Shown one piece after another: positions 1 through 64,000 of a stretch of 64,000 bases of DNA. The stretch's first letter is position 1. Each line of letters starts with the position of its first letter. Made by a program: the position numbers and the translations under genes. The notes beneath the pieces are model-generated. The model was not told where the DNA came from and made no database searches. It was given only the letters and a program-made list of their open reading frames with translations. The stretch spans positions 1 through 64,000 of the forward strand of contig CAVXXK010000001.1 in the NCBI GenBank assembly GCA_963765675.1, read 5' to 3'. The DNA is from an uncultured delta proteobacterium. Lineage in GTDB: Bacteria > Desulfobacterota > Binatia > Binatales > Binataceae.

Positions 1-2191
1 CAACTGCTCGACCGTCTTCGGTGCGCACCGTGAGACGGTTAGGATCCGAGTCTGTCCTCTCGACTCGTGCGTAAGTGCCCTTGGCGAGCCCAAGACGACG
101 GCTGCCACGGCGGTAGCTAATCACGTTGCCAACTTCGTAACTCTGAGCGCGCAGTCGCTGCGCGGCGGTGAGGTTGCGGTTGACGAAGATGAGCTGCTCT
201 TTCCCTTCGGCAGCGACATGGGAGCGCTGCTTCAGGAGCTCGCGAATCGCTGAGTTGAGTTGCCGGCGCTCGTCGTTGGCCGGACTAACGACCAATACCC
301 GCTCCCGGGCCTCGTGCGCGGCCACATATTCCTGTGCGATGGATTTATATCGCGCATCAGGATTGTCGATCTGGCGGATGCGGTCATGCTGCTCGATAAG
401 CGCGAGCGCGCGATCGATCTCTCCTTTGGCCGCAAGCTCAACTGCTTCGCGAAGGATAGGATCGCGCTGGCGGCGAATCGTGTCCAGCCGCGCTACCGGC
501 ATACCGGCCTGCTGCATCTGGTGGATGGGCCGTCCCGCCTCGATCGCATGGTGCTGATGCTGGTCGCCGACGAAGACGATCCGCTCCACGCCCGCCTCGC
601 GGGCCTGATGGAGGAGGCGGTTGACCTGGCGCGTCGCGAGCAGGCTCGACTCATCGACGATCCATAGTACCTGACGGCCAGAGGAGATTTTATTTTCAAT
701 CAGACTTGCCACTGTCCGGGACTCGACTCCGGCTTCGGATAACGCCTTGACCGCGCGCGTGGTCGGAGCAAAACCGCGTACGGCGTAGCCATGTTCGTTG
801 GCGAACTCGCGGATCGCTCCAACCGTGGTGGTCTTCGCACTGCCGGCGCGGCCTTCGATGGAGGTGAGCCAGTCGCGCGTCGTGAGGATAAGCTGCGCCA
901 CTTCGATTTGATCGGCGAGTAATCCTCGGTCCGTCGCCCATCGGCGAATCTCTGCGGCGTTCGCGACCGGCGGGTTTTGGCCTCGCCCTGCACGCATGAG
1001 GTCGAGGTTATCGCGCTCGAGGACTACCATCTCGGGCGTCGTGAAGGTGCCGTTGGGTGAAGCGATGGAAGCGTCCAGGACGATCAACGCGCGGCGTTCT
1101 TCCCAAGCGGTGCTCTCGCGTCGCAACTGGTCCAGATCGATGGCTCCCATCGCGTGCTGGAGGGCGGTTGCTTCGAGCGCGCGGCGGTCGATAACGGCCT
1201 CACGCTCGGTGCTGTGAGCCACGGCGAGGCGAAGCGCTTCCTCGATCCTTGCCTGCGTGGGGACCTGAACTTCAGCTTGGGTGCGGTAGTGGTCCTCGAA
1301 GCGGATGCCGTAGTCTCTCGCGCGCACGCACCACTCCTCGCGAAGCTCAGTCTCATTGCGCCGTTGCTTTGAGAGCCGGCTCTGATGCGCGATATTCTGC
1401 GCTGCGGCCGCCCCGCTAAGGCCGTTTTGGGCGAGCGCCTGCTCGATATCCCGGCGACGGCGCGAGAATGCCATCACCTGCTCGCGGGTGTAGCCCTCGA
1501 GCTCCCAGCGTCCGTCGGCGCCGGTAACGGTAATGCCGTAGCCAAGCGAACGTACTTCGCGCGCCAGCTCGGAGCGATACACCGCACTGGCGAAGCTCTG
1601 TGAGCGATAGATCTCGACCGGGTCGAGCCCACGCCATGCGCCGTCCGGCCGGCGGGTCATGTTGGCGATGACGACGTGGGTGTGGAGATGCGGATCGGGG
1701 CCGGTGCCGTCATCTGCGCCTTTGGCGGGGCGTGCCGCGATATGGTCGAAACGCGCGGCAACGATGTTCCGAGTAAGCACCCATTCGCTGCCACCCTTCT
1801 GACGCGACAACGCGTAATGCTCCAGCTCCGTCAGCGCGGTGCTGACCGCGCGGCGATGCGCATCGGTCAACTCGGCGTTTCCACCCGCCAGCGCCTGAAT
1901 GCTGACCGATTTGGGCGCGTTGAAAGTCGCGTCCCATGCTGCGCGACGTTCAGTTCGTCCGTTGGCGTTGCGGACGAGAACTTCAGTGGTGCCCGGCCGT
2001 TGGCTGCGAAGTATCGCGCGAAAATCCTCGGGAGCGACTTCACCGGAGAGCCCCAGCGCGTCGGCGCCCTGCCCGAACCATTGCCCGGCGACTCGATGCA
2101 CTTCGGTATAGTAATCGTCCTGGGAGTATTTCTCTTCGTAATAGGTCTCGGCCTGACCGGCGCTGAGCGCCCCTCTCGACATGACCAGCAT
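1..2191 (-). CDS. mobF: MOBF (TrwC/TraI-like) relaxase-helicase, 3' part beyond window edge
   Basis: Manual translation (not in ORF track): MLVMSRGALSAGQAETYYEEKYSQDDYYTE with the YY/DDYY tyrosines, HUH motif PDPHLHTHVVIAN, Walker A GRAGSAKTT in frame with the start, Walker B LWIVDESS. Confidence 0.93.
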   Translation of the reverse strand, partial: MLVMSRGALSAGQAETYYEEKYSQDDYYTEVHRVAGQWFGQGADALGLSGEVAPEDFRAILRSQRPGTTEVLVRNANGRTERRAAWDATFNAPKSVSIQALAGGNAELTDAHRRAVSTALTELEHYALSRQKGGSEWVLTRNIVAARFDHIAARPAKGADDGTGPDPHLHTHVVIANMTRRPDGAWRGLDPVEIYRSQSFASAVYRSELAREVRSLGYGITVTGADGRWELEGYTREQVMAFSRRRRDIEQALAQNGLSGAAAAQNIAHQSRLSKQRRNETELREEWCVRARDYGIRFEDHYRTQAEVQVPTQARIEEALRLAVAHSTEREAVIDRRALEATALQHAMGAIDLDQLRRESTAWEERRALIVLDASIASPNGTFTTPEMVVLERDNLDLMRAGRGQNPPVANAAEIRRWATDRGLLADQIEVAQLILTTRDWLTSIEGRAGSAKTTTVGAIREFANEHGYAVRGFAPTTRAVKALSEAGVESRTVASLIENKISSGRQVLWIVDESSLLATRQVNRLLHQAREAGVERIVFVGDQHQHHAIEAGRPIHQMQQAGMPVARLDTIRRQRDPILREAVELAAKGEIDRALALIEQHDRIRQIDNPDARYKSIAQEYVAAHEARERVLVVSPANDERRQLNSAIRELLKQRSHVAAEGKEQLIFVNRNLTAAQRLRAQSYEVGNVISYRRGSRRLGLAKGTYARVERTDSDPNRLTVRTEDGRAV

Positions 2192-2194
2192 GGC

Positions 2195-4006
2195 TCATGC
2201 CCTCAATCTGCGCGGAGAACGCGGCGGTAATATGTCGCCGCTTCCCGGCGGGACAAGGGCCGGCTCGCTGCTGATGTTTGGCGAGTCCGGCGGCAAGCCG
2301 GCGGGTTCCGTGCGACAGATGAACCCCGGATGACGCCTCAGCGGCGCGAGATATGGAATCATGACCTTCGCGCGACGGTAGCCGGTGATGCAGAGATAAC
2401 CCTCGAACGGACGCAGCATCTGGATCTCGCTTGCGAGCGCGACGCTCTCGACCTGCCGATGCGGATGGATGGTGAAGCCGTCGCGAGACTCGCCCATCCG
2501 GGTGCTCTGACCGACCAGACTTCGGCTGACTTCACGCTCGCCGATCTGCGCACTTGACCAGCGCGCGGTCTCGGCTTCGCCGGTGCGCAGGATCAGCTTG
2601 GTGGCGGGAGCGGCTGCCAGAGTTGCGGTCTGGTCGTGGCCGTAGATGGCGCGAAGCTGGGTGATCGCCTGAAGGCCAAGCACTGCGCAAAACCCGCGCT
2701 TGCGTCCGCGCACCACCAGCGTCTCGAGTTCAGCCTGGCGGCGGAGTACGGGCAGCTCGTCGGCGATGATCCAGACTTTACCGCGTTTTCCGTCGTCGGC
2801 CATCAGGCGGCGCACGATGCAATCGAGCCAAACGCTCTGGAGCGGCAGCGCCGCATCGCGCGAGTCCTCGGTCGAGCTGAGAAACAGCCAGCCCTCACGG
2901 GTTCGCGCCCATTCGAGAGCGCTCCAGGCCTGCGCGGCGGATCGCGGAAGATGGCGAAACGAACTGGTCGCGTTGAACGCCGTCGCGACGATTCCGGCGC
3001 CCTGCTCGTGCGCGCCCGGATCAATGAGGACCTCGGCGGGAGTCCCTCGGAGCGCTTGCTTCAGCTTGGCGCGCGGTAGCGCGAGGAGCTTCGGAAGCTC
3101 GCGCGGCTCTTTGAACTGAGCCGCGTCCAGCAGGCCGACGATGAGCGTGCGCGCCGACTGCCGGAAGAAGAAGTCGGCGCCGCCCTGACTGAAGGTGTTT
3201 GCCGGGTCAGGGACCAGCGCCGAGGCTAGCGCCTCGGCGTCCATCGCCTCACTTCCGGGTCTCAACTCCGACCACGGCGTCCACGCCGGGCAGCGGGTAT
3301 CGAGCGGGTTGAGGATCATATCGCCGCGCTCGGGCCGGAAGAACTCGGGCAGATACTCGCATTCGGGATCGAGCACGACCGCGGACTCGCCGCGCGCTTC
3401 GATCTGCCGGAGCATTCGCCGGATGGCAGTGGACTTGCCCGAGCCGGGCGCGCCGACCAACAGAAAGTGTTGCGACTCCAGTCCGCGGGGGATCAAGACA
3501 CCGCCGAGTTCGAGGCCGTCGCCGCTTAAGTCCCGGCGCAACCGCCGGCTCGGGATCACGTCGGTCCCGCGCACGTGCTCGTCCTCATCTCCTCCGCCAC
3601 GAGGCGGGAAGATGATCAGGAGGCAGGCTCCGATTATCAGAGCGGTGATGACCGCTCCCCAAAGTGCGTAATGCCAGAACCAGCCCGCGAACGAGGCTCC
3701 GAGGTAGTACCTGCGGTTGAGGAAGTCGTAAATGCTGGCGATGGTGTAGCGCTGGCCATGGTACGGCAGTGACGCGAACGTCAGTGGAATCTCCTGGGTT
3801 AGAAACCACGCCAGGAACCATCTCACGAAGTACTGGTGCGCCGCGGTCCCGCCGTAGTGGCCGGTCCAGTACCAGACCAGCGCAACCGTCAAAAGCACCC
3901 AAAGAAGCACGATGAGGAGCACCGCGCGGAGCGCCGTTTGCGCCCAGACGTGCAGCGATGCGAAGTCGGCGCGCCGTCTGACCGCCCGATCCACGTATGC
4001 GTTCAT
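2195..4006 (-). CDS. Type IV coupling protein (TrwB/TraD-like)
   Basis: Two N-terminal TM segments, Walker A GAPGSGKS, Walker B IIADELP, LGLQAITQLRAIYG; start MNAYV overlaps upstream stop (ATGA). Confidence 0.92.
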   Translation of the reverse strand: MNAYVDRAVRRRADFASLHVWAQTALRAVLLIVLLWVLLTVALVWYWTGHYGGTAAHQYFVRWFLAWFLTQEIPLTFASLPYHGQRYTIASIYDFLNRRYYLGASFAGWFWHYALWGAVITALIIGACLLIIFPPRGGGDEDEHVRGTDVIPSRRLRRDLSGDGLELGGVLIPRGLESQHFLLVGAPGSGKSTAIRRMLRQIEARGESAVVLDPECEYLPEFFRPERGDMILNPLDTRCPAWTPWSELRPGSEAMDAEALASALVPDPANTFSQGGADFFFRQSARTLIVGLLDAAQFKEPRELPKLLALPRAKLKQALRGTPAEVLIDPGAHEQGAGIVATAFNATSSFRHLPRSAAQAWSALEWARTREGWLFLSSTEDSRDAALPLQSVWLDCIVRRLMADDGKRGKVWIIADELPVLRRQAELETLVVRGRKRGFCAVLGLQAITQLRAIYGHDQTATLAAAPATKLILRTGEAETARWSSAQIGEREVSRSLVGQSTRMGESRDGFTIHPHRQVESVALASEIQMLRPFEGYLCITGYRRAKVMIPYLAPLRRHPGFICRTEPAGLPPDSPNISSEPALVPPGSGDILPPRSPRRLRA

Positions 4007-4383
4007 TGCCTGGCACCTCCGTCGCCTCCGAGACGATCGATGTAGTCGCGTGCGGTCTTCTCCGACGCTTCGATGATCTCGTCCACCGCTTGCTCGCTCA
4101 GGCTCTGGTCGAGCGCATGCAGGAACGCCGAGCGAGTCTTCACCACCTCGAATAACAGCCGCGTATATCTCTCCACCGCGTTCTGTTCGAGCCGCTCGCA
4201 GGCTTTGCTGAGTGCGGCGGAGCCGCAAACTGCTGTTTCGGCGATGTGCATGTACGTATCGACGACCAGCGACTGAATCAGCGTGGTCGGCGAGATGTTT
4301 GAACTCGCCGCCTGCTTTTCGATTCGTGCGGCTACCGTCTCCGGAAGCCTGATCGTGTAGGTTCTCTTGCTCTCGTGGCTCAT
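4003..4383 (-). CDS. Ribbon-helix-helix relaxosome accessory protein (TrwA-like position)
   Basis: MSHESKRTYTIRLPETVAARIEKQAA..TTLIQSLV strand-helix-helix pattern; sits upstream of T4CP and relaxase as in trwABC. Confidence 0.7.
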   Translation of the reverse strand: MSHESKRTYTIRLPETVAARIEKQAASSNISPTTLIQSLVVDTYMHIAETAVCGSAALSKACERLEQNAVERYTRLLFEVVKTRSAFLHALDQSLSEQAVDEIIEASEKTARDYIDRLGGDGGARQ

Positions 4384-4399
4384 CTGACTGGACCTCTGC

Positions 4400-4600
4400 A
4401 CTGCAAGCACGTGTTTACAGTGGAAAATCAAGGGTTTGGGTGATCCGCTGATTCGCTCCCGTTTCTTGTACACGTCGCGAAGCACGCGTTTGCGCTGAAA
4501 GATTGAGGGCTTATCTCAATTGCCGTACTCGTTGCTGCAAGCAGGCTTCATTCGCGAATGAGTGACGTGTCAATCCCCAACACGTGCGAAGCACGTCTGC
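4400..4600. other. Candidate origin of transfer (oriT)
   Basis: Non-coding stretch upstream of RHH-T4CP-relaxase with repeated AAGCACG motifs, hairpin ACGTGC-GAA-GCACGT (4582-4596), IR ATTGAG..CTCAAT (4502-4520) and palindrome CATTCGCGAATG (4549-4560). Confidence 0.5.
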
Positions 4601-4621
4601 GACCTAGCCACCGCTGACGAG

Positions 4622-4894
4622 TCAGCCTTGTGACTTAGCGTTGCCGTTGGACGAAGGCGAAGCGGGGCGGCGCTGATGATTGCCGACGCTGGAACGTGAC
4701 CAAGCTTGAAACTCACGGTCAGCTTGCAGAAAAGCGGCGAGAATCTCCGGAATGAGCGCCTTCGACTCCACCGCGTCGCCGTGAACGTGCTCGTAGTAGC
4801 GCGCGTAACTTTCGATGGCGGCATTCAGGTCGCCCGCCAGCGTCACGCGTACCTGCAGGGACCGAAGCGGCTTTGCGATGCGTGCGAGTTTCAT
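4622..4894 (-). CDS. DUF2274-like protein (usually follows trbI in ICE transfer regions)
   Basis: MKLARI..VTLAGDLNAAIESYARYY..LIPEILAAFLQADREF pattern; GGAGG RBS. Confidence 0.7.
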   Translation of the reverse strand: MKLARIAKPLRSLQVRVTLAGDLNAAIESYARYYEHVHGDAVESKALIPEILAAFLQADREFQAWSRSSVGNHQRRPASPSSNGNAKSQG

Positions 4895-4931
4895 ATCGGA
4901 CCTCCGTTAATGGTTACTTGGAAGCGACTGC

Positions 4932-5261
4932 TCAGAACGGAAAGAGGAAGGTCATGAACTGGACAGCAATCAGCGCAGCGAAAGCTACGAGTCCACCAGC
5001 CAGCAGGCGCCCTGCTCGCGGGTAGCTGCCGATCGCGTACAGAATCGCCGACAAGGCGAAGTTCAGCATTATTACGGCGTGAGCCACGGGACCGACCAAG
5101 ATGTCCTGAATCGCGCCAAGCGTCTGATCCCACGGCATGGCGCCGGCGTATTGCGAAGCCCACGATGGCTCGGCTAGAAGCGCAAACAGCGCGGCGGCGC
5201 AGGCGACGATGAGCCATCTGAGGTTCAATTCCGGCACTTGCGTTATTGCGGTTGGGATCAT
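4932..5261 (-). CDS. trbC: TrbC/VirB2 family conjugal pilin
   Basis: Signal-like N-terminus, then GAMPWDQTLGAIQDILVGPVA motif and two hydrophobic helices. Confidence 0.8.
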   Translation of the reverse strand: MIPTAITQVPELNLRWLIVACAAALFALLAEPSWASQYAGAMPWDQTLGAIQDILVGPVAHAVIMLNFALSAILYAIGSYPRAGRLLAGGLVAFAALIAVQFMTFLFPF

Positions 5262-5291
5262 GGATAACTGCCCCTCTCGTGGCTAGGTGAC

Positions 5292-5328
5292 TAATTCGCT
5301 ATGTAGCGAGTTACCGGACGAGTGTCAA
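5292..5328 (-). promoter_or_regulatory. Promoter/operator of the transfer genes
   Basis: TTGACA on minus strand (5328-5323) next to inverted repeat TAATTCGCTA-TG-TAGCGAGTTA (5292-5313). Confidence 0.55.
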
Positions 5329-5374
5329 GCGTGAAGATCGGTCTGCGCGAAACGGTCGGGGGCTTGTGGGCGGG

Positions 5375-6040
5375 CTACTCTGTCAGATAGCCGAGCTGCT
5401 TGAGCCGCACGGTGGCGGCCTCGACCGATACATCGAACGCAAGCGAAATACGTTGGCCGAGCGCTGACGCTTCGGACGAGTCCTTGGCAACCGGCGGACG
5501 CTCGGAGCGATTCTGGAAATACGCTTCGACCGTGCGCAGCGCGAAGCTCTCCGGCATCAGCAACGCCCCGGAGGCGTAACCCGCCTGCCATTCGAACCAG
5601 TCCACGACCGCGCTGGTCGGAAGCAGACTCTGCCAGTAACAGCGGTCGGGACCGCGGGCAGCGCCGTACTTGTCGTACAGCCAGGTGTGGAGCATTACGT
5701 GGCCATATTCGTGGGTCAAAGTCGTGCGCAACCGATTGTTGCGATGCCGTTGCTCCCACAGTTCCCGAGCAATTGTCACCACCGGCTTTTGGCCGCGCTC
5801 GAATTGAGTGAAACCAAAGACCTCGTGAATGTCATCGGAAAGATTCGCCGCCAGGTCGAGATCGGCGGCGTCACGCTCGATTAACATTGTGACCGCCTCG
5901 GTCGGGACCGGGATGCGTTCAAACCCGAAGCGCTGGCGCAGAAACGAGGTCATCGTTTCCTCGCACATCTGCTCAAGCTCGCCGATCTCCCAGTGCGGAC
6001 GCTCCGGGAAGCGCCCGGTCCTGTCCGGTATCATCTTCAC
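5375..6040 (-). CDS. ImmA/IrrE family metallopeptidase (anti-repressor)
   Basis: RTTLTHEYGH zinc motif and EWQAGYASGALLMP; downstream of an XRE HTH gene. Confidence 0.88.
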   Translation of the reverse strand: MKMIPDRTGRFPERPHWEIGELEQMCEETMTSFLRQRFGFERIPVPTEAVTMLIERDAADLDLAANLSDDIHEVFGFTQFERGQKPVVTIARELWEQRHRNNRLRTTLTHEYGHVMLHTWLYDKYGAARGPDRCYWQSLLPTSAVVDWFEWQAGYASGALLMPESFALRTVEAYFQNRSERPPVAKDSSEASALGQRISLAFDVSVEAATVRLKQLGYLTE

Positions 6041-6050
6041 GGCTTGTTCT

Positions 6051-6374
6051 TCACCGCTTCTTCCTTCGCTTTACTTCTCGCCGGAACGCCTTCCAGCCCG
6101 CGGCGAGCTCCTGCGCACTGTTGACGGTGGTCGCGCTGAGGTCGGCTGGAAACCGCCCTGCCAGAAAGTAGAGCACATCCGAGTCGACCTTGAGAACCTT
6201 GGCCAGTTGTACAAGGACTTCGTCGGAAGGCTTGCGCCGATCGTGTTCAAGGTCAACCAGGAACGGAATCGAGATCGGCTTGCCATCGGAGTTGCGCACC
6301 TCCGCCACCACCTCGCGCCCCGCCAGCCCCAGCTCCTTGCGTCGCCCAACGATGAACTGCCCCAGTGTCTGCAT
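6051..6374 (-). CDS. XRE-family HTH repressor (ImmR-like)
   Basis: TLGQFIVGRRKELGL..ISIPFLVDLEHDRRKPSDEVLVQLAKVL. Confidence 0.85.
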   Translation of the reverse strand: MQTLGQFIVGRRKELGLAGREVVAEVRNSDGKPISIPFLVDLEHDRRKPSDEVLVQLAKVLKVDSDVLYFLAGRFPADLSATTVNSAQELAAGWKAFRREVKRRKKR

Positions 6375-6848
6375 GAGGAGCTATGTAGCATGATAGGCAA
6401 TAATATAGAACCCTACGACGGCTCCAATACTGTCGGGCCGATTGCCAAAGACCCATTCATTTCCCCCGGGCGTTTAAAGAGAGGCGAGGGCTGATGCCTG
6501 TGTTGCTGTGCAGCAGCGGTCGGCTGACTGGGAGTTTTTCAAATCTCGGGCCGAAGGTAGGCGAGTTCAAACAAAACTATTTCATGATTGCACTTGGCAC
6601 AGTTACGAGAAAGAAATCGAACCGTCGTTTCTCTTCATCTCAACGTCGGAGTGCGTGACCGGAATGTCGCAAGTTTGCACAGCTTATCGATATTCTGCGA
6701 GCTGCGTCCCGCTTCGAGCCGAAGAGCATCTTCCGAGTATTCACAGCCAAGTGTTGACATAGCTCTACATATTGATTAGCCACGGTGCATCGTAGGCGCT
6801 GTTCACGTCGCGAGACGCTCGATGCGCGATCTCGGCCGGGGGGAGGCG

Positions 6849-9800
6849 ATGATCGACAACTTTGGGGAAGTTGCCAGAAAGCGCTTCGGAAAAGGCGCCA
6901 AGCTGGATAAGTCATTCCCGTCCAGCAATTTCCTCCGACATTTCCAGACTCTGTTTGTCGCGGGCGGGGTGCTGATTCTGTCCGCGTTGGCGGGAAGTTC
7001 GACCTCGGCAGCGGCTAAGACGCCAACTCCGACCAAGACACCGACCGCGACCGCAACCAAGACAGCAACTCCAACCAAGACAGCAACTCCAACCAAGACC
7101 AAGACGGCGACTCCAACCAAGACAGCAACTCCAACCAAGACGCCAACTCCAACCAAGACAACGACCTCGACCCCGACGAAGACCGTCACGGCAAGTCCGA
7201 CAGCGACAGCAACCGCTACTCAGACTGCGACGATTACGGCGACCCCGACGTCGACCGTGACAGCCACAGCGACTCCTACTCCAACCGTGACGGCCACGCA
7301 GACAACTACCCAGACTGCGACCCCAACCGCGACACCGACCGCAACTCCCACATCGACACCAACGGCTACCGCAACCGCGACGCCCACTGTAACGGCAACG
7401 CCGGTGTGGCCAATGTTCCTCCACGATCTGACGCACACCGGTCAGAGCACCGTCAATACCAGCGCCAGCAATGCGACTGCGAAATGGCAACTCTCGACCG
7501 GCGACGTTTTTGCGTTCTCCTCCCCGGCGAATTCGTCACCAGCGATCGGCGCCGACCGGACAATTTACGTTGGCTCCAATGATGACCATCTCTACGCAAT
7601 AAACCCAGACGGCAGCCAGAAGTGGGTGTTCACCACCGGCAACGCAGTTTATTCCTCGCCAGCAATCGGGTCCGACGGGACCATTTACGTCGGCTCTGAT
7701 GACGACAACCTCTACGCGTTAACTGATGGCGGTCAAGGAACTGTAACCGAGAAGTGGGCATTCGCAACCGGCGGTAAGGTCGATTCATCGCCGGTGATTG
7801 GGTCCGACGGGACCATTTACGTTGGTTCCGATGACGACAATCTCTATGCGTTAACTGACAATGGCACCAGTGTTATCGAGAAATGGGCGTTTGCAACCAG
7901 CAACGAGGTGGAGTCCTCGCCAGCGATTGGCGCGGATGGCACAATCTACGTCGGCTCTGATGACGACAATCTATATGCGATAACTGACGGCGGTCAGGGC
8001 ACCGTCACGGAGAAGTGGGCGTTCCTAACCGGCGGTGAGGTACAGTCATCGCCAGCGATCGGAGCCGACGGGACTATTTACGTCGGCTCGGATGACGGCA
8101 ATCTCTACGCACTAACTGACGGCGGGCTCGGCACTGTCGCAGAGAAGTGGGCATTCGCAGCTGGCGCTGGCCTGTATTCCTCTCCGGCGGTCGCCGCCAA
8201 CGGTACTATTTACTTCAGCTCCTGGAACAATAACGTTGTTTACGCGATAAATGCCGGCGGTACAGAGAACTGGCAGTTTACATTGATTGGGAGTGCCTCT
8301 TATTCTTCTCCTGCGATTGGCGCCGAGGGCACCATTTATGTCGGCGATTTCTTCGGCGATGTAGTCGCATTAACTGATGGCGGTACTTCAGCCACTCAAA
8401 AGTGGTTCGCAACCGGCGGCGGTGCTCCTCTGGACTCCTCGCCGGCGATCGGTGCAGACGGTACCATTTACGTCGGCAACGAAAACGGTTACCTGTACGC
8501 TCTTGGATCACCTTCCCCGGTCCCGGACCAGCGGGCGGCGAGTTCAATCTATAATTCAGCCGCGACCGCCAACGTCACTCTGAACTTTCCTTCTGGAGTG
8601 GCTGCCTACGATATTTGCATCGCCGCGTTTTCATATAGCGCGACGTCTCTCTCGGTCAGCACAGCTCCCAGCGGCTGGACAGCTATTCGGCAGGACAACA
8701 GCGGCGGCACCAACGGCGCGGTTGACTATCTGTATTGGTACCAGTCCCTAGGCGGCGGCAGCGACCCCGCGTTTACTACTTGGACTCTCAGCGGTTCAAC
8801 GAACACTACCTATGCGGGATGGATTCAGTGCTTCAGTCGCGTCAACACGGAAACACCTATTGATCCGAACAATTCAACCGGTGCCGGCGCCAGCAGCGCC
8901 AGTGCAACCAGCCTTTCCGTTCCAGGGCTTTCGAATCTGGCGCAAAACTACGAAACACTGATCCTAAACTGCGTAGCCAGTGCAGGAACAGGCGCGAATC
9001 CTTGGTCCGGGCCGGGTTCGCCCTATTCTCAACTGGTCGGAGCCGGGAGCGACGGTTCAGGCGTAGTTTCGGGCTCTTCTATCAACGTAATCGGATACGG
9101 AGGCACTGCAAGATCGAATGCAGCGCCAGCGGGCCAGACCTGCACCCAGAACGGCACCGCCGTCGCGATGGTAGGCAGCCAAATTGCCCTAGAACCAGCT
9201 CCGGCCGGTCAGACCCCAACGCCAACCCCGACCGCAACTCCTACTGCCAGCGCGACTGCGACGGCCACGCTGACTGCGACTGCAACTTCGACCTCGACCG
9301 CAACCCCGGCGCCGACAACTATGCCGTCTGCAACGCCCACCCCGTCATCGCCCCTCGCACTCTTCGTTACGAATCTTGCCACGAACGATGTGACATCCTA
9401 TCCGCTGGGCAGTAGCGGGAGCATTGCCCCACTTGTCTCAGGAACCGGACTCTCCGAGCCCTTTGGCATTGCCCGCGACTCAAGCGGCAATCTCTTTGTG
9501 GCCAATGGGGGCTTCAATTCGGTGACCGTTGACGCGTCGAGCGCGAACGGCAACTCCATCCCAATTGCCACCATTGGCGGAACCAACACCGGTCTGGACA
9601 ATCCCACCGGAATCACACTGGATCCACACGGTAACATTTACGTGGCAAATGCGGGCAGCGTTAACGGCAACCCCGACAGCGTTACCGTTTACGCCGCCGG
9701 CAGTAACGGCAATGTCACGCCGATTGCCATTATAACGGGCGCCACCACAGGACTTGCTTACCCCACGGCCATTACACTCGACTCCAGCGGTAATATTTAT

Positions 9801-11279
9801 GTGGCGAACGGCGCCAGCCAGATTGGTGGCGTGGACAGCATAACGGTCTATCCCGCTGCCAGTAATGGCAACGCCCAGCCTAGCGCCACCATTTCCGGCA
9901 CCAGCACCGGGCTCGCCGTGCCTTACGGTATCGCTTTGGATTCCAATGGGAACATATACGTTGCGAACGACGGCAGCACGATTGGAGTTAGCGATAGCGT
10001 CACCGTCTATGCTCCCGGCAGCAGCGGCAATGTTGCGCCTAATAGCACTATCTCGGGGTCCAGCACCGGGCTCGATTCGCCCGGAGGCATCGCGATCGAC
10101 GCTGGTGGAAACCTCTACGTGACGAACGACGGCAGTACCTACGGAGGTGCAGATAGCGTCACCGTCTATGCTCCCGGCAGCAATGGCAACGCCGTACCAA
10201 GCACCACTCTGTTTGCCCTCGGCCTCGATACACCCTTCGGCATAACTGTCGATCCTAGCGGAAACCTCTATGTGGCAAACGACGGCAGCACCGACGGAGA
10301 CGTCGGCACGATCACGATCTATCCGCCCGGCAATACATTGCCGAGCGCAACCATAGGTCCTGACACCGGGCTTGATGAACCTTCCGGGATTACGGTTGAT
10401 CCCAGTGGCAACATTTACGTGACAAACCAAGGGAGCATTTCCGGAACCCTGGACAGCGTCACCGTCTACGCGCCGGAAAGCTACGCCAATTTGGCTCCCA
10501 GCGCTTCCATAGTTGGTACTGACACGGCCCTGGCGCTACCTTCTGGAATAGCTATGGATTTGAGCGGCAATCTTTATGTGGCAAACTCCGCTGGCGGCCC
10601 TGACGGTTTGGGGAGCATCACGGTCTATCCAGCCGGCAGCAACGGCAACGTCGCGCCAAGCGCCGCAATCAGCGGCGGAAGCAGCAGTGACAATACCGGC
10701 TTTAATTTTCCAAGTGGCATCGCACTGGATGCAAACGGGAATCTTTATGTGGCTAACGTTAATGGCGGGCCTGACGGCGTCGGCAGCATCACGATCTATG
10801 CTCCACGTACCAGCGGAAACATTACTCCGATCGCCACTATAAGTGACGACCCGAGCTGCGCTCCTTGCGACAATACCGGACTCAGTCTGCCCTACGGCGT
10901 CGCGCTTGATCCCAGCGGAAATATCTATGTAGTGAATTCCGCAGGCGGACCCGACGGCCTCGGCAGCGTCACAGTCTATGCACCGGTTGGGAACGGCACC
11001 GGCATACTTAACGAGACGCCCAGCGTCACGATCAGCGGGAGCAACATCGGCGATGATGTCACCGGTTTCGATAACCCCAGCGGCATAGCGCTCGATCCAA
11101 ACGCGAACATTTATGTAACGAACGACGGAAGCTCGGCCGGCGGAACCGACAGTATCACTGTCTATTCGACCGGAAGCAGCGGCAACGTGGCGCCCGTCGC
11201 CACCATCGCTGGATTCAGCACTGGACTCGGCGCCCCGCAAGGAATCGCGATCGGTCCGACTGGAGGAGGATCACCATGA
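6849..11279 (+). CDS. Large secreted protein: Thr/Pro linker, PQQ-like beta-propeller, central domain, NHL-type beta-propeller repeats
   Basis: GGGAGG RBS; hydrophobic signal; TPT repeats; repeated [22 protein letters not shown]; repeated PxGIALDxxGNLYVAN. Confidence 0.85.
7020..7400 (+). repeat. Coding tandem repeat (18-bp CCAACCAAGACAGCAACT units, Thr/Pro linker)
   Basis: Repeated TATPTK units seen at DNA and protein level. Confidence 0.8.
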
Positions 11280-11292
11280 GTTGGAGTAGGCC

Positions 11293-14200
11293 ATGATGAG
11301 AACGACGCGCAGGTTATTGGTTGTCGCTTTGTTGTTGCTACCGTCTCTGGGCTTGGGAGCGCAGGCTCAGGATAGTTCGGGGAGTTCACCAGCACCGACT
11401 GCGGCCGCCTCCCCAGCTCAAGGAGGGAATGTTTTGTGGTACGGGAAGGCGCCGCCGGGTTGGGGCGGACTGGTTACCAAAATTAAACTACTCGCTCCCG
11501 GGGTCGGCTGGGCGGAGAGGGGTGGGCGCTTCTATTGGACCACGGATAATGGCGCGAATTGGAAAGATATCACGCCGCCCAGCAGTTCTGGCCTTGAGGA
11601 GCACATCTCTGACTTCTATTTTCTCGATAGCCAAAGGGGTTGGGCGCTCTTCGGTCATTTCAACAAAGACGAAAGCGACGAAGACAAATACAAAGAACCG
11701 GAAATCGATCTGGCCTCAACTAACGACGCGGGAGCAACTTGGACGAGAATGCAGTCGACGCTTCCGTCCCCGGCAGACTACGGGAATCCCGAACGGGCGC
11801 CTCTCAGAGGTTGGGGCGGGACCATCGCCTTCCTGGATTCGATGCATGGCTGGATGAACATCACTCTGGCGAAACAAGGAATGAACACCTTTTTTTCGTG
11901 CTTTCTGGCGACCTCAGATGGCGGCCGGACTTGGAGCCAGGTGCCAAGCGCTCCCACCTTGGCCGATGCCGATATGCTTCTTGTTACACCTAGCGATGGT
12001 TGGATGATTGGCGCTAGCCAACTCGGTGGCAAAGAACTTTTTGTCACCCACGATGGAACGAAAAGCTGGCACCAGGTGCTGGTCGAAACGCCGAAAGAGG
12101 TATTGCCGGCAAAATTGGCAACGTATTCTTGGCTTCCGATTTTCGAAGACAGCAAGCATGGCCTTCTGGAAGTGAGCTACACCGGAGGAGTTGGTGTAAA
12201 CCCGGCGGAGGTGCTGTTCTCTACGGGCGATGGAGGCCGAACTTGGAATCTCGACCGGATGGTGAAAAGTAAGTACAATTCTCAAGGATACGGCAGCGCT
12301 ACAGTGGTGGACTCCGCTTGGGTGTGGGTCAGAATGCGGGATTCTGGCCCTAAGCTCACCGTGATCAGCAAGGGTACGCTAATCGATATCAGCGCGGATA
12401 CTGTATCGGATGTCGTGCGTCACAGCGCGGTCGGTCAATTGAGCTTTGCCACTCCAGCGCAGGGTTGGGCGATAGTAGGCGACGGCGAATTGGTTTCAAC
12501 CGCGGATGGCGGCAACACTTGGACCACTCTTACGCCCGGTCCGCAGCCGCATGTGACTGAGCCGCACGGCAGCTTTATTCAGCGTGAATCGTTCGAACGT
12601 TCCGCCGCCCCGACTCCTGAGAATACTCTGGAGACGGGTGGTCCAGTTGGCCCAATTTACAATACCAGCAAGCATCTCGGCTTCGATACTGTTGCAACCG
12701 GCACCACCGCAGTCATGCAAGCTTGGTGGAATTACAGCCCATATCACGACGTGGGCATCTACCTGAGCGGATCCGATAACCATATACCGCAAGATGACCC
12801 CAATCTCGACAACGACGCATGGGTCAACACTGTGACGGCGATGGGTTGGGGCTTGATGCCAATTTGGGTCGGCCTGCAGGCCCCTGCCGGATGTAATAAG
12901 CTTCATGTATCTCGTATTTCCCAGAACCGCAAACTACGTGTTGAGCAAGCAGATACCGAAGCAGTTTCTGCGGAATCCTCTGCTACGACGGCCGGAATTG
13001 GGGAAGGAAATATAATTTACTACGATATGGAAGGATACAACGATTCCGCTGGCTGTAATTCATCTGTAGTTGACTATCTTAAGCTTTGGATCGGTAGAAT
13101 ACACAACGATGGATTCAAGGCTGGCGTATACGTGAGTGGCAGCAACGCGGACATCTTGGCACGGGCGAATCCGGACGCGGTCTACGTGGCGGTAGCAGGG
13201 AAAACAAGCGGTTCTGCACGAGCTAGCATCTGGCAGATCTATAAAAACTTGCATGACTCGCAGTTTCCAAACCACCAGAGAATTCATCAATACAATGACG
13301 GCGATTGCCCTCCTTGCCTTGGCATCCCGAACGTAAAGTGGGGTGGACAATTCATGGTCAATGGCTCCCGTGAGGCCCCGCAACAAATCGACCTAGATAT
13401 AGAAGATGCGCCCGTGGTAGGCGGCGGCGGCACGAAGCCTATTCAGGTCTATGGAGAATATCCGTTCAGTGTTTTTGCGGACTGTACGGCACTGAGCGCG
13501 GTAATACCGGGATTACCTTGCAATGTGGTCGCGTATGGAATCAATAACCCGCAGCTAAATTCGACACCGAACCAGATTATTGGCGATATCGTCGGCGAAA
13601 TCTCTGAGTTCCCCGGCGGCGGTATCTTTCAGCCTTCCAACGACGTGCGAGGTCTGGCGGGGCTTGCAGACGAAAGCGCGAACACGTACCCGTGCACAGA
13701 AAATATTGATCCTTTCACCGGGAATCCCGTCTCATTCAGCTGGGGTTTTGCGACCAGCTATTTACAAAGTGGGCCTTCGCCACCTCCCGCTTTTCTTCCC
13801 GACCCGCCAGCCGCATGCTTTGCTTGGGAGGGTCCGAATTTGGGTTCAACGCTTGCCGCGAGCATCAACAATCTAAACACCATTGTTGGTCAGTACAACC
13901 AAAACACTTCATACGCTGGCTGCGAGATGCCAAGTGGAAGCGATTCATCGGGCTGCCCATCCGCGAATGCGCAATATGAATATGCGGGAATCAACGATAT
14001 TGGCTGGATTGCCGCCCAGACCGTTCCTGATGCGAATGGTAACACCTCAGCATCCCTCATTGCTGGGACTACGACTGTCAGTCCTCCATCAGGAAGTTTC
14101 GCAGGCGGCATCAATGGTTTCGGACAAATGGTATATACCGATGATTCGGGACTGCCTTGGGTTTTCGACTACAACGGCAACAATTCTCCTAGCTCGGTTT

Positions 14201-14472
14201 CGATGCAGGTTAATGTCGTAGGAATCAATAACAATAATGAAGCGGTGGCTGTTGACGGGAACGATAACATTGTCGTCATCCAGGACGCTGACACGGCAAC
14301 AGGTCCTGCAGGCAATGGTGAACCTGTCGGCTGCCCGCAAATGGCGGCGCCTAATGGAATCAACGATTGGGGTCAGATAGTCGGCCTCGCTGTTGTACTT
14401 ACGAACCCCCCTTTTATTGGAAATGGTGAAGTTACTCTTGGCGATGTCTGTATCCCGTTCACCGGGAACTAG
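11293..14472 (+). CDS. Secreted BNR/Asp-box propeller + DUF1906 (Rv2525c-like glycoside hydrolase) + C-terminal GINxxG repeat domain
   Basis: Signal peptide; S/TxDGGxTW Asp-boxes; LGFDT..GIYLSG..GWGLMPIWVGLQAP..IYYDMEGY..AGVY..RIHQY; repeated GINN motifs. Confidence 0.8.
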   Translation: MMRTTRRLLVVALLLLPSLGLGAQAQDSSGSSPAPTAAASPAQGGNVLWYGKAPPGWGGLVTKIKLLAPGVGWAERGGRFYWTTDNGANWKDITPPSSSGLEEHISDFYFLDSQRGWALFGHFNKDESDEDKYKEPEIDLASTNDAGATWTRMQSTLPSPADYGNPERAPLRGWGGTIAFLDSMHGWMNITLAKQGMNTFFSCFLATSDGGRTWSQVPSAPTLADADMLLVTPSDGWMIGASQLGGKELFVTHDGTKSWHQVLVETPKEVLPAKLATYSWLPIFEDSKHGLLEVSYTGGVGVNPAEVLFSTGDGGRTWNLDRMVKSKYNSQGYGSATVVDSAWVWVRMRDSGPKLTVISKGTLIDISADTVSDVVRHSAVGQLSFATPAQGWAIVGDGELVSTADGGNTWTTLTPGPQPHVTEPHGSFIQRESFERSAAPTPENTLETGGPVGPIYNTSKHLGFDTVATGTTAVMQAWWNYSPYHDVGIYLSGSDNHIPQDDPNLDNDAWVNTVTAMGWGLMPIWVGLQAPAGCNKLHVSRISQNRKLRVEQADTEAVSAESSATTAGIGEGNIIYYDMEGYNDSAGCNSSVVDYLKLWIGRIHNDGFKAGVYVSGSNADILARANPDAVYVAVAGKTSGSARASIWQIYKNLHDSQFPNHQRIHQYNDGDCPPCLGIPNVKWGGQFMVNGSREAPQQIDLDIEDAPVVGGGGTKPIQVYGEYPFSVFADCTALSAVIPGLPCNVVAYGINNPQLNSTPNQIIGDIVGEISEFPGGGIFQPSNDVRGLAGLADESANTYPCTENIDPFTGNPVSFSWGFATSYLQSGPSPPPAFLPDPPAACFAWEGPNLGSTLAASINNLNTIVGQYNQNTSYAGCEMPSGSDSSGCPSANAQYEYAGINDIGWIAAQTVPDANGNTSASLIAGTTTVSPPSGSFAGGINGFGQMVYTDDSGLPWVFDYNGNNSPSSVSMQVNVVGINNNNEAVAVDGNDNIVVIQDADTATGPAGNGEPVGCPQMAAPNGINDWGQIVGLAVVLTNPPFIGNGEVTLGDVCIPFTGN

Positions 14473-14530
14473 TAGATGAAAGCGCGGTTGCCTATCCTCG
14501 CTCGGGATTGCCGATAACGGAGATTTGCGG

Positions 14531-15139
14531 ATGATGACAGCAAGAATGACCACTATCGCTGTGGCCTCAGCCGTGTTGCTCACTCTGTCCATTGGTCGCG
14601 CGAATGCCAAATCGGATGCATCATGCGCAGCGATCGCTGCTTCGGTCGTTACACACAAGGGTGACAAGGGCACCGAATGCCAGGCTCAAGTTATTGGCGG
14701 CGGACGGAATAAGGCGATCTCCCATGCTTCGGGGTCCGCCTTGGCGGGCAGTCTGGCGAAAGCCGGCGGAACAGCCACTGCGAGAGCGACCGATGGTGGC
14801 CAAGCAACTTCCGAGGCGAGTGCGGGTAAAACCAGCGCGACCGCGAATGGGCTCAAAGCCAAGGCGATTGCCAAGGTGACGGCTGGCGGCACTGCAAACG
14901 CCGTCGCAAGCGAAGGCGCGCAAGCGGTGGCGATGGCGACAGTGGAATGTCAAGTGCGTGCAACCGCAATTGGCTCCGGCAGTTTTGGTCAAGCAACCTG
15001 CTCGAAGGCCGGCACCGTAGTTACAGTACAAGCGACTAGGGGCTCCACCGCGGAGGGCTCTGACACAAAGGCGCCAACCTGCAAGCGTTTACACGGCGGT
15101 ATCTCTAAGGTTCGCAGCCCCGCTGGAAACTGCGGATAA
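14531..15139 (+). CDS. Secreted Ala/Gly-rich protein with paired cysteines
   Basis: Signal peptide ending ANA; AxAxAxxGG repeats; 6 Cys. Confidence 0.7.
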   Translation: MMTARMTTIAVASAVLLTLSIGRANAKSDASCAAIAASVVTHKGDKGTECQAQVIGGGRNKAISHASGSALAGSLAKAGGTATARATDGGQATSEASAGKTSATANGLKAKAIAKVTAGGTANAVASEGAQAVAMATVECQVRATAIGSGSFGQATCSKAGTVVTVQATRGSTAEGSDTKAPTCKRLHGGISKVRSPAGNCG

Positions 15140-15270
15140 TCACGGTGCCAAGTAACCGTATTCTCAATACACGATACACGGCGAACTACATATGCTATCG
15201 ATTCGACTGACTACCACGTTCTGACCACCAAAGCATTCAGCAGGAGATTGGCGATGCTACGTATTGCACC

Positions 15271-16143
15271 GTGAACGACTTCAATAAAGCGTCAATAGTA
15301 CCTGCATTGGTGATCTGCGCACTCGCTGTCGCGATTGTTACTTCGTCGTCATCCGCAATCGCCGGACAAGCAAGAGAGGGTACGAAGCACGGTCCGATCG
15401 AGCTTCTTCGTGACGAACGCGGCAACCCTCTGCCATCGGTCGCTACTAGACAGCTAACCAGCATGAACTGGTCTGGTTATGTGCTGCCCACTTTTCAGAC
15501 CAAGGAGAAGCATTACACGGTCGCGCAGGCGACCTGGATTTTGCCCGAGGTTTTCTTTGACGGTGTAGAATCGGCGTCGTTGAGCTGGATCGGAATCGGC
15601 GGATTCTGCAAAAACGAAAAATGCAAGCAGGTCGACGAGACCCTGATTCAGCTCGGCACCGAGCAGGACGCCCTGAGCGATTCGGAGACGCAATATTACG
15701 CCTGGTATGAAATGTTGCCGGGAGCTGAAATTCATACCACGCTCGAAGTGAATCCGGGCGACGTCGTAACCGCATCCTTGAGTTGCGCCGGGAAATGCAA
15801 GAAAAAGCAGTCGTGGACACTCTCGATGACGGATGAGACCACAGGCAATAGCTGGAGCCAAGTTGTCACCTACAAGTCCTCGAAACTTTCGGTGGAGTGG
15901 ATTGAAGAGGCCCCAACCGGAGGCGGTGGCATTCTGCCGCTGGCGGATTTTGGCAAGGTAACCTTCAGCCAAGCCACCGCGGATGCGGCCGGCGTTGATC
16001 TATCCAGCGGCGATAGTATTGTGATGAAGAATCCTCACGGCCAGACCTCAAATGTGTCCTCTCCGAACTCGACCGAAGACGGCTTCAGCGCATGCTTCAG
16101 TCCAGACAGCGAATTGGCAACGTGCGTAGACAGCAGTCCCTGA
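15271..16143 (+). CDS. Family G1 glutamic endopeptidase (eqolisin), secreted
   Basis: NWSGY, WIGIGG, LIQLGTEQ (catalytic Q), YAWYE, EWIEEAP (catalytic E), LADFG. Confidence 0.9.
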   Translation: MNDFNKASIVPALVICALAVAIVTSSSSAIAGQAREGTKHGPIELLRDERGNPLPSVATRQLTSMNWSGYVLPTFQTKEKHYTVAQATWILPEVFFDGVESASLSWIGIGGFCKNEKCKQVDETLIQLGTEQDALSDSETQYYAWYEMLPGAEIHTTLEVNPGDVVTASLSCAGKCKKKQSWTLSMTDETTGNSWSQVVTYKSSKLSVEWIEEAPTGGGGILPLADFGKVTFSQATADAAGVDLSSGDSIVMKNPHGQTSNVSSPNSTEDGFSACFSPDSELATCVDSSP

Positions 16144-16216
16144 AGTGCTCTCTAATTCAAATTCCGTGAAGTGTACCCATAGCTCCGGCCTAGATTGCCG
16201 TTAGAGACCAGGTTTG

Positions 16217-16240
16217 AGTTTGAACACCGGTGTTCAAACT
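16217..16240. repeat. Perfect 24-bp palindrome
   Basis: AGTTTGAACACC|GGTGTTCAAACT with no loop. Confidence 0.85.
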
Positions 16241-16972
16241 GACCCGAATGGGCTATTTCCACTCTGGGCAAAATCATTTGAGGTGTTTTCTGATCTCCAG
16301 TGGTTCAGATCCCGTGTTCACACCGATCTCGATGAGACGGGGCTGAATCGTGCGGTCACATTTTTCGGTGAATACGCTCAAAAACCACCATGATCGAGAA
16401 ACCTAGCCGTGCCCGGAGTTCACAGTGTCGCGACTCCCGTCGAGGGCACCATCATTCAACAGTCATCGAGGACTGCCGAGGATTAGTAAGTACCGAACGA
16501 CTCTGTTTGTGCAGGAGGCTTGGCGCTCAAGGGTGTCCTCGCGATCCACTCCTCCTACAAACTTAGGGGCATGTGGTCGGAACCCGACTGTGGGGGATTT
16601 TGTGAGGACCCTCGGTCACATTTGATATCACTCGGTGGCAGCAATCGTCCTTTTCAAAATACGGCAAACCTCTTCGCGCACAATGACTACATGCGTATCA
16701 GGTGATACGGAGCAATACCCATAAAAACCTGCCCTCAACGCCTGTGCGCCGCTATGGCCGCTGGCGTGGCGAATCGGGGCTACGGTCAGTCGAGGAATTG
16801 CTTGAGGCCACCGCGAACGAGAAAAGCGCCACATAAATGCCCGATACGGCAAGCCGAGCAGCATTCGCAAGATCGATCACGCGGGCAATCGGCTCTGGAC
16901 TGTCATCAAGATTCAATTATGCGATGGCTGCTACCGGCCATATATTTCGCAGATGCGACATTCGCTGATTTG

Positions 16973-16995
16973 GAACCGGCACCAGAACCGGCACC
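16973..16995. repeat. Tandem 11-bp direct repeat, candidate integrase arm-type site
   Basis: GAACCGGCACC-A-GAACCGGCACC about 70 bp from the tRNA 3' end. Confidence 0.55.
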
Positions 16996-17063
16996 GGCGA
17001 TAGCGGCAGCGACTGTCTGCGCTTACGCGCTTCTCGTAAGTACCGGTCCGAATTGGGATTTAA

Positions 17064-17140
17064 TGGTTGCGGGGGAAGGATTTGAACCTTCGACCTCCGG
17101 GTTATGAGCCCGGCGAGCTACCAGACTGCTCCACCCCGCC
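17064..17140 (-). tRNA. tRNA-Met (CAT), initiator type
   Basis: GGCGGGGTGGAGCAGTCTGGTAGCTCGCCGGGCTCATAACCCGGAGGTCGAAGGTTCAAATCCTTCCCCCGCAACCA; 1:72 mismatch, A11-U24, three G-C pairs in anticodon stem, encoded CCA. Confidence 0.97.
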
Positions 17141-17204
17141 TGCGCATTGTATTGGGCGCAGCGGAAGCGGGTCAACACGATCGCGGAAGATCTCGCGTGC
17201 GAAG

Positions 17205-17717
17205 TTAGGGCTTCGAATTCAGATCTGCTTTTCCAGTCTCGAGATCCACCGGCACCGACACGTGCTCATGCGCGATCAGCCACTTGCCGTGAATCTTTTT
17301 GTATCCGTCGGTGACGCGAAAGGTCAGGTCCATCGGCGCGCCGCTCGCGCCGGCGCAGCTGAAATGCTGGATGTTGTGGCCGAAACCAAAATCCGCGCCC
17401 GCGTCGATCGCGAGATCGGTCATCTCCATCTTCGGCGCGCTCTTGCATCCGGCGAGCACGCCCTCCCAATCTTTCTTGTATGCGTCCCATCCGGTGTATT
17501 GGCGCGGTGGGAGCAGATCGAACACAACCAGGCTTGAACTGTGCTCGTAGTTCGCCATGATTTTCGCCGAGTCTTTCGCGTTCACCCCGGCGACGAAGTT
17601 TGCTTCGAGCGCTTTTATCGCGGCGACGCTTGCCGGATCTGATTCGGCCGCGCTGGTGATCGAAACAGAAATCGCCACGAACGCGATCGCGATGGCGCAA
17701 ATCGGTAGTTTTCGCAT
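17205..17717 (-). CDS. Secreted SnoaL/NTF2-like family protein
   Basis: Signal peptide; VFDLLPPRQYTGWDAY..RVTDGYKKIHGKWLIAHEHVSVP. Confidence 0.85.
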   Translation of the reverse strand: MRKLPICAIAIAFVAISVSITSAAESDPASVAAIKALEANFVAGVNAKDSAKIMANYEHSSSLVVFDLLPPRQYTGWDAYKKDWEGVLAGCKSAPKMEMTDLAIDAGADFGFGHNIQHFSCAGASGAPMDLTFRVTDGYKKIHGKWLIAHEHVSVPVDLETGKADLNSKP

Positions 17718-17858
17718 TGCTATCGTTCCCCCGTGTCATCTTCGACGCCGCTGCGCTGCGAATCTATTGAGCGCGCGCCGCGCCGTCAAGCCGGAGGTAG
17801 CGATGACAAAGTTCTCAGTTTATCTTCCTACGATCCAGATTCGACGGGAGCATCCTCG

Positions 17859-18755
17859 ATGGCTGAGAAGTGGGACGACAAGTTCGACTATCTGAACGCC
17901 AGCCGCGGGCTTTACCACAACCAGGACTACTGGCAGTTCCTGGTCCGTGACGTATGGCGAATCGACCAGCGTCCGTTGCGCATCGTCGATTTCGGCTGCG
18001 GCTTCGGATGGGCCGGACTCTTCCTGATGCCGATGCTTGCCGCCGGAAGCGAATACAGCGGAATCGATCTGTCCGACGCGCTGATTGAAAAAGCGCGCGC
18101 GCTATTCGCTGCGCTGCCGTACAACGCGAAGTTCGTTCAATGCGATGCTAACCGAGCCTCGTTCAAGGACAACCAGTTCGACGTCGCGATCGCTCACACC
18201 GTGATGATGCATCTGCCGCAGCCGGGCAAAGCGCTGGCCGAGATGATCCGCGTGACGCGCAACAGCGGTTTGGTGATCACCTGCGACGCGAGCCGCAACG
18301 CGATCAACGCTCTGATGCACGTGCATGAAACTGAGGAGCAGGAGCATATCCCGCTCTCATTCTTTCAGGCGATGAACGCGGAGATCAGGCGTCGCACCGG
18401 CGTTGACTACAACATCGGCATGAAGATGCCGGTGCTGATGGATCGCGCCGGTCTGCAAAACGTCCAGGCGCGAATCAGCGACGCGGTCCGCTTGTCATTT
18501 CCTCCGCTGGACACTTCCGAAAAGCAACGCGTGTTCAAAGCAATCTGCGATGACGGCCTCGGCGCGGCTCCCCTCGATGAAAAGAGTTTTGAGGACGCGC
18601 TCGCGGCGCTAACAGCGCGCGGAGCCGCCCAAGACGAGGCCGCTCGCGAGCTACGACGCGAGATGAAAAACGACTACCGGCGTCGTGGCCGCGACTACCA
18701 TATCGTCCAGCCGGGATTGATTACGATCAGCTTCGGGACCGTCTGCAAAACCTGA
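17859..18755 (+). CDS. Class I SAM-dependent methyltransferase
   Basis: IVDFGCGFG motif I, FDVAIAHTVMMHL; GGGAG RBS. Confidence 0.88.
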   Translation: MAEKWDDKFDYLNASRGLYHNQDYWQFLVRDVWRIDQRPLRIVDFGCGFGWAGLFLMPMLAAGSEYSGIDLSDALIEKARALFAALPYNAKFVQCDANRASFKDNQFDVAIAHTVMMHLPQPGKALAEMIRVTRNSGLVITCDASRNAINALMHVHETEEQEHIPLSFFQAMNAEIRRRTGVDYNIGMKMPVLMDRAGLQNVQARISDAVRLSFPPLDTSEKQRVFKAICDDGLGAAPLDEKSFEDALAALTARGAAQDEAARELRREMKNDYRRRGRDYHIVQPGLITISFGTVCKT

Positions 18756-18790
18756 CGTCGCGCCCGGCGCTTCCGCTCCCGCCGCGCGGC

Positions 18791-18970
18791 TCAGCCCGCG
18801 AGGATTCGGATGTTGCAATGGCGATGAATCTTGCCGAACTCGATAACTTCCTTTTCGGCCGGATTCGCGTCCGGCTTCGAGTCGGTCAGCATCAGTTGTT
18901 TCGCAACCGCGCCGTCGATTCCCTCGGCCTCGACGTCCAGGTTGTGATCGTCGCAGATGATGAATGCCAT
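18791..18970 (-). CDS. 59-aa small protein with CxxH...HxxC motif
   Basis: Manual translation MAFIICDDHNLDVEAEGIDGAVAKQLMLTDSKPDANPAEKEVIEFGKIHRHCNIRILAG; AAGGAG RBS; host-like codon use. Confidence 0.7.
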   Translation of the reverse strand: MAFIICDDHNLDVEAEGIDGAVAKQLMLTDSKPDANPAEKEVIEFGKIHRHCNIRILAG

Positions 18971-19087
18971 GTAAGAACGCTCCTTCGAACCCGTGCAGTC
19001 TATCCGAGAGCGCTGGACGTGTCATTATCCCGGCGAATATTAAGCGGCTGGAGATCAGAGGTTCAAGCGGAAATCCATATACACCTT

Positions 19088-19118
19088 TTGACATATATGG
19101 CAAATCTGCCATATATGT
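19088..19118 (+). promoter_or_regulatory. Promoter overlapped by 12-bp perfect inverted repeat operator
   Basis: TTGACA at 19088; ACATATATGGCA-AATC-TGCCATATATGT (19091-19118). Confidence 0.7.
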
Positions 19119-19151
19119 TGATGTGGCCGGAGAAAAGCTCAGACCCATCGT

Positions 19152-19424
19152 ATGGATAAGGAACTCAACATCAAGGCCAATCTCGCCATTGAGATCGGCC
19201 GCATAATTCGGCGGCGCGGCCTCAGCCAGCGTCAGGCGGCATCAATTCTCGGCGTCGATCAGCCACGCATCTCTGCTCTGATTCGCGGGCATCTCGAGAA
19301 ATTCTCGATGGAGAAACTCTTCAACTATCTACGTGCCTTCGGCTGCGACGTGAACATCCGGATTCATCAGGGAAAAAGCCGCACGGCGCGAAGGCTGGGC
19401 AAATTGACGGTGAGCGTTTCCTAG
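19152..19424 (+). CDS. XRE/HigA-like HTH protein (orphan antitoxin-like)
   Basis: GLSQRQAASILGVDQPRISALIRG..FSMEKL. Confidence 0.82.
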   Translation: MDKELNIKANLAIEIGRIIRRRGLSQRQAASILGVDQPRISALIRGHLEKFSMEKLFNYLRAFGCDVNIRIHQGKSRTARRLGKLTVSVS

Positions 19425-19548
19425 TCTTGCGCAGGCAAACTCAACTCGCGTCTGGGACGAGATACATTTTGTGATCCACGCCCTTCACCTATGCGCGCGC
19501 AATTGTGGTAAGCGTCAGGGCGACGCACATGACTAAGGAGCGTTCACG

Positions 19549-20709
19549 ATGAGCCTCAAAGGAAAAGCCGCAGCGATCGGTATCGGCGAACTCAAGCCGA
19601 TCAAAGAGCCCGGCCCGACCACCACCGCACTCGGCCTGATGGCCACGGTCGCCGCCGAGGCGATCGCGGACGCGGGCCTCGAGAAGAAAGATATCGACGG
19701 CTTCCTGGTCGGGATGCCGTTCTCCGACCCCGGCTTCATCTATCCCGCGAGCGCCGCCGAGGTGATGGGGCTGCACGTCAAGATGCTGAACGTCGTCGAT
19801 ATTGGAGGAGCGAGTCCTGCCGGGATGATCTGGCGCGCGGCCGCCGCGATCGACGCCGGGATGTGCAACGCCGTGCTATGCATCGTCGCCGACATGAATC
19901 GCGCCGGCGACCAGCGTCCGCCGACTATCTCGGTCCAGCGCGAATTCGAATCGCCCTACGGCAATATCGGCGCGAATTGCGGCTACGCGATGATCGCGAA
20001 TCGCCACATGTTCGAGTACGGCACCACGCCCGAGCAGATGGCGAAGGTCGCGGTTGATCAGCGGACCAACGCGCTCAAAAATCCGCTTGCGACCTTCAAC
20101 GACAAGCCGCTCACGATCAAGGAAGTCTTATCCTCGCGGATGATCGTCGATCCGCTCCATATCTTCGAGATCGTCAGCCCGGTGACCGGTGGCGCCGCCG
20201 TGATCGTCGCGTCGCCGGAAATCGCCAAACGCGCGAAGCATCCGCCCGTGTGGCTGCTCGGCGCCGGCGAGTACGCGAATCACGCGACGATTACATATGC
20301 GCCGTCGTTGACCGAATCTCCGATCAAGATCGCCGCCGACGCCGCATTCAAGATGTCGGGACTCGAGCGCAAGGACATGAACTTCGTCTGCCCTTACGAT
20401 TGCTACACGATCACCGTGATCGTCACGCTCGAGGACGCAGGCTTCTGCAAGAAAGGACATGGCGGCCGCTTCGTCGAGGAACACGATCTCACCTACAAGG
20501 GCGACTTCCCCTGCAACACGCACGGCGGCCAGTTGTCGTTCGGACAGCCGGGACTGGCGGGCGGGATGAGCCACGTGACCGAAGCGATTCGCCAACTGAT
20601 GGGCCGTGGCGGAGAGCGGCAAGTGAAAAACGCGCGGCTCGGCTACGTCAACGGCAACGGCGGAATCATGAGCGAGCAAGTCGGCCTGGTGCTGGAGCGC
20701 AGATCATGA
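19549..20709 (+). CDS. Thiolase family protein (SCP-x type)
   Basis: YDCYTITV..LEDAGFCKKG..NTHGGQLSFG..GGMSHVTEAIRQLMG. Confidence 0.9.
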   Translation: MSLKGKAAAIGIGELKPIKEPGPTTTALGLMATVAAEAIADAGLEKKDIDGFLVGMPFSDPGFIYPASAAEVMGLHVKMLNVVDIGGASPAGMIWRAAAAIDAGMCNAVLCIVADMNRAGDQRPPTISVQREFESPYGNIGANCGYAMIANRHMFEYGTTPEQMAKVAVDQRTNALKNPLATFNDKPLTIKEVLSSRMIVDPLHIFEIVSPVTGGAAVIVASPEIAKRAKHPPVWLLGAGEYANHATITYAPSLTESPIKIAADAAFKMSGLERKDMNFVCPYDCYTITVIVTLEDAGFCKKGHGGRFVEEHDLTYKGDFPCNTHGGQLSFGQPGLAGGMSHVTEAIRQLMGRGGERQVKNARLGYVNGNGGIMSEQVGLVLERRS

Positions 20710-21104
20710 GCGAATATCTCAAACCACTTCCGAAACCTTCTCCGACCAGCCGCCCGTTCTGGGACGCCGCGCGCCGCCACGAGCTCAAGCTGCAGCGATG
20801 CGCCGCGTGCGGCAAGTTCATCTACTATCCGCGCCCGCGATGCCCCTATTGCTTCGGCGACAAGCTCGAATGGCAGCAAGTCAGCGGACGCGGCAAGGTT
20901 TACAGCTACACGATCGTGCGCCGCGCGTCGCATCGCTCGTTCGCCGATCCCTACGTGCTCGCGATCGTCGAGCTCGAAGAGGGTCCGCGGATGACGACCA
21001 ATATCGTCGCTGCGCCGGAGAGCGTCCGCGTCGATCAGAAGGTGGTCGTTCACTTCGACGACGTGACACCCGAGAACACGCTGGTGAAATTCAAGCCCGC
21101 CTGA
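20706..21104 (+). CDS. Zn-ribbon/OB-fold protein (DUF35), thiolase partner
   Basis: LQRCAACG..YPRPRCPYC; GKVYSYT; VELEEGPRM. Confidence 0.9.
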   Translation: MSEYLKPLPKPSPTSRPFWDAARRHELKLQRCAACGKFIYYPRPRCPYCFGDKLEWQQVSGRGKVYSYTIVRRASHRSFADPYVLAIVELEEGPRMTTNIVAAPESVRVDQKVVVHFDDVTPENTLVKFKPA

Positions 21105-21423
21105 TTCTCCGCTCGAGGCCGTCCAGGAATTTTTTCAGCGCCGCATCGCGGGTTGCGGCGCGAGCCTGCGCGAGCGATCGAATCGCGCGGCGCGGATGAC
21201 CGGTCTTGTGCAAACTGCTCGCGAGCCACGCGAATGCTTGCGCGCGAGTTTCGCCGGAGAGTCCCAGCCGCAGAGCCTCTTCATAGTTCGGAATCGCTTC
21301 GGCTTCGCGTGCGTTGTTATCGTGAAAAAGAGCGAGCAGGTAATACGCCGATGCGCGCGCGCTCTGGGTGCGCGCCCGTTCAATCGCTAGTTGCAACTGC
21401 GCGAGATTTCGGCGATGTTTCAT
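21091..21423 (-). CDS. Tetratricopeptide repeat protein
   Basis: AYYLLALFHDNNAREAEAIPNYEEALRLGL..AFAWLASSL. Confidence 0.7.
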   Translation of the reverse strand: MKHRRNLAQLQLAIERARTQSARASAYYLLALFHDNNAREAEAIPNYEEALRLGLSGETRAQAFAWLASSLHKTGHPRRAIRSLAQARAATRDAALKKFLDGLERRIRRA

Positions 21424-21432
21424 CGCTCGCGC

Positions 21433-22110
21433 TCATGCCAACAGGACCGCAACGATCCCGGTAAGAAAAATTCCGTCAAAGGTGCCTGCGCCGCCGATCG
21501 ATGCGACCGGCGCACCCAACTCGCGCAGGCGGCGGAGGTTCAGAAGGTCCGCCCCGACGAGCGTGCCCATCACGCCGCTGACGTATGCGACCGCGTCCGC
21601 ATGATGCGTAGCTGTGCCGAGCAATCCTCCAACGATCGCGGCGACGATCGGCGGTATAAGCATCGGCGTCGCGATTCCCATCCCGGGAACCGGGCGCGCG
21701 AAGCGATGCACCACGAATGTAACGATCGCGGTGCCGAGAATCGCTGGTGTGAGAATCGCTGGGAAATGAATCAGCACGTACGCGCATATCGCCATCGGCA
21801 CAATCGCGCCGCCAACATTGATCGCAACCGTCGTTGTGCCGCTGGCGTAGCGTATCGGCACCCGGTAGCGAACGCCGAACTGCCGCACCATCGGCTCCGG
21901 ATGTGCAGGGCCGCCTTCGACCTGCGTGATCGGGATATTAAGATAGCTGCCGGCGAAGCTAACCAGCAATGCGATGAACGCCAGGTGCGGAGACAAACCG
22001 AGCGCGACGAAGACATAGTTGATGACGTGGATCTCGATCAGAATAAACAAAAACGCGAGGCCCAGGAGAAAGATAACTGCGTAGATGAATACAAAAGGGG
22101 CGAAGATCAC
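21433..22110 (-). CDS. DUF1614 family membrane protein
   Basis: GSYLNIP, AINVGGAIVP, GTLVGADLLNL, SIGGAGTFDGIFLTG. Confidence 0.88.
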   Translation of the reverse strand: MIFAPFVFIYAVIFLLGLAFLFILIEIHVINYVFVALGLSPHLAFIALLVSFAGSYLNIPITQVEGGPAHPEPMVRQFGVRYRVPIRYASGTTTVAINVGGAIVPMAICAYVLIHFPAILTPAILGTAIVTFVVHRFARPVPGMGIATPMLIPPIVAAIVGGLLGTATHHADAVAYVSGVMGTLVGADLLNLRRLRELGAPVASIGGAGTFDGIFLTGIVAVLLA

Positions 22111-22256
22111 CGCGCGACAATATCAAGCACGCGCGAAGCATCATATCGGGTGATCCGACAGGCATTCCTGTGGCGCAATTCGCAAGTTACCGGTAATTTT
22201 TGCTCGGACCTTGGGATCGTTGGGCCGGATTCGCGAGCAATCTCAATGGCGTCGTC

Positions 22257-22272
22257 TGGCACGGGTTTCGCT
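22257..22272 (+). promoter_or_regulatory. Sigma54-type promoter
   Basis: TGGCACGGGTTTCGCT (GG-N10-GC) about 40 bp upstream of the ATG at 22312. Confidence 0.55.
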
Positions 22273-22311
22273 CAGATAAACGACATACCTGTGATCAGGA
22301 GGCATATTTCT

Positions 22312-22713
22312 ATGAACAGAATTTATTCTCTATTGACAGGCGCCGTAATCGTCGGAGCGCTTGCTCTTCCTGCGTTCGCCCAGGAAGCGGCTCCGGCTGT
22401 AACTGGAGTCGTTCAGAAGGGTAACACGACGATCGTTTTCGAGCGCTCGAACGACGGGCTGAATATGGACGAGCTCAAAGCGTTCGGAAAGATCGCGAAC
22501 GACGACCCCGCACTCGCCAGCAAGATCGCGCGCAACCCGCAAATCGTCGCCAACGATTCGTTCGTCAGCAAGCATCCCGCGTTCCAGCAGTTCCTGAGCC
22601 AGTACCCCAACGCGCGTGAGGACATTCAGAACAACCCCGGAAATTTCGTGACCCCGGTCAATGGCTCTTCATTCCAGCATGCGCTGCCCGGAATGAAAGA
22701 TAGCTCGGACTGA
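22312..22713 (+). CDS. Secreted hypothetical protein
   Basis: AGGAGG RBS, signal peptide ending AFA, NP/HP helical repeats. Confidence 0.8.
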   Translation: MNRIYSLLTGAVIVGALALPAFAQEAAPAVTGVVQKGNTTIVFERSNDGLNMDELKAFGKIANDDPALASKIARNPQIVANDSFVSKHPAFQQFLSQYPNAREDIQNNPGNFVTPVNGSSFQHALPGMKDSSD

Positions 22714-22748
22714 TCAAGCTCACCGTCGGTACGATCGATAATCACGTT

Positions 22749-22785
22749 GAGGCAGCCTTCATGGCTGCCTCTTCGTTTCTTTTTT
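22749..22785 (+). terminator. Intrinsic terminator
   Basis: GAGGCAGCC-TTCAT-GGCTGCCTC followed by T-rich tract. Confidence 0.7.
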
Positions 22786-22888
22786 CGTAGGGCGCGTCGA
22801 GACGCGCCCGTCTTCGAACCGCCGGTATACCGACAATACTTCCCCGCTCTTGTACCGGCACGCGCATCGGATAAAATCGCGCGCAGCG

Positions 22889-23452
22889 ATGAACCAGCAA
22901 TATCGTAACGAGTTGCTCGAGATCCTCGTGCGCGAAGCCTACGTCGAGCGCGAGGTCACACTCTCGTCGGGCAAGAAATCGGACTACTACCTCGATTGCC
23001 GCCGCGCGATTTTTCTGCCGCGCGCCGCGTTTCTTGCGGGCGAGCTGATGCTCGAGCTCGTGGTCGCTGCGGGAGTCGAACAGGTCGGCGGGATGGCGGT
23101 CGGCGCAATTCCCGTGACCGACGCGATAGTCGCGGCGGCGTATCGCCACAACGTGAATCTGCGCGGATTTTTCGTGCGCAAGGAAACCAAGGCGCACGGG
23201 CTCCAGCAGCTAGTCGAAGGCGCGTTTCAACCAAACCTCAAAACCGCAGTGGTGGAAGATACCAACACCACCGGCGGCTCGACGCTCGAGGCAGTGGTCG
23301 CGATCCGCGGAGCCGGCGCGATGGTGAGCGCCGCGTTGAGCCTGGTCGAGCGCGGTGAAGGCGCGGCCGAGGCTTTCGCTCGCGCGGGACTCACCTACAA
23401 TTGGATTCTCACCGGCGCCGAGATTCGCGCCGCGGCGCGGGCACGCGGCTGA
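22889..23452 (+). CDS. pyrE: Orotate phosphoribosyltransferase
   Basis: LSSGKKSDYYLDCR, VRKETKAHG, VVEDTNTTGGS. Confidence 0.92.
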   Translation: MNQQYRNELLEILVREAYVEREVTLSSGKKSDYYLDCRRAIFLPRAAFLAGELMLELVVAAGVEQVGGMAVGAIPVTDAIVAAAYRHNVNLRGFFVRKETKAHGLQQLVEGAFQPNLKTAVVEDTNTTGGSTLEAVVAIRGAGAMVSAALSLVERGEGAAEAFARAGLTYNWILTGAEIRAAARARG

Positions 23453-23472
23453 CCGCGACCTTCTTGGATCGC

Positions 23473-24336
23473 GTGCGCGAAATCACCGGAACTACTTCTC
23501 TCACCGCGATTTTCGGCGATCCGGTCGAACATTCCATGTCGCCCGCGATGCACAACGCCGCGTACGCGGCACTCGGTCTTGATCGGCGTTACGTGGCGTT
23601 TCACGTAAAGCGGGAGCATCTGGCCGCGGCGATGCGCGCGATTCCGGCGCTCGGAATTCTCGGCGTGAACCTGACCGTCCCCCACAAGGAACGCGCAGCA
23701 CGGATGATTGGCGAGCTCAGCCCGGAGGCGCGTATCCTCGGCGCGGTGAATTGCATCGTGAACCGGCGCGGCAAACTCGTTGGCGACAACACCGACGCGC
23801 GCGGACTCGAGCGCGACTTGCGCTCGCGCAAGGTCGATCTCGCGGGGCGGCTGGTGATCGTGATCGGTGCGGGCGGCGCGGCGGCCTCCGCTGTGCTGTG
23901 CGCGCTCCGGATGCGCGCGGCGCGGATCGCGATCGCAAATCGCACCGTGTCGCGAGCTGCGAGCATCAAGCACCGGTTCGCGCCGATCCTGCGGCGGCGC
24001 GCGCAGATCGAGGTGCACGGCCTCGACGCGCTTGAGGACGCGGCGCTGCTCGCCGACGCCGCGTGCGTGATCAATGCGACTTCCATGGGCCTTACGACGC
24101 GCCGCTTCGCACCGCTAGACTACGCCGCGACCCCGTCCCAGTGTCTTTTCTACGATCTGATTTACGCCGCACAGGCCACTGCGTTCCTGAAACCCGCACT
24201 CGGCCGCGGACGTCCGACAGCCGACGGCGCCGGGATGCTCGTCGGACAGGGCGAACTCGCCTTTGAGCTTTTCAATGGCGTCGCGCCGCCGCGCGGCGTG
24301 ATGGGCGCCGCACTGCGCGACCACCTCGGCCGCTGA
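23473..24336 (+). CDS. aroE: Shikimate dehydrogenase
   Basis: GDPVEHSMSPAMHN, GVNLTVPHK, GAVNCI, GDNTD, GAGGAA, DGAGMLVGQG; start uncertain. Confidence 0.92.
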   Translation: MREITGTTSLTAIFGDPVEHSMSPAMHNAAYAALGLDRRYVAFHVKREHLAAAMRAIPALGILGVNLTVPHKERAARMIGELSPEARILGAVNCIVNRRGKLVGDNTDARGLERDLRSRKVDLAGRLVIVIGAGGAAASAVLCALRMRAARIAIANRTVSRAASIKHRFAPILRRRAQIEVHGLDALEDAALLADAACVINATSMGLTTRRFAPLDYAATPSQCLFYDLIYAAQATAFLKPALGRGRPTADGAGMLVGQGELAFELFNGVAPPRGVMGAALRDHLGR

Positions 24337-24381
24337 CATAACTCGGGCGCGGGAGTATCAATCTGTCCAGAGGTTCCCATC

Positions 24382-24792
24382 ATGGGCGGAACAATCGATC
24401 ATCTCATGATCAACGTGAATCGCTTCGACGACGCACGGCGCTTCTATTCGTGGCTGATGCCGGCGCTCGGCTATACCAACTCGATGACCTTTCCCGACGA
24501 CGGGCCCAAGCGCGGAATCGGATGGTGGGGCAACAGCGGCTCGGTGTGGGTGCAGGAGGCCGCGCCGGTGTATCGCGCCGACTCGTTCCATCGGCATCGT
24601 ATCGGCTTATGCGAAATTGCATTTCGCGCCGACGATCGCGAGCAGGTTGACGCGCTCGCGAAAGAGATCGAAAAGCACGGCGGCAAGATAACCGACGCTC
24701 CGCGCGAGTATGACTACGTGCCCGGATACTACGCGGTGTTCTTCACCGACCCGGACGGCCTGAAGCTCGAAGCGGTGCACATCCCGCGCTGA
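24382..24792 (+). CDS. VOC/glyoxalase family protein
   Basis: IDHLMINV..YYAVFFTDPDGLKLE. Confidence 0.88.
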   Translation: MGGTIDHLMINVNRFDDARRFYSWLMPALGYTNSMTFPDDGPKRGIGWWGNSGSVWVQEAAPVYRADSFHRHRIGLCEIAFRADDREQVDALAKEIEKHGGKITDAPREYDYVPGYYAVFFTDPDGLKLEAVHIPR

Positions 24793-24841
24793 TCGCGACC
24801 CACTCTAGATGCCTCCGAAGTGGCACCGCTCTTCGCAAGAT

Positions 24842-24914
24842 GGGCGGACGGGCCGTCCGCCCCCACTGGCATATTGTCACTTTCTGTCAGTGGGGGCCGA
24901 CGGCTCGTCGGCCC
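24842..24914. repeat. Inverted pair of REP-like palindromes (BIME-like)
   Basis: GGGCGGACGGGCCGTCCGCCCCCACTG ... CAGTGGGGGCCGACGGCTCGTCGGCCC. Confidence 0.65.
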
Positions 24915-24958
24915 GCTCGCCTGATCGATAGGATGGGAATGGAACGCAAATCCTTCGT

Positions 24959-25594
24959 TCAGAAGCCCATGCGGCGCTCGCCTTCGGGAGCGTGCGGCGA
25001 GCAGTGAAAATGCCACATCTTCCACACGGGGTTGCCCTCGTGATCTTCGCGCACGAAGACTTCGGTCGCGCGAAACGGAATCCTGGCGACTTGTCCTGCG
25101 GGCGGCAGGGCCGCCGATTGTGCGTCCGAGGTCGGAAGAACGTTCACGGTGAAGGTTGATTCGGCGGTCAGAAATGCCATGTCGCCGCGAATCACCAGGC
25201 GAACATCACGCGGCTCGCTCATCGCGGCCGACCCGCTAGCCGGCCCCATCACGTGCCCGAGATATTCCCAAAGCTGCACCCATTCGTTGATTGCGTAATA
25301 GGTGTGGCCATTGAGATTGAAGCCGTGGAACTTTTCGCCGCCGACAAACGCCTCACACATCATCGGGATGCTGAAGGTGCGATTCGCGTCCCACCACATC
25401 TTCGATACGGCGAGAATCTGATCCCGATCGCGCGCAAGATTCTGCGCCGAGGCTTTCGGTTTTGCCGATCGCTTTGACGCCGCGCGCGCAACGGTAGCCG
25501 GGCGCGTCATCTTCGGCCGCGCGACTGCCTTGGCGCGTTTCCCGGGCTTGGCGGACTTCGACGATTTCGCGGACTTTCCTGATTTTCGTTTCAT
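24959..25594 (-). CDS. NTF2/SnoaL-like protein with Lys/Ala-rich N-terminal extension
   Basis: FRATEVFVR..WKMWHFHCSP C-terminus; starts 3 bp after dnaJ stop. Confidence 0.75.
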   Translation of the reverse strand: MKRKSGKSAKSSKSAKPGKRAKAVARPKMTRPATVARAASKRSAKPKASAQNLARDRDQILAVSKMWWDANRTFSIPMMCEAFVGGEKFHGFNLNGHTYYAINEWVQLWEYLGHVMGPASGSAAMSEPRDVRLVIRGDMAFLTAESTFTVNVLPTSDAQSAALPPAGQVARIPFRATEVFVREDHEGNPVWKMWHFHCSPHAPEGERRMGF

Positions 25595-25597
25595 CGC

Positions 25598-26731
25598 TTA
25601 GCCAAACATCTCTTTGAGCTTATCGACAAAGCCCTTGGACAGCGGATGATTGACCGCCTTGCCGTCGAGCTTGGCGAATTCTTCGAGCAGCTCGCGCTGG
25701 CGCGGGGTCAGGCTGTGCGGAGTCTCGACTACGACGCGGATCAACTGGTCGCCGCGTCCGTAGCCGTGCAGATCGACGATGCCCTTGCCCTTCAGCCGCA
25801 GCACCTTGCCCGACTGCGTGCCGGCGATGATCTTCGCCTTGACCTTGCCCTCGAGCGTCGGCACTTCGATCTCGCATCCGAGCGACGCCTGCGGAAAACT
25901 GATCGGCACTTCGATCACGATGTCGTTGTCCTGGCGCACGAACAGGTCGTGCTCTTTGACGTGGATCACGACGTAGAGATCGCCTGCCGGACCGCTGCCG
26001 TAGCCGGCCTCGCCCTCACCGCGCAGCTTCAGGCGCGAGCCGTTGTCGACTCCGGCGGGAATTTTGACCGAGAGCGATTCGCTCTTGCGGATACGTCCCT
26101 GTCCCTGGCACTTCGGACACGGGTCGGAGATGATCATCCCTTCGCCGCGGCATTGGCCGCAGGTGGTCGAGATCGAAAAGAAGCCCTGCTGCGTGCGGAC
26201 CTGTCCCGTACCGCGGCAATTCGGGCACGGGCTGGCGGCGGTGGCGCCTGCGCGCGAGCGCGATCCATTGCATGAGTCGCATTTGGTCAGGCGCTGGAAT
26301 TTTACGGTCTTCTCGGTACCACGCGCGGCCTCTTCGAATTCGACTTCGAGATCGTAGCGGAGATCGTCGCCGCGACGGGTGCGCGAGCGAGCGCGGCCGC
26401 GTCCTGTCCCGAAGAAATCGCCAAAGATGTCGGAGAAGACTTCCTCGAAGCCTTGAGTGAAATCGAACCCGCCGAACGGACCCTGCCCCGACGCACCCTG
26501 GAACGCCGCGTGGCCGAAGCGATCGTACTGCGCGCGGCGCTCGGGGTCGGAAAGCACCTGGTATGCTTCGTTCAGTTCTTTGAAACGCTCTTCTGCTTCC
26601 CTGTTGCCGGGATTGCGATCCGGATGAAACTGGATTGCGAGCCGCCGATAAGCCTTCTTCAGCTCCTCGTCAGAGGCGCCGCGGCTTAAGGAAAGGACCT
26701 CGTAATAATCCCGTTTGGTGGCAGAGGGCAT
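25598..26731 (-). CDS. dnaJ: Chaperone DnaJ
   Basis: J-domain HPD, G/F-rich region, four CxxCxGxG-type repeats. Confidence 0.97.
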   Translation of the reverse strand: MPSATKRDYYEVLSLSRGASDEELKKAYRRLAIQFHPDRNPGNREAEERFKELNEAYQVLSDPERRAQYDRFGHAAFQGASGQGPFGGFDFTQGFEEVFSDIFGDFFGTGRGRARSRTRRGDDLRYDLEVEFEEAARGTEKTVKFQRLTKCDSCNGSRSRAGATAASPCPNCRGTGQVRTQQGFFSISTTCGQCRGEGMIISDPCPKCQGQGRIRKSESLSVKIPAGVDNGSRLKLRGEGEAGYGSGPAGDLYVVIHVKEHDLFVRQDNDIVIEVPISFPQASLGCEIEVPTLEGKVKAKIIAGTQSGKVLRLKGKGIVDLHGYGRGDQLIRVVVETPHSLTPRQRELLEEFAKLDGKAVNHPLSKGFVDKLKEMFG

Positions 26732-26767
26732 TGCCGAATGAGTCTAAACCATCGCGGCTTCCAAAGC

Positions 26768-26810
26768 CATTGTCCCCGTGAGGTGTTGGCGCACGCTCAC
26801 GGGGACAATG
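26768..26810 (-). terminator. Stem-loop between dnaK and dnaJ
   Basis: CATTGTCCCCGTGAG..CTCACGGGGACAATG 15-bp stem. Confidence 0.6.
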
Positions 26811-26827
26811 CTTTGCTTCAATTCCAT

Positions 26828-28786
26828 TTACTTCACTTCTTTGAAATCGGCGTCGACGACATCTTCCTTTGGCGCCGCTCCGTCGCCGCCTGCGGCGCCG
26901 TCACCGGATGCGCCAGCGCCGCCGTCGTGATGCGGTCCGCCTTGCGCTCCTGCGTCCGCGCCCGGCTGAGCGCCCTGCGCACGAGTCTTGGCGTACATTG
27001 CCTCGGCCAGCTTGTGCGAGGCGGTCGAGAGCGTCTCGGCAGCCTTGTTCAGCTCGTCCGCATCCTTGGATTCGAGCTTGGTCTTAGCCTCCGCGAGCGC
27101 GTCCTCGACGGACTTGCGCGCCGCGTCGTCGAGCTGCGAGCCATGCTCCTTGAGCGTCTTCTCGGTGGTATAGACCAGGTTGTCGAGCTTGTTGCGCGCC
27201 TCGGCCTGCAAGCGCCGGCTATGATCGTCGGCCGCGTGCGACTCGGCCTCGCGCACCATCTTCTTGATCTCCTCCTCGTTGAGTCCCGAGGACGCGGTGA
27301 TCTTGATCGACTGCTCCTTGTTGGTGCCAAGGTCCTTCGCATGGACGTTCACGATTCCGTTCGCGTCGATATCGAAAGTCACTTCGACTTGCGGCATCCC
27401 GCGGGGAGCGGGCGGAATTCCAATCAGGTCGAACTGGCCGAGCAGCTTGTTGTCCGACGCCATCTCGCGCTCGCCCTGGAACACGCGAATCGTAACCGCG
27501 GTCTGATTGTCCTGCGCGGTCGAGAACGTCTGGCTCTTGCGCGTCGGGATAGTTGTGTTCTTCTCGATAAGCTTGGTGAACACGCCGCCCAGCGTTTCGA
27601 TTCCGAGCGACAGCGGAGTCACGTCGAGCAACAGCACGTCTTTGACTTCGCCCTTGAGCACTCCGCCCTGGATCGCCGCGCCAATCGCGACGACTTCGTC
27701 CGGGTTGACGCCCTTGTGTCCTTCCTTGCCGAAAATCTTCTTGACCCGCTCCTGGACTGACGGCATCCGCGTCATCCCGCCGACCAGCACGATCTCGTTG
27801 ACTTCGCTGGCCTTCAGGCCCGCGTCGCGCAGCGCGGTGATGCACGGCGCGTCCAGGCGATCGAGCAACTCGGCGCATAGCGCTTCGAGCTTCGCGCGGG
27901 TGAGCTTGATATTCAGATGCTTCGGCCCCGACTGGTCCGCCGTGACGAACGGCAGATTGATGTCGGTTTCCATCACGGTCGAAAGTTCGCACTTGGCTTT
28001 CTCGGCCGCTTCCTTAAGGCGCTGCAACGCCATCCGATCTTTACGCAGATCGATTCCCTGATCCTTTTTGAACTCGTCGGCCAGGTAGTCGATGATGCGT
28101 TGATCGAAATCCTCGCCGCCCAGGAAGGTGTCGCCGTTGGTCGCTTTCACCTCGAACACGCCTTCGCCCAGCTCGAGAATCGAAACGTCGAAGGTGCCAC
28201 CGCCAAGATCGAACACTGCGATCTTTTCGTCCTTCTTCTTGTCGAGTCCGTATGCGAGCGACGCCGCAGTCGGCTCGTTGATAATGCGCAGCACGTTCAG
28301 ACCCGCGATTCGTCCGGCGTCTTTGGTCGCCTGGCGCTGTCCGTCATTGAAGTACGCGGGCACGGTGATGACGGCCTCGGTGACCTTCTCGCCAAGATAG
28401 TCTTCGGCGGTCTGCTTCATCTTCTGAAGGATGAACGCCGAGATCTCGGGCGGACTGTATTTCTTGCCGCGGATCTCGACCCATGCGGCGCCGTCGTCGT
28501 TCTTGACCACCGAGTAGGGAAGAACCTTCTTGGCTTTCTCGACTTCGGGGTCGTCGTAACGCCGGCCCATCAGGCGCTTGATCGCGAAAACCGTGTTGGT
28601 CGGATTCGTGATCGCCTGCCGCCGAGCGATTTGCCCGACCAGCCGTTCGCCTGAATCCGTGAATGCCACGACCGAAGGAGTCGTGCGGCTGCCCTCTGAG
28701 TTGGCGATCACGACTGGATCGCCGCCCTCCATGATTGCAACGCAACTATTGGTGGTCCCAAGGTCGATACCGATTACTTTTGCCAT
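26828..28786 (-). CDS. dnaK: Chaperone DnaK
   Basis: [26 protein letters not shown]-terminal DADFKEV. Confidence 0.99.
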
Positions 28787-28840
28787 GATTTATACACGTC
28801 CCCGAAAAACTTGTTCGCTCAAATAAAACGTAACCACTGC

Positions 28841-29491
28841 CTAATTGTTTTCAACGTCTGATGCGTCAGTTTCGCCTTCGCTTTGCCCGCCAGGTCCCTT
28901 TGAGACCGAGACGCGCGCGGGCCTTATCACCCGATCGCCAATCTGGTAGCCGCGATGGAACTCCTGCACGATCTGATTCGGTGCGTGAACCTCGCTCACG
29001 ACATGATCGACCGCCTCGTGCCGACTCGGATCGAACGGCTGCCCGACCGATTCGAGCGAGGTCACGCCTTGCGCGCGCAGCAGGTCCATCATCGAGCGCA
29101 GAACCATCTCGACGCCGTCGATAATCGTCTTTGAGCCGGCGTCACCGGCGCGCGCTGCTTCCACTGCGCGTTCGAGATTGTCGATTATCGGCAGCAGATC
29201 GCGCAGGATTGCCTCGCGCTGGATCCGCACAGATTCCTCGCTCTGCTGACGAATCCGTTTGCGCGCATTTTCATTGTCTGCGAGTGCTCGCAGGTACTTG
29301 TCCTTGAGCTCGGCCAGCTCCTGCTCCTTGGCCTCGAGCGCAGCCTGAAGATCGGGCGCGCCGTCGCCCTGAGGAGCGGCGCCGTCGGCCGCATCTTCGT
29401 GCTGCGCGCGATGCTCGTGGTCATGTCCTTGATGATGCCCGGGATGCGCTCCCGCGTGGCTATCGCTGTCGTCTTTATGATGCTTGTTCAT
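28841..29491 (-). CDS. grpE: Nucleotide exchange factor GrpE (His-rich N-terminus)
   Basis: LRALADNENARKR, DNLERA, FDPSRHEAV, GYQIGDRVIRPARV. Confidence 0.95.
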   Translation of the reverse strand: MNKHHKDDSDSHAGAHPGHHQGHDHEHRAQHEDAADGAAPQGDGAPDLQAALEAKEQELAELKDKYLRALADNENARKRIRQQSEESVRIQREAILRDLLPIIDNLERAVEAARAGDAGSKTIIDGVEMVLRSMMDLLRAQGVTSLESVGQPFDPSRHEAVDHVVSEVHAPNQIVQEFHRGYQIGDRVIRPARVSVSKGPGGQSEGETDASDVENN

Positions 29492-29676
29492 TACGATGTT
29501 TGGCCCCCCAATACAGGGCTAACCACATAGAAGATAAGCACGATTTCCCCGCGCGCCAGTCGTCGCGAAGCTTAATTTGCCGCCGCGAATCTGTAGTATC
29601 TTGCGTGCGGCAACGGCTCAGGCCGAAAATACCTCCGCAGAAGCTCCGCCCCGGCGATCGATTTCGAGGATTCGCA

Positions 29677-30801
29677 ATGCGCACAGCCCCATCCATCCGT
29701 CCGTCACTTTGGTTGCTCTCCGGCGCAATGGTTGTGCTGACCTGCGCACTCTGCGCGCCCGCGCGTGCCGCCAACGCGAAACCCTTTGCGCTTCAGGAAA
29801 CCATCGCGGTGCCGGGCAAGCCGCTGACCGGCTTCGATATTTCGTGGGTCGATCCTAAAACCCATCAGCTCTATCTCTCCGATCGATCCAACAACTCGAT
29901 TGACATCTTCGATACGCGCACCCTCAAGTTCATCGCGCGAATCGGCGGGTTCGTAGGCAATGGGCCGGGCGGCTACGATCACGGCGGACCCAACGGCGTC
30001 GTCGTAATCGACTCGCCACATGAGGCGATCGCCGGTGACGGCGACAGTACGGTCAAGATGATAGACCTCGACGCCAAGCCGCCTAAAATCGCCGCCACGA
30101 TTCCCACGGGAGGCACGGAGCGCGCTGACGAGCTTTCTTATGACGCGGCCGACGGCCTCGCGATGGTTGCGAATCCGGGCGAGAAGCCGCCGTTCGTTTC
30201 GTTCATCTCAACCAAGTCAAACAAGGTCATTGGCAAGATCGACTTTCCCGACGCGACCGACGGCCTGGAGCAATCGGTCTGGGATCCGAGCCGCGACCTT
30301 TTCTATCAGGTGGTGCCCGAGCTCAAGCACGGCGATGGCGCGATCGCCGAGATCGATCCCAAGACCATGAAAGTCACTCGCAAATTTGTGGTCCGCGAAT
30401 GTCACGGCGCCGGCCTGACCCTCGGTCCCGACGGCAAGCTCCTCATCGGATGCACCCGAAAACAGTCCGTCGTGATGGACGCGATGACGGGCAAAGTCGT
30501 CGCTGAGACACCAAAAGTCTCCGGCTCCGACGAGGTCTGGTACAACTCCGGCGACGGCCGTTACTACCTGGCTGCGGTGCGGGATCCGGCGGGTCCGGTG
30601 CTCGGAATTATCGATGCGAAGACCAACACCTGGGTCGAAAATCTCGCCACCGCCTATCCCGCCCACTCAGTCTCCGCCGATCCCTCGAATAACCGGGTCT
30701 TCGTCCCGATGGGCCCGAATCAAACGAGCTTCGACACCGATCCGGCAAAGCATCTCGACTGCGCAGGCGGATGTATCGGGGTGTACTCGGAGAAGCCTTA
30801 G
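29677..30801 (+). CDS. Secreted YncE-like beta-propeller protein
   Basis: Signal peptide; FDISWVDP, GPNGV, RADELSYD, GLEQSVWDP, GSDEVWYN, AHSVSADP repeats. Confidence 0.8.
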   Translation: MRTAPSIRPSLWLLSGAMVVLTCALCAPARAANAKPFALQETIAVPGKPLTGFDISWVDPKTHQLYLSDRSNNSIDIFDTRTLKFIARIGGFVGNGPGGYDHGGPNGVVVIDSPHEAIAGDGDSTVKMIDLDAKPPKIAATIPTGGTERADELSYDAADGLAMVANPGEKPPFVSFISTKSNKVIGKIDFPDATDGLEQSVWDPSRDLFYQVVPELKHGDGAIAEIDPKTMKVTRKFVVRECHGAGLTLGPDGKLLIGCTRKQSVVMDAMTGKVVAETPKVSGSDEVWYNSGDGRYYLAAVRDPAGPVLGIIDAKTNTWVENLATAYPAHSVSADPSNNRVFVPMGPNQTSFDTDPAKHLDCAGGCIGVYSEKP

Positions 30802-30871
30802 CGCGCAGCACGGTGCGAACTGATCTGCTCTCTTCCAATGAGATTGGGAGAGGGAATAGGCGGCCGTGCCG

Positions 30872-31912
30872 CTAATGCTCGAGCAGCTTCGAGAGGGCTT
30901 TGGCGGTGTACTCTACCAGCGGGATCACACGGTCGTAGTCCATTCGCACTGGACCCACAATAGCGAGGCTGCCAACCGGCGTTGCTCCAGTGGCATATGA
31001 AGCCGCGATAACGCTGAGGCCCGCCAGGCGCGCGTCGTCGTTTTCCGAACCGATCGATACCGTAAGCCCGCGCCGGGCGAGACTGCGCTCTAGCAGATCG
31101 AGCAGCGCGGTCTTGTCGTCGAGCGCGCGTAGCAGCTCGCGCATCCGCTCGGGATCGGAAAACTCCGGCTGCTCGATAGCCTGCAGGCTGCCATCGACGT
31201 AAAGCTCCGTGCGGCTCGCATGTTCGGCGACCGCGCCGCCCAGAGCCAGCGCGTCGCGCACGAAACGGTCGTACACCGCGCGCTCCTCGTGCAGGCGCTC
31301 TTCGATCCAGCGCCGCGCTTCATCCAGCGTGCGTCCGGCCAGCGACTCGTTCAGATACCGCGCCATCCGATCGAGCTCGTCCTGCGAATGGTCGCGATCA
31401 GTCTCGACGATATGGTTCTGCACCTGTCCCGCCGCCGCGACAAACATCGCGAGCACCTGCCGCTCGCGCAGGCGCACAAAGTTAACCCGCTCGAGCATCA
31501 TCGATTCCAGCCGCGGGCCCATCACCAGCGCGGCCTGCCCGGTAAGGAGCGCCAGCAGCTTGGGCGTGTCGCGCATGATATCGTCCAAATCACGCGTGCG
31601 GGTCGAATAATGCAGCTCAATCTGCGCGCGATCCTCGAATCCGATCCGCGAGACCAGGCTGTCGACGTAATAGCGATAACCCTTGTCGGTCGGAACCCGT
31701 CCCGCCGAGGTATGCGGCTGTCGCAGGTAGCCCCCGTCCTCAAGCTCCGCCATCATGTTGCGCACCATCGCGGAGCGCACCCCGAGAGGATGCCGTGCGA
31801 CGATTTGCTGCGAGCCCACAGGCTCCGCGGTCGCGATAAATTCCTGCACCGTCGCGAGCAGCAGCGCCTGTCGCCGTGCGGAGAGCGCTTTGGTTTCGAT
31901 TTCCTGGGTCAT
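30872..31912 (-). CDS. hrcA: Heat-inducible transcription repressor HrcA
   Basis: EPVGS, SAMVRNMMAELE..QPHTSAGRVPTDKGYRYYVD, VGPVRMDY. Confidence 0.95.
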   Translation of the reverse strand: MTQEIETKALSARRQALLLATVQEFIATAEPVGSQQIVARHPLGVRSAMVRNMMAELEDGGYLRQPHTSAGRVPTDKGYRYYVDSLVSRIGFEDRAQIELHYSTRTRDLDDIMRDTPKLLALLTGQAALVMGPRLESMMLERVNFVRLRERQVLAMFVAAAGQVQNHIVETDRDHSQDELDRMARYLNESLAGRTLDEARRWIEERLHEERAVYDRFVRDALALGGAVAEHASRTELYVDGSLQAIEQPEFSDPERMRELLRALDDKTALLDLLERSLARRGLTVSIGSENDDARLAGLSVIAASYATGATPVGSLAIVGPVRMDYDRVIPLVEYTAKALSKLLEH

Positions 31913-32071
31913 CTGATTGCGGCTTGAGTTTTCACAAGATGTAAACGCCGGCAAGCCGCAGTCTAACTGCTTCAATTCTGACCCCTCATAGTGGTGGTTA
32001 TCAAGCGCTGTGGGGTGCAATCGCACCGGAAGGTCGGCTAATCTTCCACAGGAGGGGATGCGTCAAGGACG

Positions 32072-33682
32072 ATGGCGAAAGCGCGAAAGACAGCCAAGCC
32101 GCGGAAGATTTTCGTTCCGGTGGTTCCACAAGGCGCGACTTGGATCGAAAGCGACAGCTACGACCGCCGCGCCTGGAGCGAGATTCTGTCCGGCACTCCT
32201 GCGTTCAAGGACCTGACCGAGGCGGGCGGCGCGCTGGTCCCGCACTTCGACGCGCTGCTCGCGGATTTTTTCCTCGCGCTGTTCAAGTTCAACCTCGTAT
32301 GGCACAAGCCCGGCGCCGTGCGCCGCGCGGCTGCCCTCAACCGCACAATCCTGGATGAAATTTTGCCTTCGCCCGCTTTCGAGGCGCTGAAAAACCGCAC
32401 TCTGCTCGAAGAAGACAAGGCCGCGATCGCGGCGATTGTGCTCGGCGAGCGGGCGCTCGAAATGATTCGCAGCGAACGCTTCCTGAATCGGCGCGAGATG
32501 GTCGATCTGTGGGATCTCGAGCATCAGGAACAGGACCTCGCCGCGCGCGCCGACGCGCTCAAGACGATCCAGGAGATGACCGAGAAGCCCGAAGAGGAAG
32601 GCGCCGGCGGCAATCCCAAGGCGAGCGACGACGCAAAAAAGAAGATGGCTGCGATGCTCGAAACGGCGGCGCGCGCCGCGCAGGTCTCCGAGGCGCGGCT
32701 CAATCAGAAATCACGGCAGGTCGAGAGCGATCTCAAGAATAGCGATCACACCGAACTGCGCCGGATGCAGCTCAAAGCCGGAGAACTCGCCGCCGAGATC
32801 GATCGCGCCGCCGAGGACAGCCACGATTTCAGCCGCGAGTTCGGGCAAGGCGGACGGATGAACGCTGGCGAGCGGCTCGAGCTGGGACGCCATCTGGCGA
32901 AAAGCCGCAAGCTCGGCGAGCTGGCGCGGATGGTCGGCCGCATGAAACAGGACGCGCGCGCGATTCGCCACAAGACGCTCGAGCGCGGCGTCGCCGAAGC
33001 CTACGATATCGAGCGCGGCGCCGACCTCGGCAGGATGATCCCGTCGGAGCTGGTCGCGATGCATCATCCAATTCTCGCGATCGATTTCCGTCGCCGTCTG
33101 CTCGAATCCGATCTTCTCCAATACCGGCTGCGCGACGACGAGCAGAAGGGCAAGGGCCCGATGATCGTTTGTATCGACGTCAGCTCCTCGATGCAGGGGG
33201 ACAAGGAGCTGTGGGCGAAGGCGGTGGGGCTGACGCTGATGGATATCGCGCGGCGCGGGCGGCGCCTTTTTCGCGCCGTGATGTTTTCCTCGGGCGACAC
33301 GAGCCTCAAGGTGCTCGATCTGAATCGCGAGCGGCGCTATCAACCCGAGCTCGCGAAGGTGATCGAGATGGCCGAATATTTTCCGGGCGGCGGCACCGAT
33401 TTTCAGCAGCCGCTCGACGCTGCCGTGGCGCTGCTCGAAGAGCGCAAGCTGAAGCGCGGCGATATCGTGATAATCACCGACGGAGAATCGCAAGTCGCGC
33501 CCGAGTGGCTCGCGCATCTGAAAGAGCGCAAGGAAGCTTTGCAATTTTCGATCTTCGGCGTGCTCGTCGATGTCGGATCGTCGGAGATGTCGTCGCTGCG
33601 GCAATTCGCCGACCGGATCACGTCGGTAAAAACGCTAAGCGACTCCGCCACCCGCGACATCTTTCTGCACGTGCAATCATGA
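32072..33682 (+). CDS. VWA-domain protein (ViaA-like)
   Basis: GADLGRMIPSEL, GPMIVCIDVSSSM (MIDAS), GGGTDF, IITDG. Confidence 0.85.
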   Translation: MAKARKTAKPRKIFVPVVPQGATWIESDSYDRRAWSEILSGTPAFKDLTEAGGALVPHFDALLADFFLALFKFNLVWHKPGAVRRAAALNRTILDEILPSPAFEALKNRTLLEEDKAAIAAIVLGERALEMIRSERFLNRREMVDLWDLEHQEQDLAARADALKTIQEMTEKPEEEGAGGNPKASDDAKKKMAAMLETAARAAQVSEARLNQKSRQVESDLKNSDHTELRRMQLKAGELAAEIDRAAEDSHDFSREFGQGGRMNAGERLELGRHLAKSRKLGELARMVGRMKQDARAIRHKTLERGVAEAYDIERGADLGRMIPSELVAMHHPILAIDFRRRLLESDLLQYRLRDDEQKGKGPMIVCIDVSSSMQGDKELWAKAVGLTLMDIARRGRRLFRAVMFSSGDTSLKVLDLNRERRYQPELAKVIEMAEYFPGGGTDFQQPLDAAVALLEERKLKRGDIVIITDGESQVAPEWLAHLKERKEALQFSIFGVLVDVGSSEMSSLRQFADRITSVKTLSDSATRDIFLHVQS

Positions 33683-34182
33683 AATCGACCGAATCGAAAA
33701 TCGTGCTCGAGCCTATCGATCGCGGGAACTATCGCGCGCTGTTCAGGATGCAACTGCGGCCAGAGCAGGAGAACTTCGTCACTCCGCCGCGATGGACCCT
33801 CGCGCGATGCTACGTGCGGATGTTCGGCGACAACTTCGAGCATCTGCCGCATCTCATCCGCGCGGAGGGTAAAGTCGTCGGCTACTGTACCACCGTGTGC
33901 GATGCGGCAAGCGAGGAAGAGTACTGGATCGACGACATCATGATCGACGCCGTGCATCAGAGAAAAGGCTACGGACGCGCCGCGATGCGCGATACGATCG
34001 CGATGATCGCGGCGCGCTATCCGCGATGCCGCGCCGTCCAGCTCACCTGTTTCCGCGACAACCTCAACGCAGCGGCGCTGTACAAGAGCCTCGGCTTCGA
34101 GCCAACCGGCGCAGTAGATAACGAGTTCGGCGAACCAAACTACATCCTGCGCGGCGCAGCCCTCGACGCCTTCCGCCGCTGA
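33679..34182 (+). CDS. GNAT family N-acetyltransferase
   Basis: IMIDAVHQRKGYGRA, NLNAAALYKSLGF. Confidence 0.88.
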   Translation: MKSTESKIVLEPIDRGNYRALFRMQLRPEQENFVTPPRWTLARCYVRMFGDNFEHLPHLIRAEGKVVGYCTTVCDAASEEEYWIDDIMIDAVHQRKGYGRAAMRDTIAMIAARYPRCRAVQLTCFRDNLNAAALYKSLGFEPTGAVDNEFGEPNYILRGAALDAFRR

Positions 34183-34194
34183 GCCTCGCCCTCT

Positions 34195-34372
34195 GTCTGA
34201 TTCCTCGCCCAGTATGGGAGAGGTTAGGTGAGGGACCTTATTCAGCGCGGCGCTCGAGCGCCGCGCGATTATAAAGAAAGCTCTGAGCAAGGCCGCCCTC
34301 ACCCACGCGTCACGATGCTTGCGAAAAGAATCGCAAGCATCGCGCCACGCCGCCCTCTGCCGGGGGAGCGTA
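34195..34372 (+). repeat. REP/MITE-like element family A, copy 1
   Basis: Reverse complement of 49655-49834; internal hairpins CGCGGCGC..GCGCCGCG and GATGCTTGCGA..TCGCAAGCATC. Confidence 0.85.
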
Positions 34373-34400
34373 CCCAGCAGCGATCCGCAGCAGAAAAAAT

Positions 34401-34433
34401 AAAAGGGCCGGCGATTTGATCGCCGGCCCTTTT
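34401..34433. terminator. Bidirectional intrinsic terminator
   Basis: AAAAGGGCCGGCGAT-TTG-ATCGCCGGCCCTTTT between convergent genes. Confidence 0.85.
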
Positions 34434-34457
34434 CCTGACATTTCGCGAACTTCGCGC

Positions 34458-35456
34458 TTACGCCGCTGAGGCCATCTCCATCACGCCGAGCTGCTTATAC
34501 CAGGACTCGGTGCGATCGTTGATCAGATCAAGCTGGCGCAGGCACGGGATGATCGTGTCGACGAACAGGAACGAGTTGAACTGGCGATCGAGCTGGCTCT
34601 CGGCCTCGGCCCACGCCGGATTACGATGCATCTCGTCCTCGATATCTTTCATCGAGATACCGACCTCTTCAAACACTGAGCTGCCCGACAGGAAGCCGTC
34701 GCGCGGCACGCCGTCTTCGACCTTGGTCACCATCAGATCGCACGCGGTGAAGGAAAATTCCTCGAGCTCCTTCTTTTCCTTGCCGTGAAGCTTGCGGACC
34801 GCGTCGCGCAGCGCGAGCATCCCGAAGCCCACGTGGCGCGACTCGTCCTTCATGATGTACTCGAGCAGCTCCTTGAGCAGATCGTCCTTGGTCTCGCGCT
34901 GCATGAAACGGAACGCCGCAATCGCCAGCCCCTCGGCGACAATCTGCATCCCGACGTACTTCGGCTCCCATCGCTCGTTCTTCATGATCGCAGTAAGCAG
35001 CTTTTCCAGCGTCGGATCGATCGGATAGATGCGATCGAGCTTGGTGATGTACTTGCGGAAGCCCTCGACGTGGCGGGCTTCATCGAAGACCTGCGCCGCG
35101 GCGTTCATCTTCGCGTCCAGGTCGGGAACCGCATCGACGAGCTGTCCGCATACCAGCAACGCGCCCTGCTCTCCGTGCAGAAACTGCGACAGCCGCCATG
35201 CCGCGAATTTGCGGTTGAGCTGAAGCTTCTTCTCCTCGGACAGCGAGCGATAAAGCTCCGTCTGGAACATCGGCATGATCGTCATGTCGAGAACTTCCTT
35301 CTCGATCGGCCGGTCCCAGTTGATCGTGGTCGAGACGTTCCACTGATCGCGCTTGGCGTTCTCGTACAGGCGGTCCATCTGCGGAAACCGCACTTCGTAG
35401 TTCCAATCGAACACGCTGTCGAGCGGGGTGTGTACGTCAGTCCGTTCGTGAGCCAT
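34458..35456 (-). CDS. Ferritin-like diiron protein (AurF-like)
   Basis: FLHGEQGAL, DEARH, AEGLA, DESRHV iron ligand motifs. Confidence 0.85.
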   Translation of the reverse strand: MAHERTDVHTPLDSVFDWNYEVRFPQMDRLYENAKRDQWNVSTTINWDRPIEKEVLDMTIMPMFQTELYRSLSEEKKLQLNRKFAAWRLSQFLHGEQGALLVCGQLVDAVPDLDAKMNAAAQVFDEARHVEGFRKYITKLDRIYPIDPTLEKLLTAIMKNERWEPKYVGMQIVAEGLAIAAFRFMQRETKDDLLKELLEYIMKDESRHVGFGMLALRDAVRKLHGKEKKELEEFSFTACDLMVTKVEDGVPRDGFLSGSSVFEEVGISMKDIEDEMHRNPAWAEAESQLDRQFNSFLFVDTIIPCLRQLDLINDRTESWYKQLGVMEMASAA

Positions 35457-35473
35457 AAAAAATCCTCCAGTAA

Positions 35474-36088
35474 TTAACGGTTCTCGAGACGAACAGCTCG
35501 TTCGAGTCCGCCTAATGCGAAGTTAACGGTCGCGTCCTTGAGTTCGTCGAGCGGCAGATCGCCGCGTTCCAAAAGCCACGAGATCGCTTGCGACAGCATC
35601 CCGATCGTCAGATTAGCAACCACTTCCGCGCGCGCGCCGATCGCCGGCGCGAGTTCGTCGCGTAAGTCGTTGATAAAAGTCTCATGCACCCGAACCATCA
35701 GGTCCAGGAATGCCGGGCTATGCCCAAATACGATCCGGAAGCCCTCTGGATTCTCGGCGGCGGCGTCGAGAATCGTGCTGATCGTGATGCGCAGCATGTC
35801 CGCCGGGCTGTCGAACCCCTTTTTTGCTTCGGCCAATTTCTCGCGCAGCGACTGCGCGCCGTTCGCGGTGAGCTCGATGAAGATTTCGTTTTTGGTCTTG
35901 AAGTGAAGATAGAAGGTGCCGAGACCCACGTCGGCGTCGGTCGCGATATCGGCGATCCGCGTGTCGTGGTAGCCCTTGCGCGCGATTACACGTTCGGCAG
36001 CCTCCAAGAGATCAACCCGCGTCTTCTCACGACGTCGATCAAACCGGGTCGGTGCCTGCTCACTCGCCTTACGTGCAACTTCCGCCAT
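35474..36088 (-). CDS. TetR/AcrR family regulator
   Basis: GYHDTRIADIATDADVGLGTFYLHFKTK. Confidence 0.92.
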   Translation of the reverse strand: MAEVARKASEQAPTRFDRRREKTRVDLLEAAERVIARKGYHDTRIADIATDADVGLGTFYLHFKTKNEIFIELTANGAQSLREKLAEAKKGFDSPADMLRITISTILDAAAENPEGFRIVFGHSPAFLDLMVRVHETFINDLRDELAPAIGARAEVVANLTIGMLSQAISWLLERGDLPLDELKDATVNFALGGLERAVRLENR

Positions 36089-36164
36089 TAACTGAATATG
36101 TACTCGATTATGAATCTTGAGTCAAACACGACCGCGACTTCAATTATGAAATATTATTCAGTTA
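36089..36164 (-). promoter_or_regulatory. tetR promoter with probable autoregulatory operators
   Basis: TTGACT on minus strand ~35 nt before ATG (short or no leader); TAACTGAATA..TATTCAGTTA inverted pair; TGAA-N6-T/GTCA motifs. Confidence 0.5.
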
Positions 36165-36238
36165 TGAGCTGAGACTCGGCAAAAGTTCCGCGTAGTAGAA
36201 CCGTTGTCTAGGCTTAGGCCCAATCGATCGGGAGTAGG

Positions 36239-36967
36239 CTAATTGCCGCCGGGAGGCTCGTCGGGCGGCTGGTCCGAGGTACCCGGACTGTCAGGCGAGC
36301 TTTCGTCGGGTGTGACTTCTTCCGGGACGATTACCGGCTCGGTGAAATCGGCCGCCAGGTTGCAGCACATCACGTAACTCGAACCCGCGCGCGGCTGAGC
36401 GGCGTAGGCCTCGAGCGATCCATCGGCAAGGACCTTTACCGCCTGGTAGCTGGTCGAACCCGACGCGCGTTCGATCGTGAAGACATAGAATGAGCCGCGG
36501 TCGAGTGGTTCCGGCGGCCCTTCGTCCGGAATCATCTGCTGGTAGTGCGAGGGGAGTTTTCCGTACTCGAGGTTCTTCGGCGCGTAGTCTGCCTTTCCGA
36601 ATGCAGAAATCTCCTCGGTGATGCCGCGGTCAGATTTTATATCCCAGATGGGCACACCGCCGTCGAAGCGGACCACCGAGGCGACCTTGCCGCCGCTTCC
36701 CGCCGCGTTCGCGATAATCTCGGCGCCGAAGAATTTCGTCACCGTCGCGCGCACAAGCGTGTCGCCGCTCTTGTGATAGGTGATTTCGACGGTGGCCTTC
36801 GGCGGCGGCATCGGCTCGCCCGGTCCGGCGTCGGCGGTGTCGTCGGTGTCGTCGTTGTTGGTTGTCGAGCAGCCCGCGACCATGAGCGCAACCATCAGAA
36901 TGGCGGCGATCGCGCTGGCCCATAGGCGCCGTCGTGCACTGGCGCGCAGTTCATTATGCATCAGCAT
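36239..36967 (-). CDS. Putative lipoprotein
   Basis: Lipobox VAGC after hydrophobic stretch; acidic/Pro-rich tails. Confidence 0.75.
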   Translation of the reverse strand: MLMHNELRASARRRLWASAIAAILMVALMVAGCSTTNNDDTDDTADAGPGEPMPPPKATVEITYHKSGDTLVRATVTKFFGAEIIANAAGSGGKVASVVRFDGGVPIWDIKSDRGITEEISAFGKADYAPKNLEYGKLPSHYQQMIPDEGPPEPLDRGSFYVFTIERASGSTSYQAVKVLADGSLEAYAAQPRAGSSYVMCCNLAADFTEPVIVPEEVTPDESSPDSPGTSDQPPDEPPGGN

Positions 36968-36993
36968 ACCGATCGGCTAGTCTCTGCGGCCGG

Positions 36994-38370
36994 GTGGACA
37001 TCGGGGATAAAAGCGAAAAGATCGGGCTCCGGCCTCTTCTAATCTACGCACAGGGACAGACCGGCCTCAACCTGTGCGCGACGCTTTCCGCGATGCATCT
37101 GCTGTATTTCTACAGCGATCGGCGCGGATTGTCGCCGGCGCTGGCCGGACTCGCATTTTTTATCGCGCTGGTGCTCGACGCTCTGACCGACCCGCTGGTC
37201 GGCAATATTTCGGACAGTGCGCGCTTCAAGTCGGGACGCCGGCGGCCGTTTTTTCTGACCGCGATCCCGATGGGTATCTGCTACTACCTGCTGCTCTCGC
37301 CGCCGGCGTTGAACAAGGGACTGTTCGCGTGGTTCCTGGTTTTCTACTTCCTGCAACTGACCTCGCGGAAGTTTTACGAGACCGCGTACGGCGCGCTGAT
37401 GCCCGAGTTGACGCTCGACTACGACGAGCGCACCCGCCTTTCTACCTATCGGCAACTGTTCGGTACGGCGGGCGATATCAGCGGAGCGCTGCTGCCGTTC
37501 GCCGCCGCCTGGATTTTCGCGAAGGGACTCGATTTCCAGATCACCGGCGGCGTCTGCGCGGTGATCGTCGCGGGCGGTGCTCTGTTCGCCTACGTCAATC
37601 TGCGCGAGCGACCGGGCTTCGCCGACCGCGAACGCTTCAACCTGCGCGAGTCGATGAAGAGCGCGCTCGCGAACCGCCCGTTTATCATCCTGATGCTCGC
37701 GACCACGCTCGCGATCATGGCGATCAATATCCCGACCGTCCTGATCCGCTTCCTGGCGAAGTATTGGGTGCATGACGAAAACGCGGCCGCACGGTGGCTT
37801 ATCGCGTACTTCGCGGGCTCGATGGTTTCGTATCCGTTCTGGTTTCGGATCACGGTGCGGTTCGAGAAAAAGCCCGCGTACGTCGTCGCGATGCTCGCCA
37901 ATGCGAGTTGCTCGCTGATGTTCATGCTGCTCACTCCGCGCAACACGCTGTGGATGCTGGTGCTGATGGTGCTCAGCGGATTTTCCGCGATCGGAATCTG
38001 GGTGACGCAGATGTCCGCCGCCGCCGACGTGATCGAATGGGACGAAGAGCGGACCGGACGCCGGCAGGAAGGCGCGTACGGCGGAATCACCTCGATGGGA
38101 ATAAAAATCGCGACCGCGCTCTCACTGGTCCTGGTCGGTCCGGTGATGGGATGGATCGGCTACCGGCCCGGGATGGCCGAGCTGCCGCGCGCGGCGGCCG
38201 AAAATCTGCGCACGCTGTTCGCGGTCGCGCCGGCGATAATTTATGTGCTGAGCGCGATCGTGTTTGCGCGCTATCCAATCACCCGCGCCAGCCATCGCGC
38301 GATGCGCGATCGCCTGGCCGCCCGCGGCGCTCCCGGCGAAGAAGCACCCGCCGAAAAATCGATCGCGTGA
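36994..38370 (+). CDS. MFS transporter, GPH/MelB-like family
   Basis: DALTDPLVGNISD..GRRRPF, ELTLDYDERTRL, TGRRQEGAYGG. Confidence 0.9.
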   Translation: MDIGDKSEKIGLRPLLIYAQGQTGLNLCATLSAMHLLYFYSDRRGLSPALAGLAFFIALVLDALTDPLVGNISDSARFKSGRRRPFFLTAIPMGICYYLLLSPPALNKGLFAWFLVFYFLQLTSRKFYETAYGALMPELTLDYDERTRLSTYRQLFGTAGDISGALLPFAAAWIFAKGLDFQITGGVCAVIVAGGALFAYVNLRERPGFADRERFNLRESMKSALANRPFIILMLATTLAIMAINIPTVLIRFLAKYWVHDENAAARWLIAYFAGSMVSYPFWFRITVRFEKKPAYVVAMLANASCSLMFMLLTPRNTLWMLVLMVLSGFSAIGIWVTQMSAAADVIEWDEERTGRRQEGAYGGITSMGIKIATALSLVLVGPVMGWIGYRPGMAELPRAAAENLRTLFAVAPAIIYVLSAIVFARYPITRASHRAMRDRLAARGAPGEEAPAEKSIA

Positions 38371-38460
38371 AAGGTCTGCTTGAGCCTGTTCGCCAGCGGC
38401 GGTAAACAACGTCAATCCGCCAGCACATGAGCCCGCACAAACGCAGGCACCGCCCTACTG
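38291..38460 (+). repeat. Direct repeat, left copy (MFS 3' end + intergenic)
   Basis: Matches 42636-42804 with about 22 differences by manual alignment. Confidence 0.9.
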
Positions 38461-38461
38461 C

Positions 38462-40033
38462 GCCAACGGCAACGTGACCACCTACACTTACGATCCGATG
38501 GATCGCCGCGCATCAAGGACCGATGCGCTGGGCGCCGTGGAGAGCTACGCCTACGACGGAATGAGTAACCTTACCAGCCACACGGATCGCAATGGGAACG
38601 TAACCAGCTACAGCTACGACGGGCTGAACCGCAGGACGTTTGCGGGTTTTGGATACAACGGCAGCGGGTATCAGAGCACGATTAACTATACGTGGGACGG
38701 GGGCGACCGCCTGACGCAGGTGGTGGATTCAATTGCGGGAACCATCTCGCGGACTTACGACGGGCTCGACGACCTGACCGACGAGCAGACGCCGACGGGC
38801 GAGGTCAGCTACGCGTATGACAACGCGAGGAGGCGGACGTCGATGACGGTGGTGGGGCAGCCTGCGGCGGCCTCCTACGCGTGGGACAACGCCAACCGAT
38901 TGACCGGAATTACCCAGGGGAGCGCGTCGGTTGCGTTCAATTATGACAGCGCGAGCCGAAGGACTACGCTGACGCTGCCCAACGGGATCGAGGTGGGGTA
39001 TAGTTACGACAACAACTCGCGGATAAGCGGGATGACCTGGACGTTGGCCGGCAACCAGATCGGAGACCTCGAGTACGATTACGATGCGGATGGGCGCGTG
39101 GTCGAGAAGACGGGGAGCCTCGCGCAGACCAACCTGCCGCAGCCGGTGACCGGAAATACCTTCAATGCCGATAACGAGATGACGGCGTTCAACGGCACTC
39201 CGATGACTTACGACGCAAACGGCAACCTGCTCAACGATGGGAGCAACGCCTACGCTTGGGATGCGCGCAATCATCTGAGCGCGATCAGCGGTGCGAATGC
39301 AGCCAGTTTCGTCTATGACCCGTTGGGGCGGCGGATCAGCAAGACTATCGGGAGTACGACGACGAGCTTCCTGTACGATGGGCTCAACCCAGTACAGGAA
39401 CTTCAATCGGGCGCGCCGAGCGCGAACATGCTGACGGGGCTCGGGATCGACGAATACTTCCAGCGCAGCGATGCCTCGGGTGCGAGCAGCTACCTGACAG
39501 ATGCGCTGGGCAGCACGCTGGCGCTCGCAAACCCGGCGGGCGGCTTAGCGACCAGCTATACGTATGATCCGTTTGGGACCACTGCGGTGTCGGGTTCGGG
39601 TACAAATCCCTTCCAGTTCACCGGCCGAGAAAATGACCTCAACGGTCTTTATTATTTGCGTGCCCGTTACTACAACCCAGCGTTGCAGCGATTCCTGAGT
39701 CAGGATCCCATAGGAGTCCGAGGCGGGATGAATCTTTATGGCTATGTCGGAAATAACCCTGTAAACTCTTTCGATTTGTTGGGATTGGGCGGTACACCCT
39801 CGACGACGCCCACGCCGACCAGTTGTCCAACGCCGATTCCCGTGGATCCAACCCAGGCACCAACAACATGCCAAAAGCACCTAGCCTGTGAAATAGGATG
39901 GGAGGGCACATGTGACCAGTGCAACGAATTCGAGAATCCCCAGCCGGTATTTGTTTGTCACGTTGGCTGTGTCATTACAGGGGCGGTAGTATGCGAGATT
40001 GAGTTTCCCTGCAGCCTCCGGGGTAATGACTGA
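38462..40033 (+). CDS. N-terminally truncated Rhs/YD-repeat protein with Cys-rich C-terminal tip
   Basis: YD repeats, core FTGREND..YYLRARYYNP..FLSQDPIG..NLYGYVGNNPVNSFDLLG; starts mid-repeat right at the direct repeat edge. Confidence 0.85.
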   Translation, partial: ANGNVTTYTYDPMDRRASRTDALGAVESYAYDGMSNLTSHTDRNGNVTSYSYDGLNRRTFAGFGYNGSGYQSTINYTWDGGDRLTQVVDSIAGTISRTYDGLDDLTDEQTPTGEVSYAYDNARRRTSMTVVGQPAAASYAWDNANRLTGITQGSASVAFNYDSASRRTTLTLPNGIEVGYSYDNNSRISGMTWTLAGNQIGDLEYDYDADGRVVEKTGSLAQTNLPQPVTGNTFNADNEMTAFNGTPMTYDANGNLLNDGSNAYAWDARNHLSAISGANAASFVYDPLGRRISKTIGSTTTSFLYDGLNPVQELQSGAPSANMLTGLGIDEYFQRSDASGASSYLTDALGSTLALANPAGGLATSYTYDPFGTTAVSGSGTNPFQFTGRENDLNGLYYLRARYYNPALQRFLSQDPIGVRGGMNLYGYVGNNPVNSFDLLGLGGTPSTTPTPTSCPTPIPVDPTQAPTTCQKHLACEIGWEGTCDQCNEFENPQPVFVCHVGCVITGAVVCEIEFPCSLRGND

Positions 40034-40218
40034 TTGAGTATAGGCTCCTACCAGCAGACGCTATCCATGGCTATCACACGAAAGCAGTATTACTAAGAGG
40101 TGGCTTGCCGTTTCCCATAGATGGGCACGAGTGATTAGCAACTATCAAGTGCTAAGTTGTTTATGAGAATAGATCTCGTAAGTATTAGTGGTTGTAAACG
40201 TAGCTTATAGGCATTGAA

Positions 40219-40635
40219 ATGCGGGGTGAGAAGAAATATGTCGGCAAGCATGTAGCACTTTTCATTGGTGTAGTGTACGCGATTATCTGGTATCGAATTC
40301 CATATATAGCGGCTGGAGAAGGCTGGCTTAGTGTCTACTTGCCAGCCATTTCTCTGCTATTTGCGGTAATGCTCGTGCTCACGCTCTATTCCGATGACAC
40401 GCCATGGTTGAATCTGACATACTTTTTCCCGGGCGTGATCATCGGCGTATCTATCGATACTCTAGTGTTCCACAGCAAGGCCTCGAGAATTGCGTGGCTA
40501 TTCGAATCCCTAAGCCTTTGCGTGTTTCTAGCACCGATCGCTGTTTTGGCGACAGCGCTTGGTCGCTGGATTAGCAGGAGACGGAAAAGGCCTGGCAATG
40601 AAATTCCTGTTCATGATGAAAGCGAGACTCCATGA
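40219..40635 (+). CDS. Low-GC 4-TM membrane protein, putative immunity protein
   Basis: Hydrophobic helices; directly downstream of Rhs tip; AT-rich. Confidence 0.6.
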   Translation: MRGEKKYVGKHVALFIGVVYAIIWYRIPYIAAGEGWLSVYLPAISLLFAVMLVLTLYSDDTPWLNLTYFFPGVIIGVSIDTLVFHSKASRIAWLFESLSLCVFLAPIAVLATALGRWISRRRKRPGNEIPVHDESETP

Positions 40636-40715
40636 GATCGGCGGGGGAACGGAGTGATCATCCTCCAGTGCGTTGACAAAGCAAGCGAGAAGGTTCGACC
40701 GGTGCGCGTACGCGA

Positions 40716-40860
40716 CTGGCGATCACACTATACGTTAGAAGCCTAGGGCGGACGGTGAACGGTTACGATCTCGTCGAGATGTTCTCTGAGGTTGGTAAAG
40801 TCCTGAGTTCGCAGATCATCTATGACCGCAAGACGAATCGTTCGCGGGGATTTGGCTTTC
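40716..40860 (+). pseudogene. RRM RNA-binding protein remnant
   Basis: TLYVRSLG (RNP2-like)..DLVEMFSEVGKVLSSQIIYDRKTNRSRGFGF (RNP1), then similarity is lost. Confidence 0.6.
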
Positions 40861-41090
40861 TCTTCGCGATCCGTTTTCTCGCGGCGTTTTCTCTGGTTGC
40901 TCTCGTGAGACCCAGCGATATCATTCGAAGTTGGAGATACCGTCCAGGCGATCCGCTCTGAGAAGGAACTCGTAGCAGTCGTGGTGCGCTCGAGAAGCAC
41001 CCTGGCTAGCGAAACATGTTCCGGCGAATAATGCTAGGGTTCGACGGTCTTCCAGAACGGGTTAGAAAATATTCCTTACAAACTCACAGT

Positions 41091-42156
41091 TGCATTCGGC
41101 TACAACGGGAGCGGCTATCAGAGCACGATCGGCTACACCTGGGACGGGGGTGACCGTCTGACGCAGGTGGTCGATTCAATTGCGGGAACGATCGCGCGGA
41201 CCTATGACGGGCTCGACGACCTGACCGACGAGCAGACGCCGCCGGGCGAGGTCAGCTACGGGTATGACAACGCGAGGCGGCGGACGTCGATGACTGTTGT
41301 GGGGCAACCTGCGGCGGCATCATACGCGTGGGACAACGCGAACCGGCTGACCGGAATTACCCAAGGGAGCGCTTCGGTTGCGTTCAATTATGACAGCGCG
41401 AGCCGAAGGACAACGCTGACGCTGCCCAACGGAATTGTGGTGGCGTATAGTTATGATAAAGATTCGCGGGTAAGCGCGATGACCTGGACGTTGGCTGGCA
41501 ACCAGATTGGAGACCTCGAGTACGATTACGATCCGGACGGACGCGTGATCGAGAAGACGGGGAGCATGGCGGCGACCAATCTGCCGCAGCCGGTGACTGG
41601 AAACGCCTTCAATGCGGACAACGAGATGACGGCGTTCAACGGTACCGCGTTGAGCTACGATCCGAACGGCAACCTGCTCAACGATGGGAGCAACACCTAC
41701 GCCTGGGACACGCGCAATCATCTGAGCGCGATCACGGGCGCAAATACCGCGAGCTTCGTCTATGACCCGTTCGGGCGGCGGATGAGCAAGACGATTGGAG
41801 GAGCGGCGACGAGTTTCCTCTACGACGGCCTAAATCCCGTGCAAGAGCTTCAAGCTGGAACGCCGAGTGCAAACATGTTTACGGGACTGGGGATCGACGA
41901 ATACTTTCAGCGTACCGACGCCTCGGGTGCGAGCAGTTATCTCACAGATGCGCTCGGCAGCACACTCGCATTGGCAAACTCGGCAGGCAGCCTCGCGACC
42001 AGCTACAACAAGGCCTTGGTTAGCTGTCTTGAAGGTTTGCGTGACGATCCGCACAACTGGCCTTTCCCGCCGGATCCAAGTGACGATCCGGGAGACATTG
42101 GCGCACATGAGTATAGAGAAGGCGCAATCTATATATTCCAGCATGGGGTGTGGTGA
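41091..42156 (+). pseudogene. Second Rhs fragment (orphan), core end deleted and fused to a different tip
   Basis: Near-duplicate of 38641-39560; stops matching after LATSY and lacks the FTGRE..DPxG core end. Confidence 0.8.
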
Positions 42157-42188
42157 TCTATCAATCGAACGGAAGGAGGGGGCTGACT

Positions 42189-42512
42189 GTGGGGGCCGCT
42201 GACGATAAGCAAATGTTAGTATTTAATGCGTTTCTAGCGGCGTTGGCGGCGCTATTGCCCTTTTGGTTTTATCATATTGGGTTAGAGTATTCGTTCCTCC
42301 AGAAGCTGCCCTACATGTTCAGAGGCTTGGCGTGGGATCCAATCGCCTTGAACGTTCTGCTATCAATTCCTTTCGTATTTCTAGCAATTCGCGCTCTCAG
42401 GTTGGCCGGCTCATTTCGGAGGAGCGTTCGTCTGCTAATTATAGCAGCTCGGGTTTGTGTGTTTCATTTACATTTTGCGAACATTGTTCCTGTTGATAGT
42501 CTGGTCAATTAA
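42189..42512 (+). CDS. Low-GC membrane protein, putative immunity protein
   Basis: AGGAGG RBS before GTG; three hydrophobic segments; follows second Rhs tip. Confidence 0.55.
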   Translation: MGAADDKQMLVFNAFLAALAALLPFWFYHIGLEYSFLQKLPYMFRGLAWDPIALNVLLSIPFVFLAIRALRLAGSFRRSVRLLIIAARVCVFHLHFANIVPVDSLVN

Positions 42513-42635
42513 TGGCTTCGCGCCCTAACGGCTGCATCGAAGTCGCGCCCGCAATATAAACACGCCGCCTCGAATGCGTGGTTGAGCGCGAGACCGAGCG
42601 TCCCGCTCACGATGCTGGCAGCGGAATAGGGTACG

Positions 42636-42804
42636 GCCATCGCGCGATGCGCGATCGGCTGGCCGCACGAGGCGCGCCCGGCGAAGAAGCATCCGCCGAA
42701 AAATCGATCGCGTGAGAGTCGGCTTGAGACTGTTCGCGAGCGGCGGTAAACAACATCAATCCGTTGGCACGTGAGCTCGCACCAGCGAAAGCAGCGCCAT
42801 ACTG
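42636..42804 (+). repeat. Direct repeat, right copy
   Basis: Diverged duplicate of 38291-38460 ending just before solA start. Confidence 0.9.
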
Positions 42805-42812
42805 GACCTACA

Positions 42813-43955
42813 ATGCAATTCGACTCGATAGTGGTGGGCGTCGGCGGGATGGGCAGCGCAGCCGCCTATCATTTGGCGCACCGCGGACAACGCGTGCTTG
42901 GACTTGAGCGCTTCGACATCCCTAACGCGATGGGTTCCTCCCACGGCGTCACGCGCATCTTCCGGCTGCCGTACTACGAGGACCCGGCCTATGTCCCCCT
43001 GCTGCGCCGGGCGTTTCAGCTATGGCGCGAAATCGAGACTCGCGCGGGTGAGCCTCTTCTGTTCGTGACCGGCTCGATTGATTCCAGCCTGGAGGACGAC
43101 GCGCTGTTTGCAGGCGCGCTTGCCTCCGCGCGCCAGCATAAGCTCCCGCACGAGGTGCTGACCGGCGCGGAAGTGAACCAACGTTTCCCAGGCTATCGTC
43201 TGCCGCCGCGTCATCGCGCGGTGTTTCAGCGCGACGGTGGGTTTGTTGCGAGCGAGCGTGCGATCGTCGCGCATGTGTGCGCCGCACAATCCGCCGGCGC
43301 CGAGATTCATGCGCGCGAGCGCGTGCTCGGCTGGGATGCCAGTAGCGGCGGGGTGCGAGTGACTACCGACAAGGGCCGCTATGACTGCGCGCATCTGATT
43401 CTCGCCGCGGGCGCGTGGATGAGCGAGCTTGCCAGTCCGCTCGGACGCCTTGCGATTCCCGAGCGCCAGGTTCTCGCGTGGTTCCAGCCTCTTCGGACCG
43501 AGTTGTATCAGCCCGATCGGTTTCCAGTCTTCAATCTATCGGTCGAGGAAGGGCGTTTTTACGGATTGCCGATCTTCCAGGTCCCGGGATTCAAGGTGGG
43601 CCGCTACCATCACCGCGAGGAAACCTCCCCTGCTGACGAGATCCGGCGCGAGATCGACGCGGAAGACGAACGCATCCTGCGCCAGTTCACCGAACGCTAT
43701 TTCCCCGCGGCCAGCGGCTCGACGATGGCACTGCGGACCTGCATTTTTACCAACACGCCTGACGAGCACTTTGTGCTCGATCGTCATCCGCAATTTCCGC
43801 AGGTGATCATCGCGTCGCCATGCTCGGGGCACGGGTATAAGTTCTGCAGCGTCATCGGCGAGATAATCGCCGACCTCGCAACTGGTGACGGAACCACGCG
43901 GCACGAGATCGGTTTCCTGAGATTGAATCGATTTACACGGGCCGCCAAAAGTTAG
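42813..43955 (+). CDS. solA: N-methyl-L-tryptophan oxidase / monomeric sarcosine oxidase family
   Basis: VVGVGGMGSAA, GSSHGVTRI, CIFTNTPDEHF, CSGHGYKF. Confidence 0.88.
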   Translation: MQFDSIVVGVGGMGSAAAYHLAHRGQRVLGLERFDIPNAMGSSHGVTRIFRLPYYEDPAYVPLLRRAFQLWREIETRAGEPLLFVTGSIDSSLEDDALFAGALASARQHKLPHEVLTGAEVNQRFPGYRLPPRHRAVFQRDGGFVASERAIVAHVCAAQSAGAEIHARERVLGWDASSGGVRVTTDKGRYDCAHLILAAGAWMSELASPLGRLAIPERQVLAWFQPLRTELYQPDRFPVFNLSVEEGRFYGLPIFQVPGFKVGRYHHREETSPADEIRREIDAEDERILRQFTERYFPAASGSTMALRTCIFTNTPDEHFVLDRHPQFPQVIIASPCSGHGYKFCSVIGEIIADLATGDGTTRHEIGFLRLNRFTRAAKS

Positions 43956-43987
43956 CGATCGGCCGCCAGGCAACACCGAGTCACAGC

Positions 43988-45649
43988 ATGAGCGCAATCA
44001 CGGTTTTTCAGGCACGCAAGATCATCACGATGGATCCGGGCCGCCCGGCCGCGGACTCTATCGCGGTCAGAGACGGCCGAATCGTGTCGGTTGGCACGCG
44101 CGACTCGATCGGACCGTGGTTGCGGCGTTATGAACACGTATTCGACGACTCTTTCGCCGACCGGATCATCGTGCCGGGTTTCATCGATCCGCATACTCAC
44201 TTGAGCCAATCAGGCGGTTACATGCTGCTCAACTACGTCGGTCCGATACCGTCTCCGGGAGCCGAAGGAATAAATCCCGCGCTCCCGACTCGCGAGGCGG
44301 TGTGCAATCGGCTGCGCGAGCTGGATTTGGAGTTGAAGGATCCGGACGAGCCGCTGTTCGCCTGGGGCTACGACGCCGCGATGCAGGGTGGTCATCTGGA
44401 TCGCGGCGCGCTCGACACGATCTCGAGCGAACGTCCGGTCTCGGTGCTCTCGTACGCACCGCACTTTGTGTACACGAACAGCGCGATGCTGCGGCTATTG
44501 GGGGCGACGCCGGAACTCAAGATTCACGGCGTCGGACGAACCGATGACGGGCGACTCAATGGTGTCTTCACCGAGATCGAGGCAATCGGATATGCACTGG
44601 CGCCATTTCACGGAAAAATTCTGCGGCCCGAGCAGGCGCGGCAGGGACTTCGGCGGCTGGCTGACGTCGCCAAAGCCGCGGGCGTCACCACCACCGCCGA
44701 TATGCTGTTCGGGATGAGAAATTTCGAATCCGAGTGGCGGACTCATCAAGAGGTCGTTGGCAACGAGTCGTTTCCGCTGCGGATGCTGCTGGTGCCGTGG
44801 GAGGCGCCGATTCGAGAAAAGTTCGCCGCAGACCCAGGCTCATTCATGTCCGACCTCGAATCACGCGCGAGTGAGAAGCTTCGCTTTCACGGGGTCAAGT
44901 TTTTCAGCGACGGATCGTATCCTTCGATGTCGCTGCGGCTGAAGTACCCGGGTTATCTCGACGGCGGCAATGGACTGCGCGCCGACATCCCATGGGATCA
45001 GCTCGCGCAGCGGATGTTGCCGTTCTGGAAAGCGGGCGTGCAAATTCATGCTCACGCCAACGGCGACGAAGCGATCGAGGCAGTGCTCGACGCACTTGCG
45101 CGCCTGCAATCAATCCATCCGCGCTTCGACCATCGCTTCACCATCGAGCATTACTGCATCAGCTCCCCCGACCAGGCCAGACGGCTGAAAGCGCTCGGCG
45201 GCCTCGCCAGCGTCAATCCATATTTCGTCCACTATCGAAGCCAACTTCATAGCGAGCACGGATTTGGGCCCGACCGCTCCGAGGCGACCGCGCGCCTGGG
45301 CTCGCTCGAACGCGAGGGGGTTATCTTCGCGCTGCATTCCGACTTCTCGCTCGTGGTGGCGCCGATACATCCATTGACGGCCGTCTGGATCGCGGTAAAT
45401 CGAATCGCCGCTGATGGAACGACGGTCCAGGCGCCGGGCGAACGTATCGGAGTGGAGCGGGCATTTCGCGCGATCACGATCGATGCGGCCTATGTGCTGG
45501 GGCTCGAACGCGAGCTCGGGAGCCTCGAAGCCGGCAAGCTCGCTGACTTCACGATCCTTGATGATGATCCGTTCACCTGCGACGTCAAATCGATTCACGA
45601 AATAGGGATTTGGGGCACGGTCCTGGCCGGCCGCAAACAACCGGCCTGA
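43988..45649 (+). CDS. Amidohydrolase 3 (YtcJ-like)
   Basis: PGFIDPHTH, VKFFSDGS, HAHANGD, TIEH, GSLEAGKLADF. Confidence 0.9.
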   Translation: MSAITVFQARKIITMDPGRPAADSIAVRDGRIVSVGTRDSIGPWLRRYEHVFDDSFADRIIVPGFIDPHTHLSQSGGYMLLNYVGPIPSPGAEGINPALPTREAVCNRLRELDLELKDPDEPLFAWGYDAAMQGGHLDRGALDTISSERPVSVLSYAPHFVYTNSAMLRLLGATPELKIHGVGRTDDGRLNGVFTEIEAIGYALAPFHGKILRPEQARQGLRRLADVAKAAGVTTTADMLFGMRNFESEWRTHQEVVGNESFPLRMLLVPWEAPIREKFAADPGSFMSDLESRASEKLRFHGVKFFSDGSYPSMSLRLKYPGYLDGGNGLRADIPWDQLAQRMLPFWKAGVQIHAHANGDEAIEAVLDALARLQSIHPRFDHRFTIEHYCISSPDQARRLKALGGLASVNPYFVHYRSQLHSEHGFGPDRSEATARLGSLEREGVIFALHSDFSLVVAPIHPLTAVWIAVNRIAADGTTVQAPGERIGVERAFRAITIDAAYVLGLERELGSLEAGKLADFTILDDDPFTCDVKSIHEIGIWGTVLAGRKQPA

Positions 45650-45740
45650 AAATCCTGAACAAATAAGAGGCGCGCGCCCGTGAGCCACCGTATGGGATTA
45701 GATTCTTCGGGGCGAGGATCTGTTCTCCGTTCGCGCGCGC

Positions 45741-46571
45741 CTATTTGATCGGCGGCAGAAAATCCGGGAAATCTTTCGACGGCTTCATCTTCCATGCTGG
45801 CTTGCGTTTTTGCAGGAACGCAGTGACGCCCTCATGCGAGTCCGGCTGCTTGCCGACCCACCAGAAGGCGTTCGAATCGACCGCCTGCGCCTTCTCGATA
45901 CTGTCCTCGGCGAGCAGGCCCCACGTGAGCCGCTTGGTCATCGCGACGGAAACCGGCGCGGTATTCTCGGCGATATCGAGCGCCATCTCGCGCACCTTGC
46001 CCATGAACTCCGCGTCGGGCCATACGTGGCTGACGATTCCGAACTCGAGCGCCTCTTTGGCGTTGATAATCTTCCCGGTCAGCAGCAGCTCGTTGGTTTT
46101 CGCAAGCCCGATCTGCCGCGCGACGGTCCACAGGCTCAGCGCCTCCGGGATAATTCCGCGGCGCACGAAAACGAACCCAATTCGCGCGCTCTCGGCCGCG
46201 ACACGAATATCCCACTGCATCGGCAGCGTGATTCCCATTCCGACCGCTGGACCGTTGATCGCCGCGATGATCGGCTTCTTCATATTCCAGGGACGCACCG
46301 CCGGACGCCGCGGCGTCTCGCCACGTTCGGCGCGTTTATCGGCGTTGAAAGTGTCGCCGCCGCCACCCGAAAGATCGGCGCCGGCGGAAAACGCGCGGCC
46401 CGCGCCAGTCACGACGATCACGCGCACGCTGTCGTCGCCATCAAGATCGGCGAACGCCTGGTAGAGTTCGCCACCCATCGCGGCGTTGAACGCATTAAGC
46501 TTCTCCGGCCGGTTGAGCGTGATCGTTGCCACGCTCTGCTTGATGTCGACGAGAATTGCTGTCTGAGCCAT
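45741..46571 (-). CDS. Enoyl-CoA hydratase/isomerase family
   Basis: LNRPEKLNAF, AFSAGADL, IAAINGPAVGMG. Confidence 0.92.
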   Translation of the reverse strand: MAQTAILVDIKQSVATITLNRPEKLNAFNAAMGGELYQAFADLDGDDSVRVIVVTGAGRAFSAGADLSGGGGDTFNADKRAERGETPRRPAVRPWNMKKPIIAAINGPAVGMGITLPMQWDIRVAAESARIGFVFVRRGIIPEALSLWTVARQIGLAKTNELLLTGKIINAKEALEFGIVSHVWPDAEFMGKVREMALDIAENTAPVSVAMTKRLTWGLLAEDSIEKAQAVDSNAFWWVGKQPDSHEGVTAFLQKRKPAWKMKPSKDFPDFLPPIK

Positions 46572-46650
46572 CGCACTAGCCTCCAATATGATCGCGCCCG
46601 CCCTGTCCCGCTTATACCGCGCATCGGCGGCGCTCGAAAAGCCGCAGCGT

Positions 46651-46690
46651 CCGGGATTCCTCGCGCGCCAGCCACGCGCGGGAATGACAC
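46651..46690 (-). repeat. REP-like family B palindrome
   Basis: Reverse complement GTGTCATTCCCGCGCG..GCGAGGAATCCCGG matches 53364-53407. Confidence 0.65.
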
Positions 46691-46802
46691 GCGAACTGCT
46701 TCACACGATCTCAGATCCACCGCCTCTTCGTAGGACCGCGCCGAGACGCGCCCTTCTGATGACATCCCGTTAGTACGCCACTACAATCGCATTCGAACGG
46801 AT

Positions 46803-47312
46803 TTGCAGGATGCGGAGCACGCAACCGACGATCATCTCACCGCAAGAATCCTCGGTGCTGAAGCCAAGTTGAAAATACAAACGGCACAGGCGATCGGCTT
46901 TCTGGTTGGCGCGGTGGGGGGACTGGTGGGGTTTTCACCGGCCAGCCGAATTGGAGCGGTGCTGTGGGGATTTCCCCCCACTAGTCGCGGGGGTTGGATG
47001 GCCGTCTCGGTCGTTATTCTAAGCCTTGCGACCGCCCATGGGATCGCCGCGATCTTAGCGTTGAACCAGCGACCGGCAGATTGGCACGGCAGCTTCCGGT
47101 CTCAATGGCGCCAGCTTCGGCAGGTCACCGACAAGTGCTCGTTGGGTTTCTTCCTGGCGGTGTTGGGGTGGCTTACGTACAACAGATTCACGGGCGACAT
47201 ATCGACAGAAAACTTTGTTGTGTCAGGTTCAATATTCCTTCTGATCGTGCTGTTTCTAGGCGGCGGGGTGAACAGCTTTCTGCCGCATCGACGAGAGAGG
47301 GTGCGACGGTGA
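46803..47312 (+). CDS. Hypothetical membrane protein
   Basis: Four hydrophobic segments, lower GC; start uncertain. Confidence 0.55.
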   Translation: MQDAEHATDDHLTARILGAEAKLKIQTAQAIGFLVGAVGGLVGFSPASRIGAVLWGFPPTSRGGWMAVSVVILSLATAHGIAAILALNQRPADWHGSFRSQWRQLRQVTDKCSLGFFLAVLGWLTYNRFTGDISTENFVVSGSIFLLIVLFLGGGVNSFLPHRRERVRR

Positions 47313-47563
47313 CGCAAAACTTCCTGTCTATAGTACTTCTTTTCGCGGTCGCCGCATTTTCCGCCGTGCTCTGGTATGGCACCTATCGGCGATGGCGAGG
47401 GCTATGCGACCCTCCTGTCAAAGCTTGGTACTTCTATTCGCACTCCGCGATCAAAAAATTCTTTGGATCGCGAGCAGTCGTTGCTTTCAACTATTTCCTG
47501 GTTTTGTGGGGTATCGGATTCTGCGTGATCATCGTGGTGTCGCTGCTCCACCCGTCGCGCTGA
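47309..47563 (+). CDS. Small 2-TM membrane protein (immunity-like)
   Basis: GTG overlaps upstream stop; MTQNFLSIVLLF..FFGSRAVVAFNYFLVLWG. Confidence 0.55.
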   Translation: MTQNFLSIVLLFAVAAFSAVLWYGTYRRWRGLCDPPVKAWYFYSHSAIKKFFGSRAVVAFNYFLVLWGIGFCVIIVVSLLHPSR

Positions 47564-47579
47564 GCGGTTTCCCCTAAAA

Positions 47580-48062
47580 CTACTTGGTGAATTCGATTGG
47601 CTGGCCGCAGGCGTTGCCGCCGGCGTTGTAGTCGTAGACCATCCGGCCGCCATAGTCGGCGCCGCGCGCGAGTACTGCGCACATCACCAGCAGGCCTACA
47701 AGGAATGCCCACCGAAACCGCGAGGGCATCGGGCGCGCCGCGAGCGCCCAGATTGTCAACGCGGCGGCGATCACGCCGGTTGCGATCATCAGATGCTCAT
47801 GATGCTCGAGCAGCGCGGTGCGCACCGACTCGGCGATCATCACGCCTTCGCCCGCTTCTAGGCCGGTTGCGATCGCCACGGCGCCGCCCACCGCGCCGAG
47901 TATCAGCGACCAGAACGCCGCCCACTTGAGCGACTCGCTGCCGATAGCTGCGGCAAGAAAGTACAGGAGCGCCGCACCACACAGAAACGCGATCGGAAAA
48001 TGAACTACGATCGGGTGAAAGTTCTGTAGATGCGACGCTCCGGGAAAGACCCGTTCGAGCAA
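47580..48062 (-). CDS. DUF2231 family membrane protein
   Basis: NFHPIVVHFPIA, ATG, HHEH, ADYGGRMVY. Confidence 0.8.
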   Translation of the reverse strand: MLERVFPGASHLQNFHPIVVHFPIAFLCGAALLYFLAAAIGSESLKWAAFWSLILGAVGGAVAIATGLEAGEGVMIAESVRTALLEHHEHLMIATGVIAAALTIWALAARPMPSRFRWAFLVGLLVMCAVLARGADYGGRMVYDYNAGGNACGQPIEFTK

Positions 48063-48066
48063 ACCC

Positions 48067-48432
48067 TTACTTCACGGAATCGACGGTCAGGAAATTCACG
48101 CCGCCCTTGCTGTATTCCTTGCCCGACACGGTGACCGTGTCTTCCATCTTGCTGATGACGTCGTCGGGCAGTGACTGCGCGTTCTTGGCCGGGAGCAGGA
48201 TGTAGATCTTCTTGGTGTCCGATTCGACCAGCGAAACCGGGATTCCCGCCTTGGCGCATCCGATCGCGCACTTCTGATGGCTCGCGCCGTGCGCGCCCAT
48301 CGTGCCGTAGCAGAAGCTGTCCTCGAGCGTGCCGGTTACCGACTTAGAGGTTCCGGTCTCCGCCGCCATCGCTACCGACGCGAGGCCGACTGACAGTATC
48401 AAGCCCAGACCAGCAATAAGAAATCGTTTCAT
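48067..48432 (-). CDS. Secreted small protein with C..HxxCxxxC motif
   Basis: GGAGG RBS, signal peptide, DSFCY..HQKCAIGCAKAGIP. Confidence 0.8.
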   Translation of the reverse strand: MKRFLIAGLGLILSVGLASVAMAAETGTSKSVTGTLEDSFCYGTMGAHGASHQKCAIGCAKAGIPVSLVESDTKKIYILLPAKNAQSLPDDVISKMEDTVTVSGKEYSKGGVNFLTVDSVK

Positions 48433-48582
48433 GAGAGTCCTCCCAGGTTACTTGCCCAGCTACTTGTTTGTCGCGACAACGCCCGCAAAGGCGCCTCAAA
48501 CTCAAAGCGGAACTCGGATGCGGGTAACTCGTCGATTATTGCGGAAATGGGGCCTTCCCGCCAAGAGAGAAGATTGCGCTCT

Positions 48583-49509
48583 TTAACGGCGCGCCGAGGG
48601 CGCTTCGACCCGCGGATCGACTTCGCCGATCATCTCGCGCCATCGCGCGCGCTTGCCGGCACTGCGCGGACGCGCGCCGAGCTTCACCAAATGATGCTCG
48701 AGGACCTCTTTCAGATCCTCGGCCAGGCGCTCGATCTCGACTTCCTCGGGCATCTTGGGACGTGGTTGTCCCTCGGTCAGGCCTCCGCGCCGCCGTCCAT
48801 AGAGCTGCTGGAGCCGCAACTCCGCCTTCGCCAGCATCGCCTTGTACTTGTAATCAAGCCGGCTCAGATCTTCGGACAGATTCGCGAGCGCCACATAGCG
48901 CCGGCGCATCCGCCACCATTCGAACAGTGTGACGATCATCACCCCGAACATCAGCACCGCCGCGACGGTGGTTGAAACCGCAGTCGCGCGCCACCACGGC
49001 ATTATTCGCAGGCTCGAGGTCAGGGATTGGTTGTCTTCGCCCAGCTCCTGATTCTTTTCCTGCAGCGCGTTCAGATCGTGCTGCTCGGTTTCGGCCTTCT
49101 GCTCGGCGGTCTGCGCCTCGGCGGCAAGCGAATCGATCTGCTTTTGCATCGATTTCGCCTGCGCTTCGTACGGATTGGGCACTTTCAACTCGTCGCCGGC
49201 AATTAGTTCCTCGTCGGGACTGATCCGATTTGTATGCGCCAATTGCTCGGCCGTGAGCCCGAACATCGCCGCGACGGTTCCGAGCGTGTCGCCCGGACGA
49301 ATCGTGTACGGAATGATCGCGCGCGGATGCGGCGGCGGTTTTGGCGCGGTGTCGGCCGCGGCGGCTGGTGCGGCAGGAGCGCTCGACGCCGGAATATCTT
49401 CGTCGGAGAAGCTGCCGCTCTGCGCGAACGCGGGCGCAGCTATAGCGAAGGCAAGAATCGCCGCGAGGCAGATTCGCGAGGTTTTATCGATTATCCGTAG
49501 CGCGGGCAT
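48583..49509 (-). CDS. LysM domain, coiled-coil, single-TM protein
   Basis: YTIRPGDTLGTVAAMFG..N..IAGDELKVP. Confidence 0.85.
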   Translation of the reverse strand: MPALRIIDKTSRICLAAILAFAIAAPAFAQSGSFSDEDIPASSAPAAPAAAADTAPKPPPHPRAIIPYTIRPGDTLGTVAAMFGLTAEQLAHTNRISPDEELIAGDELKVPNPYEAQAKSMQKQIDSLAAEAQTAEQKAETEQHDLNALQEKNQELGEDNQSLTSSLRIMPWWRATAVSTTVAAVLMFGVMIVTLFEWWRMRRRYVALANLSEDLSRLDYKYKAMLAKAELRLQQLYGRRRGGLTEGQPRPKMPEEVEIERLAEDLKEVLEHHLVKLGARPRSAGKRARWREMIGEVDPRVEAPSARR

Positions 49510-49654
49510 AAAGCGCCACCGGGGGGCTTGACAAACAGGCTATTATAAGCGCGCAGCTAAGCAAATGGGTTAATTTTGCGCCAGTTCATCGGGGCGTAAC
49601 TATCGGATGGCGCCGCCGAAAGTGCCATTGGCACGCAAGCGGCGCGCCTGCCGA

Positions 49655-49834
49655 TACCCTCTCCCACCGGGAGAGGGCGACGCGGCGCGATGCTTGCGAT
49701 TCTTTTTCGCAAGCATCGTGACGCGTGGGTGAGGGTGCTGCTCCGCTCTTCACTTTTATAATCGCGCGGCGCTGCGCGCCGCGCTGAATAAGGTCCCTCA
49801 CCTAACCTCTCCCATACTGGGCGAGGAATCAGAC
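49655..49834 (-). repeat. REP/MITE-like element family A, copy 2
   Basis: Inverted copy of 34195-34372. Confidence 0.85.
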
Positions 49835-49860
49835 GGCGGATGCGCGTGCCGGAGGCGTGG

Positions 49861-50829
49861 TCATCGATGCGCGGGGTTCATCGCCGCGTAGGCGGCGCCT
49901 ACTACGCCGCCGATCGGGCCTAGCGCTGCGCGGACGATTCGCGCCTGAGCGGCGATCGCGGTGAAGGCGCGCAGGCGAACCTCGGCGGTCATCGTTTTGC
50001 GCATGTAGGGAAGCGCTCCCGCGACTCCTCCGCCGATCACAACCAGGTCGGGATTGAAGACGTTCAGCAGCGACGCGATCGCGATCCCCAGGTAGCGTCC
50101 CGACGCCGCAAACGTCTCGAGTGCGAGCCGATCGTGCGCGCGTGCACAAACCGTCATCGCGCGCACGCTAAAATTTCCGTCGGCATCGAGATACTTCGCC
50201 GGAATTCTCCTGCGCGCGCCGATCCGCCGCGCGACCAGCCCGCGTATCCCGCTCGACGACGCGTACGCCTCGACGCATCCGCGCGATCCGCAATCGCACG
50301 GCATCCCGTCCGGCTCGACCGTGATATGGCCCATCTCGCCCGCCATCCCGCTGCGTCCGTGAAAGATCTTTCCGCCGACGATCAGCCCGCCGCCGATTCC
50401 GGTGCCGAGCGTCAGCAACACAACGTCGCGATGACCCCGCGCGGCGCCGCGCCAGAACTCGCCGAGCGCCCACGCGTTGGCGTCGTTCTCGACCACGACG
50501 CGCCTGCCGAGTTCCGCTTCGAGCTTCGCTCTGAGTGGAAATGCGCGCCACGCCTTGACGTGCGGCGCCGCCATCACGATGCCCTGGTAGACGTCGAGCG
50601 GACCGGGAACGGCGACTCCGATCGCGCCCGGCGCGCCCATCCCGCGCCGTCTCGCGTCGGCTTCGAGCGCGCGAACCTGCCGCGCGATATTCGACGCGAC
50701 CGCAGGTCCATTCGAGTCCGCCTGCGACGGCGCGCGCCGCATGAACAGCACGCGGCCGTCGTGCGATACTGCGGCGCAGCGGATATTGGTTCCGCCCATG
50801 TCGAGTCCGATCACGTAGCGCGCAGGCAT
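49861..50829 (-). CDS. ROK family sugar kinase (glucokinase-like)
   Basis: GLDMGGTN, VENDANA, LGTGIGGG, GEMGH, CDCGSRGCVE. Confidence 0.92.
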   Translation of the reverse strand: MPARYVIGLDMGGTNIRCAAVSHDGRVLFMRRAPSQADSNGPAVASNIARQVRALEADARRRGMGAPGAIGVAVPGPLDVYQGIVMAAPHVKAWRAFPLRAKLEAELGRRVVVENDANAWALGEFWRGAARGHRDVVLLTLGTGIGGGLIVGGKIFHGRSGMAGEMGHITVEPDGMPCDCGSRGCVEAYASSSGIRGLVARRIGARRRIPAKYLDADGNFSVRAMTVCARAHDRLALETFAASGRYLGIAIASLLNVFNPDLVVIGGGVAGALPYMRKTMTAEVRLRAFTAIAAQARIVRAALGPIGGVVGAAYAAMNPAHR

Positions 50830-50890
50830 AGCTCCTCTTCTCACCACGCCGCTCCAGCGCCGCGGGATTTTCATCGTTCGATCCGTGCGG

Positions 50891-51622
50891 TTATCGCCGC
50901 ATCACCGCCAGGTACTCGCGATTCCCCTTCGCGCCCTCGATCGGCGATTCGAGCGGGCCGTCAACCGCAAGTCCGAGACCGCGAGCGAATTCGATGATCC
51001 CCGCGACCGCTGCGATCCGCACCGTATCGTCGCGCACGATTCCGCCCTTGCCGACTTTTCCCTTGCCGACTTCGAACTGCGGCTTGATAAGCGCGATAAC
51101 TTCGGCCTTTGGGGCGGCAAGTGCAAGCACCGCCGGAATCACGAGTTTCAGCGAGATGAAGCTCGCGTCGATCGTCACGAGTTCCGGCGCATACGGAAGC
51201 TCGCCGGGATTGACGCGCCGAATATTCGTCCGGTCGAGGACGGTCACGCGCGGATCGACGCGCAGGCGTTCGAGAATCTGCCCGTAGCCGACGTCGAGTG
51301 CGATCACGTGCGCCGCGCCGCGCTTGAGCAGCACGTCGGTGAAGCCTCCCGTCGATGCGCCGACATCGAGCGCCCGGCGGCCCTCAACCGGCACCGCAAA
51401 ATGATCGAGTGCCGCGATAAGTTTGTGCGCGCCGCGGCTCGCCCACTCGGGCGGCCCGGCCAACACGACGATCTCGGCCTCCGCGGTGACGCGCTGATCG
51501 GGTTTACCGGCGGGACGCGAGTTCACGCGCACGCGCCCCGCCATGATGAGCCGCTGCGCAGCCTCGCGGCTGGGCGCAAGTCCGCGCCGCGCCATCGCCG
51601 AGTCCAGCCGCTCACGCGTCAT
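50891..51622 (-). CDS. tlyA: TlyA family rRNA methyltransferase
   Basis: ERLD S4 domain, SRGAHKL, DVGASTGGFTD, LIKPQFE, GNREY. Confidence 0.93.
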   Translation of the reverse strand: MTRERLDSAMARRGLAPSREAAQRLIMAGRVRVNSRPAGKPDQRVTAEAEIVVLAGPPEWASRGAHKLIAALDHFAVPVEGRRALDVGASTGGFTDVLLKRGAAHVIALDVGYGQILERLRVDPRVTVLDRTNIRRVNPGELPYAPELVTIDASFISLKLVIPAVLALAAPKAEVIALIKPQFEVGKGKVGKGGIVRDDTVRIAAVAGIIEFARGLGLAVDGPLESPIEGAKGNREYLAVMRR

Positions 51623-51671
51623 CGTCGGAAGCCTCGGCGCGCGCACGAAATCGCGATAGAAGCTGCGCTAT

Positions 51672-51950
51672 TCAGAACGGAATATCGTCGTCGTCAACAG
51701 GGGCCCGGCGCGGGGCGGGTTCGCCGTCGTCGAGCAGGCCGGTTGCGAGCTTGCCCTCGGCGTCGCGGGTCAGTACTTCGACTTTGCGTTCGACCTCGTC
51801 GAGTTTCTGGCTGAGCGACTTGACCAGCGCGACGCCGCGCTCGAATGCGCCGATCGATTCGTCGAGCGAGAGCTCTCCGGAATCGATCTGGTTGACAATC
51901 GTCTCGAGGTCTTTCAATTCGTCTTCGAATTTGTTCGTCTTCGCAACCAT
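51672..51950 (-). CDS. xseB: Exodeoxyribonuclease VII small subunit
   Basis: FEDELKDLETIV..LSLDESIGAFERG. Confidence 0.92.
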   Translation of the reverse strand: MVAKTNKFEDELKDLETIVNQIDSGELSLDESIGAFERGVALVKSLSQKLDEVERKVEVLTRDAEGKLATGLLDDGEPAPRRAPVDDDDIPF

Positions 51951-51972
51951 CGAGAGTCTCCCGAAGATCTCG

Positions 51973-53280
51973 TTAATTTCTTCGCGCAGTTACGCGCGCC
52001 GTGAGGCTGCCGTGCATCAGCCTTATGTCCAGTTCGTCGCCCAGCTCGACCGCTGCCGAATCGACAACCACTTTCGCGGTGCGCAGATCGGTGACGACGG
52101 CGTATCCGCGCTCGAGCACCTTGAGCGGCGACATCGAATCCATCCGGCCGGCGAGCTCTGCTACCCGAGATCGCCCCGCCGCGATCGTTTTCGCGCCTGC
52201 CGCCGCGAGCCTTTGTGCGAGGGCATTTGCGGCGAGTTCATCTTCACGCGCCCGCGTGCGCATCGCACGCGCCAGCGAGAGCACGGCGCGCGCGAGATTC
52301 TCGCGCGCCTCGATGAGCATCGCACCCGGATGCCGCAGCCTGACCGTGAGATCGTCGAGCGTCTCGCGTAGGCCGTCGAGCGTCCGCTCCATCGCAACCG
52401 ACAGCGACTCAGCCGCGGCGGCGACGCGTTCGGCGAGTTCGGCCTTGGCCGCGATCACCATCTGCGCGGCGGCGGTCGGCGTGGGCGCGCGAACGTCGGC
52501 CACGAAATCGGCAATCGTGTAGTCGATCTCGTGGCCGACGGCCGAGATGATCGGAATTACGGAACGAGCTATCGCGCGCGCGACGATCTCTTCGTTAAAC
52601 GCCCACAAATCTTCGAGCGAGCCGCCGCCGCGGCCGACGATCAGCACATGGGCGCGGCCGTCGCGGTTGAGATCGTCGATCGCCTCGGCGATGTCACTCG
52701 CCGCGAATTCGCCCTGCACGATCGCGGGGCGGAAAATCAGATGACGGTCGGGATAACGATCACCGAGCACGCGCAGGATATCGCGCAAACCGGCGCCCGA
52801 GCGCGCGGTGACGATTCCGATCACCGTCGGCAAAAACGGAATCGGGCGTTTGCGTTCGGCGGCGAACAGGCCCTCAGCTTCGAGCCGCTTCTTGAGCTGC
52901 TCGAAGGCGAGCTGCAGTGCGCCCGCGCCGCGCGGCTCGACCGCGTCGGCGATAACCTGCAACTGGCCGCGCGCCTCGAACAGGTTTGCGCGCCCTCGCA
53001 CCAGGATCGCCATCCCGTCAGCGACGCGGAATTTGGTCCTCGCGTACGCGCTCTTGAACATCACGACGCTGATCGAGCTGCGGTCATCCTTGAGCGTGAA
53101 ATAGAGATGCCCGGAGCCGGGGATGCGCGTGTTCGAGACCTCGCCGGTCACCCAGAATTCATCGAGGCTGGCTTCGAGGGTGCCGCTGATGAGCCGCACC
53201 AGCTCGGTGACGCCGAGCGCCTTGCGCGGCGCGGGAGCCGCGGGCGGCAGCGTCAAATTGAGTTGTGCGTCGGTCGGCAT
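51973..53280 (-). CDS. xseA: Exodeoxyribonuclease VII large subunit
   Basis: GEVSN..SGHLYFTLKD, RGGGSLEDLWAFN, VGHEID, PTPTAAA, LERGYA. Confidence 0.96.
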   Translation of the reverse strand: MPTDAQLNLTLPPAAPAPRKALGVTELVRLISGTLEASLDEFWVTGEVSNTRIPGSGHLYFTLKDDRSSISVVMFKSAYARTKFRVADGMAILVRGRANLFEARGQLQVIADAVEPRGAGALQLAFEQLKKRLEAEGLFAAERKRPIPFLPTVIGIVTARSGAGLRDILRVLGDRYPDRHLIFRPAIVQGEFAASDIAEAIDDLNRDGRAHVLIVGRGGGSLEDLWAFNEEIVARAIARSVIPIISAVGHEIDYTIADFVADVRAPTPTAAAQMVIAAKAELAERVAAAAESLSVAMERTLDGLRETLDDLTVRLRHPGAMLIEARENLARAVLSLARAMRTRAREDELAANALAQRLAAAGAKTIAAGRSRVAELAGRMDSMSPLKVLERGYAVVTDLRTAKVVVDSAAVELGDELDIRLMHGSLTARVTARRN

Positions 53281-53363
53281 ATGGGCAGAGCGCGATTACG
53301 CATCGTTCGCCCTAAACTTACCAGATGAGACAAGTGCACTCCTACTGGGATAGCGACTCTGAT

Positions 53364-53494
53364 GTGTCATTCCCGCGCGCGTTGCTGCCGCGTGCGAGGA
53401 GTCCCGGATCTCTTGCGATTACGGCAGACACGCCGCCGGTTGAAGACTTGCGGCGTTCGCAGAGTCCGGGCTTTCTCCCTTCGGTCGAAATGAC
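53364..53494 (+). repeat. REP-like family B element (GTCATT..AATGAC bounded)
   Basis: Starts GTGTCATTCCCGCG, ends CGAAATGAC; shares left part with 46651-46690. Confidence 0.6.
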
Positions 53495-53520
53495 GAATCG
53501 AGTCTCACTGGGCAGCAAAG

Positions 53521-54669
53521 CTACCTGCCGATGCCAAGGCGGACGCGGGCGTAGGTTTCGGCGGACGAATCGAAATCGATACTGGCGTGCTGCGCGCCTA
53601 CGTTGATGTTGCGGAACGCGGCCTGGAGTGGACTCGACTCGTACACTGAATGCGCTCCCGATCCGGAATAGAGCCGCGCGACGGCGCGACGGCATAGCTC
53701 GGCTGAATATGCAGCGTTCCACTTCACCCGCGCACGCTCCGCGAAGTTCATGCCCGCGCCTATTTCCATCAAACGCTCGAACTCGTTTTGCGTGTCGCCC
53801 TCGAGCAGCTCCGCACTGCGGATTTCCGCCGCCGCCTCAGCCAGGCGTATCTGGGTCGGGGCGTGCTCGGCCTTGCTCGCGCCGGTCAGGATCACGCGGC
53901 GCTCGCGCGTTCGCTCGATAAATTTGTCGAGCGCGAATTTCGCCGAGCCCAGCACCGCGGTCGCGACCGAATTCGAGAGCATCGCCTCGGCCGACAGCCG
54001 GTAGAGATTGCTCGCGTGATTGCGCGCGTGCGGACTCGATCCGCCGAACAGCACGCGCGTGTCGATCGCGCGATACGTCGGCACAAAGACTCCGTGCGCG
54101 ACCAAATCCTTGCTGCCCGAGCCGCGCAACCCGAGCACGCGCCAGGTATCGTCGACCTCGATCACATCGCGCGGGATCACGACGTGAACTTTGGGTCCGC
54201 GCGTCTGCGAATCGGCGCATCCGAGCATCACCCAGTCGGCATGGTCGATCCCGCTGCCGAATTGCCATCGCCCATCGATACGGTAGCCGCCATCGACGTC
54301 GCTCGCCGTCCCCTGCCACGAGAGCGTACCCGCGACCAGACCGTCGCTGCCGCCCGTGAAGACGTCATCCTGCGCAGCTTCGGGAAACGAGCCCATGCAC
54401 CAATGATGCGCCCCCATCACCATCAGCACCCATCCGCTCGACGGACACGCCATCGAGATCGTCGTGACGGCGTCGGCAAGGGTGCGGAGCGTAAGCTCGT
54501 AGCCGCCGGCGCGCGCGGGAATCGGGATCCGGAACATTCCCGCGTCGCGCAGGATGCGCATGCTCTCGGGCGCGAGCATCCGCGCCTCGTCGGACGCGCG
54601 CGCATTGCGCTCGAGCGCGGGCGCAATCTCCGCGACCCGGCGCAAAACTTCCGCGCGATCGATTTTCAT
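53521..54669 (-). CDS. Acyl-CoA dehydrogenase-like flavin-dependent hydroxylase (HsaA-like)
   Basis: CPSSGW, GRWQFGSGIDHADW, DTWRVLGLRGSGS. Confidence 0.85.
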   Translation of the reverse strand: MKIDRAEVLRRVAEIAPALERNARASDEARMLAPESMRILRDAGMFRIPIPARAGGYELTLRTLADAVTTISMACPSSGWVLMVMGAHHWCMGSFPEAAQDDVFTGGSDGLVAGTLSWQGTASDVDGGYRIDGRWQFGSGIDHADWVMLGCADSQTRGPKVHVVIPRDVIEVDDTWRVLGLRGSGSKDLVAHGVFVPTYRAIDTRVLFGGSSPHARNHASNLYRLSAEAMLSNSVATAVLGSAKFALDKFIERTRERRVILTGASKAEHAPTQIRLAEAAAEIRSAELLEGDTQNEFERLMEIGAGMNFAERARVKWNAAYSAELCRRAVARLYSGSGAHSVYESSPLQAAFRNINVGAQHASIDFDSSAETYARVRLGIGR

Positions 54670-54779
54670 CGCGGTATGGTTCCTCCCTGCACGATTCACT
54701 CCTAACCCGCGCGCGACGCGTCCGGCAACTGCCGCGGGTGCCTCGCGCGGCGCGGCGGCGGTGTGCTAACAAGCCGCGT

Positions 54780-56141
54780 ATGGCGTCGATGAAATTTCCT
54801 GAGGGATTTTTGTGGGGCACCGCGAGCGCCTCTTACCAGATCGAAGGAGCGTGGGACCACGACGGCAAGGGCGAATCGATCTGGGACCGCTTTTCACACA
54901 CACCCGGCCGGATCAAAAACTCGTGGACCGGCGACGTCGCGTGCGATTTCTACCATCGCTTCAAGGACGATATCGCGCTTGAGGCCGAACTCGGGCTGAA
55001 TGCCTCGCGCATCTCGCTTTCGTGGCCGCGCATCATGCCCGAAGGCAAGGGGCGCATCAACCAGAAGGGAATCGACTTCTACAAACGCGTCGCCGACGAA
55101 TTGCTCGCACGCAAGATCCAGCCTTGGGTCACGCTCTATCATTGGGATCTGCCGCAGGCGCTCGAGGAGCTCGGCGGATGGACCAATCGCGATCTCGCGG
55201 GCTACTTCGGCGACTATGCCGCCGCGTGCGCCGACGCGCTCGGTGATCGGGTCAAGCATTGGATGGTCTTCAACGAGCCGTGGATTTTTACCATCTTCGG
55301 CTACCTACTCGGTAATCATGCGCCCGGCCGGCGTGACGGCGCGCAGGCGATCCGGGCGACGCACGTCGTCAACCTGGCGCAGGGACTCGGGGTGCGCGCG
55401 CTGCGCGAGTCGCGTCACAAGCCGGCGGCGGTCGGAACCGCGTTCAGCATGTCGTCGGTCGAGCCCAACACCAATTCGCCCGAAGATAAAAGCGCCGCCG
55501 AACGATGGCATAGATTCAATAACCTGTGGTTCCTCGACACGGTGATGAAGGGTGAATATCCGAGGATCTACGACACCGGCGACGTCGCCGACCGGGTCGA
55601 TATGCGGCCCGGTGATATGGAGACGATCAAGGCGCCGCTCGATTTTATCGGAATCAATCTCTACTTCCGGAGCATTGTCGCGCACGACAACAACGCCGCG
55701 ACACTCAACGTGCGGCAGATTCATCCGGAAACCAAGGAGCTGACCGATTTCGGATGGGAGATTTCGCCGCGCGCGCTTTCGGACATGACGAAGACGATCG
55801 CCGCCGACTATCCCGGCCTGCCGATCTATATCACCGAAAACGGATGCTCTTACGGTGACGCGCCGGGCGCCGACGGACGGGTGCATGACACGCGGCGGAT
55901 CGATTTCACCCGGCGCTATCTGGCGGAGCTATGGCGCGCGATCGAGAAAGGCGCCGACGTGCGCGGCTACTTCCATTGGACGTTGACGGACAATTTCGAA
56001 TGGGCGGAAGGCTTCGCGCAGCGCTTCGGAATCGTCTACTGCGACTTCGATACTCTTGCCCGGACCGTCAAGGACAGCGGGCGATGGTACGGGCAGATCG
56101 CGCGTAACAACGCGCTCGATCGCGACCCGGGCGCGCAATGA
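54780..56141 (+). CDS. GH1 beta-glucosidase
   Basis: FLWGTASASYQIEG, TLYHWDLPQ, NEP, ITENG, DNFEWAEG. Confidence 0.95.
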   Translation: MASMKFPEGFLWGTASASYQIEGAWDHDGKGESIWDRFSHTPGRIKNSWTGDVACDFYHRFKDDIALEAELGLNASRISLSWPRIMPEGKGRINQKGIDFYKRVADELLARKIQPWVTLYHWDLPQALEELGGWTNRDLAGYFGDYAAACADALGDRVKHWMVFNEPWIFTIFGYLLGNHAPGRRDGAQAIRATHVVNLAQGLGVRALRESRHKPAAVGTAFSMSSVEPNTNSPEDKSAAERWHRFNNLWFLDTVMKGEYPRIYDTGDVADRVDMRPGDMETIKAPLDFIGINLYFRSIVAHDNNAATLNVRQIHPETKELTDFGWEISPRALSDMTKTIAADYPGLPIYITENGCSYGDAPGADGRVHDTRRIDFTRRYLAELWRAIEKGADVRGYFHWTLTDNFEWAEGFAQRFGIVYCDFDTLARTVKDSGRWYGQIARNNALDRDPGAQ

Positions 56142-56740
56142 CGCCCGCAATGAACGGCGCGGAAATCCTGGTCTGGATCCACGTGCTCGCCTGGGCCGCC
56201 TACTTCGGCGCTCAGTTCGCGGTCATCTATATGCTGATGCCCGCGGCCGAGGGCGCGCCCGACGAGGCGCACCGCCGCGCGAGCTTGATAACCGGCTTCA
56301 AATTTTACAATCCGTTTTCGATCGGGATGCTGGGGATCGTCGTGATCACGGGCGCGATGCGGCTGACCGATCTCAAGGCGGAGATGAAGTTCGATTACTT
56401 TGCGCGAATCGGAGAGCCGCTCGCGATAAAGCTAGGGCTCGCGTTTCTGCTGATCTTCATCCAGACCTACATCACGTTCGGCTTATCATTCAGAATCGGC
56501 CGGCAGGAAGAGGTTGCCGCACACGGCGACGGACCTGCGTTCACGGTCGAGCAGTTGAACTCGATGCTGAAGCGGATTCGCGCGATGATCTGGGTAACGA
56601 TCGTACTGACTGCCGCGGTGGTACTCGTGTCGCTGACTATTGTGCGGCGCGCGGCGGATGAGGCGACTACTGAGTCGCGCATCTCCGCGCGCGCCGCATT
56701 GGATTTGGACTTTACCCGGCCGCAGGTTCCAGCCGGTTAG
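56138..56740 (+). CDS. 4-TM membrane protein (CopD/DUF4149-like)
   Basis: WIHVLA..VITG..KLGL helices; overlaps GH1 stop. Confidence 0.7.
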   Translation: MTPAMNGAEILVWIHVLAWAAYFGAQFAVIYMLMPAAEGAPDEAHRRASLITGFKFYNPFSIGMLGIVVITGAMRLTDLKAEMKFDYFARIGEPLAIKLGLAFLLIFIQTYITFGLSFRIGRQEEVAAHGDGPAFTVEQLNSMLKRIRAMIWVTIVLTAAVVLVSLTIVRRAADEATTESRISARAALDLDFTRPQVPAG

Positions 56741-56777
56741 GCGGCGCGCGCGTCGCAGGCGACCCTTGCCAGATCGC

Positions 56778-56957
56778 TCAGGCGAGCGCGAGGAACGAGC
56801 AGACGAGATAGGCGAGCGTGATGAGCCCAAACGCCACGCCGGGAAGCTCGGTAAGGAAGCTATTCTGCGCGTAACGGATGTAGTCAGTCGGCGCCGCCGT
56901 CTCAGTCGCGGGCGTCAGTCCTGCAAACCGGGTACGGTTGGTGGTCGTCGCATTCAT
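56778..56957 (-). CDS. 59-aa tail-anchored microprotein, paralog 3
   Basis: MNATTTNRTRFAGLTPATETAAPTDYIRYAQNSFLTELPGVAFGLITLAYLVCSFLALA; GGGAG RBS. Confidence 0.85.
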   Translation of the reverse strand: MNATTTNRTRFAGLTPATETAAPTDYIRYAQNSFLTELPGVAFGLITLAYLVCSFLALA

Positions 56958-56990
56958 GGTCGTAATTCTCCCGTGAGTTATCTTTTCGTG

Positions 56991-57170
56991 TTATGCCAAT
57001 GCCAGCAGGGACATCGCGATGTACGCCAGCGTGATAATTCCGAACGCCAGGCCCGGAAGCTCCGTCAGGAAGCTGTTCTGGGCGTAACGGATGTAGTCGA
57101 TCGGCGCCGCCGTCTCAGTCGCGTGAGTCAATCCTGCAATCTCGGTACGGTTGGTGGTCGTCGCATTCAT
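56991..57170 (-). CDS. 59-aa tail-anchored microprotein, paralog 2
   Basis: MNATTTNRTEIAGLTHATETAAPIDYIRYAQNSFLTELPGLAFGIITLAYIAMSLLALA; AAGGGAG RBS. Confidence 0.85.
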   Translation of the reverse strand: MNATTTNRTEIAGLTHATETAAPIDYIRYAQNSFLTELPGLAFGIITLAYIAMSLLALA

Positions 57171-57201
57171 GGTCGTCTTCTCCCTTCGATTGTTTCGGTT
57201 G

Positions 57202-57381
57202 TTATGCCAAGGCCAGCAGGGAAGTCACGATGTACGCCAGCGTGAGCAGCCCAAACACGAGTCCCGGCACTTCGTCGAGCCAGCTGTACTGCGCCAGCCG
57301 AACGGCATCGGTCGACGCCGCGGCTTCTGCCACTTCCTCATACCCAGCCAGCCTTGCCTCATTGGTCGTCGTCGCGTTCAT
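57202..57381 (-). CDS. 59-aa tail-anchored microprotein, paralog 1
   Basis: MNATTTNEARLAGYEEVAEAAASTDAVRLAQYSWLDEVPGLVFGLLTLAYIVTSLLALA; GGAGG RBS. Confidence 0.85.
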   Translation of the reverse strand: MNATTTNEARLAGYEEVAEAAASTDAVRLAQYSWLDEVPGLVFGLLTLAYIVTSLLALA

Positions 57382-57416
57382 TTTAAGTTCCTCCGAAACT
57401 TGACTTCGGGAGGTAA

Positions 57417-57432
57417 AGCAGGACCTGTGCCA
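57417..57432 (-). promoter_or_regulatory. Sigma54-type promoter for the microprotein triplet
   Basis: TGGCACAGGTCCTGCT (GG-N10-GC); upstream IHF-like TAACTATTTGGCT (57508-57496) and TTTGCGATACGCAAA palindrome near 57540. Confidence 0.65.
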
Positions 57433-57693
57433 TTGGAAAAACTCTCGATTTCAGAAGGATTTTGCTTTCGCAGCCTGTGCATAATCTCAGTCAAAAGCCA
57501 AATAGTTAAGGATTTGTAAGGATTTTTCTGGAATCGCGTTTTGCGATACGCAAATTTCTTGTTTTCGACATTCGCGTGAATTTTCGGTTTTTGCGAAACA
57601 CTGCAAGCAATCCAATGCAGTAAACTGATTGCATTAGACCCTCCTTCACGGAGTCTTTTAACCGTCATCACAATCTGCGACAGTGCCTTCATC

Positions 57694-58455
57694 ATGGACG
57701 ACACGCCACCTGCTCCTTCGCCTCGCACGACCGGCGAGCTAATTGCTCCGACCGCAATCGCATCCGACGCGCCCCAGAGCGACCACCGGACCGCATTGAC
57801 CCGCGAGTCGATTGTGCGCTTCGGCGAGCAAATCATTTTCGTCACGGCGGTCGTCGGCGCGGTGGCGCTCGGGCTCGGTATCACCGACTACTTTCGCGAC
57901 CACCGGTACATCTCGGCCTATCTGATCGCGTACATCGGATTTCGTTTTGCGGAACTGATGGTCGGCGAGGATCCGCGGCATCCGGCCGAGGCTGCCCAGG
58001 CGCACGCGCAGCGCATCCAGACCCAGATCGCGGTGCTGATATTGTTTGCGGCCGCTCCGTTCGAGCGGACCTATCTATACGGCGGCGACCCGGAGAAATG
58101 GGTTGGCGCACTTGGACTGTTGCTCGAGCTTGGCGGCCTGTGGCTCGCGCTGGGAGCGCGTATCCAGTTGCATTTTTTTTCGTCCGACAAAAGCGGACGC
58201 GAACGGATGATCCTCGTAAAGACCGGATTTTTCCGCTACGTGCGCCATCCGGTTTACGCCGGCGTGCTGCTGGTGATGCTCGCGTGGCCGCTCGTGTTTG
58301 CGGCGCCGATCGTCGCGATCGCGACGCTGGCCGTGGGACTCACTATCGCGCGGCGTCAAATTCGCGCCGACGAAGCGATTCTGGCCGCGCGCTTTGGCAA
58401 AGAGTTCGAGGAATACTGTCACACGACGGACGCGCTCATCCCGAGCATCTGGTGA
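57694..58455 (+). CDS. Isoprenylcysteine carboxyl methyltransferase (ICMT/Ste14)-like membrane protein
   Basis: LVKTGFFRYVRHPVYAG..DEAILAARFGKEFEEY..LIPSIW. Confidence 0.85.
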   Translation: MDDTPPAPSPRTTGELIAPTAIASDAPQSDHRTALTRESIVRFGEQIIFVTAVVGAVALGLGITDYFRDHRYISAYLIAYIGFRFAELMVGEDPRHPAEAAQAHAQRIQTQIAVLILFAAAPFERTYLYGGDPEKWVGALGLLLELGGLWLALGARIQLHFFSSDKSGRERMILVKTGFFRYVRHPVYAGVLLVMLAWPLVFAAPIVAIATLAVGLTIARRQIRADEAILAARFGKEFEEYCHTTDALIPSIW

Positions 58456-58485
58456 GCTTGGCAAAAACCAATTCGCGATACGTGA

Positions 58486-59058
58486 TTATGCGGTGCGGGC
58501 GCGGCGCTGGCAGCGGACTTGATTGCAAAACTTCTCGTCGGCGCGCGCGGCGATGAATTCGCTGCCACATCGCGCACACTTCACGATCGATTCTCCCGCC
58601 GCGAGCTGCGGCGGGGGCGCGGATTGCGCCACCGCGGCGGTCATGCTCTCGGTCGATTCGCCGTGCGCGCCGAGAGTTGCCAGAGCGTCGGCGCGTTCGT
58701 TGAGATCGTCGCCGGCGTGGCCGCGCACCCATTCGAATTCGACCTTGCGCTGCGCAGCTTCGGCGTCGAGCTGGCTCCACAGCTCCAGGTTCGCTTTGCG
58801 TTTCCATGCGCGCGTCATCGTGTTGACGACGTACTGGCTGTCGCTGCGCAGGATCACGCGCGCGCCAGGCTGGATCGCGCGCAAGGCCTGAATCGCCGCG
58901 GTCAGCTCCATCTGGTTGTTGGTGGTATGGCCGCCGTGGCCGTTGATCTCGCGGCGCGATCCGTCGGGCGCAATAATCACGACGCCCCATCCGCCGCGCC
59001 CGGGATTTCCATGGCACGCGCCGTCGGCGTACGCGAGATAGGCATCGCGAGAGGGCAT
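58486..59058 (-). CDS. rnhA: Ribonuclease HI with C-terminal Cys4 extension
   Basis: DGACHGNPGRGGWG, TTNNQMEL, SDSQYV, WVRGHAG..NERAD; tail CARC..FCNQVRC. Confidence 0.92.
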   Translation of the reverse strand: MPSRDAYLAYADGACHGNPGRGGWGVVIIAPDGSRREINGHGGHTTNNQMELTAAIQALRAIQPGARVILRSDSQYVVNTMTRAWKRKANLELWSQLDAEAAQRKVEFEWVRGHAGDDLNERADALATLGAHGESTESMTAAVAQSAPPPQLAAGESIVKCARCGSEFIAARADEKFCNQVRCQRRARTA

Positions 59059-59067
59059 CGTGAGATT

Positions 59068-60526
59068 CTACGCTGCGCCCCGCGTACGAGTTAAGGCGTC
59101 GAACCAATCGAGATAGCGGCGTGCGGATTGCGCCCAGGAAAAATCCTGCGCGAAGCAGTTCGTCACGAGCTTGCGCCACGCCGGCGGCTTCGCGAATGCG
59201 GCGGTCATCCGCGTGATCGCGGCGACCAACTCGTCGGCGGTCATATTTCTCGAACACAAAACCGGTTCCGCGTCCGGTCGCGGGATCAAATTCGGTGACG
59301 GTGTCGCGCAAGCCTCCGGTCGCGCGGACGATCGGCGCGGTGCCGTACTTGAGCGCGTACATCTGGGTCAGCCCGCACGGCTCGAACCGCGACGGCATCA
59401 GGAACGCGTCGCAGCCAGCCTGGATGCGATGCGCCATCGGGTTGTCGAATTCCAGAATCACGCGGAACTGGTCCGGGAAGCGTTTGCGCGCGGCGCTGAA
59501 AAATTCCTCGAGCGCCTTGTCGCCACTCGCCAGCATCACGAGCTGCACCCCGAGCGCCATCACCTCGTCGAGCGCGTCGCGCAACAGGTCGCAGCCCTTT
59601 TGCGTGGTAAGCCGCGTGACCATCCCGATAAGCGCGCGATCGTCCCATCCCGGCAGTTCGAGCGAGTCGCGCAGGTCGCGCGCGCATACGCGCTTGCCGT
59701 CGGGCATCGCCGGCGTATATTGCGCGGCGATCAGATCGTCGTGCGCGGGGTTCCATTCGCGATAGTCCGCACCGTTCAAGATTCCCACAAAGCGCTCGCC
59801 CTTGTTCCGCAGCACGCCTTCGAGGCCAAAACCGAGATCAGGATCGGCGGTGACTTCGCGCGCGTAGCTCGGGCTGACGGTCGAGACACCATCGGCGAGG
59901 ATGATTGCGCCCTTCATCAGATTCATGCGGCCGAAGAATTCGAGCCCGTCGATTCCGAAGTACGCGGGATCGATTCCGAGCAGCGGAAATTTCGCGGCGT
60001 CGTAGATTCCCTGGAAGGCAAGATTGTGAATCGTAAAGGCGGTCGTGGCGCGCGCAAAACGTTCGCGTATCGCCGCGTCGGCGCGCGCAACGATCGGCGC
60101 GACCGCGGCATGCCAGTCATGCGCATGCAAAACGTCGGGCCTGATAATTTCGGCGGCCGCCATCGCAGCGGCTTTTCCGAAGAAGGCGAAGCGGCGCAGA
60201 TTGTCGGGAAAGTCGCCTTCCTTGTCGCCGTATACTCCGTCGCGCGCGAAGAACTCCGGATGGTCGATCATAAAGATCGGCACGCCGTGGGAATCCTCGG
60301 CGCGCAGCACGCGGAACCGATGCGCCTCAGCGCCGAGATGCGCCGTCATCGCGGGGCCGACCGGCTCCGCCTTGAGCTTCGAGGTGATTGACTTGTAACC
60401 GGGAACGATAACGGCAGCCTCGGCGCCCGAATCTTTCAATGCGGCCGGCAGCGCACCGATGACATCGGCGAGTCCGCCGACTTTCGCCCACGGAGAAATT
60501 TCTGCTGCGACGATCGCGATCTTCAC
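59068..60526 (-). pseudogene. glgA: Glycogen synthase with a +1 frameshift near 59242 (possible sequencing error)
   Basis: KVGGLADV, HDWH, TIHNLAFQG, PSRFEPCGLTQM; removing one base joins FEKY to TADEL..DFSWAQSARRY in the other frame. Confidence 0.88.
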
Positions 60527-60610
60527 TACATGATCAGTAAAACATCAGAAGCCATCGCGCGCCAGAGAATCATATGAGGCGCGGCTCTTTCTGAAACCCT
60601 CTCCTTCGAA

Positions 60611-61447
60611 TCAGGGATAGAGCTTTACCGACTCCACATCCGAGCGAAATGCTGTGGTAGACAACGCGAAGCGCGGCGACGATGAGCAGTTCAATGCGGG
60701 CGCATGCAGGATCATCGGATGCACGAGGATTACGTCGCCGGGTTCGCCGGTCATCTCAACCACCCGCACCTCGACTCCGTCAATCACCGTTCCCTCACTC
60801 ATAAACCTCTGAACCCGATTCCCTGCCTCGTCCATCGAGCACAGCTTCTTCACCCAAGGATGTGCGCTGATCAGACGCTTGCGAGCATCATGAGAAGAGA
60901 GACGTTCGTCCTCGCGCACGAGCTTTTGGACGAGCCGATGCGAGCCGGCCACGAAGAGAGTCCCGCCCATCATCGGCGACAATTTCGCCAGGCATGTGAA
61001 GATCCGCACCGCCGTGAGTCCCAATGAAGAATGCGATGCGGGAAGATCCAGGTGCCAGGCGCTGCTCGGAACGTCCCACTGGCCCGTGGATTCCGGAAAC
61101 GTGACGAGAAGCGATCCCCATCGCTTCGGTCGTTGCCACTGTCCCGAGCCCAGAAGTTCATCAATCGCGCCACAGACAACAGCGTTACCGACTTGTTCGA
61201 ACGTCACCGACTTGGGCAGGTGACGAGTGCCAAGGAACCCATGAGTTGCGCGAGTCTGCTCCATCCGAGTGCTTCCAGCCTTGGGTTCCGGCCAGGTATT
61301 CGGTGCGTCGCGGTGGATGTAGTGTCGGTCGCGAAGGCAGTTCCAGATCGTCCGCAGCATATCCTCGGCGGCAGATTCGGCGACGGCGCCGCGCATTCGG
61401 ACAATTCCGCTTCGATCGAATTCCTGCCGCTGTTCAGTCGTAAGCAT
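60611..61447 (-). CDS. Phytanoyl-CoA dioxygenase (PhyH) family 2OG-Fe(II) oxygenase
   Basis: WHLD, GGTLFVAGSH, GDVILVHPMILHA..PR. Confidence 0.85.
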   Translation of the reverse strand: MLTTEQRQEFDRSGIVRMRGAVAESAAEDMLRTIWNCLRDRHYIHRDAPNTWPEPKAGSTRMEQTRATHGFLGTRHLPKSVTFEQVGNAVVCGAIDELLGSGQWQRPKRWGSLLVTFPESTGQWDVPSSAWHLDLPASHSSLGLTAVRIFTCLAKLSPMMGGTLFVAGSHRLVQKLVREDERLSSHDARKRLISAHPWVKKLCSMDEAGNRVQRFMSEGTVIDGVEVRVVEMTGEPGDVILVHPMILHAPALNCSSSPRFALSTTAFRSDVESVKLYP

Positions 61448-61698
61448 TGAGCACCTCACTTTTGATTATTTACATCCGCTCCAACGAAAACGCCCCGTGC
61501 TTGCCCATTTTTGATCTGGATGGGCAAACACGGGGCATCCCCGTGTTCAGGCCTGCTTCGATACCGCGGAACAGGCGCAGATATTTATTTTACAATCTAG
61601 CGGGAATTATGAAGCCCGCTCGATTTCAGAGATCATTTCTTCCAGAGTCTCGGCGCCGCGTCAACTCCGAGAACGATAGCCCGCGTTTTCAAGGCACC

Positions 61699-61777
61699 TT
61701 TTAATCGCGCGGCGCTGGCACGCCGCGCTGAATAAGGTCCCTCACCTGGCCTCTCCCTTTCAGGGCGAGGAATCAGA
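61699..61777 (-). repeat. REP/MITE-like element family A, partial copy 3
   Basis: TAATCGCGCGGCG..CGCCGCGCTGAATAAGGTCCCTCACC..GGGCGAGGAATCAGA shared with copy 2. Confidence 0.8.
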
Positions 61778-61779
61778 GA

Positions 61780-62532
61780 TCACGATTTGCGGGACTTCGA
61801 GGTGAATGCTGCTATGCGCTCGCGCATGTCGGGGCCCACTCCGGCGCTGCGATAGACTTCGTGCGCGAGGCCCGCTTCGAGCGGGAGCGCGTCGGTCTCG
61901 ATTAGCAGGCGCTTGTTCGCGCGATGACTATGCCACGAGTTGGCGAGGATCATCTTCGCGAGTCCAGCGAGCTCGCGATCGAATGCGTCGTCGGCGACGC
62001 AAAAGTTCGCAAGGCCGATCGCAAGCGCCTCGGCGCCGGGATATGTGCGGCACGTGAACATCATCTCGCGCGCCTTCGACGGACCGACGCGACGCGGCAG
62101 CCGCTGGCTCATCCCCCACGCGGGAGTTAGCGCCCAGCGCGCATGCGTGTCGGCGAACTTCGCGGACTCGGCGGCGAAAATAATATCGCCGGCCAGCGCA
62201 AGCTCGAGCGCGCCGGTGTAGCAATGCCCATGCACCGCCGAAATGACCGGTTGCGGAAGATTAGCCAGACGCTCGATCGTGTCGGCCTGAAAGTTCGGGC
62301 GCGGAGGCCGCTCACCAGCCGCGATATCGGCCAGATCGTGACCCGCCGAGAAACACTTGCCCGCGCCGCGCACGACGACCAGCCCGACGCGATCGGTCTC
62401 GCCCGCGATCGCATCGACATGCTCGCGCAGCTCTACGAACATCGGCACGTTGAGCGAGTTGAGTTTCTCGGGGCGGTTCAGCGTGAGCGTCGCGAGCCCG
62501 TCCTTGTCTTCTCGGAGCACGAGTCCTGCCAT
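61780..62532 (-). CDS. Enoyl-CoA hydratase/isomerase family
   Basis: LNRPEKLNSL, FSAGHDL, VHGHCYTGALELALAGD. Confidence 0.92.
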   Translation of the reverse strand: MAGLVLREDKDGLATLTLNRPEKLNSLNVPMFVELREHVDAIAGETDRVGLVVVRGAGKCFSAGHDLADIAAGERPPRPNFQADTIERLANLPQPVISAVHGHCYTGALELALAGDIIFAAESAKFADTHARWALTPAWGMSQRLPRRVGPSKAREMMFTCRTYPGAEALAIGLANFCVADDAFDRELAGLAKMILANSWHSHRANKRLLIETDALPLEAGLAHEVYRSAGVGPDMRERIAAFTSKSRKS

Positions 62533-62640
62533 GGCGATTCCTCCCGCAAAATTCGACTCTACCTGAGCATCGGAAACCGCGTCGAGGGTCGCCGCACCGC
62601 GCCGCGTCTGCGCTATAGATGCAGGTTGAGGAATAGATCA

Positions 62641-63433
62641 ATGACAGCCCCGCACTATGGCGACGTATCGATCGCCGTGAATGAAACCGACCATGTCGCA
62701 CTCGCCGAGATTCATCGGCCGCCGCACAACTTTTTCGATCATCAATTGATCAAGGATCTCGCCGACGCGTTCGAAGCCCTCGACACCGACGCCGGATGCC
62801 GCGCGATCTTGCTCGCAGCGGAGGGGAAATCATTTTGCGCAGGCGCGGACTTCAGCAAGCGTCAGACGCCCGCGGCCGGCGCCACGCCCGCGACCGGGAA
62901 TCCGCTCTACTCGGAAGCGGTGCGGCTCTTTCGATGCAAGAAGCCTGATAGTCGCGGCGATCCAGGGTGCCGCGATCGGCGGAGGCTTCGGCCTTGCAAT
63001 GGCCGCCGACTTTCGCGTCGTCACTGCCGACGCGCGCTTCGCAGCGAACTTCGTCAAGCTCGGAATCCATCCGGGCTTCGGACTGACCTATACGCTGCCG
63101 CGGATTATCGGTATCCAGAAAGCGAATCTGATGTTCTACACCGGGCGCAGGATCAACGGCGAAGAAGCGCTTGCGTGGGGACTCGCTGATTCGATCGTCG
63201 CGCCAGAAAAGCTCCGCGAGACCGCTCGTGCACTCGCCGCCGAAATCGCGGAGAACGCGCCGCTTGCCGTCCTCTCGACGCGCGCGACGATGTGCGCGGG
63301 CCTCGCCGACGCGGTCAAGGCGCAGACCGATATCGAGTTCCGCGAACAGAGCTGGCTGATGCGTACCGAGGACCATCGCGAAGGCGTCAAGGCTGTCTCC
63401 GAGCGCCGCCCCGGCCGCTTCCAGAGCCGCTGA
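62641..63433 (+). pseudogene. Enoyl-CoA hydratase family with a +1 frameshift near 62946 (possible sequencing error)
   Basis: FCAGADF..FRCKKP continues as IVAAIQGAAIGGGFGLAMAADFR in the shifted frame. Confidence 0.85.
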
Positions 63434-63559
63434 ACGCGCAGAGGCCAAGCGCATCGTCGTTGCTGCTGATGCGTCATTCCTACGCGGGGCTGCCGCGCAA
63501 TTGTAAGCGAAGTCTGCAAGTGCTACGAATACGCCATTCCATTGAGGGAGGTGCGTTTG

Positions 63560-63628
63560 ATGGTCCTTGAACATAAAGAACTTGCGCCCGAATTCCGCGA
63601 AGCGCATCTGCCGCCTCGTTGCCGCTGA
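63560..63628 (+). CDS. Putative 22-aa leader peptide
   Basis: MVLEHKELAPEFREAHLPPRCR; strong GGGAGGT RBS; stop abuts a long hairpin. Confidence 0.5.
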   Translation: MVLEHKELAPEFREAHLPPRCR

Positions 63629-63629
63629 C

Positions 63630-63764
63630 CATTTCGCGCCATTCGAAGATCGGCTGAGCGTTTCGCGCAGGCCCCGCTGCGTCCGCGGTACGCGGTTTCG
63701 CATCAATGCGCAACCGCTCCGCGCAAGAGAAACGACCGATGATCACGAATGGTGCAGAGAAATG
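63630..63764 (+). promoter_or_regulatory. Long RNA hairpin sequestering the downstream start codon (putative translational attenuator)
   Basis: Nested pairings CATTTC/GAAATG, GCGCCATTCG/CGAATGGTGC, ATCGG/CCGAT, CGTTTC/GAAACG, GCGC/GCGC. Confidence 0.55.
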
Positions 63765-64000
63765 AGCAATCCTTTTCTTGAATTGAAAGATCGCGAACCG
63801 TGGGGGCCTGGATCCTTTGAGATGGCGTTGCCGCTGGTCGAGGATGTGGGAATCGCCGGCGGGATGCGCGTGCTCGAAGTCGGTGGAGGCTCGGGACAAA
63901 TCGCCGTCACGCTCGCCAAGCATTGGAACGTCACCGTTTTCACGCTCGAGCCGTGGTTCGGTGGTGAGCAGATCCAGGCGCGGGCGCAAGCCGCGGGCGT
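63762..64000 (+). CDS. Class I SAM-dependent methyltransferase, partial
   Basis: Manual translation MSNPFLELKDREPWGPGSFEMA..GMRVLEVGGGSGQIAVTLAKHWNV; runs off the window. Confidence 0.8.
   Translation, partial: MSNPFLELKDREPWGPGSFEMALPLVEDVGIAGGMRVLEVGGGSGQIAVTLAKHWNVTVFTLEPWFGGEQIQARAQAAG

Follow-up and report, generated by a model that had tools for sequence, protein, structure and literature searches.

Comparison of substitution patterns across relatives shows that three small open reading frames (ORFs) on the minus strand of the window, the whole 64,000-nucleotide stretch analyzed here, truly code for proteins and belong to a lineage-restricted family whose predicted products measure roughly 55–60 aa. 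The evidence strongly suggests that the three genes are transcribed as one unit from a conserved sigma-54 promoter. On balance, the products are probably signal-induced, stoichiometric, single-pass membrane microproteins that would pack together or onto a larger partner in the membrane and alter the membrane or that partner, a reading of moderate confidence. Small membrane proteins often go unannotated, and most have no assigned function. This family is a clean case for study: its selection is strongly purifying, its motif invariant, its membrane helix of fixed length and its pair structure conserved.

Three tandem genes and their family

A preliminary description of this DNA reported three minus-strand ORFs of 180 nt repeating every ~212 bp, each with its own ribosome-binding site, and these claims held in full. 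Copy 1 lies at 57202..57381, copy 2 at 56991..57170 and copy 3 at 56778..56957 (all minus strand); each encodes 59 aa plus a stop, with start-to-start distances of 211 and 213 nt. All three copies begin with MNATTTN, contain A-Q-x-S-x-L-x-E-x-P-G and end in LALA, as described, and 32 of the 59 columns are invariant in their alignment. Copy 1, which scores 112 bits against the family profile (HMM), is of a “QY” type (..AQYSWLDEVPG.., then 19 hydrophobic residues to the C-terminus), while copy 2 is of a “QNS” type (..AQNSFLTELPG..). Copy 3, also QNS, is a lineage-specific duplicate of copy 2, from which it differs at the 10 of 59 residues originally noted (83% identity, differences counted by eye in the alignment). 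A purine-rich Shine-Dalgarno sequence precedes each ATG by 6–9 nt, GGAGG at 57390-57394 for copy 1 and GGGAGAA for copies 2 and 3. A scan for an intrinsic terminator on the minus strand 3′ of copy 3 gave none, the sole match being the upstream palindrome on the plus strand.

The same description held that the reading frame looks selected, and several measures point to purifying selection. The dN/dS between copies 2 and 3 is 0.17, far from 1. Orthologues of copy 1 in loci L001-L005 are 97–98% identical, and pooled orthologue pN/pS is 0.23 for copy 1 and 0.26 for copy 2, within an overall orthologue range of 0.14–0.26. Over 722 pairs, the peptide frame has a pN/pS of 0.30 and zero stops, the lowest value of the six frames; the other five range from 0.42 to 2.70 and contain stops. 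Spurious ORFs are numerous in GC-rich genomes, and long plus-strand ORFs lie antisense to this region (56640-57245 and 57151-57519), which would fit untranslated ORFs, the repeat being a structured RNA or the frames being open by chance in GC-rich DNA. However, the substitution pattern is frame-specific, the ATG starts and Shine-Dalgarno sites are kept in relatives, and peptide length stays at 55–60 aa. Rfam gave no match over 56000-58500 at E ≤ 1, and the 5′ UTR folds no better than its shuffles (z = -0.79), with no hairpin conserved among loci that would mask the Shine-Dalgarno sequence. The chance that the ORFs are untranslated is consequently next to negligible.

The family comprises 134 protein clusters (E ≤ 0.01), with 98 representatives at 50% identity and 80 genomic loci, and every named cluster is a “hypothetical protein” of Candidatus Binataceae/Binatus. 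Absence from the ORF track did not make the genes new to databases, and to call them unannotated went too far, as relatives carry a “hypothetical protein” annotation in public Binataceae MAG records. That they belong to no recognized family was borne out in Pfam, NCBIfam (0 matches to the peptides at E ≤ 1), PADLOC (0 matches for the microproteins) and the PDB. A profile search of PDB sequences returned chance matches only (E ≥ 2), and Foldseek with the AF2 monomer returned 0 matches among PDB structures, the expected outcome for a single bent helix. Copy 1 is present letter for letter in the ESM Atlas, where only “hypothetical protein” clusters were found at 0.92-0.94; the nearest named clusters, DUF6480, DUF7550 and YmiA, stand at 0.80-0.85 and are leads only. 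Among 8000 candidates scored as possible longer relatives there was one match, of 134 aa, a weak result that gave no evidence of fusion to a known domain. The family was not found described in published work on Binatota/Binataceae, sigma-54, or small or tail-anchored membrane proteins. Judged by these searches, the microproteins are an uncharacterized family without described relatives.

A probable sigma-54 promoter and conserved upstream boxes

The preliminary description also placed a sigma54-type promoter, TGGCAC-N5-CTGC, upstream of the genes. This -24/-12 element, TGGCACAGGTCCTGC, lies at 57418..57432 (minus strand), and its GG and GC doublets have the spacing of TGGCAC-N5-TTGC. No second TGGCAC-N5-YTGC exists in the 64-kb window; as 24 shuffles out of 100 also give a single match, the window taken by itself is no proof of a promoter, and the proof lies in conservation across the family. 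Over the window and 79 related loci (80 sources), the element stands ahead of the first copy, at a position of about -54 relative to its ATG, in 61 sources by a strict pattern and in 73 by a relaxed one. TGGYAY-N5-TTGCW has 59 matches in all 80 loci on both strands, of which 58 are directly ahead of the first peptide gene. In relatives, then, the spacer varies but the element keeps its fixed position ahead of the gene. Seven sources fall outside the 73, namely L016 (with 15 nt of upstream DNA), L043, L079, L057 and L076-L078; L043 does carry the site, L079 has a partial match, and L057 and L076-L078 lack the element. By the usual spacing between a -24/-12 element and its start site, transcription is predicted to begin near 57405-57407, giving a 5′ UTR of ~25 nt.

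Conservation extends further upstream. The box AAATCGAGAGTTTTT, an exact match at 57437..57451 (minus strand), lies directly 5′ of the -24 element. It corresponds to what had been called an IHF-like site; the box is present and conserved, but it agrees with the IHF consensus (WATCAA-N4-TTR) at no more than 7 of the 9 positions which that consensus specifies. Of 73 upstream regions, 46 carry AAATCGAGAG with one mismatch or none, whereas the remainder of the loci predicts 0.023 per 300 nt. An alignment of 17 diverse loci revealed additional boxes at 57534..57633 (minus strand), 102–201 bp upstream of the -24 TGG. Proceeding away from the promoter, these are TCGCA-N3-CGCGA overlapping TTGCGTATCGCAA (together 57534-57553, TTGCGTATCGCAA itself at 57541-57553), in 61 of 73 upstream regions; TTCGCAAA-N13-CGCGAA (57571-57597), in 50; and TGCA-N10-TGCA-N10-TGCA (57602-57633), in 45, where 0.001-0.028 would be expected per 300 nt. 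Upstream palindromes had been claimed from the window, and both TTGCGTATCGCAA and the TGCA series answer to this claim. Because the relatives all belong to a single family of uncultured bacteria, shared ancestry accounts for some of the conservation seen in promoter and boxes.

The boxes at 57534-57633 are presumed activator binding sites, and this stretch the presumed activator (enhancer) region. A sigma-54 promoter combined with such boxes strongly suggests that transcription depends on an enhancer-binding activator. A Sigma54_activat domain was found in none of the scanned window ORFs of at least 200 aa (33, plus neighbors), and the activator is proposed to be encoded elsewhere, where it would respond to a signal and turn on the promoter. 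The highly conserved regulatory region therefore indicates the mode of control, sigma-54 plus activator, and offers a direct route to the regulator and from there to the inducing signal. Binataceae are common uncultured soil and peat bacteria, and a tightly regulated, probably abundant membrane component likely marks a specific physiological state in them.

Predicted membrane helix, paralogue pairs and possible mode of action

The products had been described as ending in a hydrophobic helix, and this is well supported. Each has a polar N-terminus (M-N-A-T-T-T-N..) with no N-terminal hydrophobic stretch, followed by the invariant motif L-x-E-x-P-G and then hydrophobic residues to the C-terminus. 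AF2 models copy 1 (pLDDT 86.3) as helices 3-31 and 33-58, and in windows of 19 residues the Kyte-Doolittle mean is highest, at 2.31, for the C-terminal 19, while windows starting in the first ~30 residues stay at or below ~0.8. Exactly 19 or 20 residues follow P-G in 145 of 155 peptides (in the remaining 10 the regular expression matched too early), and this segment holds no charged or His residue in 114 peptides and one in 31. The last residue is Ala in 101 of 123 sequences. The peptide is accordingly predicted to be a helix-kink-helix whose C-terminal 19 residues would cross the cytoplasmic membrane. A lone hydrophobic helix at the very C-terminus, with no such stretch at the N-terminus, fits the layout of tail-anchored membrane proteins, a term that denotes a kind and not a family of homologues. 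Most likely, the polar, mostly acidic N-terminal ~35 residues stay in the cytoplasm. Charge counts lean toward this N-in orientation: R28 is present in 119 of 123 sequences, the 15 residues ahead of the motif contain 1.02 K/R on average, and K/R are rare at the C-terminal end. In 138 of 155 peptides, however, the N-terminal part carries a net negative charge, so that an N-out topology is possible.

Over residues 26-59, conservation is periodic at 95 degrees per residue. The conserved face runs from R28 to L58 (R28, Q31, L35, P39/G40, F43/G44, T47, Y50/I51, S54, L58) and presents small residues as G-x3-G-x2-T-x6-S. We read this face as a helix-helix packing surface. Complex prediction with QY-type and QNS-type peptides scored 0.04 against a mark of 0.32, an outcome that weighs neither way on binding.

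A motif with E, P and G directly before a C-terminal membrane helix also recalls peptide precursors, in which E-x-P-G and the helix would be a sorting and cleavage signal of the PEP-CTERM/exosortase style, or the genes would encode leader-core precursors of two-peptide bacteriocins or modified peptides. The likeness to PEP-CTERM systems is a broad one, comprising an E- and P-containing motif before the C-terminal helix, small genes, large intergenic regions, and a sigma-54 site with an upstream activator motif, as described for PEP-CTERM genes (PMC1569441). However, the present peptides show no N-terminal hydrophobic stretch that could be a signal peptide, lack a basic cluster behind the helix (just 6 of 155 have K/R among their final 4 residues) and carry L-x-E-x-P-G instead of P-E-P; a TIGR02595-type model gave no match in the NCBIfam search. 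What is conserved upstream is also not the PEP-CTERM “motif 1” (PMC1569441), which ends in TTTACA ~63 nt before the promoter. Assignment to PEP-CTERM was rejected on these grounds. Pairs of small peptides with G-x3-G motifs do resemble two-peptide bacteriocins. Class IIb bacteriocins have a double-glycine leader, a peptidase-ABC exporter and an immunity gene beside the pair. Here the neighborhood consists of Lon, glycogen synthase, RNase H, an ICMT-like enzyme, a CopD-like membrane protein and a GH1 beta-glucosidase, so class IIb was likewise dismissed. The conserved neighborhood contains no exosortase, exporter, immunity gene or modification enzyme for such precursors, and the absence of these functions argues against precursors in general. 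Conservation also covers the full length and not merely a “core”. A precursor role is very unlikely as a result. Type IV and Flp pilins, which are often sigma-54 controlled, carry a short Gly-ended leader and then an N-terminal hydrophobic helix with Glu at +5; these too were rejected, since the hydrophobic helix here is C-terminal and no Glu occurs in the 19 residues after P-G.

Copy number bears on how the single-pass microproteins might assemble. Two copies are present in 61 of the 80 sources, three in 8, four in 2 and one in 9, and a tandem pair of unlike types is the common arrangement. Both types are found in both main clades, with their order swapped, in a quick family tree of 58 columns in which most forks are unresolved; copy 2 groups with copy 3 in the same tree. 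A third copy is restricted to the window, L001-L006 and L049, and in the window it is one type duplicated within the window's own clade. The label “dosage-amplified” given earlier to the family thus fits the third copy, but not the common state, which is a pair of distinct, separately conserved types. In one clade, L056-L068, a more recent duplication has left two copies of a single type, so an A/B heteromer is not the fixed rule everywhere and a simple dosage effect is possible.

Nearly every genome nonetheless keeps two or more different paralogue types next to one another, each preceded by a strong ribosome-binding site, and it is from this that a mechanism of two-type hetero-assembly is proposed. 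An induced cell would make stoichiometric amounts of two kinds of single-pass microprotein, and the conserved face would pack them into hetero-oligomers or onto a larger membrane protein. Once packed, they might change a membrane property or the activity of the partner, as regulatory transmembrane peptides do. The window's third copy would supply an extra dose of one type. The conserved neighborhood is made up mostly of housekeeping genes and does not name the partner.

The same helix could instead act on the membrane directly, the peptides being pore-forming or depolarizing effectors of growth arrest or stress signaling, similar to type I toxins. A single hydrophobic helix with a small-residue face could line an oligomer, and sigma-54 expression is expected to be tightly off by default. 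Small E. coli membrane proteins that depolarize the membrane are reported (10.1101/2025.05.06.652344; PMC12719787). However, the present genes occur in two to four copies with strong ribosome-binding sites and are stably inherited, vertically, at one chromosomal place. No antisense RNA or antitoxin feature was seen, Rfam was empty over 56000-58500, and conserved polar residues that might line a pore are limited to T47 and S54. A toxin-like role is therefore quite improbable, and we return to packing with one another or with a partner as the favored reading.

The methyltransferase neighbor and comparison with known systems

A 312-bp intergenic region separates the peptide genes from their divergent neighbor at 57694..58455 (plus strand). 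The product of this neighbor, 253 aa long, is a membrane methyltransferase and belongs to the PEMT/ICMT superfamily (Pfam PEMT 32.9 bits, cut-off 25; ICMT 31.6 bits, cut-off 24). The gene adjoins the peptide genes in 70 of 81 sources, and its orthologues in Binataceae are named as ICMT family. Enzymes of the ICMT family methylate C-terminal carboxylates at the membrane surface. It is conceivable, if unlikely, that the microproteins are substrates of this enzyme, their C-terminal carboxylate being methyl-esterified and its charge neutralized so that the helix end could enter or cross the bilayer. The adjacency is in favor, and it persists in the divergent loci L064, L065, L069, L073 and L075 although the genes beyond differ; the fixed distance from P-G to the C-terminus and the small last residue would also suit such a substrate. 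On the other hand, no CaaX-type or otherwise conserved Cys is present, and the enzyme scores 55 bits against the NCBIfam isoprenylcysteine methyltransferase equivalog, below the cut-off of 160. Secondary peptide loci (L057, L067, L070, L072, L074, L076-L078) lack the enzyme nearby. Adjacency within one bacterial family may reflect inherited gene order, the genes are divergent and not co-transcribed, and an N-in peptide would have its C-terminus opposite the cytoplasm-facing active site. The classical type of ICMT (Ste14) substrate, a CaaX box with a prenylated Cys, was rejected outright, as the peptides end in L-A-L-A.

A further step from this reading, and a long shot, is that microproteins and enzyme together represent a prenylation-free bacterial equivalent of the C-terminal carboxyl methylation of eukaryotes, one that caps a terminal carboxylate at the edge of the bilayer. 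If true, capping would regulate a heteromeric membrane structure, induced through sigma-54, at the level of its insertion, stability or assembly, and a real ICMT link would be a new protein modification in bacteria. A literature search on bacterial ICMT, tail-anchored proteins and C-terminal methyl esters found nothing.

Packing of single-pass microproteins, the favored reading, has parallels elsewhere. Bacterial small single-pass membrane proteins are likewise shorter than about 60 aa, with one transmembrane helix, no catalytic domain and expected induction under particular conditions. They show no sequence relation to the present family, which differs in its paired paralogue types, its sigma-54 promoter, its conserved and presumably cytoplasmic part of 35 residues and, among named relatives, its restriction to Binataceae. 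Small proteins of this kind bind other membrane proteins or change the membrane; the stress-induced ones of E. coli (reviewed in PMC12648545, studied in PMC7549839) are examples.

In overall build there is also a likeness to eukaryotic peptides. Regulins such as phospholamban and sarcolipin are tail-anchored transmembrane regulators of P-type ATPases. They share with the predicted build of the microproteins a length of ~50 aa, a cytoplasmic helix, a kink and a C-terminal transmembrane helix with no tail beyond the membrane, and in both cases one conserved helix face would serve oligomerization or target binding. However, there is no homology, and no P-type ATPase is encoded in the conserved neighborhood here. 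Light-harvesting alpha/beta polypeptides are two related single-helix peptides that assemble with each other. Although the present family has no conserved pigment-binding His, no photosynthesis genes nearby and no sequence or fold match to them, its usual arrangement is the same, with two adjacent genes for related single-helix peptides of ~50-60 aa that may assemble together.

Coding status and family of the peptides

The three minus-strand ORFs, copy 1 (57202-57381), copy 2 (56991-57170) and copy 3 (56778-56957), are each 180 nt long, encode 59 aa and are genuine genes. Their start-to-start spacing is 211 and 213 nt, a purine-rich ribosome-binding site lies ahead of each, and the gap-free alignment of their products has 32 invariant positions, with invariant blocks at the N-terminus (M-N-A-T-T-T-N), in the middle (A-Q-x-S-x-L-x-E-x-P-G) and at the end (L-A-L-A). 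The preliminary description of the ORFs was right in every detail that could be checked, and its claim that the frame is under selection is borne out by a dN/dS of 0.17 between copies 2 and 3 (83% identity, 10 differences) and by pooled pN/pS values of 0.14-0.26 for close orthologues. A six-frame control used 722 gap-free pairs from the family that are 80-97% identical in nucleotide sequence: the peptide frame had the lowest pN/pS of the six (0.30) and no stop codons, against pN/pS of 0.42-2.70 and hundreds to thousands of stops in the remaining five; that the ORFs are non-coding is thus scarcely credible. Rfam holds no RNA family matching the locus. Two antisense ORFs on the plus strand (56640-57245 and 57151-57519) were rejected as genes and considered by-products of GC-rich DNA, because the peptide frame alone is stop-free and scores lowest.

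The preliminary description recognized no family, and database searches agreed: Pfam, NCBIfam and PADLOC gave no family-level match, no homology to any solved structure was found, and a literature search returned nothing on the family. The sole Pfam line was Colicin_V, whose 16 bits fall short of the cut-off of 29. With the three copies as profile, a search of 5.8 billion sequences yielded 134 protein clusters at E<=0.01, almost all of 56-60 aa, and an exhaustive HMMER scan of 50%-identity representatives found 98 proteins at E<=0.001. Clusters with a source name are all called "hypothetical protein", and the named organisms are all Candidatus Binataceae or Binatus. The genes are therefore already in databases, yet the family is undescribed and, going by its named members, lineage-restricted. 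Distant members retain only a core, approximately R-x-A-Q-x3-L-x-E-x-P-G-x2-F-[GA]-x2-T-x2-[YW], followed by a hydrophobic run. The N-terminal M-N-A-T-T-(T)-N (57361-57381, minus strand, in copy 1) is near-invariant as protein in Binataceae members despite variable codons; an N-x-T triplet occurs within it, and distant members lack this N-terminus.

Copy number and paralogue types

Scanning a single genome from each species gave 80 loci. Their MAG records all bear the title Binataceae, Binatus or "delta proteobacterium", or one of a few other labels with the same gene order, and a family HMM detected peptide genes in 79 of these loci and in the window. Among these sources, 61 carry two tandem copies, eight carry three, two carry four and nine carry one; of the single-copy sources, some are located where a contig ends and one represents a read-through fusion. 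Two paralogue types can be distinguished, QY (A-Q-Y-x-[WM]-L-[ND]-E-[VIL]-P-G) and QNS (A-Q-N-S-[FL]-L-[TS]-E-L-P-G). QY precedes QNS in the window's clade and follows it in a large Binatus clade, while in a third clade (loci L056-L068) both copies are QY-like and derive from a later duplication; the peptide tree is a quick version with few columns, in which many forks stay open. The window's third gene is a QNS-type duplicate, QNS-type third copies also occur in L001-L006, and L049 likewise has three copies. The proposal of a dosage-amplified family may apply to this third gene, but the usual state is a pair, and the pattern is one of a retained pair with occasional extra copies rather than simple amplification.

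Some loci depart from this pattern. In L043 (5791-6177) both peptide genes of one MAG form a single 128-aa ORF, the first stop being lost and the spacer in frame, which reflects either a fusion that arose naturally or an error in the assembly. The fourth copies of the four-copy loci (L048:6448-6630 and L054:6233-6415) lack E-x-P-G, have charged residues in the helix and score 25-29 bits in the HMM against 80-90 for other copies; they are probably decaying or have a new function. A divergent single-copy subfamily (L076:5986-6165, L077:5720-5899, L078:5995-6174) retains the core L-S-E-L-P-G and the helix, ends in basic residues (N-R or I-R), and lies after an aldo/keto reductase gene and ahead of an AsmA-like gene. 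By eye, a sigma-70-like pair, TTGAAC-N17-TTTAAC, is found upstream of its genes.

A conserved, predicted sigma-54 promoter with upstream boxes

The -24/-12 element TGGCACAGGTCCTGC (57418-57432, minus strand) is the sole match to TGGCAC-N5-YTGC in the window. Since one match also arose in 24 of 100 shuffles, conservation decides the question. Ahead of the first ATG, a strict pattern falls between positions -43 and -61, most often between -52 and -56, in 61/80 sources, and a relaxed pattern is present in 73/80, as the preliminary description's sigma-54-type promoter would have it. Among the seven relaxed-pattern misses, the upstream DNA of L016 is just 15 nt long, L079 has a partial match and L043 carries a site but its start estimate is off; the element is absent from L057 and from the divergent subfamily L076-L078. 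On both strands of all 80 loci, TGGYAY-N5-TTGCW occurs 59 times, 58 of them at this promoter position. In the alignment of upstream regions the five spacer bases vary freely and the flanks are constant, as expected of a -24/-12 element.

Directly 5′ of this element lies a proximal box, AAATCGAGAGTTTTT (57437-57451, minus strand), present at <=1 mismatch in 46/73 upstream regions. Boxes lying further upstream are TCGCA-N3-[TC]GCGA palindromes (50/73), TTCGC[GA]AA (61/73) and a TGCA-N10-TGCA-N10-TGC array (45/73). Compared with the remainder of these loci, each is enriched 10-fold to several hundred-fold here, and although relatedness of the genomes inflates these counts, the DNA between the boxes is not conserved, which indicates that the boxes are under selection. 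In the window the distal boxes span 57534-57633. Their distance from the -24 element, on its upstream side, is 102-201 bp, which is where activator sites of sigma-54 systems usually lie. An IHF-like site and AT-rich palindromes had been suggested here; palindromic boxes are indeed conserved, but the likeness to IHF is weak, the proximal box agreeing with 7/9 specified positions of the consensus. None of the window ORFs scanned encodes a sigma-54 activator domain protein. A scan for intrinsic terminators found none beyond copy 3, and the convergent neighbour ends 37 nt from it.

Predicted membrane topology, possible role and neighbouring genes

AlphaFold2 (123 sequences) predicted helices at residues 3-31 and 33-58 (pLDDT 86.3), with confidence of 94-99 over the final 30 residues. 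Mean Kyte-Doolittle hydropathy reaches 2.31 across the final 19 residues, and the distance from P-G to the C-terminus is exactly 19 or 20 residues in 145/155 family members, the regular expression having matched too early in the other 10. This stretch has no charged or His residue in 114/155, and the C-terminal helix would insert in the membrane. The near-absence of Lys/Arg from the last four residues (6/155) and the near-invariant R28 lean toward an N-in, C-out topology; N-out is possible, as the N-terminal part is net negative in 138/155. Of the earlier reading as tail-anchored microproteins, the hydrophobic C-terminal helix is confirmed and the N-in orientation is tentatively favoured. Conservation over residues 26-59 is periodic (95 degrees per residue), and the conserved positions (R28, Q31, L35, E37, P39, G40, F43, G44, T47, Y50, S54, L55, L58) fall on a single stripe that runs the length of the helix and has many small residues. 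We read this stripe as a putative packing face for another helix, through which the peptides may assemble.

It is very probable that the three genes form a sigma-54-controlled operon of membrane microproteins. A broader family of mechanisms is favoured slightly: a signal would induce a pair of single-pass microproteins, produced in quantity, which would pack mutually or against a larger membrane protein, thereby altering the membrane or the partner. The architecture resembles that of regulins and bacterial small membrane regulators. In layout and promoter type the genes resemble PEP-CTERM genes (PMC1569441); the peptides lack the features that define PEP-CTERM, having no P-E-P, basic cluster, signal peptide or model match. 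Their being cleaved precursors or sorting signals is very unlikely, and that they are membrane-active effectors is quite unlikely. Lacking the PEP-CTERM features and any solved-structure homology, they are filed as a new, uncharacterized family within the small single-pass membrane proteins. The family is unusual in keeping two conserved types as a pair, in having a helix of fixed length that stops at the C-terminus, and in how very well its sigma-54 control region is preserved. The operon is a good, tractable candidate, unsurprising in kind and with no tie to a long-standing question.

In most loci the order is Lon, glycogen synthase, RNase H, a divergent ICMT-like methyltransferase, the peptides, and the convergent CopD-like gene and GH1, which fits common descent, the neighbours being mostly housekeeping genes. 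The methyltransferase (57694-58455, plus strand), whose orthologues in Binataceae are annotated as ICMT-family proteins, has a 312-bp regulatory region in common with the peptides, and together with the CopD-like gene and GH1 it stays beside them in five divergent loci with different outer genes; all three are missing from the secondary peptide loci that the same genomes carry. That the peptides are substrates of the ICMT-like enzyme is unlikely.

The GH1 beta-glucosidase is encoded at 54738-56740 (plus strand) together with a multi-pass membrane protein of 200 aa whose CopD-like match is weak (NCBIfam E = 2.4e-4); the two genes overlap by 4 nt and belong together, an odd pair conserved beside the operon in most loci. 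The glycogen (starch) synthase ORF (58436-60526, minus strand, 696 aa) has Pfam domains ending near residue 429, beyond which it is Arg-rich nonsense overlapping the RNase H gene (58486-59058, minus strand); its relatives are ~485 aa long. By eye, a separate 73-aa ORF (59068-59289, minus strand) resembles a plausible missing C-terminus, and the synthase looks frameshifted near 59290 in the assembly, by true mutation or sequencing error.

Elsewhere in the window, the heat-shock cluster hrcA, a 433-aa ORF on the opposite strand, grpE, dnaK and dnaJ (25601-32026, minus strand) looks ordinary; the 433-aa ORF has no Pfam match. Two RHS-repeat ORFs of 519 and 329 aa (38474-42153, plus strand) could both derive from one large RHS or toxin-delivery protein. 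On the minus strand, 2-4228 encodes a TrwC-type relaxase of 730 aa, whose ORF continues past the window start, and a 677-aa coupling protein of the TrwB/TraG type; the margin of a conjugative or integrative element lies here.
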